Shown here in pieces: positions 1 to 32,000 of a stretch of 32,000 nt of DNA (positions are counted from its first letter, which is position 1; the number at the start of each line of letters is the position of its first letter). The DNA lies in the NCBI RefSeq assembly GCF_000012905.2, contig NC_007494.2, forward strand, positions 660,001 to 692,000, read 5' to 3'. The position numbers were made by a program, and so were the translations under genes. Below the pieces are notes generated by a model, which had not been told where the DNA came from, made no database searches, and saw only the letters and a program-made list of their open reading frames with translations. Source of the DNA: Cereibacter sphaeroides 2.4.1 (lineage in GTDB: Bacteria > Pseudomonadota > Alphaproteobacteria > Rhodobacterales > Rhodobacteraceae).

Positions 1-137
1 GCCTGCGCGCCCAGAACCCGGAGATCGGCCTCAAGGACAGCACCTGGATCGAGGAACGGCTGGCGGAGGCGGGCCTCGCGGTGCGCAGGATCGAGATGCC
101 CGCGCACAACCTGATGTTCGTGGCGCGCCGGACCTGA
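1..137 (+). CDS. 3' end of a CDS truncated by the window edge; possibly a DUF938-type SAM-dependent methyltransferase
   Basis: Open frame from base 3 to TGA at 135-137 (...LRAQNPEIGLKDSTWIEERLAEAGLAVRRIEMPAHNLMFVARRT*). The C-terminal EMPAxNL..V.RR tail resembles DUF938 proteins from memory only. Confidence 0.4.
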   Translation, partial: LRAQNPEIGLKDSTWIEERLAEAGLAVRRIEMPAHNLMFVARRT

Positions 138-396
138 AGCGCAGCCCGGGCCGCGACCGGAGATCCGGCAGCGGCGGCTGCGCCCGCTGAGCCGCCCCCC
201 GCCGTCAGGCTCTGGTCGCGCTGCTGCCCGCCTGCTGACATCGAGGCGCGGTCCCGCAGCCCGGCCCATGTCCGGGCCGCGCCGCCACGGCGACCGGCTA
301 CGGCAGGTCCGCGGCCGGAACTCCTCCTCCGAGGGGTGACAGGCGACCTCGCTTGCGGCACAGTCGCGCCTGTTCTCCTCATCGCTCCGGAGCCCC

Positions 397-1188
397 ATGA
401 CCCGACGCCTCCTAGCCCTCGGCCTCGCCGCGCTGCTTCTGTCCTGCGGCCGGCCGGAGGTCATCGCCGAACTGCCTTCCGGCCAGACCGTCACCGTCGC
501 CCAGCCGAGCTTCGGCGATGCCAAGCCCCACCCCTGGAGCGGCCGGGCGCCCTCGAGCTACCAGGTCCACGGGATCGACGTCTCGCGCTTCCAGGGCCCG
601 ATCGACTGGCCCACCGCCGCCTCGGCCGGCGTCTCCTTCGCCTTCATCAAGGCCACCGAAGGCGGCGACCGGGTGGATGCTGCCTTCCACGAGAACTGGC
701 GCGGCGCCGGCCGCGCGGGTGTGCCGCGCGGCGCCTACCATTTCTTCTATTTCTGCCGCCCGGCCGCGGAACAGGCCGACTGGTTCATCCGGACCGTGCC
801 GAAGTCCCCGCGCGCCCTGCCGCCGGTGCTCGACATGGAATGGAACCCCTTCTCGCCCACCTGCACCTTCCGGCCCGAGCCCGCGGTCGTCCGGGCCGAG
901 GCGCTCACCTTCCTGCGTCAGGTCGGTGCCCATTACGGCAGGCGCCCGATCATCTATACGACGATCGACTTCTTCGAGCGCAACGAGATGTGGCGCCTGA
1001 CCGGATACGACTTCTGGCTCCGCTCGGTCGCCGCCCATCCGCACGAGCGCTATGCCGGCCATCCCTGGACCTTCTGGCAATATACCGGCACCGGGATCGT
1101 GCCGGGCATCGGCAAGGTCACCGACATCAACGTCTTCAACGGCGACGCCACCCGCTGGGCCGCCTGGCTCGCGCTGAACCTGCGCTGA
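397..1188 (+). CDS. GH25-family lysozyme/muramidase, probable lipoprotein
   Basis: 263-aa ORF. The N-terminus MTRRLLALGLAALLLSCG carries a lipobox. GIDVSRFQG..IDW....GVSFAFIKATEG and the DMEW motif are typical of glycoside hydrolase family 25. Confidence 0.85.
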   Translation: MTRRLLALGLAALLLSCGRPEVIAELPSGQTVTVAQPSFGDAKPHPWSGRAPSSYQVHGIDVSRFQGPIDWPTAASAGVSFAFIKATEGGDRVDAAFHENWRGAGRAGVPRGAYHFFYFCRPAAEQADWFIRTVPKSPRALPPVLDMEWNPFSPTCTFRPEPAVVRAEALTFLRQVGAHYGRRPIIYTTIDFFERNEMWRLTGYDFWLRSVAAHPHERYAGHPWTFWQYTGTGIVPGIGKVTDINVFNGDATRWAAWLALNLR

Positions 1189-1191
1189 GCC

Positions 1192-1262
1192 TTTCACGCT
1201 GGTGCAAATATCCTCGGGGGGGCCGCCGGCCCCGGCCGGCGGCGGGGGGCAGACAGCCCCCC
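1192..1262 (+). repeat. Intergenic modular repeat, copy A (head TTCACGCTGGTGCAAATATCCTCGGGGGGG, central GC hairpin, tail hairpin GGGGGGC-AGACA-GCCCCCC)
   Basis: Lies between the convergent stops at 1188 and 1273. The head and tail modules recur at four other sites in this window. Confidence 0.8.
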
Positions 1263-1272
1263 GTCCCCGGGA

Positions 1273-3768
1273 TCAGCCGTCCTGACGGATCCGAACGTTC
1301 TTCGGATCGTAGGGCGAATCCTCGGCCACCACGGCCTCGCAGGTCTCGCGGAACATGCGCAGCTGCAGCTTCGTGCCCACCTCGGCCAGATCGGGGCGGA
1401 CATAGCCCATGCCGATCTGCTTGCCGAAGGCCACCGACCAGCCGCCCGAGGTGAGCCGGCCCACCTTCTCGCCGTTCAGAAGCAGCGCCTCCTTGCCCCA
1501 CGGATCGGCATCCGCCGGCCCGTCGATCAGGAGCGTCACGCATTTCGAGCGGATGCCGGTCGCGAGCATCGCTTCCTTGCCCTGAAAGTCCTTGCCGAGG
1601 TCGATGAACCGGTCGAGCCCCGCTTCCATCGGCGTCGCATCGCGGCCGAGCTCGTTGCCGAAGGCGCGGTAGCTCTTTTCCTGCCGCAGCCAGTTCTGCG
1701 CCCGCGCCCCCACGAGCTTCAGCCCGTGCTTTTCGCCCGCCTTCAGCAGCAGGTCCCAGAGATAGGTCGACATCTCGATCGGATGGTGCAGCTCCCACCC
1801 GAGTTCGCCCGTATAGGCCACCCGCACCGCCCGCACCGGGCACATGCCAAGCTCGATGTCGCGGTAGCTGAGCCAGGGGAAACGCTTGTTCGAGAGCCGG
1901 GTGGCGGGGTCGGCATCCTTCACCACCTCGTTCAGGATCGCGCGCGCATTGGGTCCGGCCAGCGCAAAGACCCCCCACTGGGTCGTCACGTCATGGATGT
2001 CGATCCAGCCGAAATCGCCGATCCTGTCTTCGGCGCATTTCCTCAGCCAGTCGGCGTCGTAGGCCGTCCAGGCACCGGCGGACACGAGGTAATATTCGTT
2101 CTCGGCCAACCGCACGATGGTATATTCGGTGCGCGTGGTGCCGGCGGGCGTCAGCGCGTAGGTCAGGTTGATCCGGCCCACAGCCGGCAGCTTGTTGCAG
2201 GTGAACCAGTCGAGGAAGGCCGTGGCGCCGGGGCCGCGCACCAGATGCTTGGTGAAGGCGGTGGCGTCGATCAGGCCCGCGGTCTCGCGCAGCGCCTCGG
2301 CCTCGGCGCGGGCGAACGGATGCCAGGCACCGCGGCGGAAGCTGCGGGATGCGTGGTCGAAACCGGCCGGCGCATCCGCAGGCCCGTAGTAGTTCGGCCG
2401 CTCCCAGCCGTTGACCTGCCCGAACTGCGCGCCGAGCGCTTTCTGCCGGTCGTAGACCGGGGCGGTGCGCAGCGGACGACAGGCTTCGCGCTCCTCGTCA
2501 GGGTGGTGGAGGATGAAGACATGCTCGTAGCATTCCTCGTTCTTCCGCGCCGCGTATTCGGTCGTCATCCAGCTGCCGTAGCGCCGGGGATCGAGCGAGG
2601 CCATGTCGATCTCGGCCTCGCCCTCGGTCATCATCTGCGCGAGATAGTGGCCAGTGCCGCCCGCCGCAGTGATGCCGAAGCTGAACCCTTCCGCCAGCCA
2701 CATGTTGCGCAGGCCCGGGGCGGGACCCACCAGCGGGTTGCCGTCGGGCGTGTAGCAGATCGGGCCGTTGTAATCGTCCTTCAGGCCCACGGTCTCGGAC
2801 GAGGGGATCCGGTGGATCATCGACATGTATTCCTCCTCGATCCGCTCGAGATCGAGCGGGAAGAGGTCGGCGCGGAAGCTCGAGGGCACGTCATAGAGGA
2901 AGCGGGCCGGAGCGTTGCGCTCGTAGGGGCCGAGGATCCAGCCGCCGCGCTCTTCGCGGACATACCATTTGGCGTCGGCGTCGCGCAGGACGGGGTGCTG
3001 CGGGTTGGTCTTGCGCCATTCGACCAGCGCCGGGTCGGGCTCGGTCACGATATATTGGTGCTCGACCGGAATGGCCGGGATCTTGATGCCCAGAAGCCGG
3101 GCGGTGCGCTGCGCATGGTTGCCGGTGGCGGTCACCACATGTTCGGCATGGATCTCGAAGCTTTCCTCAGTCGGGACGAGGTTGCCGCCCTGCTCGGCCA
3201 TCCGCACGCAGGAGACGATCCATTCGCGGCCCGTCCAGCGGTAGCCGTTGACCTGGATCCGGCGCTCGATGGTGCAGCCGAGCTGCCGCGCGCCCTTGGC
3301 CATGGCCTGCGTCACGTCGGCGGGGTTGATGTAGCCATCCTGCGGGTGGAAGAGCGCGCCCTTGAGATCCTCGGTGCGCACGAGGGGCCAGCGCTCCGCG
3401 ATCTCCTTCGGGCTCAGGAACTCATGATAGACCCCCGCCGTCTCGGCTACGGAGGAATAGAGCATGTATTCGTCCATCCGCGCGTCGGTCTGGGCCATGC
3501 GCAGGTTGCCCACGACATAGAAGCCGGGGTTGAGCCCGGTCTCGGCCTCGAGCCCCTTGTAGAAATCGACCGAATACTTGTGGATGTGGGTGGTGGCGTA
3601 GCTCATGTTGAAGAGCGGCAGAAGCCCCGCGGCGTGCCAGGTGGAGCCCGCGGTGAGCTCGTCGCGCTCGACCAGCATCGTGTCCCAGCCGGCCTTGGCG
3701 AGATGGTAGGCGATGCCGTTCCCGACAGCACCGCCGCCGACGACAAGGGCTTTCACATGGGTCTTCAT
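1273..3768 (-). CDS. FAD-dependent dimethylglycine/sarcosine dehydrogenase-like oxidoreductase with C-terminal aminomethyltransferase (GcvT) folate-binding domain
   Basis: 831-aa ORF. N-terminal dinucleotide fold VVGGGAVGNGIAYHLAKAG, a DAO-type domain, then a GcvT-like C-terminal half. SD ACGGAG lies upstream of the ATG at 3768. Confidence 0.88.
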   Translation of the reverse strand: MKTHVKALVVGGGAVGNGIAYHLAKAGWDTMLVERDELTAGSTWHAAGLLPLFNMSYATTHIHKYSVDFYKGLEAETGLNPGFYVVGNLRMAQTDARMDEYMLYSSVAETAGVYHEFLSPKEIAERWPLVRTEDLKGALFHPQDGYINPADVTQAMAKGARQLGCTIERRIQVNGYRWTGREWIVSCVRMAEQGGNLVPTEESFEIHAEHVVTATGNHAQRTARLLGIKIPAIPVEHQYIVTEPDPALVEWRKTNPQHPVLRDADAKWYVREERGGWILGPYERNAPARFLYDVPSSFRADLFPLDLERIEEEYMSMIHRIPSSETVGLKDDYNGPICYTPDGNPLVGPAPGLRNMWLAEGFSFGITAAGGTGHYLAQMMTEGEAEIDMASLDPRRYGSWMTTEYAARKNEECYEHVFILHHPDEEREACRPLRTAPVYDRQKALGAQFGQVNGWERPNYYGPADAPAGFDHASRSFRRGAWHPFARAEAEALRETAGLIDATAFTKHLVRGPGATAFLDWFTCNKLPAVGRINLTYALTPAGTTRTEYTIVRLAENEYYLVSAGAWTAYDADWLRKCAEDRIGDFGWIDIHDVTTQWGVFALAGPNARAILNEVVKDADPATRLSNKRFPWLSYRDIELGMCPVRAVRVAYTGELGWELHHPIEMSTYLWDLLLKAGEKHGLKLVGARAQNWLRQEKSYRAFGNELGRDATPMEAGLDRFIDLGKDFQGKEAMLATGIRSKCVTLLIDGPADADPWGKEALLLNGEKVGRLTSGGWSVAFGKQIGMGYVRPDLAEVGTKLQLRMFRETCEAVVAEDSPYDPKNVRIRQDG

Positions 3769-3907
3769 CCGCGCACTCCGTCACCGCAGGGTTTGCCGCA
3801 TCAATGACTGATCGCCGCCGCTGCGGAGAGGTGAGCCCGACATTTGGCGTCCGAAAACGACATGGGCGCGGATGGTGCGACGGAATGCTTGGAGCCGGCC
3901 GTGGCGC

Positions 3908-3997
3908 GGGGGGCTTTGCGCCCCCCGTCCGCCGCCGCAGGCGGCGGCGGACTTCGCCTGCGGCGAAGCCCCCCGCAGGATATTTGGGCAGAGTGAA
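3908..3997 (-). repeat. Intergenic modular repeat, copy D (reverse orientation; head, two GC hairpins, tail hairpin)
   Basis: Read on the minus strand just after the znuB stop: TTCACTCTGCCCAAATATCCTGCGGGGGG, CTTCGCC..GGCGAAG, a perfect 12-bp stem GTCCGCCGCCGC/GCGGCGGCGGAC (3927-3952), then GGGGGGC-GCAAA-GCCCCCC. Confidence 0.8.
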
Positions 3998-4002
3998 CGG
4001 TC

Positions 4003-4785
4003 TCAGGCGCGCCGCAGGAGCGCCGAGACGAGGAAGGCCAGCGCCGCAGCCGCGACGATCGAGGGGCCTGCCGGCGTGTCGAAGGCCAGCGAGGCGCCAA
4101 GGCCCGCGAGGCTTGCGCCCGCGCCGATCAGGGCCGCGAGCAGCGCCATCGGCTCGGGATTGCGGGCCAGGCCGCGCGCGGCCGCGGCCGGGATGATGAG
4201 CATGGCCGAGATCAGGAGCGCCCCCACCACCTTCAGCGCGACCGCCACCGTCACCGCGAGCGCGAGGGTGAGAATCAGCCGCTCGCGCGCGGGGTCGATG
4301 CCGGAGGCCGCGGCCAGATCCTCATTGATCGTGGCCGTGAGAAGCGCCGACCAGCGCCAGAGGAGAAGCGCCAGCACGAGCGCCGCTCCCGCCCAGATGA
4401 AGGCCAGATCCGGCACCGAGACGGCGAGGATGTCGCCGAAGAGCCAGGCCGAGAGATCGGTGCGCACCGAGGGCAGGAAGCTCACCGCGACGAGGCCGAA
4501 GGCCAGCGCGGAATGGGCGAGCACGCCCAGCATCGTGTCCATGGCCCAGCCGCGGCCGCTCAAGGTGGCCACGGTCGCGGCCATGACCAGCGCCACGGCG
4601 AGCGTGCCGAGCCCCACCGGCAGTTCGGTGGCGAGCGCCAGCGCCACACCGAGGATGGCGGCATGCGAGGTCGCGTCGCCGAAATAGGCCATGCGGCGCC
4701 AGACGACGAAGGCGCCGAGCGGCCCCGCCGCCAACGCCACGCCGATGCCCGCGAGCGCCGCGCGGATGAGGAAGTCGTCAAGCAT
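4003..4785 (-). CDS. znuB: Zinc ABC transporter permease ZnuB
   Basis: MLDDFLIRAALAGIGVALAAGPLGAFVVWRRMAYFGDATSHAA... is typical of the ABC-3 permease family. The start at 4785 overlaps the znuC stop by 8 nt. The longer ORF-track start (4923) lies inside znuC. Confidence 0.9.
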   Translation of the reverse strand: MLDDFLIRAALAGIGVALAAGPLGAFVVWRRMAYFGDATSHAAILGVALALATELPVGLGTLAVALVMAATVATLSGRGWAMDTMLGVLAHSALAFGLVAVSFLPSVRTDLSAWLFGDILAVSVPDLAFIWAGAALVLALLLWRWSALLTATINEDLAAASGIDPARERLILTLALAVTVAVALKVVGALLISAMLIIPAAAARGLARNPEPMALLAALIGAGASLAGLGASLAFDTPAGPSIVAAAALAFLVSALLRRA

Positions 4786-5509
4786 GATGGGAATGATCGT
4801 GCGTATGGTCGTGATCGTGTTCGTGGCGGTAGAGCGCGAGCGCCCCCTGGGTGCCGTGGCCGAAGAGCGCGCGATATTCCGGCGCATTCGAGACCACGCG
4901 CGGCGTGCCCTCGCAGCAGACATGGCGGTTGAGGCAGATCACCCGGTCCGACGCCGCCATCACCACATGCAGATCGTGGCTCACCATCAGGATCGCGGCG
5001 CCGGTGGTGGAGCGCACCTCTTCGATCAGCCGGTAGAAGGCCGCCTCGCCCGGCTGGTCGAGCCCCTGCGTCGGCTCGTCGAGCATCAGCAGCTCCGGCT
5101 CGGTCAGAAGCGCGCGCGCCAGAAGGACCCGCTGGAACTGCCCGCCCGAAAGATCGGCGAGCTGACGGTCCGCCACCTCGGGCACGCCCACCCTCTCCAG
5201 CGCCGCGGCGACCTCGGCAGGGGCGCGCCTGCGCGGCAGCGACAGGAAGCGCGCGGCAGTGAGCGGCAGCGTCCCGTCGACCTGCAGCCTCTGCGGCACA
5301 TAGCCGATCCGGAGCCCCGGCCTGCGGCTCACGCGGCCCGCGGCGGCGGGCAGGATCCCCAGGAGGGCGCGCAGGAGCGTGCTCTTGCCCGAGCCGTTCG
5401 GGCCCACGATGGTCACGATCTCGCGGGGCGCGACCGACAGGCTCACGTCCGACAGGATCTCGTCCCGCCCCCGCCGCACGGCGAGATGATGGGCGGCGAT
5501 CAGGGTCAT
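4778..5509 (-). CDS. znuC: Zinc ABC transporter ATP-binding protein ZnuC with His-rich C-terminal tail
   Basis: Walker A GPNGSGKST, signature LSGGQFQRV, Walker B LLMLDEP. The ATG at 5509 overlaps the zur stop (ATGA). The tail is HEHDHDHTHDHSHHA. Confidence 0.9.
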   Translation of the reverse strand: MTLIAAHHLAVRRGRDEILSDVSLSVAPREIVTIVGPNGSGKSTLLRALLGILPAAAGRVSRRPGLRIGYVPQRLQVDGTLPLTAARFLSLPRRRAPAEVAAALERVGVPEVADRQLADLSGGQFQRVLLARALLTEPELLMLDEPTQGLDQPGEAAFYRLIEEVRSTTGAAILMVSHDLHVVMAASDRVICLNRHVCCEGTPRVVSNAPEYRALFGHGTQGALALYRHEHDHDHTHDHSHHA

Positions 5510-6009
5510 GCGGCCTCCCGGCAGGCGGGGCAGAGGCCCACGGCCTCGATGTTCGTCCGCTCGATCTCGAAGCCGAGCTGCGCGGCCGCCGCATCCAGCG
5601 CGGCCCGCACCGGCTCGGCCGGCGCCTCGGCCACCACGCCGCAGCGGCTGCAGATCAGGAAGGCGGGCGCATGGGCCTCGCCCGGATGCATGCAGGCGGT
5701 GAAAGCGTTGAGCCGGCGGATCCGATGCGCGAGCCCCTGCTCGACGAGGAAGTCGAGCGCACGATAGGCCACGGGCGGCTTGTTTCCGAAACCCTCCTGC
5801 GCCAGCCGCTCCAGCACCTCGTAGGCGCCGAGCGCCCGGTGTTCTTCGAGGAGGATCTCGAGCGTGCGCCGGCGCACCGGCGTCAGGCGAGCCCCGGCCG
5901 CGGCCGTGGCCTCCTCGGCATGGGCGAGGATCGAGGCCGCACAACGGCTGTGATCGTGCGGCGCGAATGCCGCGGTGCCTCCGGTATCGGCGGTCATCCT
6001 CTCCCCCAT
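5506..6009 (-). CDS. zur: Fur-family zinc uptake regulator Zur
   Basis: 167-aa ORF with a winged-helix region (RLTPVRRRTLEILL...AYEV) and CxxC pairs (CSRCG, CPAC). It is the first gene of zur-znuC-znuB. The start could instead be the ATG at 5997. Confidence 0.85.
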   Translation of the reverse strand: MGERMTADTGGTAAFAPHDHSRCAASILAHAEEATAAAGARLTPVRRRTLEILLEEHRALGAYEVLERLAQEGFGNKPPVAYRALDFLVEQGLAHRIRRLNAFTACMHPGEAHAPAFLICSRCGVVAEAPAEPVRAALDAAAAQLGFEIERTNIEAVGLCPACREAA

Positions 6010-6014
6010 TGACG

Positions 6015-6029
6015 CGTTATGATATAACG
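6015..6029. promoter_or_regulatory. Probable Zur box (palindrome CGTTAT-GAT-ATAACG) in the divergent zur-znuCB / znuA promoter region
   Basis: A 15-bp AT-rich palindrome with 6-bp arms in an otherwise GC-rich 56-bp intergenic region. It follows a TTGACG -35-like hexamer (6009-6014). Confidence 0.6.
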
Positions 6030-6065
6030 TAATACATCTGCGCCCATCTCAAGGAAAGGCAGACC

Positions 6066-7103
6066 ATGCGTTATACCATATCAGTCGCTCTCGCCAGCCT
6101 GCTCGCGGGCCCGGCCCTGGCCGAAGTGCCGCGCGTGGTGACGGACCTGCCGCCGGTCCATTCGCTGGTGGCGCAGGTGATGGGCGATCTCGGAGAGCCG
6201 GACCTCCTGCTGGGCCAGGGAGCGGATCCGCATTCCTTCCAGTTGCGCCCGAGTCAGGCGCGCGCGCTGGCCAATGCCGATCTGGTGGTCTGGATCGGAC
6301 CGGAGATGACCCGCTGGCTCGAGCGCGCGCTCGAGGGCCGCAAGGGCGAGGAGCTGCGTCTCATGCAGGTCGCGGGCACGCATCTGCAGGACTTCGGCGA
6401 AGGCGCGGCACACGACCATGCTGGGCACGGCCATGACCATGCGGACGAGGACCACGATCACGCCGGCGAAGGGCACGAGCACGCGGACGAGGGCCACGCC
6501 GGCGAAGCGCACGATCACGCGGACGAGGGCCACACCCACGGCGACGAAGCGCACGATCACGGCGAACATGAGGGCCACAGCCATACGGGCCTCGACCCCC
6601 ATGCCTGGCTCGATCCCGAGAATGCGCAGCTCTGGCTGACGGCTGTCGCGCGCGAACTGGGCCACCTCGATCCCGAGAATGCGGCGACCTACGCCGCCAA
6701 TGCCGAGGCCGCCCGGGCAGCGCTGGCCGAGCTCGACCGCGAAACGGCCGCAAGGCTGGACGAGGCGCGGAACCAGCCCTTCTACGTCTTCCACGATGCC
6801 TACGGCTACTTCGCCGGCCACTACGGGCTGACCGTGCAGGGCAGCGTCTCGGCAGGCGATGCGGCCGCGCCGGGGGCGGCGCACCTCGCGGACCTGCGCG
6901 CGGAGATGGCGGGCACCCCGCGCTGCATCTTCCCGGAGGCGCAGCATGACGCGAAGCTCGCCCGGCAGATCGCGCAGGAGACGGGCGCGAAGGCCGGCCC
7001 GGCGCTCGATCCGTCGGGCAGCACGCTCGAACCGGGCCCGCAGCTCTACGCGAACCTGATCCGCGGCCTCGCCGACGGCATCCTGTCCTGCGTCGCCCCT
7101 TGA
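6066..7103 (+). CDS. znuA: Periplasmic zinc-binding protein ZnuA
   Basis: Signal peptide, cluster-9 SBP fold motifs, and the long His/Asp/Glu-rich loop HDHAGHGHDHADEDHDHAGEGHEHADEGHAGEAHDHADEGHTHGDEAHDHGEHEGHSH characteristic of ZnuA. SD AAGGAAAGG. Confidence 0.92.
   Translation: MRYTISVALASLLAGPALAEVPRVVTDLPPVHSLVAQVMGDLGEPDLLLGQGADPHSFQLRPSQARALANADLVVWIGPEMTRWLERALEGRKGEELRLMQVAGTHLQDFGEGAAHDHAGHGHDHADEDHDHAGEGHEHADEGHAGEAHDHADEGHTHGDEAHDHGEHEGHSHTGLDPHAWLDPENAQLWLTAVARELGHLDPENAATYAANAEAARAALAELDRETAARLDEARNQPFYVFHDAYGYFAGHYGLTVQGSVSAGDAAAPGAAHLADLRAEMAGTPRCIFPEAQHDAKLARQIAQETGAKAGPALDPSGSTLEPGPQLYANLIRGLADGILSCVAP
6411..6584 (+). repeat. Degenerate in-frame tandem repeat (~36 nt units) encoding the ZnuA His-rich loop
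   Basis: Units such as CACGCCGGCGAAG(G/C)GCACGA(G/T)CACGCGGACGAGGGC recur, encoding HAGEGHEHADEG / HAGEAHDHADEG / HTHGDEAHDHGEHEG. Confidence 0.8.
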
Positions 7104-7151
7104 TCTCGCGCGGCCTCCGGCGCAGCCTGCCCGCCTGCACCGGAGGCGCCC

Positions 7152-8135
7152 ATGACCCTCACCCGCTTCGGAACCGCCCCTGACGGGCGGCCCGTCCAGC
7201 GCATCGCCCTGGCCGCAGGCGACCTCCGCCTGGCCCTGCTCGACCGAGGCGCCATCCTGCAGGACCTGCGTCTGGCCGGGATCGACTGGCCGCTCACGGC
7301 AGGCGCGTCCGACCTCGCGGCCTATCTCGGACCGCTCCGCTGGTTCGGCGCCATCGTCGGTCCGGTCGCGAACCGCATCGGCGGCGCCCGGGCCTGCATC
7401 AATGGCCGGCCGACCCGCTTCGTGCCGAACGAGGGCCGGACGCTCCTCCATTCCGGGGCGGCGGGAACCCATGCCCGGCACTGGCAGCCGGTCGAGGTCG
7501 AGGCGGGCCGCGCGCTCCTGCGGCTCGAACTCGCGGACGGCATCGACGGATTTCCCGGCAACCGGCGGCTCGAGGCCGAGTTCGTGCTGGACCCGCCCGC
7601 GACGCTCCGGCTGATCCTGACCGCGGTCACGGATGCGCCGACGCTGATGAACCTCGCCAACCACAGCTACTGGACCCTCGATCCCGAGCCCGGGATCGGC
7701 GGCCAGCAGCTGCAGATCGCGGCGGAGCACTGGCTTCCGGTCGAGGCCGGCCTGCCTACGGGCGAGATCCGCCCCGTATCCGGAGCGATGGACTTCCGCG
7801 CGGGCCGCCCCCTCGGAGAGACCGAGGGGATCGACCACAATTTCTGCCTCGCCAGTGCGCAGCGAGACCTGACCGAGGTGGCGCGCCTCACCGGCCGGTC
7901 GGGCGTCCGTCTCACTCTCGCCACCACCGCCCCGGGCCTGCAGGTCTATACCGGCCGCGAGATCGACAGCATGCCCTTCGCGGGCCACGGGGGCCGACCG
8001 CTCCGGGCCTTCGACGCCATTGCGCTCGAGCCGCAGCTCTGGCCGGACGCGCCGAACCGGCCGGAGTTCCCCCCGATCACCCTCGCCCCGGGCGAAACCT
8101 TCCGCCAGGAGACGCGCTTCTCCTTCTCCGCCTGA
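7152..8135 (+). CDS. Aldose 1-epimerase (mutarotase) family protein
   Basis: 327-aa ORF. The overall pattern (N-terminal ...DGRPV..I.L..G.L...LLD.GA.L..L, GP..NRI, HSG, NHSYW.LD) matches the galactose mutarotase-like fold family. Confidence 0.8.
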   Translation: MTLTRFGTAPDGRPVQRIALAAGDLRLALLDRGAILQDLRLAGIDWPLTAGASDLAAYLGPLRWFGAIVGPVANRIGGARACINGRPTRFVPNEGRTLLHSGAAGTHARHWQPVEVEAGRALLRLELADGIDGFPGNRRLEAEFVLDPPATLRLILTAVTDAPTLMNLANHSYWTLDPEPGIGGQQLQIAAEHWLPVEAGLPTGEIRPVSGAMDFRAGRPLGETEGIDHNFCLASAQRDLTEVARLTGRSGVRLTLATTAPGLQVYTGREIDSMPFAGHGGRPLRAFDAIALEPQLWPDAPNRPEFPPITLAPGETFRQETRFSFSA

Positions 8136-8213
8136 ACCGAGCCGGGTGCCGCGGCTCCGCGACGGGGGTCGTGCCGAGCGCGTCCACAGCTTGCCCGCTT
8201 CGGCAGGGGCAAG

Positions 8214-8349
8214 ACGCTCCCGGCATCCCGATCCATGCGCCCCCGTCCGGTTATCCTGCATCTTACCTGTTCATTCCCGTTTGACCTTTTGCCGGTAACT
8301 CTGTGGGGACCGCATCAGCGGACAACCCTGCAAGATATCGAGGAAGATA
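8214..8349 (+). promoter_or_regulatory. Probable gvpA promoter / 5' UTR (AT-richer patch with a TTGACC hexamer at 8281-8286 and SD GAGGAAG)
   Basis: GC drops locally directly upstream of gvpA. No convincing -10 element or sigma-54 element could be assigned. Confidence 0.3.
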
Positions 8350-8562
8350 ATGGCCATTGAGAAAAGCGTTGCCTCCGCTTCGATTGCGGAAGTCATCGAT
8401 CGCATTCTGGACAAGGGCGTCGTGATCGATGCCTTCGTGCGTGTATCCCTCGTCGGGATCGAGCTGATCGCCATCGAGGTCCGTGCCGTCGTGGCGTCGA
8501 TCGAGACCTGGCTCAAATATGCCGAGGCTGTAGGCCTCACGGTGGATCCCGCCACGACCTGA
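8350..8562 (+). CDS. gvpA: Major gas vesicle structural protein GvpA
   Basis: 70 aa, [63 protein letters not shown]: the canonical GvpA core. Confidence 0.95.
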
Positions 8563-8570
8563 GGCCGCGC

Positions 8571-10142
8571 TCAGACGGGAGATTGCTGCAAGAGGTGCGT
8601 AGCAAGCGCGGCAATTTCCTGTCCCAGGGGCCGGTCCGTCTCAAGCGGCGGGAACTGCTCGCGCAGGGCCTGCACCAGCTTCTTCCCCGCGGGAGACACC
8701 CCGTCTAGGCCGCTGCCGCAGCGCAGCTCCGCAGCTTGTGCAAGACAGAGAGCGAGGATCGCAAGGATCTCCGCCCAACGGTCGATCTTCTCGCGGCAGA
8801 GGCGCGCGGCGATGGTCCCAAGCGAGACCACATCCTGATTGGCGGCGTTCGTGGAGATCGAATGGATCGAGGCAGGTCCCGTGGCTCGCATCTCGGCCAG
8901 GAGCGCGGTCGCCGTCACCTGTGCGCCCATGAAGCCGGAATTCAACCCGGCGGGGCCCCGGTGGAGGAAGGGGGGCAGCCCACGGTTCAGCCTTTCATCT
9001 GTCAGACGTGCAATCTGGCGCTCCGCAAGGCCCGCCAGAACGGTGACGGCCGTGGCGAGCGCATCGGACGTCAGCGCCACATGCTGGCCCATGAAATTGC
9101 CCCCGTGCAGGGCGGGCACGCTGCCATCGGGCGGAAACACCGGATTGTCGGTCACCGCGTTCAGCTCGATCGTCAGCACCCGGTCATGCCATGCGAGCGT
9201 GTCGAAGCCCGCCCCGAGAACCTGCGGAGCGCAGCGCAGGCTGTAGGCATCCTGCCCCGCCTCCGGCTCCGTCCCGATATCGCCGGCGTCGAGCCTCCGC
9301 TCGGCAATGACGTGCCGGACCACCCGCGCGCTGCCGTCCACGCGGGCGCGCAGCCTCGCTGCGGCGTCCTTCTGTCCGGGATGCGGCCGCAGGTCGGACA
9401 GTGCCGCGGCCCATGCCTCGGTCCGGCCTCTCAGACATTCCGCAAGCAGGGCCGTCAACGCCACCGCCCAGTTGCCGAGATGGCGGCAGGCGTGAGCATT
9501 CACCAGCGCGATCCCGGTCATGGCGGAGGTCCCGTTGACCAGCGCCAGTGCATCGCGATGGGAGAGATCGAGCGGTTGCAGCCGTCCGCGCCGGAGCCCT
9601 TCTGCGCCGTCAAGCCGCGTCCCGTCCCGGTCCAGGAAGTCTCCCCGGCCCTGGAGGCAGAGCACCATATGCGCAAGCGGTGTCAGGTCACCCGACGCGC
9701 CCACCGTGCCGCGGCTGGGAACGGCCGGAGCGAGCTCGGAATTGAGCAGGTCGATCAGGCGAGCGATGGTCCCCTCGCTGGCACCGGAGGCTCCCTGAGC
9801 GATCGACACCAGACGCGCCAGAACCATGGCGCGCGCCGTCGTCCAGTCAAGCACCGGTCCCACGCCGCTGGCCAGATGATGGACAAGATTGGCCTGCAGC
9901 GTTCGGACATTCTCACCTGAGATCAGGCGGTTCGCAAGGGGACCGAAGCCGGTTGTCAGTCCGTAGACATGGCGCGCCTCGCGGATGACAGCGCCGAGCC
10001 GCGCTTCGGACGCACGGCACCGGTCGCGCGCCGGAGGGGCAAGGACAATCCGCGCGCCGCCGCTCGCCACGGCATGGGCCTGGTCCAGATCGATGTGGCG
10101 ATCCAGCTCGACGGCCGGCTTCGGGGGGCTCATGGCGAGCAT
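8571..10142 (-). CDS. tal: Tyrosine ammonia-lyase (MIO-dependent HAL/PAL family), produces p-coumarate
   Basis: 523 aa from the ATG at 10142 (SD AGGGAG 8 nt upstream). MIO triad GASGDLTPLAH with Ala149-Ser150-Gly151 at 9690-9698. His89-Leu90 (9873-9878) is the Tyr-selectivity pair described for RsTAL. The ORF-track start at 10151 is a GTG three codons upstream. Confidence 0.92.
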   Translation of the reverse strand: MLAMSPPKPAVELDRHIDLDQAHAVASGGARIVLAPPARDRCRASEARLGAVIREARHVYGLTTGFGPLANRLISGENVRTLQANLVHHLASGVGPVLDWTTARAMVLARLVSIAQGASGASEGTIARLIDLLNSELAPAVPSRGTVGASGDLTPLAHMVLCLQGRGDFLDRDGTRLDGAEGLRRGRLQPLDLSHRDALALVNGTSAMTGIALVNAHACRHLGNWAVALTALLAECLRGRTEAWAAALSDLRPHPGQKDAAARLRARVDGSARVVRHVIAERRLDAGDIGTEPEAGQDAYSLRCAPQVLGAGFDTLAWHDRVLTIELNAVTDNPVFPPDGSVPALHGGNFMGQHVALTSDALATAVTVLAGLAERQIARLTDERLNRGLPPFLHRGPAGLNSGFMGAQVTATALLAEMRATGPASIHSISTNAANQDVVSLGTIAARLCREKIDRWAEILAILALCLAQAAELRCGSGLDGVSPAGKKLVQALREQFPPLETDRPLGQEIAALATHLLQQSPV

Positions 10143-10205
10143 TGGCTTCACTCCCTGTCTTCTCGCCGAAGGTAGTGGAAGCTGGTTAATGCAGAGTTTC
10201 TTGCT

Positions 10206-10538
10206 TCAGATCGTCCGCCCCAGCGGGCCCAGATCGAGCGAGAGATCCGCGGGCGTCAGGCCGAAACGGGCCGCCATCTCGTGGATGGCCGCCTCGGCCC
10301 GCATCAGTGTCGTGCCAAGCTGCTCTTGCTGACTCTCGCTCAGCGAGCCCGCCTCCATCCTGCGGATCGCCTGCAACTCCATGATCTGCCTCAGCATCTC
10401 CATCAGCCCCAGCAGAATACGGGCCAGATCATGCTCGAGCCGGTCCGGGTCGAGCGCGATGCGGGGCGCCGTGACCGGGGCCTCCGTCGGAGGCAAGCGG
10501 TCGTCGCGCAGCAGGAGCGGAGGAAAAGGATATGTCAT
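10206..10538 (-). CDS. gvpK: Gas vesicle protein GvpK
   Basis: 110 aa; LARILLGLMEMLRQIMELQAIRRMEAGSLSESQQEQLGTTLMRAE...LDLGPLG matches the GvpK family core. The ATG at 10538 overlaps the upstream stop (ATGA). Confidence 0.9.
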   Translation of the reverse strand: MTYPFPPLLLRDDRLPPTEAPVTAPRIALDPDRLEHDLARILLGLMEMLRQIMELQAIRRMEAGSLSESQQEQLGTTLMRAEAAIHEMAARFGLTPADLSLDLGPLGRTI

Positions 10539-11140
10539 GCTGTCTCCCAACTGATGAAGGCGTAAGGCGGCCAAGGGCCTGTCACGGTGCAGGCGGACCA
10601 GAGGGCATCGCCCACCCGCAGGCGTTCGCGAAGCTCGTGAAGCACAGGATGCGTCTCTGCCGCCGGAACCAAAAGATTGACCTGAACTTCGTCCTGAAGC
10701 CGCCCCGGGATGCAGCGAACCTCTCCGAGCAGCGACATGATCTGCATGAGCACCGTGCGCAGCCGCGCCTGATGCGCGGAGGCATCCCGGCGGGCGCGCA
10801 GCCAGCCCGCCCCAGACGCGGCTGCATCGGGCAAAAGGGGGGCAATCAGCCGCGCCGACACCGTCAGTTGCCGCTGCCGGCTGAAACGATCGATCTCTTC
10901 GGCGAGCGCATTCGTCCGCCTTCCACACCAGGCGATCGCCTCATCGACGGCAATTGTGGCCGCGGGTGGAAACGGCAGGAAGGTCTCGCAGTCCCGCATC
11001 GCAGCCAGATGCAGCCGAACGCGGCTGCGCGCATCGCCCGCCATGTCGTGCGGAGCGCAGACGAGGTGAAGCCCCGCGCAGGAAAGCGCGCAGCAGGTCG
11101 CCGGAACAGGTCCTGCGCGAGCGAGGCCGATGGGTATCAT
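10535..11140 (-). CDS. GvpF/GvpL-family gas vesicle protein (paralogue 4, short)
   Basis: The C-terminal TGPWPPYAF motif is diagnostic of GvpF/L. The ATG at 11140 overlaps the upstream stop (ATGA). The ORF-track start at 11161 is less likely. Confidence 0.78.
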   Translation of the reverse strand: MIPIGLARAGPVPATCCALSCAGLHLVCAPHDMAGDARSRVRLHLAAMRDCETFLPFPPAATIAVDEAIAWCGRRTNALAEEIDRFSRQRQLTVSARLIAPLLPDAAASGAGWLRARRDASAHQARLRTVLMQIMSLLGEVRCIPGRLQDEVQVNLLVPAAETHPVLHELRERLRVGDALWSACTVTGPWPPYAFISWETA

Positions 11141-11361
11141 GCTGCGTCCGGCACTCTGCATTGCAGCCTATCCGGGTTCGCCAGCAGCAGGTCGAGCCCG
11201 AGGAAGACGAGATCCACATCCGCAATCGTAAGCCAAAGCTCCCCCCGGATCGCGATGCCTTGTGACAGAAGGGCATCCACCACATCGACGAGGCGCGTTT
11301 CGCTGCTTTGCAGCGCTTCCTCCGCCGTCGCGAACTGGAGGGTCGGGGCTGAGTCAGTCAT
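11137..11361 (-). CDS. Small GvpA/J/M/S-family gas vesicle protein
   Basis: 74 aa; RLVDVVDALLSQGIAIRGELWLTIADVDLVFLGLDLLL resembles the hydrophobic GvpA-family core (GvpS/GvpM-like). Its start overlaps the upstream gene by 8 nt. Confidence 0.72.
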   Translation of the reverse strand: MTDSAPTLQFATAEEALQSSETRLVDVVDALLSQGIAIRGELWLTIADVDLVFLGLDLLLANPDRLQCRVPDAA

Positions 11362-12052
11362 GACCGCGGGTCTCCGGCAGGAAGGAAAAGGGAGCGCAGG
11401 GGCCGATCAATCGGACGGAAAGGGCGAGGCGAGATCCGGCACGGGAAGAGGCCTCTGCGGCCTCCAGCAGGCCTGGCACCCGATCCCGCGCGACAAGAAG
11501 GGAGAGATCAAGCAGCGGCCCGTCGGGCTTCAATGGACGCGCCGACGCCGAGCAGGACAGCGAGGCCAGCTCTTCGGCCGTGGCTCTCGCAAAGCCGGTT
11601 CGCTCGCGCGCCAGATGACGTCTCTGCTCGTGACGAGCGGAGCGGGCCTTGAGGAAGGCGGATCCCGAGGCCGGAGCTGGCGCGGCCCCGTCCGCGACCT
11701 GTTCCGCGATCAATTGCGCGACATACTCCGCCCGGCCCGCCAACCGTTCCATTCCGGCATCAAGGGTTGCACGTTCGGCGTCCAGATGGCGCTTCACGGC
11801 GGCAATACCAGTAAAGGCCGCCCCGAGAGCGACCGGGAGGACATCCTCGGTCGCGGCATAGGCGGACAGGATGGCGTTCTGCGCAAGAGCGGCCTGCACG
11901 GCCCAGTCAGGCGAAGCGGGATCCGGGGGCAGACGATCAAGCGACAGGAGAATCGCCGCGTAGCCGTCACCGTCCAGACGCAGGTGCGGAGAGGTGATCG
12001 CGGGGCTGATCCCAAGGCCGGAGACCACTCCCAGAAGAAGGAGGCCGCTCAT
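11354..12052 (-). CDS. GvpF/GvpL-family gas vesicle protein (paralogue 3)
   Basis: MSGLLLLGVV... N-terminus, an HNAIL-like segment (AQNAILSAYAATEDVLPVALGAAF) and C-terminal IGPCAPFSF. The ATG at 12052 overlaps the upstream stop (ATGA). Confidence 0.8.
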   Translation of the reverse strand: MSGLLLLGVVSGLGISPAITSPHLRLDGDGYAAILLSLDRLPPDPASPDWAVQAALAQNAILSAYAATEDVLPVALGAAFTGIAAVKRHLDAERATLDAGMERLAGRAEYVAQLIAEQVADGAAPAPASGSAFLKARSARHEQRRHLARERTGFARATAEELASLSCSASARPLKPDGPLLDLSLLVARDRVPGLLEAAEASSRAGSRLALSVRLIGPCAPFSFLPETRGHD

Positions 12053-12927
12053 GCGGCGTCCTCCAGATCGGAGGGCACGGCCTGACCTTCTGACCAGATA
12101 CGCACCAGATGCAGGTCTCCACCCGATGCGGCGCATCGTGTGAGCAGATCCAGCACGGCGGCCGCGGCAAGAATTTCTGCCCGCTCGGCCTCTGACGCGC
12201 GCAGCAGAAGGTCGCGCCGGAGCGCCCGGAGGCGGATCGGATCAACTGGCCCTTCCAGATCGAACCGGTGACGGGCGCGGCGGATCGCTGCCGAAGATAC
12301 TCTGCGGAAGTTGAGACTGGCGAAGGAAACGGGCGGCGACGGGCCGATCCGGCGGATCCTGAGCCCCTCTGTCCAGAGCGCATCAATCTGCTCGAGAGAT
12401 CGGTCAAGATCGTCGGTGCGGGTCTGCAGCAGAAGAAGTGCCTGGTTGGCAAGCATATCTTCCCGCAGCGGGAGATTGACGTGCCGCTCCGCCACCCGCG
12501 CCAGGGCGTCCGCAATCCGGTGAGTGAACCTGAGCCGAAGGTCTTCGGCCGTCTCGTCGGGGTCCGTGCGTTTCGGAACCAGCGCCGCGTGCCATTGGAC
12601 GAGAACCTGAAACTGCACCCGTCCGGCGAGACGCCGCAGCTCCTGTCTGAGCCGCGGGCTGTTTGCCGCAAGCGCGGCGGCGGCTTCGGCTGGTGTCAGG
12701 CAATTGCCGGTGAGGACGGGCAGAACCGTGCCGAAGGCCATCAGTCGCTCGAGCACCGCCTGCCTGCAGGCAGCATGTTCCAGAAGCGCGCGGCGACCGC
12801 TCAGCAGCCCGGGTGGCATACCGAGGATGGCGGTCAAGCCCGCCTCGCAAATGGCCTCGGTGCCTTCGGGCAGGACGGAAGGCGGATGGCCCTCTAGCAC
12901 GGCGACGACTTCCCGGAGCCTCATCAC
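12049..12927 (-). CDS. GvpF/GvpL-family gas vesicle protein (paralogue 2) with ~87-aa C-terminal extension
   Basis: GvpF/L core with LEHAACRQAVLERLMAFGTVLPVLTG and IGPSPPVSFA, followed by an extra Arg/Leu-rich domain. The start is GTG 12927 or ATG 12924; both overlap the upstream stop. Confidence 0.8.
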   Translation of the reverse strand: MMRLREVVAVLEGHPPSVLPEGTEAICEAGLTAILGMPPGLLSGRRALLEHAACRQAVLERLMAFGTVLPVLTGNCLTPAEAAAALAANSPRLRQELRRLAGRVQFQVLVQWHAALVPKRTDPDETAEDLRLRFTHRIADALARVAERHVNLPLREDMLANQALLLLQTRTDDLDRSLEQIDALWTEGLRIRRIGPSPPVSFASLNFRRVSSAAIRRARHRFDLEGPVDPIRLRALRRDLLLRASEAERAEILAAAAVLDLLTRCAASGGDLHLVRIWSEGQAVPSDLEDAA

Positions 12928-13181
12928 GCGCCCCTTTCAAGCGAAAAGATCATGCATTCTCGAGTGGCCGCGAAGCACTGCAATGCCTGCAGAACGTTCA
13001 GACCATCCGCGATGGCAGCTTCTCCTTCCAGCAACAGGTCCTCGACGGGGGTGCGGAACGATGTGTCTCGTGTGGCACCGCCACGAGGAATCGCGAGCCT
13101 TGCTGGGATTTGCTGGCCTGAGGGCGCGCAGCCGCGCGAACCAGCCTTCGGCCCTTTCACTTTCACCGCCGGAAATCTCAT
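12924..13181 (-). CDS. Hypothetical 85-aa protein inside the gvp operon (no family recognised)
   Basis: The ATG at 13181 overlaps the gvpG stop (ATGA) and its TGA overlaps the next gene's start. It has a basic N-terminal half and a helical acidic C-terminal half. GC3 is only ~64%, so coding status is uncertain. Confidence 0.4.
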   Translation of the reverse strand: MRFPAVKVKGPKAGSRGCAPSGQQIPARLAIPRGGATRDTSFRTPVEDLLLEGEAAIADGLNVLQALQCFAATRECMIFSLERGA

Positions 13182-13411
13182 CTCGCCGTTCCTTTGAGCC
13201 GCTCGAGAAGATCGAGTTCAATGGCGTCGTAGGTCTCCTCGGAAAGCTCGCCCGCGAGCAGTTGCCGCTCGGCTTCCACCAGAGCCGCCCGCAGCGCAGC
13301 GGGATCGTTCCAACTCTGTTCGGCAGCCTCGCCGATGCGGGCGGCAATCCACAGGGTTCCGTCGAACGGACCCCGAAACGGCAGCGTCAGGAGAGAGGTG
13401 AGCAGGCCCAT
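13178..13411 (-). CDS. gvpG: Gas vesicle protein GvpG
   Basis: 77 aa, MGLLTSLLTLPFRGPFDGTLWIAARIGEAAEQ...LLAGELSEETYDAIELDLLERL matches the GvpG family pattern. Its start shares one nt with the gvpF stop (TGATG). Confidence 0.85.
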   Translation of the reverse strand: MGLLTSLLTLPFRGPFDGTLWIAARIGEAAEQSWNDPAALRAALVEAERQLLAGELSEETYDAIELDLLERLKGTAR

Positions 13412-14175
13412 CAGGCAACCTCTTCGCGGCGGGGAGAGAGAACCAGATCGACAAAATTGAACAGGGGCACCGGTCCTATCACTCGAACGGACGGTTCGGC
13501 TGTCGGGGCGAAGCTGCAATCTGCCGCGGCTTTCACAAGCGCGGCAGCCAGGCGATCCTGGGCTCCGTCCTCGACCAACACATCGACGGCAATGACCTGA
13601 ACGTCGGAGTCCGGCACCCGCAGACGATGATCGACCCAAAGCGGACGGAGGCTCTGGAAGAGGAGACGTTGCGTCTCTCCCCGCCGGGCATCCAGCCGCT
13701 CTGCCAGTCGGCGCCCGAACTCGGCCTGTGCCATGGGATCGGGCCTGCGCAGGGCCAGAAGCCGCGCCCGCTCCGCCGCAAGGTCGGGCGCGGTGGCGAG
13801 GGTAGCGGCGAGCGCCGGTTCTCGGGGAAACGACAGGCGCAGACCGAGTTCCACCCGGCCGCGCACGCGGTCGAAGGCGGCGCAGAGTTCGGTCAGGCGC
13901 GACGCCAGCATGGCCGCGACCTCGGCGAGGGTCGATGCCATCATCCCGAACCGCATCGGAAGCAAGTTGCCGAACCAGGCCGCCGCCTCGAGCACCCGGG
14001 TATGCGCCAGGAGCAGGCGGCGCCGCGGCAGAATGTCGGCCTCTGTGGCGGAACTGTAGATCAGGATGCCTCCTGGAAGCCTCGCGAGTGCGATGGGCCC
14101 CGTGACCCCCGCCATGCCGGCAAGCACCTCGTGGCCGGAGGCGGGTTCCTCGAGCAGGCCGTAGAGATAGATCAT
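13411..14175 (-). CDS. gvpF: Gas vesicle protein GvpF
   Basis: 254 aa; MIYLYGLL... N-terminus, HTRVLEAAAWFGNLLPMRFG and C-terminal VIGPVPLFNF are typical of GvpF. Confidence 0.9.
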   Translation of the reverse strand: MIYLYGLLEEPASGHEVLAGMAGVTGPIALARLPGGILIYSSATEADILPRRRLLLAHTRVLEAAAWFGNLLPMRFGMMASTLAEVAAMLASRLTELCAAFDRVRGRVELGLRLSFPREPALAATLATAPDLAAERARLLALRRPDPMAQAEFGRRLAERLDARRGETQRLLFQSLRPLWVDHRLRVPDSDVQVIAVDVLVEDGAQDRLAAALVKAAADCSFAPTAEPSVRVIGPVPLFNFVDLVLSPRREEVA

Positions 14176-14705
14176 GGCGCCTCCGGAAGCGGGGCGGTCA
14201 GGTCAAGGATGCCGCTCTTGAGCGAGATCCGGATGTCGGCGAGCCCGACGCCGGGCGGGAGGGGGAACCGCCCCTCGTAACGCCGGCCGCTCCCTTCGGC
14301 CGAAATCAGGAGATCGCCTGCGTCGAGCTCCAGAGTGAGGTCCTCCTCGGCAACACCAGGTAAATCCGCCTGAAGCTGCCACGTCCGGCCCACCGTCGCG
14401 ATGTCCGCCAGAATGGGCCGCGCGGGCGCAGGTGGTCTCTCGGCGGTCTCCTCAGGCACCGGGCCCGGTTCGGGTTCCGCGTTGCCGAAGTCGGAGGCGT
14501 ACCGCACGCGGATGCGCGTCTCGGTGCGGATCGGGCCCATCCCGACGTCGATCGTGTGGTCCCGCCGGATCTCCCTGCTCTGGCCCGACTCGAGGCGACC
14601 TGTCATGTCGGAAAGGGCGCTGCCGAGCGCGCTGAGGAGGCGGCCGAACCTCAGCTCGATGTCAGCGGTCGTCCTGCCGGGGCCCGGCTTCTTCTCGTCG
14701 CTCAT
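14172..14705 (-). CDS. gvpH: Hsp20/alpha-crystallin-domain gas vesicle protein (GvpH-like)
   Basis: The C-terminal ACD-like segment is WQLQADLPGVAEEDLTLELDAGDLLISAEG...FPLPPGV...ISLKSGILDLTAP. It sits between gvpJ and gvpF and overlaps the gvpF start (ATGA). Confidence 0.75.
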   Translation of the reverse strand: MSDEKKPGPGRTTADIELRFGRLLSALGSALSDMTGRLESGQSREIRRDHTIDVGMGPIRTETRIRVRYASDFGNAEPEPGPVPEETAERPPAPARPILADIATVGRTWQLQADLPGVAEEDLTLELDAGDLLISAEGSGRRYEGRFPLPPGVGLADIRISLKSGILDLTAPLPEAP

Positions 14706-14706
14706 C

Positions 14707-15021
14707 TCATCCCTCGCGTGCTGCGGCCAGTTGCCCGATCTGGGTCTCGATCCGCTCGAGCCGGTCCAGCAGGGCGGCCGAACCGTCGGAGGCAGGCGCC
14801 TGCGTGATGCAGAGGCGAGGATCGCTCTCCCACCAGTTGATCCCCATCTCCCGCGCCTTGTCGACGGTGGCGACCAGAAGGCGCAGGCGGATCGTCAGGA
14901 GCTCGATCCCCACCAGCGAGATCGAAATGTCGCCGGCAATCACGATCCCCTTGTCGAGGATCCGCTCGAGGACGTCGGCCAGACTGTCCTGCTGGAGCGG
15001 GCTCTGCATCTGAAAGCTCAT
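14707..15021 (-). CDS. gvpJ: Gas vesicle protein GvpJ (GvpA family)
   Basis: 104 aa; SLADVLERILDKGIVIAGDISISLVGIELLTIRLRLLVATVDKAREMGINWWE is the GvpJ-type core. Confidence 0.9.
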   Translation of the reverse strand: MSFQMQSPLQQDSLADVLERILDKGIVIAGDISISLVGIELLTIRLRLLVATVDKAREMGINWWESDPRLCITQAPASDGSAALLDRLERIETQIGQLAAAREG

Positions 15022-15329
15022 GACGGCGCGCCCTCCTCGCGGTGGTAGCGCCCGAGGCGCTGGAAGCCGCCGACGCGGCCCTGCGGCGTCACCCGGATCT
15101 CGTAGGCACAGAGCAGGTCGTTGCGCCCGATCTTGGCCGCGCTTTCGATCACGTCGATCACGACGCGCCAGTCGCCGCCCTCGGTCTGCGCGCAGTTCGC
15201 CACCGCGTCGATGCGGCCGCCGTTCATGGTGGTGAAGGCCCGCCGCGCCACGGCGATGACTTCGAGCATCGTCAGGGCGGCCTGACCGGGCTCGGCGCTG
15301 AAGGCGAGGGTCTTGGGCTGATCCATCAT
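15018..15329 (-). CDS. gvpO: Gas vesicle protein GvpO
   Basis: 103 aa; ...GGDWRVVIDVIESAAKIGRNDLLCAYEIRVTPQGRVGGFQRLGRYHR matches the GvpO family pattern. SD GGGGGAAGGA. Confidence 0.8.
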   Translation of the reverse strand: MMDQPKTLAFSAEPGQAALTMLEVIAVARRAFTTMNGGRIDAVANCAQTEGGDWRVVIDVIESAAKIGRNDLLCAYEIRVTPQGRVGGFQRLGRYHREEGAPS

Positions 15330-15342
15330 CCGTCCTTCCCCC

Positions 15343-15486
15343 TCAGCGGCCCAGCAGGGCGAGCAGGATCTCGCGCTCGCGCTTACGCCGCTCCAGATCC
15401 TGCGCGCAGCGGGCCATCCGGCTCCGGGCAGCCTCCAGCGCCTTCTCGAGCCGGCTGACGTCGAACTCGAGCCGCACCAGATGCAT
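15343..15486 (-). CDS. Coiled-coil micro-protein (47 aa; alternatively 74 aa from the ATG at 15567) between gvpN and gvpO
   Basis: MHLVRLEFDVSRLEKALEAARSRMARCAQDLERRKREREILLALLGR is preceded by a strong SD GAAGGAGG 5 nt upstream. The longer form would start at an ATGA overlap with the gvpN stop, but its extra 27 aa are low-complexity R/P/A. Confidence 0.45.
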   Translation of the reverse strand: MHLVRLEFDVSRLEKALEAARSRMARCAQDLERRKREREILLALLGR

Positions 15487-15563
15487 CGCCGCCTCCTTCG
15501 GTGTCCGGGCGAGGGCCGGGGACGTCCTGCATGGCCGCCGGGCCGAGGTCGCTTTCGGGCTCT

Positions 15564-16514
15564 TCATCGGGCGGTCTCTCCTGGCGTGGGGGCGGCCAAC
15601 TTTGCCTCGAACGCGGCCGCATCGGCCTCGAGGCCGCGGCCCCTCAGCACGTCCGCGGCGATCTCGGCCAAGGCCGCGTCGCTCAGCCGGCCCGCGAGAC
15701 GCAGTGGCGCGGCGAGCCGGGCGACGAGAATGGCCGTGCGCATCGACGGCGGCGCCTGCATCTCGCCCGAGCGCTGGACGGACAGGATCAGATCCACGAT
15801 GCGGCGCGCCGTGGCGGGATCGAGGCCGCTGCGCAGCGCGACGATGCCCGCGAGCGTGGGCGCCGAAGGCTCCTCGAGCCGCAGGGTCACCATCCGGTCG
15901 ATCAGGGCGTCGGGGGCTGCCTTGACCCCCTGATACTCATGCGGGTTCGAGGTCAGCAGGACGCGGAAGTCGGGATGCGCCTCGATATACTGGTGCCGGC
16001 TCGCGCCGTCTGTCGAGACAAGCACCCCCTCTTCGAGCACCGAGAGAAGCGCGGCATTCGCCTCGGGCGAGGCACGGGTGAATTCGTCGTAGATAAAGGT
16101 CTGGCCGCACCGCATGGCCTGCCCGAGAATCGACTCCTTCCAGTCGATCCGCGCGCTCTGTTCGGTGCGCCGGACGCTCTGGATATAGCGGTCCACGACG
16201 CTGGTGACGGTCTGGCCGATCTCGCCGCCGATGAAGTCGCGGCTGCCGAGCCATTCGTTGCCGGTCATGAAGGCCACGGGCCGCCCGAGCGCCTGCGCGA
16301 TGCGCAGCGCGAGCGTCGTCTTGCCGAGGCCTGCCGGTCCGGCGAGATGGACGCAGACGCCGGCCCGGGCATATCCCAGCGCGCGGGCAAAGAGCGCCTC
16401 CGTCTCGGCATTCTGGAAATATCGGCCGCTCCGCCGGAGGCCGAGCCAGGGATTCTCGACCAGGGCGGCGTCGATACCGGCCGCATGCGGTAAGGATGGG
16501 CTCAGGACAGTCAC
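15564..16514 (-). CDS. gvpN: Gas vesicle AAA+ ATPase GvpN
   Basis: 316 aa; Walker A GPAGLGKTT, Walker B FIYDEF, AAA_5-like architecture. It is the first gene of the gvp operon. The start appears to be GTG at 16514. Confidence 0.9.
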   Translation of the reverse strand: MTVLSPSLPHAAGIDAALVENPWLGLRRSGRYFQNAETEALFARALGYARAGVCVHLAGPAGLGKTTLALRIAQALGRPVAFMTGNEWLGSRDFIGGEIGQTVTSVVDRYIQSVRRTEQSARIDWKESILGQAMRCGQTFIYDEFTRASPEANAALLSVLEEGVLVSTDGASRHQYIEAHPDFRVLLTSNPHEYQGVKAAPDALIDRMVTLRLEEPSAPTLAGIVALRSGLDPATARRIVDLILSVQRSGEMQAPPSMRTAILVARLAAPLRLAGRLSDAALAEIAADVLRGRGLEADAAAFEAKLAAPTPGETAR

Positions 16515-16621
16515 GTTCGGCGACCTCGTTCTTCCGGTCGCCCCAGAAGACGCGAGTCAGTTTAAGGACGGATTAAGCCGAACCCGATTTATCCAGGCGC
16601 GCTACGGCTGTCCTCGAACCG
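16515..16621 (-). promoter_or_regulatory. Probable gvpN-operon promoter / leader (AT-richer patch, inverted repeat GGATTAA-N11-TTTATCC at 16570-16594, leader hairpin 16519-16542)
   Basis: This is the only sizeable non-coding gap upstream of the 14-gene unit. No sigma-factor consensus was confidently matched. Confidence 0.3.
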
Positions 16622-17842
16622 TCAGCCCGCCACCGATCGATACCAGCGCACGATGGCGGCCCGCTCCTCGGGCTCCATGTAGCTGAGGTTGCCGGGCGGC
16701 ATGGCATGGGTGATCCCGGCCTGCAGATAGATCCGCCGCGCTTCGTGGGCGATCTGCGCGGCCGTCTCGAGCCGCACGTTCTTCGGCGGCCAGTGAAGGC
16801 CGTCCCAGCCCGGCTCGGCCGCATGGCACATCGAACAGCGCCCCGTCACGATGTCCGTCACTTCCGCGAATCCGTCGGCGGCTGCGAAGCGCGCAGCCCT
16901 GCCGCCGAGCGCCGCCTCCTCCGGCACGCCCCGCATCGGCGCGGTCGAGAGCCAGGCGATCACGAGGAAGATCACCGCCGTCGCCGCCCATGTCCAGTGC
17001 GGGTTGCCTTTGCGCGCGTGACGGGAGTTGAACCAGTGCCGAATCGTCACCCCCATCAGGAAGACCAGCGAGGCGATCAGCCAGTTGAACTCGGTGGCGA
17101 AGATCAGCGGGTAATGGTTCGACAGCATGAGGAAGATCACCGGCAGCGTCAGATAGTTGTTGTGCGTGCTGCGCTGCTTGGCGATCTCGCCGTATTTCGG
17201 GTCCGGCCGCCGCCCGGCCTTGAGGTCGGACACCACGATCCGCTGGTTCGGCATGATGGTCAGGAAGACATTCCCGCTCATGATGGTGGCGGTGAAGGCC
17301 CCCAGATGCAGGAGCGCCGCCCGTCCCGAGAAGACCTGCGTATAACCCCAGGCCATCGCGACCAGCACGCCGAACAGGAGGATCATCAGCGCCGTCGGAT
17401 GCCGTCCCACCGGCGAGCGGCAGAGCCCGTCATAGACCAGCCAGCCGCCGCCCAGCGAGGCGAGCGACAGGGCCACCGCCTGCCAGACCGACAGTTCCAT
17501 CACCGTGGGATCGATGAGAAAGAGCTCGGCCCCGACATAGTAGAGCAGCACCAGCATGGCGAAGCCCGAGAGCCAGGTCGCATAGCTTTCCCATTTGAAC
17601 CAGGTCAGATGCTCGGGCAGGAAGTCCGGCGCGACGAGATATTTGTTGATGTGATAGAAGCCGCCGCCATGCACCTGCCACTCCTCGCCATGGGCGAGCG
17701 GCGGCAGCGAGGGCGTCTTGCGCAGGCCGAGGTCGAGCGCGATGAAATAGAAGGACGAGCCGATCCAGGCGATGGCCGTGATGACATGCGTCCAGCGGGC
17801 GGCGATCATCACCCATTCCCAGAGCACGGCATAGTCATACAT
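16622..17842 (-). CDS. puuD: Membrane-bound cytochrome c urate hydroxylase PuuD-like protein
   Basis: 406 aa from MYDYAVLWEW... (SD GGGGAG). It has multiple TM helices (WIGSSFYFIALDL) and a C-terminal CSMCH haem c motif. The 171-codon upstream extension in the ORF track is low-complexity and rejected. Confidence 0.7.
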   Translation of the reverse strand: MYDYAVLWEWVMIAARWTHVITAIAWIGSSFYFIALDLGLRKTPSLPPLAHGEEWQVHGGGFYHINKYLVAPDFLPEHLTWFKWESYATWLSGFAMLVLLYYVGAELFLIDPTVMELSVWQAVALSLASLGGGWLVYDGLCRSPVGRHPTALMILLFGVLVAMAWGYTQVFSGRAALLHLGAFTATIMSGNVFLTIMPNQRIVVSDLKAGRRPDPKYGEIAKQRSTHNNYLTLPVIFLMLSNHYPLIFATEFNWLIASLVFLMGVTIRHWFNSRHARKGNPHWTWAATAVIFLVIAWLSTAPMRGVPEEAALGGRAARFAAADGFAEVTDIVTGRCSMCHAAEPGWDGLHWPPKNVRLETAAQIAHEARRIYLQAGITHAMPPGNLSYMEPEERAAIVRWYRSVAG

Positions 17843-18043
17843 CGGCGAAGCTCCCCGGCTGCGGCCCCTGCGGCCTGTCCTCCCGTTGTTCCCGGATCGC
17901 GCGGAAAGTGCAATCACTCCGGCGGGGGCGGCCGCGGCCTTCGCCGCCCTGCCCTCTCCGGAGAAACCCGAAGCCCGGTCCGCCAGTTTGTCCTTCGCAG
18001 CACCGCCCCGCTCGGGCAGAGTGGCGCGAAAGGGAGACGAACC

Positions 18044-18418
18044 ATGATGGAAGCCTCGATCAACGTGCTGGGCGCACCGCTCGAAAGCTGCGGGACCGAC
18101 CCGGTCACCGGCTTCTTCCGTAACGGCTGCTGCGACACGGGCGCCACAGACCGCGGGATGCACACGGTCTGCGCGCTGATGACGGCCGAATTCCTCGCCC
18201 TGTCGAAATATCTCGGCAACGATCTCTCGACGCCCAGGCCCGAATTCGGCTTCCGGGGGCTGAAGCCCGGCGACCGCTGGTGCCTCTGCGCCGGCCGGTT
18301 CCTGCAGGCCCACGAGGAGGGCGCCGCCCCCCGGGTGCGCCTCGGCGCCACCCACCGCCGCACGCTCGAGGTGGTCCCGCTCGAGGTGCTCAAACTCTAT
18401 GCGATCGACCTCGCCTGA
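18044..18418 (+). CDS. DUF2237-family small cysteine-rich protein
   Basis: 124 aa; NVLGAPLESCGTDPVTGFFRNGCCDTG..D.G.HTVCA.MT.EFL is typical of DUF2237. SD AGGGAGA. Confidence 0.75.
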   Translation: MMEASINVLGAPLESCGTDPVTGFFRNGCCDTGATDRGMHTVCALMTAEFLALSKYLGNDLSTPRPEFGFRGLKPGDRWCLCAGRFLQAHEEGAAPRVRLGATHRRTLEVVPLEVLKLYAIDLA

Positions 18419-18428
18419 GCCGCGCGGC

Positions 18429-18499
18429 TCTCACTCTGGAAAAATATCCTCGGGGGGAGACCGGCCCGAAGGGCCGGGCCGGGGGGCAGACAGCCCCCC
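18429..18499 (+). repeat. Intergenic modular repeat, copy B
   Basis: TCTCACTCTGGAAAAATATCCTCGGGGGGA, hairpin CCGGCCC-GAA-GGGCCGG, then GGGGGGC-AGACA-GCCCCCC. It lies between the convergent DUF2237 and trpB stops. Confidence 0.8.
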
Positions 18500-18507
18500 G
18501 CGCGCGG

Positions 18508-19737
18508 TCAGATCTTCATGTCGAAGCCCAGATGCTTCGCCACGGTGAAGATGTCCTTGTCGCCCCGCCCGCACATGTTCATCACGATGATATGGTCGCG
18601 CGGCAGCGTCGGCGCGATCTTGATGACATGGGCCAGCGCGTGCGACGGCTCGAGCGCGGGAATGATCCCTTCGAGCGCACAGCAGAGCTGGAACGCCTCC
18701 AGCGCCTCGGCATCGGTAATCGAGACATATTCCGCCCGGCCCGTGTCATGGAGCCATGCATGTTCGGGCCCGATGCCCGGATAGTCGAGCCCGGCCGAGA
18801 TCGAGAAGCCCTCGAGGATCTGGCCGTCGGCATCCTGCAGCAGATAGGTCCGGTTGCCGTGCAGCACGCCCGGACGTCCGCCGGTCAGCGAGGCACAATG
18901 TTCCATCCGGTCGTCGACGCCCTTGCCTCCGGCCTCGACGCCGACGATCCGCACCGACGGATCGTCGAGGAACGGATGGAACAGCCCCATGGCGTTCGAC
19001 CCGCCGCCGATGGCGGCCACGAGCGTGTCGGGCAGGCGGCCCTCTTCCTGCTCGGCCAGCTGCCAGCGCACTTCGCGGCCGATGATCGACTGGAAGTCGC
19101 GCACCATCGCCGGATAGGGATGCGGGCCCGCCACGGTGCCGATGCAGTAGAAGGTGTCGCGCACGTTGGTGACCCAGTCGCGCAGCGCGTCGTTCATCGC
19201 ATCCTTCAACGTGCCGCGCCCGGAGGTCACCGGCACCACCTCGGCGCCCAGCAGCCGCATGCGGAACACGTTCGGCGCCTGCCGTTCGACATCGTGCGCG
19301 CCCATGTAGACCACGCATTTCAGCCCGAACTTGGCGCAGACCGTCGCCGTCGCCACGCCATGCTGGCCCGCGCCCGTCTCGGCGATGATCCGGGTCTTGC
19401 CCATGCGGCGGGCGAGGATGATCTGGCCCAGCACATTGTTGATCTTGTGCGCGCCGGTATGGTTCAGCTCGTCGCGCTTGAGATAGATCTTCGCCCCGCC
19501 GAGATGCTCGGTCAGCCGCGGCGCGAAATAGAGCGGCGAGGGACGACCGACGTAGTTCTTCCACAGGTCGTCCATCTCGGCCCAGAAATCCGGGTCGGTC
19601 TTGGCATGTTCATAGCGCGCTTCGAGATCGAGAATCAGCGGCATCAGCGTCTCGGACACGAAGCGTCCGCCGAAGATGCCGAAACGACCCTGCTCGTCGG
19701 GGCCGGTCATGTAGCTGTTGATGCCGTCCTCGGCCAT
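18508..19737 (-). CDS. trpB: Tryptophan synthase beta chain
   Basis: [23 protein letters not shown] (PLP lysine) and GGGSNAMG motifs. The ATG at 19737 has SD AGGAG; the ORF-track start at 19746 is a GTG three codons upstream. Confidence 0.95.
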
Positions 19738-19751
19738 GGCGCGCACTCCTG

Positions 19752-20198
19752 TCAGTCCAGCGCCCGTTTATACCCGATGTGCGAAGCGGTAAAGCCGAGC
19801 CGCTCGTAGAAGCGGTGCGCCCGCTTGCGCGAGCGATGGGTGGTGAGCTGGATCAGCGTGGCGCCGGCCGCCCTCGCGCGCGCCTCGGCATCGGCCATGA
19901 GATCCGCCCCGATACCCTGCGAGCGCAGGTCGGAGGCAACCCGCACCGCCTCGACCAGCGCACGCGTCGCGGCCCGGAGCGACAGGCCCGGCAGGATCGC
20001 GAGCTGATAGGTGGCGACCACCCTGCCCTCCTGCTCGCCCACGATCAGCAGCATCCCCGGGGCCGCGGCCATCCGGTCGAAGGCCGCGAGATAGGTCTCG
20101 AGCGGGGCCGTCTCGCGCTGAGCCCCCAGCGCATCGTCGGCGAGCAGCGCCAGGATGGCCGCCACATCCTCGCGTCGCGCGTCGCGGAAGCGGATCAC
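19752..20198 (-). CDS. GNAT-family N-acetyltransferase inserted between trpF and trpB
   Basis: 148 aa; the acetyl-CoA motif [10 protein letters not shown]....A...GA and C-terminal HRFYERLGF are typical of GNAT. The GTG start overlaps the trpF stop (GTGA). It may correspond to the gene I recall being named aroR in the R. sphaeroides trp literature. Confidence 0.85.
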
Positions 20199-20833
20199 CG
20201 GGCGGCCTGCAGGAAGGCCGCGATCCGGGCCGGATCCTTGACGCCCGGCGCCGATTCGACGCCCGAGGAGACATCGACCTGCGACGCCCCCGTGCGCCGG
20301 ACGGCCTCGGCCAGATTTTCGACCGTCAGCCCCCCCGCCAGCATCCAGGGCCTGATCCAGTGCCGCCCCGAGATCAGCCGCCAGTCGAAGGAGAGGCCAT
20401 TGCCGCCGGGCAGCGCCGCGCCCTTCGGCGGTTTTGCATCGATCAGGATCTGGTCGGCGGCCAGCGACTGTTCGAGAATCTGCGGCAGGTCGCCTTCGTC
20501 CGCCACCCCCACGGCCTTCATGACCGGCAGCCCGTAGCGCGCCCGCACCTCGGCCACCCGCTCGGGGCTCTCGCCGCCGTGAAGCTGCAGCATGTCGAGC
20601 GGCACCGCCTCGACGATGGCGTCGAGCGTCTCGTCACTGGCGTCGACCGTCAGCGCCACCTTGGCCACCCCCGGCGGCGCGGCGAGCGCGAGCCGCTGCG
20701 CCTGCGCAAGCTCCAGATGGCGCGGCGATTTCGGGAAGAACACCAGACCGACATAGGCCGCGCCCGAGGACGCGGCCGCCTTCACATCCGACTCCGTCCG
20801 CAGTCCGCAGATCTTGACGCGGACTCCTGCCAT
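20195..20833 (-). CDS. trpF: N-(5'-phosphoribosyl)anthranilate isomerase
   Basis: [39 protein letters not shown]... is the canonical TrpF N-terminus. The ATG at 20833 shares one nt with the upstream stop. Confidence 0.92.
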
Positions 20834-21213
20834 CAGGCCGATTTCGAGAGCGCGGTCAGAACGTCGTTCTTCGGCACGCCGACGGCGGTGCCGGTCTCGA
20901 CCTTGGATCTGAGCGTGGAGACTTCGCGCTGGAGGGTCTTCACTTCCTGCGACTTGCGGCGCACTTCGGCCCGATGCTTGTGCTCGCGCATCCATTCCCA
21001 GAAGAACCCGATGAGCAGGCCGGCCACGATGCCGCCGAAGATCACGGCATAAAGCGGCAGCTGCATCGACCAGGCAGACCAGCCCGTGCCCACGAAGGTC
21101 GCGAGGTTATCCGGCATGAGTCTCACCGTCACCGGATCCCGGTGAGCGAGCGCGACGGTCAGGAGCACGACCGCCAGGACGACGAGGAACAGAATACGCA
21201 ACCAACGGATCAT
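20833..21213 (-). CDS. LapA/DUF1049-family inner-membrane protein
   Basis: 126 aa from [18 protein letters not shown] (SD AGGA). It has two TM helices and a C-terminal coiled coil, in the conserved position downstream of ihfB. Confidence 0.7.
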
Positions 21214-21253
21214 AGGGGTCCTGCTCACCAATCAGAGGGGCAATGCCGCGCCG

Positions 21254-21535
21254 TCACTTCGCATTCAGGCGATCACGCAGCAGCTTGCCGGTTTTGAAGA
21301 AGGGAACCTTCTTGTCTTCGACTTCGACAGCTTCACCCGTTCTCGGGTTGCGGCCGACTCTGGCATCCCGGGCCTTGACCGAGAATGCGCCGAATCCGCG
21401 CAGCTCCACCCGGTCGCCACGGGCCAGAGCCTCGATGATCTCCTCGAAGACCGTGTTCACGATCCGCTCGACATGGCGCTGGGTGAGGTGAGGATTCTCG
21501 TCGGCTATTTTCTGGATCAGTTCCGATCGGATCAT
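21254..21535 (-). CDS. ihfB: Integration host factor subunit beta
   Basis: 93 aa; [11 protein letters not shown]...[43 protein letters not shown]. Confidence 0.95.
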
Positions 21536-21649
21536 CCTTGCCCCCCTGAGCCGCCTTCGGCGGACGCTTATGCCAAGGAAGGATAGAGGAAAAATCTGCG
21601 CCGCACAAACTGGAAAACCGTGGAATAAGGGACACTTCCGCGGGATGGG

Positions 21650-21686
21650 CGGAGAAATGCGAAAGGCCCCGCGCAGCCGCGGGGCC
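21650..21686 (-). terminator. Rho-independent terminator downstream of rpsA
   Basis: 9-bp GC stem GGCCCCGCG/CGCGGGGCC (21665-21673 / 21678-21686), loop of 4 nt, followed on the minus strand by TTTCGCATTTC. Confidence 0.7.
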
Positions 21687-21709
21687 CTCCGATCGTCTCT
21701 GAGGCGACC

Positions 21710-23395
21710 TCAGCCGCGATCGCTGTTGCGCAGCGCCGCGCCGAGGATGTCGCCCAGCGAGGCGCCCGAATCGGACGAACCGTACTGTTCGACGGCTTCC
21801 TTCTCTTCGGCGATCTCGCGCGCCTTGATCGACAGGCCGAGGCGACGGGTCTTGGCATCCACGTTGGTCACGCGGACATCCACCTTGTCGCCCACCTGGA
21901 ACCGCTCCGGACGCTGGTCGGCGCGGTCGCGCGACAGGTCCGAACGACGGATGAACGACTTCATCGAGTTGTATTCGACCTCGATGCCGCCGTCCTCGAT
22001 CGCCGTCACGGTCACGGTGATGACCGAGCCCCGCTTCACGCCTTCGATGGCTTCCGAGAAGGTGTCGTCGCCGAGCGCCTTGATCGAGAGCGAGATCCGC
22101 TCCTTGTCGGTGTCGACCTCGGTCACCACCGCCTTCACGACGTCGCCCTTGCGGTAGTTCTGGATGGCTTCCTCGCCGCGCTGATCCCAGCTGAGATCCG
22201 AGAGGTGCACCATGCCGTCGATATCGTGCTCGAGACCCACGAACAGACCGAATTCGGTGATGTTCTTGACCTCGCCCTCGATCGGCGTGCCGACCGGATG
22301 GGTTTCGGCAAAGACTTCCCACGGGTTGCGCATGGTCTGCTTGAGACCGAGCGACACGCGGCGCTTGGCGCTGTCGATTTCCAGCACCATGACGTCCACC
22401 TCCTGCGAGGTCGAGACGATCTTGCCGGGGTGCACGTTCTTCTTGGTCCAGCTCATTTCCGAGACGTGGACCAGACCTTCGACACCGGCTTCCAGCTCGA
22501 CGAACGCGCCGTAGTCGGTGATGTTGGTCACGCGGCCCTTGTGGACCGAGCCGATCGGATAGGCTTTTTCCACCGCATCCCACGGATCCGACTGGAGCTG
22601 CTTCATGCCCAGGCTGATGCGGTGGGTTTCCTTGTTGATCTTGATGACCTGGACCTTCACGGTCTCGCCGATCGACAGGATCTCCGAGGGGTGGTTCACG
22701 CGGCGCCACGCCATGTCGGTGACGTGCAGCAGGCCGTCCACGCCGCCGAGATCGACGAACGCACCGTATTCGGTGATGTTCTTGACGACGCCGTCAACGG
22801 TCTGGCCTTCGAAGAGGTTCGAGATGACCTCGGCGCGCTGTTCGGCGCGGCTCTCTTCGAGGATGGCGCGACGCGACACGACGATGTTGCCGCGGCGACG
22901 GTCCATCTTCAGGATCTGGAACGGCTGCTTCATGCCCATCAGGGGGCCCGCATCGCGCACGGGGCGCACATCGACCTGCGAACCGGGCAGGAAGGCCACG
23001 GCGCCGCCGAGATCGACGGTGAAGCCGCCCTTGACGCGGCCGAAGATCGCGCCCTCGACGCGGGTCTCGTTGGCATAGGCCTTCTCGAGACGGTCCCAGG
23101 CTTCCTCGCGCTTGGCCTTGTCACGGCTGATGACGGCCTCGCCACGGGCATTCTCGACCCGGTCGAGATAGACCTCGACCTCATCCCCGACCGAGATGTC
23201 GACCGAGCCCGACATGTCGGCGAATTCCTTCAGGTCGACGCGGCCTTCCATCTTGTAGCCGACGTCGATGATGGCCTGGCCCGCTTCGACGGCGATGACC
23301 TTGCCCTTCACGACCGACCCCTCCTGGGGGGTGTCGATCTGGAGGCTCTCGTTCAGGAGGGCCTCGAATTCTTCCATGGTTGCTTTAGCGCACAT
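21710..23395 (-). CDS. rpsA: 30S ribosomal protein S1
   Basis: Six S1 domains (e.g. GSVVKGKVIAVE, GQTVDGVVKNITEYGAFVDLGG). The preferred start is MCAKATMEEFEALLNES at 23395 (SD AAGGA). 23416 and 23377 are alternative starts. Confidence 0.93.
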   Translation of the reverse strand: MCAKATMEEFEALLNESLQIDTPQEGSVVKGKVIAVEAGQAIIDVGYKMEGRVDLKEFADMSGSVDISVGDEVEVYLDRVENARGEAVISRDKAKREEAWDRLEKAYANETRVEGAIFGRVKGGFTVDLGGAVAFLPGSQVDVRPVRDAGPLMGMKQPFQILKMDRRRGNIVVSRRAILEESRAEQRAEVISNLFEGQTVDGVVKNITEYGAFVDLGGVDGLLHVTDMAWRRVNHPSEILSIGETVKVQVIKINKETHRISLGMKQLQSDPWDAVEKAYPIGSVHKGRVTNITDYGAFVELEAGVEGLVHVSEMSWTKKNVHPGKIVSTSQEVDVMVLEIDSAKRRVSLGLKQTMRNPWEVFAETHPVGTPIEGEVKNITEFGLFVGLEHDIDGMVHLSDLSWDQRGEEAIQNYRKGDVVKAVVTEVDTDKERISLSIKALGDDTFSEAIEGVKRGSVITVTVTAIEDGGIEVEYNSMKSFIRRSDLSRDRADQRPERFQVGDKVDVRVTNVDAKTRRLGLSIKAREIAEEKEAVEQYGSSDSGASLGDILGAALRNSDRG

Positions 23396-23502
23396 GCAGT
23401 CAGTTATCCTTTTCACGTCATTTCACGGGCCTGGCGGTTGGCTCCGCCGGTCTTTTCGCATCGCGGCGAACAGGGCCGCCTCACGGCAATGAGGGCCGAG
23501 GA

Positions 23503-24123
23503 TTACTCCCGACCCTGCGCCTGCCTCAGTTCGATGGCTTCGATCGCCTTGTTCACTGCGGCGTCTATAGTCAGTTCCGTCGTGTCGAGCAAGAGCGCAT
23601 CGGGGGCAGGCCGGAGCGGCGCGGCCTCCCGCTCGCGGTCGCGCCGGTCGCGCTCGCGCAGATCGGCCAGGATCTCGGCCTCGCTCTGCGCGCCGCCCTT
23701 TGCCGCCAGTTCGAGCCAGCGCCGCCGCGCGCGCTCCTCGTCCGAGGCCGTCACGAAGAGCTTCACCTCCGCCTCCGGGCAGATCACGGTGCCGATGTCC
23801 CGCCCGTCGAGCACCGCCCCGCCCTCGCGCCGCGCGAAACTCCGCTGGAAGGCCACGAGGGCCGCCCGCACCTCGGGCAGCGCGGCCACCCGGCTCGCGG
23901 CCTGCCCCGCCTCGGCCGAGCGCAGATCGCCCCGCGCGAGATCGGCAAGATCGAGCCCCTCGGCCGCCGCCACCGGATCGGCGCCTTCGGTCACCTTCGC
24001 CCCCACCGCGCGATAGAGCAGCCCCGTATCCAGATGCGCAAAGCGGAAATGCGCCGCGACCGCCCGCGAGATCGTGCCCTTGCCGGCCGCCGCCGGCCCG
24101 TCGATCGCCACCGTGAAGCGCAT
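23503..24123 (-). CDS. cmk: Cytidylate kinase
   Basis: [23 protein letters not shown]... contains the P-loop. The upstream ATG at 24138 lies inside the head motif of repeat copy E and is considered fortuitous. Confidence 0.9.
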
Positions 24124-24132
24124 TCCCCGGCC

Positions 24133-24184
24133 TTTCATTCTGGTCCAAATATCCCGCGGGGGTGCGGGGGCGCGAAGCCCCCGC
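24133..24184 (+). repeat. Intergenic modular repeat, copy E (antisense to flanking genes)
   Basis: TTTCATTCTGGTCCAAATATCCCGCGGGGGT followed by the hairpin GCGGGGGC-GCGAA-GCCCCCGC, between the aroA stop and the cmk start. Confidence 0.75.
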
Positions 24185-24194
24185 CGCCGCCTGC

Positions 24195-25532
24195 TCAGCC
24201 CGCCGCCAGATCCGCTCCGAGACCCGCCATCAGATCGATGAAGGCAGGGAAGGAGGTCGCGATAGGCGAGCCGTCGTCGACGGTCACCGGCGCCTCCGCC
24301 GCCATGCCGAGCACGAGGAAGCTCATGGCGATCCGGTGATCGAGATGGGTGGCGCAGGTGGCCCCGCCCGGCACCCGGCCCATGCCATGGACGATCAGCG
24401 TATCCTCGTCCTCCTCGATCCGCACGCCGCAGGCCTCAAGCCCCCGCGCCATCGCGTCGATCCGGTCGCTCTCCTTCACGCGCAGCTCCTTCACGCCGCG
24501 CATGATCGTCAAGCCCTCGGCAAAGGCCGCCACCACCGACAGGATCGGATATTCGTCGATCATCGAGGGCGCGCGCTCGGGCGGCACCTCCACGCCCTTG
24601 AGGGCCGAGGCCCGCACGCGCAGGTCGGCCACCGGCTCGCCGCCCTCCTCGCGCTCGTTCTCGAAGGCGATGTCTGCGCCCATCTCGAGCAGCGTCACAT
24701 AGAGCCCGTCCCGGGTGGGATTGCGGCTCACCCCCGGCACCAGGATCTCGGATCCCTCGACGATCAGCGCCGCGCAGACCGGAAAGGCCGCCGAGGACGG
24801 ATCGCGCGGAACCGCCACCGTCTGCGGCCGAAGCTCCGGCTGCCCGGTCAGGGTGATGACCTGCCCCTCGGGCCCCGTCTCGACGCTGAGTTCGGCGCCG
24901 AAGCCGCGCAGCATCCGCTCGGAATGGTCCCGCGTCGCCTCGCGCTCGATCACGACCGTCTGCCCGGGCGCGTTCAGCCCGGCCAGAAGAACCGCCGATT
25001 TCACCTGCGCCGAGGGCACCGGCACCGTATAGCGCACCGGCACCGGATCGGCGGCGCCCACGAGCGTCATCGGCAGCCGCCCGCCCTTGCGCCCGTAGGC
25101 GCGCGTGCCGAACAGAGCCAGCGGATCGGTCACCCGCCCCATGGGCCGCTTGCGGAGCGAGGCATCGCCGGTGAAGGTCGCGGTCAGCGGCGAGGTAGCC
25201 ATCGCCCCCATCACCAGCCGCACGCCGGTGCCGGAATTGCCGCAGTCGATCACCTCGGCGGGCTCGGTGAAGCCCCCCACGCCCACCCCATGCACCGACC
25301 AGGCGCCCGGCCCGTGCTGGATCACCTCGGCGCCGAAGGCGCGCATGGCCTTCGCGGTGTCGAGCACGTCCTGCCCCTCGAGAAGACCCGTGATCCGCGT
25401 CTCGCCCACCGCCATGGCGCCGAGGATCAGCGCGCGGTGGCTGATCGACTTGTCGCCGGGGATCTCGGCACGCCCCTTCAGCGGCCCCGAGCGGCGAGCG
25501 GTCATCGGTTGCGCGGGCCCGTGTCCGGACAT
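24195..25532 (-). CDS. aroA: 3-phosphoshikimate 1-carboxyvinyltransferase (EPSP synthase)
   Basis: 445 aa from [39 protein letters not shown] (SD GGAGGA); class II-like EPSPS motifs. Confidence 0.95.
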
Positions 25533-25748
25533 GATCTTCCTCCAGATTGACGGCGCGAGCCTTACCCAATGCGCCCGGTCCGGTCCAGCATCAAACCCGC
25601 CCGCAGGCACCGCGCACCACCCGACGACACAAGGCGCAGGGCCTACATGTGGACCGCACAAGCGCGGGGTGCCGATCCCACCATGCTCATGCAGCACGCG
25701 AGCAAAAGCACACAGATCACTGAGTTAAAAGTCTTTTTCTAAGGCCGC

Positions 25749-26474
25749 TCAGCCCTGTCGCCGGAAGGTCATGTAGTGCGGCACACGTCCCTCGCGGAGC
25801 GCCTTCTGTTCGTAGCGGGTCGAGAGCCAGTCCTCCCAGGCCTCGCCGCTCTCCGACACGAGATCGAAGCCGGCCTGCGGCACCTCCTCAAGCGTCTGGC
25901 GCACATAATCGGGGATGTCGGTCGCAACGCGGAACGTGGCCCCCGGCGCGAGCACGCGGGCCAGAGGGCCGAGATAGCCCTGCGTCACGAACCGGCGCCG
26001 GTGGTGGCGCTTCTTCGGCCAGGGATCGGGATAGTTGAGGAAGGCCTTCGAGACGGAGGCCTCCGGCAGCACGTCGAAGAGATCGCGCACATCGCCCGGG
26101 TGCACGAGGAGATTCTCCACGCCCGCCGCCCGGATCTTGCCGAGCAGCATCGCCACCCCGTTCACGAAGGGCTCGCAGCCGATCAGGCCGATCCCGGGAT
26201 TGCGCGCAGCCATATGGACCATGTGCTCGCCGCCGCCGAAGCCGATCTCGAGCCAGACCGGACGGCCGCCGAAGAGCGCGCCGAGATCGAGCGGGCGACG
26301 CTCGGGGTTCTCCTCGCGCGTGATGCCTTCGGGCCGCAGCCGGCCGAGATCCTCGGAGAGATAGACCTTCTGCGAGGGGCGCAGCGTCTTGCCCGACCGC
26401 CGGCCATAGAAGTTGCGCCAGGCGGGGCCGTCCGCCGCGCCGCGTAGGGATTCGGGGGCGTCGTCGTCACTCAT
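25749..26474 (-). CDS. trmB: tRNA (guanine46-N7)-methyltransferase
   Basis: 241 aa; LEIGFGGGEH SAM-binding motif and NYPDPWPKKRHHRRR motif. Confidence 0.9.
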   Translation of the reverse strand: MSDDDAPESLRGAADGPAWRNFYGRRSGKTLRPSQKVYLSEDLGRLRPEGITREENPERRPLDLGALFGGRPVWLEIGFGGGEHMVHMAARNPGIGLIGCEPFVNGVAMLLGKIRAAGVENLLVHPGDVRDLFDVLPEASVSKAFLNYPDPWPKKRHHRRRFVTQGYLGPLARVLAPGATFRVATDIPDYVRQTLEEVPQAGFDLVSESGEAWEDWLSTRYEQKALREGRVPHYMTFRRQG

Positions 26475-26617
26475 TTCGGCACCTTCTGCAGCCTCCGCCA
26501 GCCCCTAAACGCCCCCGCGCCACAGGTCAACCGCCCCCCGCGCAAGTTTTTGCCGCCTCGGGAACCGGGGGATGAGCGGCTTTCCGTTTCCTTACATTTC
26601 AGTGACTTGAGGGAGAT

Positions 26618-26655
26618 CCGGGGGCGCTGTTATCCGATAGCAGCCCCGGGTTTTT
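26618..26655 (+). terminator. Orphan intrinsic-terminator-like hairpin plus T5 in the leader of the 26740 gene
   Basis: CCGGGGGCGCTGTTATC-C-GATAGCAGCCCCGG followed by GTTTTT. There is no plus-strand CDS upstream, because trmB diverges. Confidence 0.45.
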
Positions 26656-26739
26656 GCCTGACACGCCGCTTCGACCCATGTTCCGGAGCAGCAGATACCA
26701 CCGCCCCTGCCGACCGGGGCGCGAACAACGGAGACAGAG

Positions 26740-27276
26740 ATGACCATCGACCTTCGCAAGACCGCCATCGCCGCGCTGGCCGCCCTCTCGCTGGTGCCCG
26801 CCGCCGCGGCGCCCGCCCATGCGCTCGGCAAGAAGGACAAGGCCTTCATCGCCGGCGCCGCCACCGCGGCCGTTGCGGGCGTGGTGATGCAGAACATGCG
26901 CGCCAACGGCCAGTGGCCCTTCGGTCAGCAGCAGCCCCGCTATGCGGCCCCGCCGGCCCAGCCGCAATATTACGTCCAGCCGCGGGCGACCTATGCCACC
27001 ACCGCCCCGCGTCAGGTCACCTACCAGCCCCGCTATGTGGCCCCGAGCGTCCATTCCACGCCCGCAGCCCAGGCCTTCCGCGAGCTCTCGCCCCAGATGC
27101 GGCGCGAGGTGCAGATCTCGCTCGCGCGCTACGGCTATTACTCGGGCTCCATCGACGGCGCCTGGGGGCCCGGCACCTCGGCCGCGGTCGATGCCTATGC
27201 CCGCGACAGCGGCCGCATCGGGCAGCTCGGCAGCGTCGCCGGCGCCTACGGCGTGATGGACAGCCTCGGGGGCTGA
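26740..27276 (+). CDS. Secreted protein with C-terminal peptidoglycan-binding (PG_binding_1) domain
   Basis: Signal peptide ...VPAAAAPAHA-LG, a Pro/Gln/Tyr-rich linker, then VQISLARYGYYSGSIDGAWGPGTSAAVDAYARD. Confidence 0.8.
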   Translation: MTIDLRKTAIAALAALSLVPAAAAPAHALGKKDKAFIAGAATAAVAGVVMQNMRANGQWPFGQQQPRYAAPPAQPQYYVQPRATYATTAPRQVTYQPRYVAPSVHSTPAAQAFRELSPQMRREVQISLARYGYYSGSIDGAWGPGTSAAVDAYARDSGRIGQLGSVAGAYGVMDSLGG

Positions 27277-27322
27277 ACCGGATTTCACGAAGCGCCTTTT
27301 CAGCAAGAGTTTCAGAACGACA

Positions 27323-27354
27323 GAAGCCCCGGCGATCCGCCGGGGCTTCATTTT
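27323..27354 (+). terminator. Rho-independent terminator (possibly bidirectional)
   Basis: 12-bp stem GAAGCCCCGGCG / CGCCGGGGCTTC, 3-nt loop, then ATTTT. It lies between convergent gene ends. Confidence 0.75.
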
Positions 27355-27405
27355 GTCTGTCAGAGGCAATCCGCCCTTATGCGGCAAGGACTTGCCGCCG
27401 GTTCC

Positions 27406-28572
27406 TCAGACGGCCTTCAGCAGGGCGTCGGTCAGGTCCGTCCGTTCCCACGAGAAGCCGCCGTCCGCTTCCGGCGCCCGGCCGAAGTGACCGTAGGCCG
27501 AGGTGCGGGCATAGATCGGCCGGCAGAGGTTCAGATGCTCGCGGATGCCGCGCGGCGTGAGGTCCATGCAGTCCGCCACGGCCTTCTCGATCTGCGCCGC
27601 ATCCACCTGGCCCGTGCCATGGGTGTCGACATAGATCGAGAGCGGCTTCGCCACGCCGATGGCATAGGAGACCTGCAGCGTGCAGCGCTCGGCGAGGCCC
27701 GCGGCCACGACGTTCTTGGCGAGGTAGCGCGCGGCATAGGCGGCCGAGCGGTCGACCTTGGTCGGATCCTTGCCCGAGAAGGCGCCGCCGCCGTGGGGCG
27801 CGGCCCCGCCGTAGGTGTCCACGATGATCTTGCGGCCCGTCAGGCCCGCATCCCCGTCCGGCCCGCCGATGACGAAGGTCCCGGTTGGGTTCACCCACCA
27901 TTCGGTCGCCTCGGTGATCCAGCCCTCGGGCAGCACTTCGCGGATGTAGGGCTCGACGATGGCGCGGATGTCGTCGGAGGTCTGCTCCTCATGGGCGTGC
28001 TGGGTCGAGAGCACGATCGAGCGCACCTCGACGGGCTTGCCGTTCTCGTAGCGCAGCGAGAGCTGCGACTTGGCGTCGGGACGCAGGTCGGGCTCCTGAC
28101 CCGATTTGCGCACCTCGGCCAGCCGGCGCAGGATCGCATGCGAATACTGGATCGGCGCCGGCATCAGCTCGGGCGTCTCGCGGCAGGCATAGCCGAACAT
28201 GATGCCTTGGTCGCCCGCGCCGTCCTTGTCGACGCCCTGCGCGATATGGGCCGACTGGCGGTGCAGGAAGTTCTGCACCTCGATGGTGCGCCAGTGGAAT
28301 TCCTGCTGCTCGTAGCCGATGTCCTTCACGCAATCGCGGACGATGCCGTCCACGCGCTCCATGAACTCGTCCAGCTTCTGGGGATCGGAGAGGCCGACTT
28401 CGCCTCCGACAACGACGCGGCCGGTCGTGGCGAAGGTTTCGCAGGCGACCCGGGCGGTGGGTTCCTCGGCCAGGAAGGTATCGAGGACGGCATCCGACAC
28501 GCGATCGCACAGCTTGTCGGGGTGACCTTCCGAGACGGACTCGGAAGTGAAGACGTAGTTCATGCGGGACAT
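27406..28572 (-). CDS. metK: S-adenosylmethionine synthase
   Basis: 388 aa from [31 protein letters not shown]; [10 protein letters not shown] and [16 protein letters not shown] motifs. Confidence 0.96.
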
Positions 28573-28578
28573 GGGAAG

Positions 28579-28625
28579 TGCTCCGTTGGGGTTAACCCCG
28601 TCACGCCAGGAAGCCGTTGTGACGG
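28579..28625 (-). promoter_or_regulatory. Probable SAM/SAH riboswitch in the metK leader
   Basis: Minus-strand RNA: CCGUCACAACGGCUUCCUGGCGUGACGGGGUUAACCCCAACGGAGCA. The P1 stem is CCGUCAC/GUGACGG. Loop GCUUC can pair with the 3' GGAGC, which contains the SD 9 nt before the AUG. The CACAACGGCUUCCUG core matches my recollection of the Rhodobacterales-specific SAM/SAH motif found upstream of metK. Confidence 0.7.
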
Positions 28626-28660
28626 TTGCCCTCCGCGCTACACCCCTGAGGGGAGGCGGG

Positions 28661-30148
28661 TCAAGCGCCCCGAGGCCTGCGCGTCGCCACAAGAAGCGCC
28701 GCGAGGGCGAGGAGGGCCACCAGAACCGGCAATTCTCCCAGACGGGAGAAGGGGGTAGCCGGAAAGGCCCCCGGCAGTGCGACATCTTTGTAGCCCGCCT
28801 CTCCGAGCGGCAGGTCGCTCAGGACGCGGCCGCGCGCATCGACCAGCGCCGAGATGCCGGTATTGGCCGACCGGACCAGAGGCAGGCCGAGCTCGATCGC
28901 GCGCAGCCGCGTCTGGGCCAGATGCTGGTAGGGGCCGTTGAAGGTGCCGAACCAGGCGTCGTTGGTGATCTGCAGGATCCAGTCGGGCCGCTCGGCAGTG
29001 CGCAGGTCCTGCGGGAAGACCGCCTCGTAGCAGATGAGCGGAAGGACCTTGCCGAGGCCCGGGCCGAGGTCGAGCACCTGCGGCCCGGGGCCTGCCGAAT
29101 AGCCGAACCCTTCCTGCGCCGCGAAGGCGCGCAGGCCGAAGAGCTCGAACATCAGATCCCCCATCGGGACATATTCGCCGAAGGGCGCCAGATGATGCTT
29201 GTCGTAGAGGCCCGCGATCTCGCCCGCGGGCCCCACGACCACGAGGCTGTTCCAGAAGCGCCAGCCCTCGCCGCGCTGGATGCCCGCGATGACCGGCGCG
29301 CCCCGCCCGGCGGCGGCGATCTCGGAGAGAAGCCCCGGCGCGCGGTCGAGGAGATAGGGCACCGAGGTCTCGGGCCAGATCACGAGGTCCGGTCGCGGAC
29401 CGTCGGACGTGAGCGTGAGGAGGCGCGAAAAATGGGTGGCGGCCAGATCGGGATCCCATTTCATGCGCTGCTCGGCATTGGGCTGCACGATCCGCAGCAC
29501 GGGGCCCGCGGGCGGCGGCTCGGGCAGCGACAGACGCCAGAGGCCGAAGCCCGCCATCGCCGCGAGAAGCGCCGCCGAGAGGCCGAGACCCCGCGCCCGT
29601 CCCGCGATGGGCAGGGCCGCGGCCAGCGCGGTGAGAAGCGTGAGGCCCGAGGGGCCGATGAGGCTCGCCACCTGCACGGGCCAGGCGCCGACCCAGATGT
29701 GGCCGATGAGCGCCCAGGGAAATCCCGTCAGTACATAGCCGCGGGCCAGTTCCGCCGCGCCCAGGGCCGTGGCGAAGGCGATGGGCCGCCGCCAGCCGGC
29801 GCCGAGATGGGCGAGCCAGCCCGCGAGCGCCCAGAAGAGCGCCAGACCGAAGGAGATCAGCACCAGCGCAAAGGGCGCCATCCAGCCGTAGGTCTCGGCG
29901 TCGATGAGGAAGGGCTCGACGATCCAGCTGAGCGCGGCGGCGAAATGCCCCGCGCCGCCGAAGAGCGCGAGGAGCGCGGCCTGCCTGCGGGTCGCGGCGC
30001 CGGCCACGATCCCGATCAGGGCGGCGAGGGCAGGCAGGGCCAGCCACCAGAGGCCGAAGGGCGCCTGCCCCGAGGCCAGAGCCACGCCCGCTCCGAAGGC
30101 AAGGGCGAGGCGCAGGGCCATGGGGTGGGTTCGAACGAGGGCGATCAT
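28661..30148 (-). CDS. lnt: Apolipoprotein N-acyltransferase
   Basis: 495 aa; multiple N-terminal TM helices and a CN-hydrolase domain ([17 protein letters not shown]). Confidence 0.9.
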
Positions 30149-30277
30149 GGCGGCTCCGGTGACACCGCCCGTGGGTGCCCCGGCGGACCTGCGCCGTCAA
30201 GGGCCGGCCGGTCGAGAGGCTGTGAACGAGGTCCGAACCGGGGAGAGCGGCGGGTGCGCCGGGACGGGTCGGGCCAC

Positions 30278-30328
30278 GGGGGGCTGTCTGCCCCCCGCAC
30301 CCCCCGAGGATATTTCAGCCAGAATGAA
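30278..30328 (-). repeat. Intergenic modular repeat, copy C (minimal form; head overlaps the corC stop)
   Basis: Minus-strand read: TTCATTCTGGCTGAAATATCCTCGGGGGGTGCGGGGGGCAGACAGCCCCCC. The embedded TGA is the corC stop codon. Confidence 0.8.
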
Positions 30329-31262
30329 GGGGCTGTTCGGCCGGCAGCGCGCGCCCCCCCACGGGCGCGGCGACGGCGCCCGGAAGACGGACGCGCAGCC
30401 GCTTGATCTTGCGCGCGTCGGCGTCGATCACCTCGAATTCGGCGCCGCTCTCGTGCGGGACGATCTCGCCGCGGACGGGCACGCGGCCGGTGCGCAGGAA
30501 GACGAGCCCGCCCAGCGTGTCGATCTCCTCGTCCTCCTCCTCGCGGCGGAGGCGCAGGCCGATCTCGGCCTCGAACTCGTCGAGCGGCGTGCGCGACTGC
30601 GCCATGTAGACGCCGGGTTTCTCGAGCGTCCAGAGCGGGCCCTCGACCTCGTCATGCTCGTCCTCGATCTCGCCGATCACGGTTTCGATCAGGTCCTCGA
30701 TGGTGACGAGCCCGTCGACCCCGCCATATTCGTCGATGACGAGCGCCATATGCACCCGCTCGCGCTGCATCTTCTGCAGAAGGACGCCGATCGGCATCGA
30801 GGGCGGCGCATAAAGGAGCGGCCGCAGCAGCGTCTTCAGATCGAAGCTGCCGTTGCCGTTGAACCCGTGCTGAAGCGCCAGATCCTTGAGCAGCACGAGG
30901 CCCAGCGGCTGGTCGAGCGTCTCGCGGTAGACCGGCAGGCGCGAGAATCCGTGCTCGCGGAACACCGCCACCAGATCCTCCTTGCCGATGTCCACCGGCA
31001 CGGCCACGATCTCGACCTTGGGAATCGCCACATCGTCCACCCGGAGGCGGCGCAGGTTGGCAATGCCGGGAAGGGTCAGGCTGCTCTGCGCGATGGCGAA
31101 GGCCCGGTCCTGCGGGGACAGGGCACCGCCTCCGGCCTCGGCGGGCGAGAAGGCGCTGAAAAGGCGGCCGAAAAGGCCTTTCGGTCCAGGCTCCGCCTGG
31201 TCGTCTTCCGTCTGGTCGGGCGCGCTCTGCGCTGCCATAGACCCGTCGCTGCTACTGTCCAT
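30315..31262 (-). CDS. corC: CBS-domain / CorC_HlyC transporter-associated protein (CorC/YbeX, hemolysin C-like)
   Basis: 315 aa; tandem CBS domains and a C-terminal transporter-associated domain, in the conserved phoH-ybeY-corC-lnt context. Confidence 0.88.
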   Translation of the reverse strand: MDSSSDGSMAAQSAPDQTEDDQAEPGPKGLFGRLFSAFSPAEAGGGALSPQDRAFAIAQSSLTLPGIANLRRLRVDDVAIPKVEIVAVPVDIGKEDLVAVFREHGFSRLPVYRETLDQPLGLVLLKDLALQHGFNGNGSFDLKTLLRPLLYAPPSMPIGVLLQKMQRERVHMALVIDEYGGVDGLVTIEDLIETVIGEIEDEHDEVEGPLWTLEKPGVYMAQSRTPLDEFEAEIGLRLRREEEDEEIDTLGGLVFLRTGRVPVRGEIVPHESGAEFEVIDADARKIKRLRVRLPGAVAAPVGGRALPAEQPLHSG

Positions 31263-31301
31263 CTGTCCTTTCCGAATGGCCGCGCCAGATCCGGCGCCGG
31301 A

Positions 31302-31805
31302 TCAATATGGGTCGGGCACCCCCAGCCCCGCAAGTATCCTTGTCTCGGTCGCCTCCATCAGGTCGCCGTCCGCCTCCTCGACATGGTCGTAGCCGAGAAG
31401 ATGCAGCACCCCATGCACCAGAAGATGGGTGACATGATCCGTCACGGGCTTGCCCTGCTCGGCCGCCTCGCGCTGGCAGGTCTCGAAGGCGATGGCTACG
31501 TCGCCGAGCGGCTCGGGATCCTCGGGATCGCCGGGTTCGGGCGGCTCGGGCGCCATGCCCGGCTCTTCGGAGGCGCGCTCTTCCGACGGCCAGGAGAGCA
31601 CGTTCGTGGGCTTGCCCTTCTGGCGGAAGGCGCCGTTCAGCTCGGCGATGCGCGCATCGTCGCAGCCCATTACGACGAGGGTGAAGCCCTCCGCCGGCAT
31701 GTCCAGCGCCGCGAGGGTGGCCTCGGCCGCACGGGTCGCGAGCGCGGGGAGGTCAAGCTCCTCCCAGCGCCCGTCTTCGATCACTGTCTCAACCAGAGGC
31801 TCCAT
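31302..31805 (-). CDS. ybeY: rRNA maturation endoribonuclease YbeY
   Basis: HLLVHGVLHLLGYDH zinc motif. The preferred start is MEPLVETV at 31805; the longer ORF overlaps phoH extensively. Confidence 0.88.
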   Translation of the reverse strand: MEPLVETVIEDGRWEELDLPALATRAAEATLAALDMPAEGFTLVVMGCDDARIAELNGAFRQKGKPTNVLSWPSEERASEEPGMAPEPPEPGDPEDPEPLGDVAIAFETCQREAAEQGKPVTDHVTHLLVHGVLHLLGYDHVEEADGDLMEATETRILAGLGVPDPY

Positions 31806-32000
31806 CTTCGGCCTCATACGCCTCGATGATGCGGGCCACAAGCGGGTGGCGCACCACATCCTTGGCCGTGAAGTAGTTGAACGAGACCCCGCGCACCGAC
31901 TTCAGCACCCGCTCGGCATCGGCGAGCCCCGAGGCGGTGCCCCGCGGCAGGTCGATCTGCGTGCGGTCGCCGGTGACGACCATGCGGCTGCCCTCGCCCA
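31789..32000 (-). CDS. phoH: PhoH-like ATPase (YbeZ), C-terminal part; 5' end outside the window
   Basis: ...VVTGDRTQIDLPRGTASGL.DAERVLKSVRGVSFNYFTAKDVVRHPLVARII.AYE is the conserved PhoH C-terminus. The frame stays open to the window edge. Confidence 0.85.
   Translation of the reverse strand, partial: GEGSRMVVTGDRTQIDLPRGTASGLADAERVLKSVRGVSFNYFTAKDVVRHPLVARIIEAYEAEDGASG

Follow-up and report, generated by a model that had tools for sequence, protein, structure and literature searches.

The region analysed here is very probably the functional gas-vesicle (gvp) locus of Cereibacter sphaeroides 2.4.1, controlled in trans by CtrA and derived by reduction from a pyp-gvp supercluster. It lies in a stretch of 32,000 nt of contig NC_007494.2, which is referred to below as the window. 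The gas-vesicle cluster of Cereibacter (Rhodobacter) sphaeroides has already been studied, and the window holds a reduced variant of this known system; two of its proteins were 100% identical to PDB 2O6Y and ABA81184.1. Gas vesicles have been seen in C. sphaeroides by EM, and their formation is reported to be CtrA dependent (PMC9430884), so the remark in the first-pass annotation that the host was not known as gas-vacuolate is outdated. A gvpN::uidA fusion and gas vesicles are under CtrA control in this species (PMC11999139), its CtrA-dependent gene set includes gvp genes (PMC11655674), and the CtrA regulon of R. capsulatus also includes gvp genes (PMC4158056, PMC7232146). Since gvp expression and gas-vesicle formation in C. 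sphaeroides are reported to depend on the trans-acting CckA/ChpT/CtrA phosphorelay, the earlier proposal of regulation in trans was right; a perfect CtrA-type box lies 5' of gvpN, and the CtrA dependence has been published (PMC11999139, PMC9430884).

Gene content of the locus

The locus contained 13 gvp-linked genes and a tyrosine ammonia-lyase (TAL) gene, and the earlier description of a minimal set does not hold. Its features, with coordinates in the window, were as follows.
8245..8349, plus strand, upstream region of gvpA; hexamer TTGACC at about 8281-8286, hairpin CCGC..GCGG at about 8301-8312
8350..8562, plus strand, gvpA, major structural protein (PF00741, Gas_vesicle, 60 bits)
8571..10142 (alternative GTG start at 10151), minus strand, tyrosine ammonia-lyase (RsTAL), 523/526 aa (PF00221, 501 bits)
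10143..10205, minus strand, gvpK-TAL spacer, no terminator predicted; degenerate CtrA-like site (GAAA-N7-TTAA) at 10186-10200
10206..10538, minus strand, gvpK (PF05121, 110 bits)
10535..11140, minus strand, divergent fourth GvpF/L-like protein (PF06386, 19.7 bits, cutoff 23.6)
11137..11361, minus strand, gvpS/M-like small GvpA-family protein (PF00741, Gas_vesicle, 41 bits)
11354..12052, minus strand, second GvpF/L paralogue (PF06386, 82 bits)
12049..12924, minus strand, gvpL (GvpL/GvpF family), 291 aa from the ATG at 12924 (PF06386, 70 bits)
12925..13177, minus strand, spacer of about 250 nt, probably non-coding (orf85 spans 12924-13181)
13178..13411, minus strand, gvpG (PF05120, 74 bits)
13411..14175, minus strand, gvpF (PF06386, GvpL_GvpF, 156 bits)
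14172..14705, minus strand, Hsp20-family protein (PF00011, 27 bits)
14707..15021, minus strand, gvpJ, GvpA/J family (PF00741, Gas_vesicle, 65 bits)
15018..15329, minus strand, gvpO (PF05800, 49 bits)
15343..15567, minus strand, conserved 74-aa gene whose ATG overlaps the gvpN stop (ATGA)
15564..16514, minus strand, gvpN, AAA+ ATPase, 316 aa, GTG start (AAA_5, 62 bits)
16562..16576, no strand assigned, CtrA-type box TTAAGGACGGATTAA (TTAA-N7-TTAA), 48-62 nt upstream of the gvpN GTG

The profile-HMM searches upheld the Gvp family assignments (Pfam). The families in the earlier content list were all recovered, but gvpA and the aromatic amino-acid lyase gene had been left out of it, although both lie within the region it covered. 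The gvpN product scored 240 bits against TIGR02640 (GvpN), under the cutoff of 266.8, and had 1457 homologues at E <= 1e-20. The top NCBIfam match of the gvpS/M-like protein was GvpM, under the cutoff, and PF06386 was matched by 6/9 orthologues of the fourth GvpF/L-like protein (best E = 4e-11). The ATG of gvpL was kept in C. johrii, where the GTG at 12927 is GCG, and public gvpL homologues are 291 aa long. In agreement with the first-pass annotation, no GvpC-type repeat was found in the cluster, none of the cluster ORFs tested matched a regulator domain in Pfam or NCBIfam, and no tRNA, integrase or transposase was found at the borders. The flanking genes encode an aldose epimerase and a urate hydroxylase of the puuD type. 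Substitutions relative to C. johrii indicated purifying selection on every gene but orf85; those in gvpN, for example, were distributed 13/5/46 over the codon positions.

The gvpA gene is a separate, convergent transcription unit, with 8 nt between its stop codon and that of TAL. GvpA showed 100% identity between the window and C. johrii; the 8 nucleotide changes in its gene were confined to one codon position. The region upstream of gvpA was nearly identical in C. johrii and diverged farther upstream. The comparison set consisted of nine loci (the window, C. johrii and others, with L002-L008 as the non-Cereibacter loci), over which the TTGACC and hairpin features were partially conserved. No full CtrA box was found in the gvpA upstream region, which counts against the CtrA reading.

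Junctions, the 74-aa gene and the gvpG-gvpL spacer

Every start/stop junction in the first-pass annotation was present in the sequence as written. ATGA overlaps were located at 15564-67, 15018-21, 14172-75, 13178-81, 12049-52, 11137-40 and 10535-38, a GTGA at 12924-27, an 8-nt start/stop overlap (ATGACTGA) at 11354-61, a single-base TGATG overlap at 13411 and a 1-nt gap at 14706; the 13-nt gap described between a micro-ORF and gvpO was also there (15330-15342). The ATGA at 15564-67 had been proposed to join gvpN to this micro-ORF if its long form was real, and the 74-aa ORF is indeed a real gene. It had a GC3 of 0.89 and substitutions of 2/0/7 over the codon positions relative to C. johrii, and it followed gvpN in 9/9 loci. 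The 22 representative homologues of its product were mostly 74-75 aa long, with alignments starting at residue 1, and no match was found in Pfam or NCBIfam. An AF2 model (pLDDT 87) predicted a basic disordered tail and a single long helix spanning residues 23-73.

The stretch between gvpG and gvpL, orf85, is probably non-coding. It is unlikely to encode a true small protein that evolves rapidly, is translationally coupled to its neighbours gvpG and gvpL and leaves the chain unbroken, even though both the window and C. johrii had an open frame (71 residues aligned by tblastn in the latter), it overlapped gvpG by ATGA and met gvpL in a GTGA/TGATG junction, and its sole indel relative to C. johrii was 9 nt long, a multiple of three. 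The substitutions in orf85 were spread evenly over the codon positions (20/17/18), whereas every neighbouring gene was third-position biased, and its divergence of 21% was the highest in the locus, exceeding that of true intergenic regions. The GC3 was 0.63 compared with 0.72-0.93 in the neighbours, three of the six reading frames were free of stop codons (two of them on the plus strand), and no family match was found in Pfam or NCBIfam. The RNA fold z of the spacer was -0.4. At the same position, the relatives hold either an AAA+ gene, which is Cdc48-like in L002, L004, L006 and L008 and split in L003 (Rhodovulum), or an unrelated spacer of 200-340 nt. No significant similarity was found between the spacer and the termini of the AAA+ gene, leaving its status as an AAA+ remnant unsupported.

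Since orf85 lacks a protein-coding signature, 13178-81 and 12924-27 probably do not mark couplings between genes, which divides the chain into two coupled blocks, one from gvpN to gvpG and the other from gvpL to gvpK. The locus is an intact, translationally coupled gvp locus, though probably not the unbroken chain suggested earlier. The 4-nt and 8-nt start/stop overlaps would couple translation inside the two blocks and would thereby set the relative amounts of the accessory proteins.

CtrA-type box and transcription

A single perfect CtrA box precedes the minus-strand gvp unit. This TTAA-N7-TTAA was the sole match in the 32-kb window, even with one mismatch allowed (0.13 expected). In C. johrii, the box and the approximately 90 nt up to the gvpN start codon were 100% conserved, with divergence farther upstream. 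A full box was present at -62/-63 in L001, L002 and L003, as the sole full box in each of these three loci. The more distant loci L004-L008 had only TTAA-N7-NNAA at the equivalent position, which counts against the CtrA reading. The polycistronic unit runs in the order gvpN, 74-aa gene, gvpO, gvpJ, hsp20, gvpF, gvpG, spacer, gvpL, gvpF-like, gvpS/M, gvpF-like and gvpK, and no terminator-like site was found in its intergenic gaps. The box would be bound by phosphorylated CtrA, activating one long mRNA.

The gvpK-TAL spacer differed from that of C. johrii by 2 substitutions and a 3-nt indel, and in L004 a full TTAA-N7-TTAA was located just 3' of gvpK. TAL, 63 nt 3' of gvpK, may be read from the gvp transcript or from the weak CtrA-like site in the spacer. 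If so, p-coumarate synthesis would increase along with the buoyancy programme.

Relatives, the PYP link and known systems

Tyrosine ammonia-lyase yields p-coumarate, the chromophore of the blue-light photoreceptor PYP. All seven non-Cereibacter loci carried pyp and a pCL-like ligase gene, which lie directly upstream of gvpN in the relatives, and the identity of the encoded PYP was supported, which counts for the supercluster reading. Because these genes abut gvpN in the relatives, the locus is tied to a sensory system, though without a transcription factor of its own. No such module was found upstream of gvpN in the Cereibacter window; puuD lies directly upstream of gvpN there and upstream of the pyp module in Roseivivax, and PYP is encoded elsewhere in the C. 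sphaeroides genome. The window locus is probably a reduced derivative of the Rhodobacteraceae-type pyp-gvp supercluster, the direction (loss versus gain of the AAA+ gene and the pyp module) being assigned by parsimony over nine loci rather than from a phylogeny. The architecture, previously called unusual, is the standard gene order in at least seven other Rhodobacteraceae-type loci, and the position of the Hsp20 gene is kept in the relatives.

The ammonia-lyase could lie there by chance, as a catabolic enzyme for instance, and be unrelated in function to the gvp operon and to PYP signalling. Its best NCBIfam matches were histidine ammonia-lyase models, all under cutoff; no pyp or pCL-like gene was found in the window, TAL was absent from L005 and L008, and a 2025 survey of pyp operons did not mention gas vesicles. 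We consider this quite improbable. The protein was 100% identical over 521 residues to PDB 2O6Y, which we take to be the characterised, crystallised R. sphaeroides tyrosine ammonia-lyase. The lyase gene directly followed gvpK on the same strand in Cereibacter (L001), L002, Rhodovulum (L003) and Roseivivax (L006) and lay within 2 kb of it in L004 and L007; the near-invariant spacer and the pyp and ligase genes of the seven relatives also argue against chance. Less probable still is a decaying relic, largely silent and heading to pseudogenisation after the loss of the AAA+ gene and the pyp link. The window lacks both the AAA+ gene and the PYP module, and the Rhodovulum AAA+ gene is split, but every gvp-linked gene, TAL and gvpA was intact, the comparison with C. 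johrii showed purifying selection on each of them, and the promoter region was invariant. The relic reading is contradicted because gas vesicles have been published by EM once CtrA is active (PMC9430884).

The locus is the C. sphaeroides gvp cluster that Hernandez-Valle et al. (2020, J Bacteriol 202:e00678-19, as cited in PMC9430884 and PMC11999139) placed in the CtrA regulon, with CtrA-dependent gvpN expression and EM-visible gas vesicles; there is no difference in kind. To the published gvp work we add the coordinates of the box and its conservation across genera, the probable non-coding nature of orf85, the family of the 74-aa protein and a comparison of the locus with its relatives, some of which may already be contained in that study.

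The gvp clusters of R. capsulatus and Loktanella adjoin pyp, according to PMC3646047 (citing Kyndt et al. 2004, Biochemistry 43:1809). The R. capsulatus pyp-gvp region and L002-L008 share with the window the core order gvpN, 74-aa gene, gvpO, gvpJ, hsp20, gvpF, gvpG, gvpL, gvpF-like, gvpS, gvpF-like and gvpK, with TAL and gvpA distal. Missing from the window are the neighbouring module, made up of a 141-aa gene, pyp, two small ORFs and the pCL-like ligase gene and in some relatives also PAS-MCP and CheW genes, and the double AAA+ gene of Cdc48-like type that separates gvpG from gvpL.

The Halobacterium salinarum p-vac and c-vac clusters consist of gvpACNO and gvpDEFGHIJKLM, with eight essential genes (Offner et al. 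2000, as cited in PMC3646047). The C. sphaeroides locus has a homologue for every one of these essential classes (A, F, G, J, K, L, M-like and O) and for GvpN, but none for GvpC, the GvpD/E regulators or GvpI. Beyond the haloarchaeal set, the C. sphaeroides locus has two extra GvpF/L paralogues, Hsp20, the 74-aa protein and TAL, and its layout is one long coupled operon with a convergent gvpA. The gvp cluster of Serratia sp. ATCC 39006 is likewise proteobacterial and has GvpN along with multiple GvpF paralogues and multiple proteins of the GvpA family. It also encodes GvpC and its own regulators, gvrA/B/C, whereas the C. sphaeroides locus, without GvpC or cluster-borne regulators, relies on CtrA.

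An intact gas-vesicle gene set under purifying selection

The overall picture is very probably that of the functional gvp locus of C. sphaeroides 2.4.1, controlled in trans by CtrA. The locus was aligned with the syntenic contig of C. johrii (92.4% nucleotide identity), and substitutions were tallied by codon position (first/second/third). A third-position bias was found in every annotated gene (for example, 13/5/46 in gvpN, 26/11/88 in the tyrosine ammonia-lyase gene, TAL, and 3/0/13 in gvpK), and the gvp set of the locus was shown to be intact and subject to purifying selection. Seven further loci were fetched via GvpN homologues, giving nine with the window and C. johrii, the only species returned by a species-level genome scan.

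The Gvp assignments of the first-pass annotation were borne out by a profile check, in which GvpN (AAA_5), GvpO, GvpJ, Hsp20, GvpF, GvpG, and GvpK, as well as two further GvpL/GvpF proteins and a GvpS/M-like Gas_vesicle protein, exceeded the Pfam curated cutoffs. GvpA-type Gas_vesicle matches were obtained for both gvpJ and the gvpS-like gene. GvpN scored 62 bits with AAA_5 and 240 bits with TIGR02640, under the equivalog cutoff of 266.8, and its homologues carry the JGI name GvpN. Three of the four proposed GvpF/L paralogues were above the cutoff; the fourth (10535-11140) reached 19.7 bits against a PF06386 cutoff of 23.6, but six of its nine orthologues matched PF06386 (best E = 4e-11), so the assignment stands at the family level. 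The accessory classes F, G, J, K, L, M/S, and O were all present at the locus above Pfam cutoffs; classes F, G, J, K, L, M, and O are described as essential in Halobacterium in a passage of PMC3646047 citing Offner 2000. The genes that had been listed were all confirmed, but the list was incomplete, having left out two genes within 8136-16621:

8350-8562, plus strand: gvpA, major shell protein (Gas_vesicle, 60 bits)
8571-10142 (or 10151), minus strand: large aromatic amino-acid lyase (TAL), starting 63 nt after gvpK and facing gvpA in convergent orientation

Searches of the locus for a Gas_vesicle_C match and for tandem repeats found neither, in agreement with the proposed absence of GvpC. This outer-layer repeat protein occurs in cyanobacteria, haloarchaea, and Serratia and is not universal. 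Likewise, no regulator domain was detected in any cluster ORF tested, no tRNA or mobile-element gene sits at the borders, and the flanks are the expected aldose epimerase and puuD-type urate hydroxylase genes. A search of PLSDB found no plasmid-borne copy of the gvp cluster.

The remaining genes of the window are housekeeping genes (znuABC/zur, trpB, trpF, rpsA, aroA, trmB, metK, lnt, and ybeY). The longest metK ORF (27406-28785) contains in its 5' end a SAM-SAH riboswitch (28579-28628, minus strand; RF01727, 61 bits, E = 4e-11), indicating that the true metK start is downstream of the riboswitch. The 809-nt permuted tmRNA called by ARAGORN at 26539-27347 (minus strand) overlaps a peptidoglycan-binding-domain ORF, and Rfam gave no tmRNA there at the gathering threshold; this call is probably a false positive. 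ZnuA (6066-7103, plus strand) has a long insert rich in His, Asp, and Glu (HDHAGHGHDHADEDHDHAGEGHEHADEGH...), and the length of this insert differs in C. johrii (361 aligned columns for a 345-aa protein).

Every start-stop junction that had been listed is present when the minus strand is read:

15564-67, 15018-21, 14172-75, 13178-81, 12049-52, 11137-40, and 10535-38, minus strand: ATGA overlaps, from sequence
12924-27, minus strand: GTGA overlap, from sequence
11354-61, minus strand: 8-nt overlap ATGACTGA, from sequence
13411, minus strand: TGATG with one shared base, from sequence
14706, minus strand: 1-nt gap
ahead of gvpO, minus strand: 13-nt gap

These overlaps had been taken as an unbroken coupled chain holding two unassigned small ORFs. 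One of the two, the 85-codon ORF at 12924-13181 (orf85), lacks a coding signature. It evolves faster than any other part of the locus: 21% of positions are substituted relative to C. johrii, evenly over the codon positions (20/17/18), and there is one 9-nt indel. Its GC3 is 0.63, and two frames on the plus strand are open to an equal degree. On these features, orf85 is read as a spacer of ~250 nt and is probably not a gene. The overlaps at its ends exist, but with orf85 as a spacer the coupled chain falls into two blocks, gvpN-gvpG and gvpL-gvpK. The GTG at 12927 is GCG in C. johrii, whereas the ATG at 12924 is conserved, which places the gvpL start at ATG 12924. A structured RNA in the gvpG-gvpL spacer was considered and rejected (fold z = -0.4, no Rfam match). 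GC3 is uneven along the cluster (10535-14175 vs 14172-16514), with values of 0.72-0.77 in gvpF, gvpG, gvpL, the two GvpF-like genes, and gvpS, and of 0.84-0.93 in gvpN, the 74-aa gene, gvpO, gvpJ, hsp20, and gvpK; flanking genes have values of 0.83-0.90.

The other small ORF, a 74-aa gene at 15343-15567 between gvpN and gvpO, was upheld. Its substitutions relative to C. johrii (2/0/7 overall and 1/0/4 in the first 27 codons), its homologues, and its position directly after gvpN in all nine loci (uncalled and with a GTG start in Pseudorhodobacter) indicate that the long form is real and that the ATGA coupling to gvpN is genuine. The GC3 of the gene is 0.89. An exhaustive HMMER search yielded 22 representative relatives. 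Most have a length of 74-75 aa, with the alignment starting at residue 1, and they share the core motif KEAAIxLVRLEFDxxRL. The product is 100% identical to ABA81184.1/Q3IWA0_CERS4 of C. sphaeroides 2.4.1, which, with the identity of the TAL product, assigns the window to this species, and all members are named "hypothetical protein" in public sources; this hypothetical protein is a conserved gvp-linked family. A confident AlphaFold2 model (pLDDT 87, family alignment as input) predicted a disordered basic N-terminal tail followed by a single continuous helix (residues 23-73) with a heptad-like hydrophobic pattern. A role as a regulator or as GvpC was rejected, as the predicted model has neither a recognisable DNA-binding fold nor GvpC-type repeats. 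With its basic tail and amphipathic helix of ~50 residues, the modelled protein may belong to the core of this kind of gas-vesicle machinery as a component not yet characterised; it could act as an assembly factor or as a small GvpC-like stiffener in GvpC-less clusters.

CtrA-type box and regulation in trans

CckA/ChpT/CtrA is an alphaproteobacterial system, and TTAA-N7-TTAA is the sequence that we take to be the CtrA box consensus. A pattern search located one such site:

16562-16576: CtrA-type box TTAA-N7-TTAA, 48-62 nt upstream of the gvpN GTG

The box is the single occurrence in the 32-kb window of ~68% G+C, even with one mismatch allowed, against an expectation of 0.13. The box and the ~90 nt to the gvpN start are invariant between the window and C. 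johrii, while the sequence further upstream has diverged and contains an indel. A full box is found at -62/-63 from gvpN in C. johrii, a metagenomic relative (L002), and Rhodovulum sp. P5 (L003), with no second full box in these loci of ~20 kb each, and TTAA-N7-NNAA stands at about the equivalent position in five more distant loci.

CtrA is reported to control more than 300 C. sphaeroides genes, including the gas-vesicle genes, and a chromosomal gvpN::uidA fusion serves as a CtrA reporter, with gvpN expression being CtrA dependent (PMC11999139). A later C. sphaeroides transcriptome also placed the gvp genes in the CtrA-dependent set (PMC11655674), and in R. capsulatus the gvp genes are within the CtrA regulon, some of them FnrL-repressed (PMC4158056, PMC7232146, PMC4634722). 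The conserved box and this published dependence agree with the regulation in trans that had been proposed and name CtrA as the factor. No terminator-like site was found in any intergenic gap of the gvp unit. CtrA~P would bind the putative box at 16562-16576 and drive one long mRNA, and translational coupling would fix the protein ratios inside each block.

No full CtrA box was found upstream of gvpA. The ~105 nt upstream of this gene are conserved and contain a TTGACC hexamer and a small CCGC..GCGG hairpin, both partly kept across genera. FnrL-type sites (TTGAT-N4-ATCAA) in the gvp promoters were rejected, the only matches having two mismatches and lying within coding sequence. A similar motif was observed upstream of gvpA (8255-8269, CCTGCATCTTACCTG) and upstream of TAL (~10182-10196, minus strand, CTCTGCATTAACCAG), both copies being invariant in C. 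johrii; this may be a shared operator or chance.

The first-pass remark that the host is not known as gas-vacuolate is outdated: gas vesicles have been reported by electron microscopy in C. sphaeroides strains with active CtrA (PMC9430884). The gvp system is thus already known and partly characterised experimentally in C. sphaeroides itself, and since the locus is on record, the headline of the finding is not new. What remains of interest is the 74-aa family, which lacks annotation, the fact that a vesicle-forming species naturally does without the AAA+ gene, and a hypothetical link between photoactive yellow protein (PYP) and buoyancy.

Tyrosine ammonia-lyase and photoactive yellow protein

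The TAL product is 100% identical to PDB 2O6Y over all 521 resolved residues, an entry that we take to be the R. sphaeroides tyrosine ammonia-lyase. From tyrosine, this enzyme forms p-coumarate, which serves PYP as its chromophore (PMC12826048). The gene lies at the gvpK/gvpA end in seven of the nine loci. Its spacer to gvpK is nearly invariant relative to C. johrii and holds GAAA-N7-TTAA; a full box occurs at the equivalent position in Rhodobacter sp. KR11 (L004). On the other side, the gvpA and TAL stop codons are 8 nt apart. A small inverted repeat (CTGAG..CTCAG, 8560-8573) without a T-run spans both stops, and transcription running on from either unit would yield RNA antisense to its neighbour. 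L002 and L003 also have the tight convergent arrangement, with a gap of 17 nt.

We put the chances that TAL is coupled to the CtrA-driven gvp unit at about even. Such co-expression would let the supply of PYP chromophore rise with the buoyancy and Fla2 programme. That the 74-aa protein is a core gas-vesicle component and that TAL at the operon end also makes PYP maturation conditional on the buoyancy/motility programme is, taken jointly, a tentative and rather unlikely proposal. If true, a concrete role in light-guided vertical positioning would follow for the Rhodobacter PYPs, which are listed as having no known function (C. sphaeroides PYP is Q53226; PMC12826048).

A hidden PYP gene in the window was rejected, as neither H. 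halophila PYP nor any PYP-module protein of L002 or Roseivivax (L006) gave a tblastn match; the C. sphaeroides pyp must be elsewhere in the genome than the gvp locus. No plasmid-borne Cereibacter pyp was found in PLSDB. A Burkholderia pyp plasmid carries genes for the ligase (pCL), TAL, and c-di-GMP, with gvp genes absent. That pyp lies close to gvp genes in R. capsulatus and Loktanella was already pointed out in a passage of PMC3646047 citing Kyndt 2004, and a review table gives "gas vesicles (cell buoyancy)" as a presumed PYP pathway in Rhodobacter (PMC6273459). A 2025 survey of pyp operons reported TAL in only 5% of them and methyl-accepting chemotaxis proteins (MCP) solely as PYP fusions, and never mentioned gas vesicles (PMC12826048).

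The pyp-gvp supercluster of relatives

The relatives share one gene order, which starts with a 141-aa gene, pyp, two small ORFs, and a pCL-like AMP-binding ligase gene; continues with gvpN, the 74-aa gene, gvpO, gvpJ, hsp20, gvpF, gvpG, and a Cdc48-like double AAA+ gene (676-698 aa); and ends with gvpL, a gvpF-like gene, gvpS, a second gvpF-like gene, gvpK, TAL, and gvpA. Four relatives add PAS-MCP and CheW genes ahead of gvpN. Comparison with solved PYP structures (E = 6e-34) identifies the 124-aa PAS protein of the relatives as a true PYP.

L002:2372-2797, 3214-3801, and 3798-4322: three genes without a Pfam match (~141, 195, and 170 aa), with equivalents in L003-L008
L002:5704-9941, L003:5615-9941, L006:5595-9900, and L008:5664-9919: multi-PAS MCP and CheW-domain genes, between the pCL-like gene and gvpN
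L002:13368-15464, L004:13268-15298, L006:13394-15469, and L008:13348-15438: Cdc48/p97-like gene between gvpG and gvpL
L003:13419-14903 and 14900-15517: Cdc48/p97-like gene, split (Rhodovulum)

The ~141/195/170-aa genes are constant companions of pyp and the pCL-like gene upstream of gvpN, and a divergently transcribed pair (~250 and 160 aa) lies upstream of the module in L004, L005, L007, and L008; both groups encode uncharacterised candidate partners of PYP. The MCP and CheW genes physically link PYP, chemotaxis signalling, and gas-vesicle genes in the four relatives. With TAL at the end of a buoyancy operon that CtrA activates, and the relatives' pyp, pCL-like, MCP, and CheW genes adjoining gvpN, the idea that PYP guides buoyancy or taxis becomes testable in a genetically tractable host.

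Cereibacter differs from the supercluster in two respects. No pyp-module genes were found in the window or the C. johrii locus, and puuD adjoins gvpN instead. Roseivivax has a puuD orthologue immediately upstream of the pyp module and in the same orientation, which suggests removal of the module from the interval between these two genes, puuD and gvpN, in Cereibacter. Furthermore, the AAA+ gene between gvpG and gvpL is absent, and the ~250-nt spacer stands there. In the relatives, the encoded Cdc48/p97-like protein has an N-domain and two AAA domains, and its gene overlaps both gvpG and gvpL. The papers found on gas vesicles and Cdc48 concerned mostly haloarchaea, with none evidently on a bacterial gvp cluster. 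When the spacer was examined as an AAA+ remnant, tblastn of the AAA+ C-terminus gave weak collinear matches to the C. johrii spacer (E = 2-4), and a profile of five AAA+ C-termini ranked this spacer 5th of 1506 fragments (E = 1.6); the window spacer gave no score. The AAA+ gene is also missing in L005 and L007 and split in Rhodovulum, indicating that it is variable within the group, accessory, and often lost. Cereibacter vesicles formed without the Cdc48-like ATPase likewise mark it as accessory, a point that matters when compact gvp clusters are searched for acoustic reporter genes.

The window matches the Rhodobacteraceae supercluster in its core gvp order, with the 74-aa gene directly behind gvpN, and in having TAL at the gvpK/gvpA end. 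The architecture that had been called unusual is therefore standard in the seven further loci, and the window represents the family norm in reduced form.

Follow-up and report, generated by a model that had tools for sequence, protein, structure and literature searches.

A tyrosine ammonia-lyase gene lies inside the gas-vesicle gene cluster of Cereibacter sphaeroides and is a candidate member of the same CtrA regulon

The window analyzed here is a 32,000-nucleotide stretch of the Cereibacter sphaeroides 2.4.1 genome (NC_007494.2, positions 660,001 to 692,000), and all coordinates below are positions within it. A string of gas-vesicle (gvp) genes runs along the minus strand. The operon opens with gvpN (15564-16514; ortholog of RSP_3582), which encodes an AAA+ ATPase (Pfam AAA_5, E = 6e-17). 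It is followed by orf74 (15343-15567), which is conserved in loci L001 to L004 and has no Pfam or NCBIfam assignment, and then by gvpO (15018-15329; Pfam GvpO), gvpJ (14707-15021; Pfam Gas_vesicle), an hsp20-like gene (14172-14705; Pfam HSP20), gvpF (13411-14175; Pfam GvpL_GvpF, E = 2e-45), gvpG (13178-13432; Pfam GvpG, E = 1e-20), and orf85 (12924-13181), for which there was no Pfam or NCBIfam family match. The string continues with two GvpF/L-family genes (12049-12924 and 11354-12052; both Pfam GvpL_GvpF), a gene for a small GvpA/J/S-family protein of 74 amino acids (11137-11361; Pfam Gas_vesicle, E = 2.6e-10), the conserved gvp-cluster gene orf169 (10535-11044), whose weak likeness to the GvpL/F C terminus (Pfam GvpL_GvpF, E = 6e-4) falls under the curated cutoff, and gvpK (10206-10538; 110 amino acids; Pfam GvpK, E = 5e-32), the ortholog of RSP_3575 according to the ortholog table in the supplement of PMC4158056. 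The gene calls for gvpK, orf169, and both GvpF/L genes (11354-12924) were taken from locus L031. The next gene on the minus strand is tal (8571-10142; ortholog of RSP_3574, annotated hutH), which encodes a tyrosine ammonia-lyase of 523 amino acids, and converging on it from the plus strand is gvpA (8350-8562; ortholog of RSP_3573), the gene for the major shell protein (70 amino acids; Pfam Gas_vesicle, E = 2e-16). The GvpA product is 100% identical in Cereibacter johrii (L001) and 84 to 94% identical in the other loci. The initial annotation had placed tal as the last gene of the gas-vesicle operon. It does close the string of gvp genes on the minus strand, but it does not form the edge of the cluster; the stop codons of tal and gvpA are only 8 nt apart, and tal therefore sits inside the gvp cluster, with gvp genes on both sides. 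We found no mention of RSP_3573, RSP_3575, RSP_3576, or RSP_3580 to RSP_3582 in the literature text.

By its sequence, tal is the gene of the genuine, characterized tyrosine ammonia-lyase (TAL) of Rhodobacter sphaeroides. The product matches Pfam PF00221 (Lyase_aromatic) from end to end (E = 3.1e-150; residues 18-495 aligned to positions 2-466 of the 466-position profile), and it shares 100% residue identity with PDB entries 2O6Y and 2O7B, which were deposited under the title "Putative histidine ammonia-lyase" and which we take to be wild-type crystal entries of the R. sphaeroides enzyme (RsTAL). Its activity is presumably that of RsTAL as known from structural and biochemical work. Relative to the RsTAL crystal structures of the HAL/PAL/TAL family (2O6Y, 2O78, and 2O7B), there is no protein-level difference in the tal of the window, the identity having been checked against 2O6Y and 2O7B. 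Both of the residue signatures that had been attributed to this enzyme were located in the translation: the Ala-Ser-Gly triad at residues 149-151, within VGASGDL (147-153), in place of which the 2O6Y chain sequence carries the MIO residue, and the pair His89-Leu90, within LVHHLAS (86-92). A pair of this type determines selectivity for tyrosine over phenylalanine or histidine, and TAL deaminates tyrosine to p-coumarate, the precursor of the chromophore of photoactive yellow protein (PYP). The pair is replaced in L018 to L020 and in L022, and it is kept in all gvp-linked homologs, which rules out that these are histidine ammonia-lyases. The tal product reached no equivalog cutoff in NCBIfam (hutH, 428 bits against a cutoff of 539), which accounts for its annotation as a histidine ammonia-lyase. 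In the metabolic model iRsp1095, RSP_3574 is the gene of the 4-coumarate reaction, and 4-coumarate is given as a possible secreted electron sink (PMC3152904).

The gvpK stop codon (TGA, 10208-10206) and the tal start codon (ATG, 10142-10140) enclose a spacer of 63 nt (10143-10205, minus strand), a candidate tal-proximal promoter region that holds a Shine-Dalgarno sequence, AGGGAG, at 10156-10151, 8 nt ahead of the tal ATG, together with the motif TTAACCAG. The shared strand, the 63-nt distance from the gvpK stop, and the gene's own Shine-Dalgarno sequence had all been described in the initial annotation and could be read directly from the coordinates. The same description had reported no terminator in the gap, and our searches agreed: a consensus scan of 7900-11400 returned zero terminator-like and zero sigma-70-like sites, the predicted RNA fold of 10110-10260 (minus strand) showed no gain in stability over shuffled sequence (z = +0.53), and Rfam gave no match near tal. 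The proposal that tal is a read-through cistron of the gvp operon draws on this arrangement of same strand, short gap, and missing terminator; set against it are the TTAACC in the gap and the offset itself, given that 10 of the 12 junctions within the gvp string overlap by 1 to 22 nt. A place for tal as the final read-through cistron of the operon is only partly supported.

The association of tal with gvp genes is real, deep, and widespread in the alphaproteobacteria. Among 16 independent lineages whose TAL is at least 53% identical to the one in the window, 14 carry gvp genes at most 10 kb away from tal, compared with none of the eight more distant homologs. This survey of synteny, which had been suggested as a check, shows that the linkage is not confined to one strain. 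No more than 1 kb separates tal from gvpA in 10 of the 16 lineages, and no more than 10 kb from pyp in 5 of them, and the tal/gvpA pair occurs in convergent, codirectional, and divergent orientations. A same-strand junction of gvpK to tal, with a gap of about 45 to 85 nt, is found in four lineages (the window with L001, L003, L004, and L015) at 57 to 65% TAL identity; the sharing of the layout by L003, L004, and L015 rules out that the sphaeroides arrangement is a recent deletion in a single strain. Elsewhere tal either stands beside gvpA or is separated from gvpK by the pyp module, and two TAL lineages, L006 and L017, have no gvp genes in the available sequence.

The partner genes for the use of p-coumarate by PYP were expected to be unlinked, and this proved correct. 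With tblastn, no match to pyp, pcl, or the other pyp-module genes better than E = 0.01 was obtained in the 32-kb window, and in C. sphaeroides ATCC 17029 pyp and pcl form one operon at a separate locus on chromosome 2 (CP000578.1, L026). The PYP encoded there (P0199) has 124 amino acids and an APC motif, and the pcl product scores 643 bits against a cutoff of 335 for TIGR02372; no gvp or tal genes were found within 10 kb of this pyp. The choice of query mattered for this search, as the best 120 matches to Halorhodospira halophila PYP were gammaproteobacterial or from halophiles and the Cereibacter PYP was not among the matches listed; it was reached with a Rhodobacter-type query sequence. In other genomes the module lies inside or flanking the gvp cluster (L002, L008, L012, L013, L029, and L032), and tal is physically linked to pyp and pcl in the first five of these. 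Three proteins, orf142, orf181/188, and orf163/166, always accompany pyp. No Pfam or NCBIfam family was assigned to orf142, orf188, or orf166, and the three are obvious candidates for PYP signal transduction partners.

The closest described counterpart is the Rhodobacter capsulatus SB1003 region rcc01051 to rcc01073 (gvp-pcl-pyp-tal-gvpA), which matches the window in the set and order of gvp genes between gvpN and gvpK and also has a His-Leu TAL, a convergent tal/gvpA pair with a 3' hairpin, a CtrA-type TTAACC upstream of tal, and CtrA-controlled gvp genes. The R. capsulatus type (L029) differs in that about 5 kb separates gvpK from tal, whereas tal directly follows gvpK in the window. The intervening block consists of orf142-pyp-orf181-orf163-pcl on the opposite strand and of three small ORFs, orf55-orf161-orf295.

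The genes gvpA and tal share an interlocked 3' end. A 16-bp hairpin (8574-8623, plus strand) directly follows the gvpA stop codon and is embedded in the final ~50 coding nucleotides of tal. The consensus structure is kept in L001, L004, L015, and L029, with seven pairs altered on both sides, and it is probably a 3' stem-loop of the gvpA mRNA, acting as a terminator or stabilizer. Our reading of the paired sequence gives three G-U pairs, and the hairpin should therefore be weaker on the tal-sense strand. The minimum free energy fold of the tal-sense strand omits it, and the region is predicted at -41.7 kcal/mol in the tal sense compared to -47.5 kcal/mol in the gvpA sense.

CtrA binds the half-site TTAACCAT and the full box TTAA-N7-TTAA, as known from work in Caulobacter and Rhodobacter. 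The intergenic region upstream of gvpN contains TTAAGGACGGATTAA (16562-16576), a perfect box and the only one in the window, where zero were expected in 100 shuffles; no convincing full box was seen upstream of gvpA, nor a convincing CtrA-like box ahead of the pyp operon of L026 or L029. In the gvpK-tal spacer, TTAACCAG (10189-10182, minus strand) matches the half-site at 7 of 8 positions, a degree of match of which about two are expected by chance across 32 kb. The core of the half-site, TTAACC, is present in this gap, and it recurs on the sense strand in 6 of the 16 lineages, 47 to 85 nt ahead of the tal start codon (47 to 58 nt in five of the six). Chance predicts 0.16 occurrences from the locus density or 0.24 from shuffles, and none of 5,000 shuffles reached six. 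The exact TTAACCAT stands upstream of tal in L006 and L015. In L029, L002, and L005 the gene upstream of tal is not gvpK, and L006 has the TTAACC although no gvp genes are nearby. The motif is absent upstream of tal in the other 10 lineages, including L003 and L004, which have the gvpK-to-tal layout. Its recurrence at a similar distance whatever the upstream gene points to a candidate promoter close to tal that would share the CtrA regulon of the gvp genes, with or without read-through, and in which the spacer motif would bind CtrA and drive tal. The Rhodobacter/Cereibacter CtrA regulon covers Fla2 flagella, chemotaxis, and gas vesicles; gvpN has the perfect box, whereas tal has a half-site-like motif (7/8) only.

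Published expression data also concern this regulon. Gas vesicles and gvpN expression are CtrA dependent in R. sphaeroides, and strains with active CtrA form gas vesicles (PMC9430884; PMC11999139). In C. sphaeroides, CtrA-controlled expression has been followed with a gvpN::uidA fusion (PMC11999139). In R. capsulatus, hutH (TAL) shares one coexpression module with gvpO and gvpJ, the pink module holds pyp, pcl, gvpN, gvpA, and an adjacent MCP gene together, and the modules that hold the tal, pyp, pcl, and gvp genes are those of the CtrA regulon (PMC4158056 supplement). The same supplement assigns hutH to no operon, although its expression goes with that of the gvp genes. Membership of tal in the R. 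sphaeroides CtrA regulon is what the half-site-like motif and these R. capsulatus modules together suggest.

Collectively, we favor the reading, at a probability of roughly 0.65, that tal is the remnant of a supercluster, is coinduced with the gvp genes by CtrA, is transcribed mainly from its own promoter, and feeds PYP. The position of tal between gvpK and gvpA would be what this lineage keeps of a gvp/pyp-pcl/tal supercluster that is widespread in the alphaproteobacteria. In the C. sphaeroides clade, the block between gvpK and tal is missing at the site, the pyp-pcl module sits at another locus, and tal abuts gvpK. Induction of tal would most likely occur along with the gas-vesicle genes in a CtrA-controlled program of motility, chemotaxis, and buoyancy. 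We infer that its transcription would start mainly within the 63-nt spacer, at a promoter of its own that includes the TTAACC; transcripts begun at the CtrA-dependent promoter of gvpN may contribute by read-through, because the gap holds nothing terminator-like. In this way p-coumarate, and hence holo-PYP, could be made while cells build gas vesicles, and PYP signaling would in turn act on buoyancy or on the neighboring chemoreceptor pathway.

We considered that tal might instead lack any promoter of its own and be transcribed purely as the last cistron of a gvpN-gvpK-tal transcript from the CtrA-dependent gvpN promoter. The same-strand, 63-nt gap with no terminator hairpin, T-tract, or sigma-70 consensus speaks for such a transcript, as does the persistence of the short gvpK-to-tal junction in four lineages at 57 to 65% TAL identity, two of which (L003 and L004) have gaps with no TTAACC. 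However, tal is not translationally coupled to its upstream neighbor, unlike most genes of the operon, and the TTAACC is found upstream of tal in six lineages regardless of the upstream gene, including the gvp-less L006. The R. capsulatus type retains the motif even though a divergent pyp operon splits tal from gvpK, and its hutH follows gvp expression despite the missing operon assignment (PMC4158056). On balance we consider transcription by read-through alone unlikely, while giving it more weight than the two explanations that follow.

It is improbable, in our view, that the departure of the pyp-pcl block accidentally stranded tal as a relic that has no function today and is expressed independently of gas vesicles. 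Such a relic would agree with the location of pyp and pcl elsewhere in C. sphaeroides, with the two TAL lineages (L006 and L017) that have no gvp genes in the available sequence, and with the silence of two recent PYP family surveys on gas vesicles. Against it, the linkage of tal to gvp genes outlasts many rearrangements, being present in 14 of 16 lineages at about 50 to 65% protein identity, which argues for selection. The gvpA 3' hairpin is moreover interlocked with the final codons of tal, and coexpression of tal with gvp genes has been measured in R. capsulatus (PMC4158056). A role for p-coumarate at gas vesicles independent of PYP, as a Gvp modification, a signal, or a UV screen in floating cells, is the least probable explanation: tal is nearer to gvpA and more often beside it (within 1 kb in 10 of 16 lineages) than to pyp (within 10 kb in 5), and iRsp1095 (PMC3152904) has the compound as a possible secreted electron sink, but the longer contig L032 carries pyp and pcl beyond the gvp genes, on the other side of the cluster, no acyl-transfer or p-coumarate-using enzyme other than pcl was found in the clusters, and no lineage with linked tal and gvp genes is demonstrated to be without pyp.

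The genomic association of PYP with gas vesicles is already known, and the observation made at this locus is a correct rediscovery of it. What the initial annotation noted for Rhodobacter goes back to Kyndt et al. (2004, Biochemistry 43:1809), who reported an association of PYP-tal-pcl with gas vesicles, as cited in PMC3646047, and in a review table the entry for Rhodobacter PYP reads "gas vesicles (cell buoyancy)" (PMC6273459). What PYP does in Rhodobacter has been asked since the 1990s. The association could not be tested in 2004, given that gas vesicles were not then known from laboratory cultures of Rhodobacter; C. sphaeroides strains with active CtrA do make them, and the PYP link is therefore now experimentally testable. 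To the published association our analysis adds the depth of the tal/gvp linkage, the conserved CtrA-type element, the interlocked gvpA-tal 3' end, and the three companions of pyp. The putative functional connection of tal and PYP with gas vesicles is backed by strong, deep synteny and by the published coexpression in R. capsulatus.

A further step, which we offer tentatively and at less than even odds, is that PYP could serve as the blue-light input to a CtrA-controlled planktonic program of the Rhodobacterales, with tal, pcl, and pyp all induced alongside the gas-vesicle genes. The signal of holo-PYP might pass through orf142, orf181/188, and orf163/166 and/or through the neighboring PAS-MCP, and the output might be light-tuned gas vesicles or vertical position in the water. 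If true, this would give Rhodobacter PYP its first biological function and would be the first proteobacterial pathway from a photoreceptor to gas vesicles. The system in H. halophila is alike in its chemistry, in which TAL forms p-coumarate, pCL activates it, and the product is attached to a cysteine of PYP (PMC12826048). It differs in output, as H. halophila PYP mediates negative phototaxis whereas for the R. sphaeroides protein the function is still given as unknown in a 2025 survey of the PYP family. The two also differ in gene order, with pyp, pcl, and tal forming one operon in H. halophila, whereas in C. sphaeroides tal lies apart from pyp and pcl, among the gvp genes.

The tyrosine ammonia-lyase gene tal is likely co-regulated with the gas-vesicle (gvp) genes, but operon read-through is probably not the whole story of its expression. 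The open reading frame at 8571-10142 on the minus strand, annotated hutH, encodes a 523-aa product with a full-length match to Pfam Lyase_aromatic (E = 3e-150). The sequence agrees at every residue with that of PDB 2O6Y, 2O7B and 2O7D chains, entries titled "Putative histidine ammonia-lyase," whose protein we take to be the Rhodobacter sphaeroides tyrosine ammonia-lyase, RsTAL. The MIO triad and the His89-Leu90 pair claimed in the initial annotation are both present, the former as Ala-Ser-Gly at residues 149-151, and a motif check across loci found His-Leu and ASG retained by every gvp-linked TAL homologue. The iRsp1095 metabolic model assigns its 4-coumarate reaction to RSP_3574 (PMC3152904), and the orthologue pairs in the PMC4158056 supplement equate RSP_3574 (hutH) with R. 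capsulatus rcc01072, RSP_3573 with gvpA, RSP_3575 with gvpK and RSP_3582 with gvpN.

The minus-strand gene string that contains tal begins with gvpN (15564-16514), followed by orf74 (15343-15567), which has no family assignment and is conserved at 43-99% identity in the related loci L001 to L004. Next come gvpO, gvpJ, an hsp20-like gene, gvpF, gvpG, the small, conserved orf85 (12924-13181; also without a family assignment), two gvpF/L genes and a small GvpA-family gene. The string closes with orf169 (10535-11044), a small conserved ORF with a weak, sub-threshold match to the GvpL/F C terminus, then gvpK (10206-10538; stop codon 10208-10206) and tal (ATG at 10142-10140). The earlier description of tal as the last gene of the operon therefore holds for the minus-strand string, but it overlooked gvpA (8350-8562, plus strand), which encodes a 70-aa GvpA (Pfam Gas_vesicle, E = 2e-16). 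Given that gvpA converges on tal, with stop codons 8 nt apart, tal is bracketed by gvp genes and lies inside the cluster. Junctions within the string are mostly overlaps of 1-22 nt or spacings of at most 13 nt, and the only two real gaps are 92 nt (11045-11136) ahead of orf169 and 63 nt ahead of tal. The coordinates agree with the annotated placement of tal on the gvpK strand, 63 nt downstream and with its own Shine-Dalgarno sequence (AGGGAG, 8 nt 5' of the ATG). The reported absence of a terminator was likewise borne out, as a consensus scan detected no terminator-like or sigma-70-like site anywhere in 7900-11400, and fold stability in the gvpK-tal gap region was not above that of shuffled sequence (z = +0.53).

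One genome per species was scanned for TAL relatives, which yielded 25 loci in which gvp and PYP (photoactive yellow protein) genes were placed by tblastn; after adding the R. capsulatus-type contig L029 and merging near-identical pairs, we obtained 16 independent lineages with a TAL of at least 53% identity. In 14 of these 16, gvp genes lie within 10 kb of tal, the exceptions being L006 and the short contig L017, and such linkage was found in none of eight more distant TAL homologues (at most 45% identity). The distance between tal and gvpA is about 1 kb or less in 10 lineages, in all possible orientations: convergent (the window, L004, L005, L015 and L029), co-directional (L007, L010/L013 and L014) and divergent (L009/L011 and L021). 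The same-strand gvpK-to-tal junction occurs in four lineages (the window and C. johrii L001 as one, then L003, L004 and L015) and is thus not confined to one strain; given that the TALs among them are only 57-65% identical, this layout belongs to a clade. A strain-specific deletion as its source was ruled out, since L003, L004 and L015 share it. On the plus strand, a 16-bp hairpin (8574-8623) directly follows the gvpA stop codon and an 8-nt spacer, within the final ~50 nt of the tal reading frame. Its three G-U pairs should weaken it on the tal-sense strand, whose fold does not include it. The structure is retained in the convergent loci L001, L004, L015 and L029, where seven pairs show compensatory changes of both partners, and it is probably a 3' stem-loop of the gvpA mRNA, a terminator or stabilizer encoded within tal.

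The intergenic region upstream of gvpN carries TTAAGGACGGATTAA (16562-16576), the sole perfect TTAA-N7-TTAA in this 32-kb window of 68.7% G+C, with 0 expected; from the Caulobacter and Rhodobacter literature, we take this pattern to be the CtrA box. Upstream of gvpN, TTAA-type motifs are present in L003, L004, L009, L012 and L029 as well. The box agrees with the published requirement of R. sphaeroides gas vesicles and gvpN::uidA expression for the CckA/ChpT/CtrA system (PMC9430884; PMC11999139). In the gvpK-tal spacer, TTAACCAG (10189-10182) matches the CtrA half-site TTAACCAT at 7/8 positions, which alone is not significant, as chance would supply about 2 matches of this kind per window. Sense-strand TTAACC was found 47-85 nt 5' of the tal start (five at 47-58 nt) in 6/16 lineages, namely the window/L001, L002, L005, L006, L015 and L029, and was absent from the other 10, including L003 and L004. 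Exact TTAACCAT is present in L006 and L015, and TTAACC-N5-TTAG (equivalent to TTAA-N7-TTAG) in L005 and L029. The six lineages compare with 0.16 expected from locus-wide density and 0.24 from shuffled upstream regions, and six were reached in 0/5000 shuffles. The upstream gene varies among these loci (gvpK in the window and L015, orf295 in L029, an unrelated regulator in L006), so the element belongs to tal, and we infer from these motifs a putative tal-proximal promoter of the CtrA type; the 10 lineages without TTAACC speak against it. Pure read-through from gvpN, with tal lacking its own promoter, is plausible but fits the TTAACC data less well; read-through may nevertheless add to the tal-proximal promoter, given that the gap has no terminator-like feature. 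The window's other two TTAACC matches come from the GGGGTTAACCCC palindrome, which is accounted for by a SAM/SAH riboswitch (Rfam RF01727, 61 bits, E = 4e-11; 28579-28628, minus strand) preceding metK (27406-28785).

Independent experimental support for co-regulation of tal and gvp genes is provided by the R. capsulatus co-expression network (PMC4158056 supplement), in which hutH/TAL (rcc01072) shares the darkturquoise module with gvpO, gvpJ and further genes of the gvp operon. The pink module holds pyp, pcl (the p-coumaroyl-CoA ligase gene), rcc01064, rcc01065, rcc01067, gvpN, gvpA and the adjacent methyl-accepting chemotaxis protein (MCP), gvpK is in the orange module, and hutH has no operon assignment in that supplement. 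The operon co-expression initially proposed for tal is partly supported: co-regulation with gvp stands as likely, but the read-through mechanism does not fare as well, as TTAACC points to a tal-proximal promoter. That tal is a relic without function is unlikely, given these expression data and a tal-gvp linkage that outlasts many rearrangements.

As the initial annotation had stated, the partner genes are unlinked: a tblastn search of the window with PYP, pCL and other pyp-module proteins gave no match better than E = 0.01, and chromosome 2 of C. sphaeroides ATCC 17029 (L026) carries orf142-pyp-orf188-orf166-pcl, to which no gvp gene is closer than 10 kb. The L026 pcl product scores 643 bits against the 4-coumarate-CoA ligase equivalog TIGR02372 (cut-off 335). 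In L029, a PAS-MCP gene and forward gvpA are followed by tal, orf295, orf161 and orf55 in reverse, then orf142, pyp, orf181, orf163 and pcl forward, and finally gvpK through gvpN in reverse. Compared with this layout, and with no direction of change implied, sphaeroides lacks the ~5 kb that separate gvpK from tal, and the pyp-pcl portion of this stretch is at another locus. The five-gene module orf142-pyp-orf181/188/207-orf163/166/165-pcl spans 9548-12700 in L026, 9549-12786 in L029 and 9522-12952 in L032; it is also present in L002, L008, L012 and L013, where pyp is located between tal and gvpN. In the "Caulobacterales" MAG (L009, L032), the module is at the gvpK end of the gvp cluster and tal at the gvpA end. 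The three further conserved module proteins are candidate PYP signaling partners; none matches a Pfam or NCBIfam family, and the orf181 and orf163 families are distantly paralogous to each other. Use of p-coumarate independently of PYP is highly improbable, the one point in its favor being the closer association of tal with gvpA than with pyp.

The PYP/gas-vesicle association noted in the initial annotation is already known: as cited in PMC3646047, Kyndt et al. (2004, Biochemistry 43:1809) described it with PYP, tal and pcl in R. capsulatus, so the tal-gvp finding is a correct rediscovery, and PMC3646047 added Loktanella SE-62. A review table names "gas vesicles (cell buoyancy)" as the pathway presumed for Rhodobacter PYP (PMC6273459); gas vesicles go unmentioned in two recent surveys of the PYP family, one of which lists the R. 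sphaeroides PYP function as unknown. The target of PYP signaling may be chemotaxis instead of gvp expression, and the role of PYP in Rhodobacter is now open to experiment in CtrA-active strains.

The C-terminal ~55-aa domain of orf295 (L029, 7757-8644) is absent from the window, adjoins tal/gvpA in L002, L005, L009, L011, L013, L014 and L021, and weakly resembles extensions at the C terminus of alphaproteobacterial NuoE and L21. A PAS-containing MCP neighbors gvpA, tal or pyp in L029 (3997-5676), L007, L009, L011, L014 and L021, as do a response regulator and an MCP in L032 (6731-8832).
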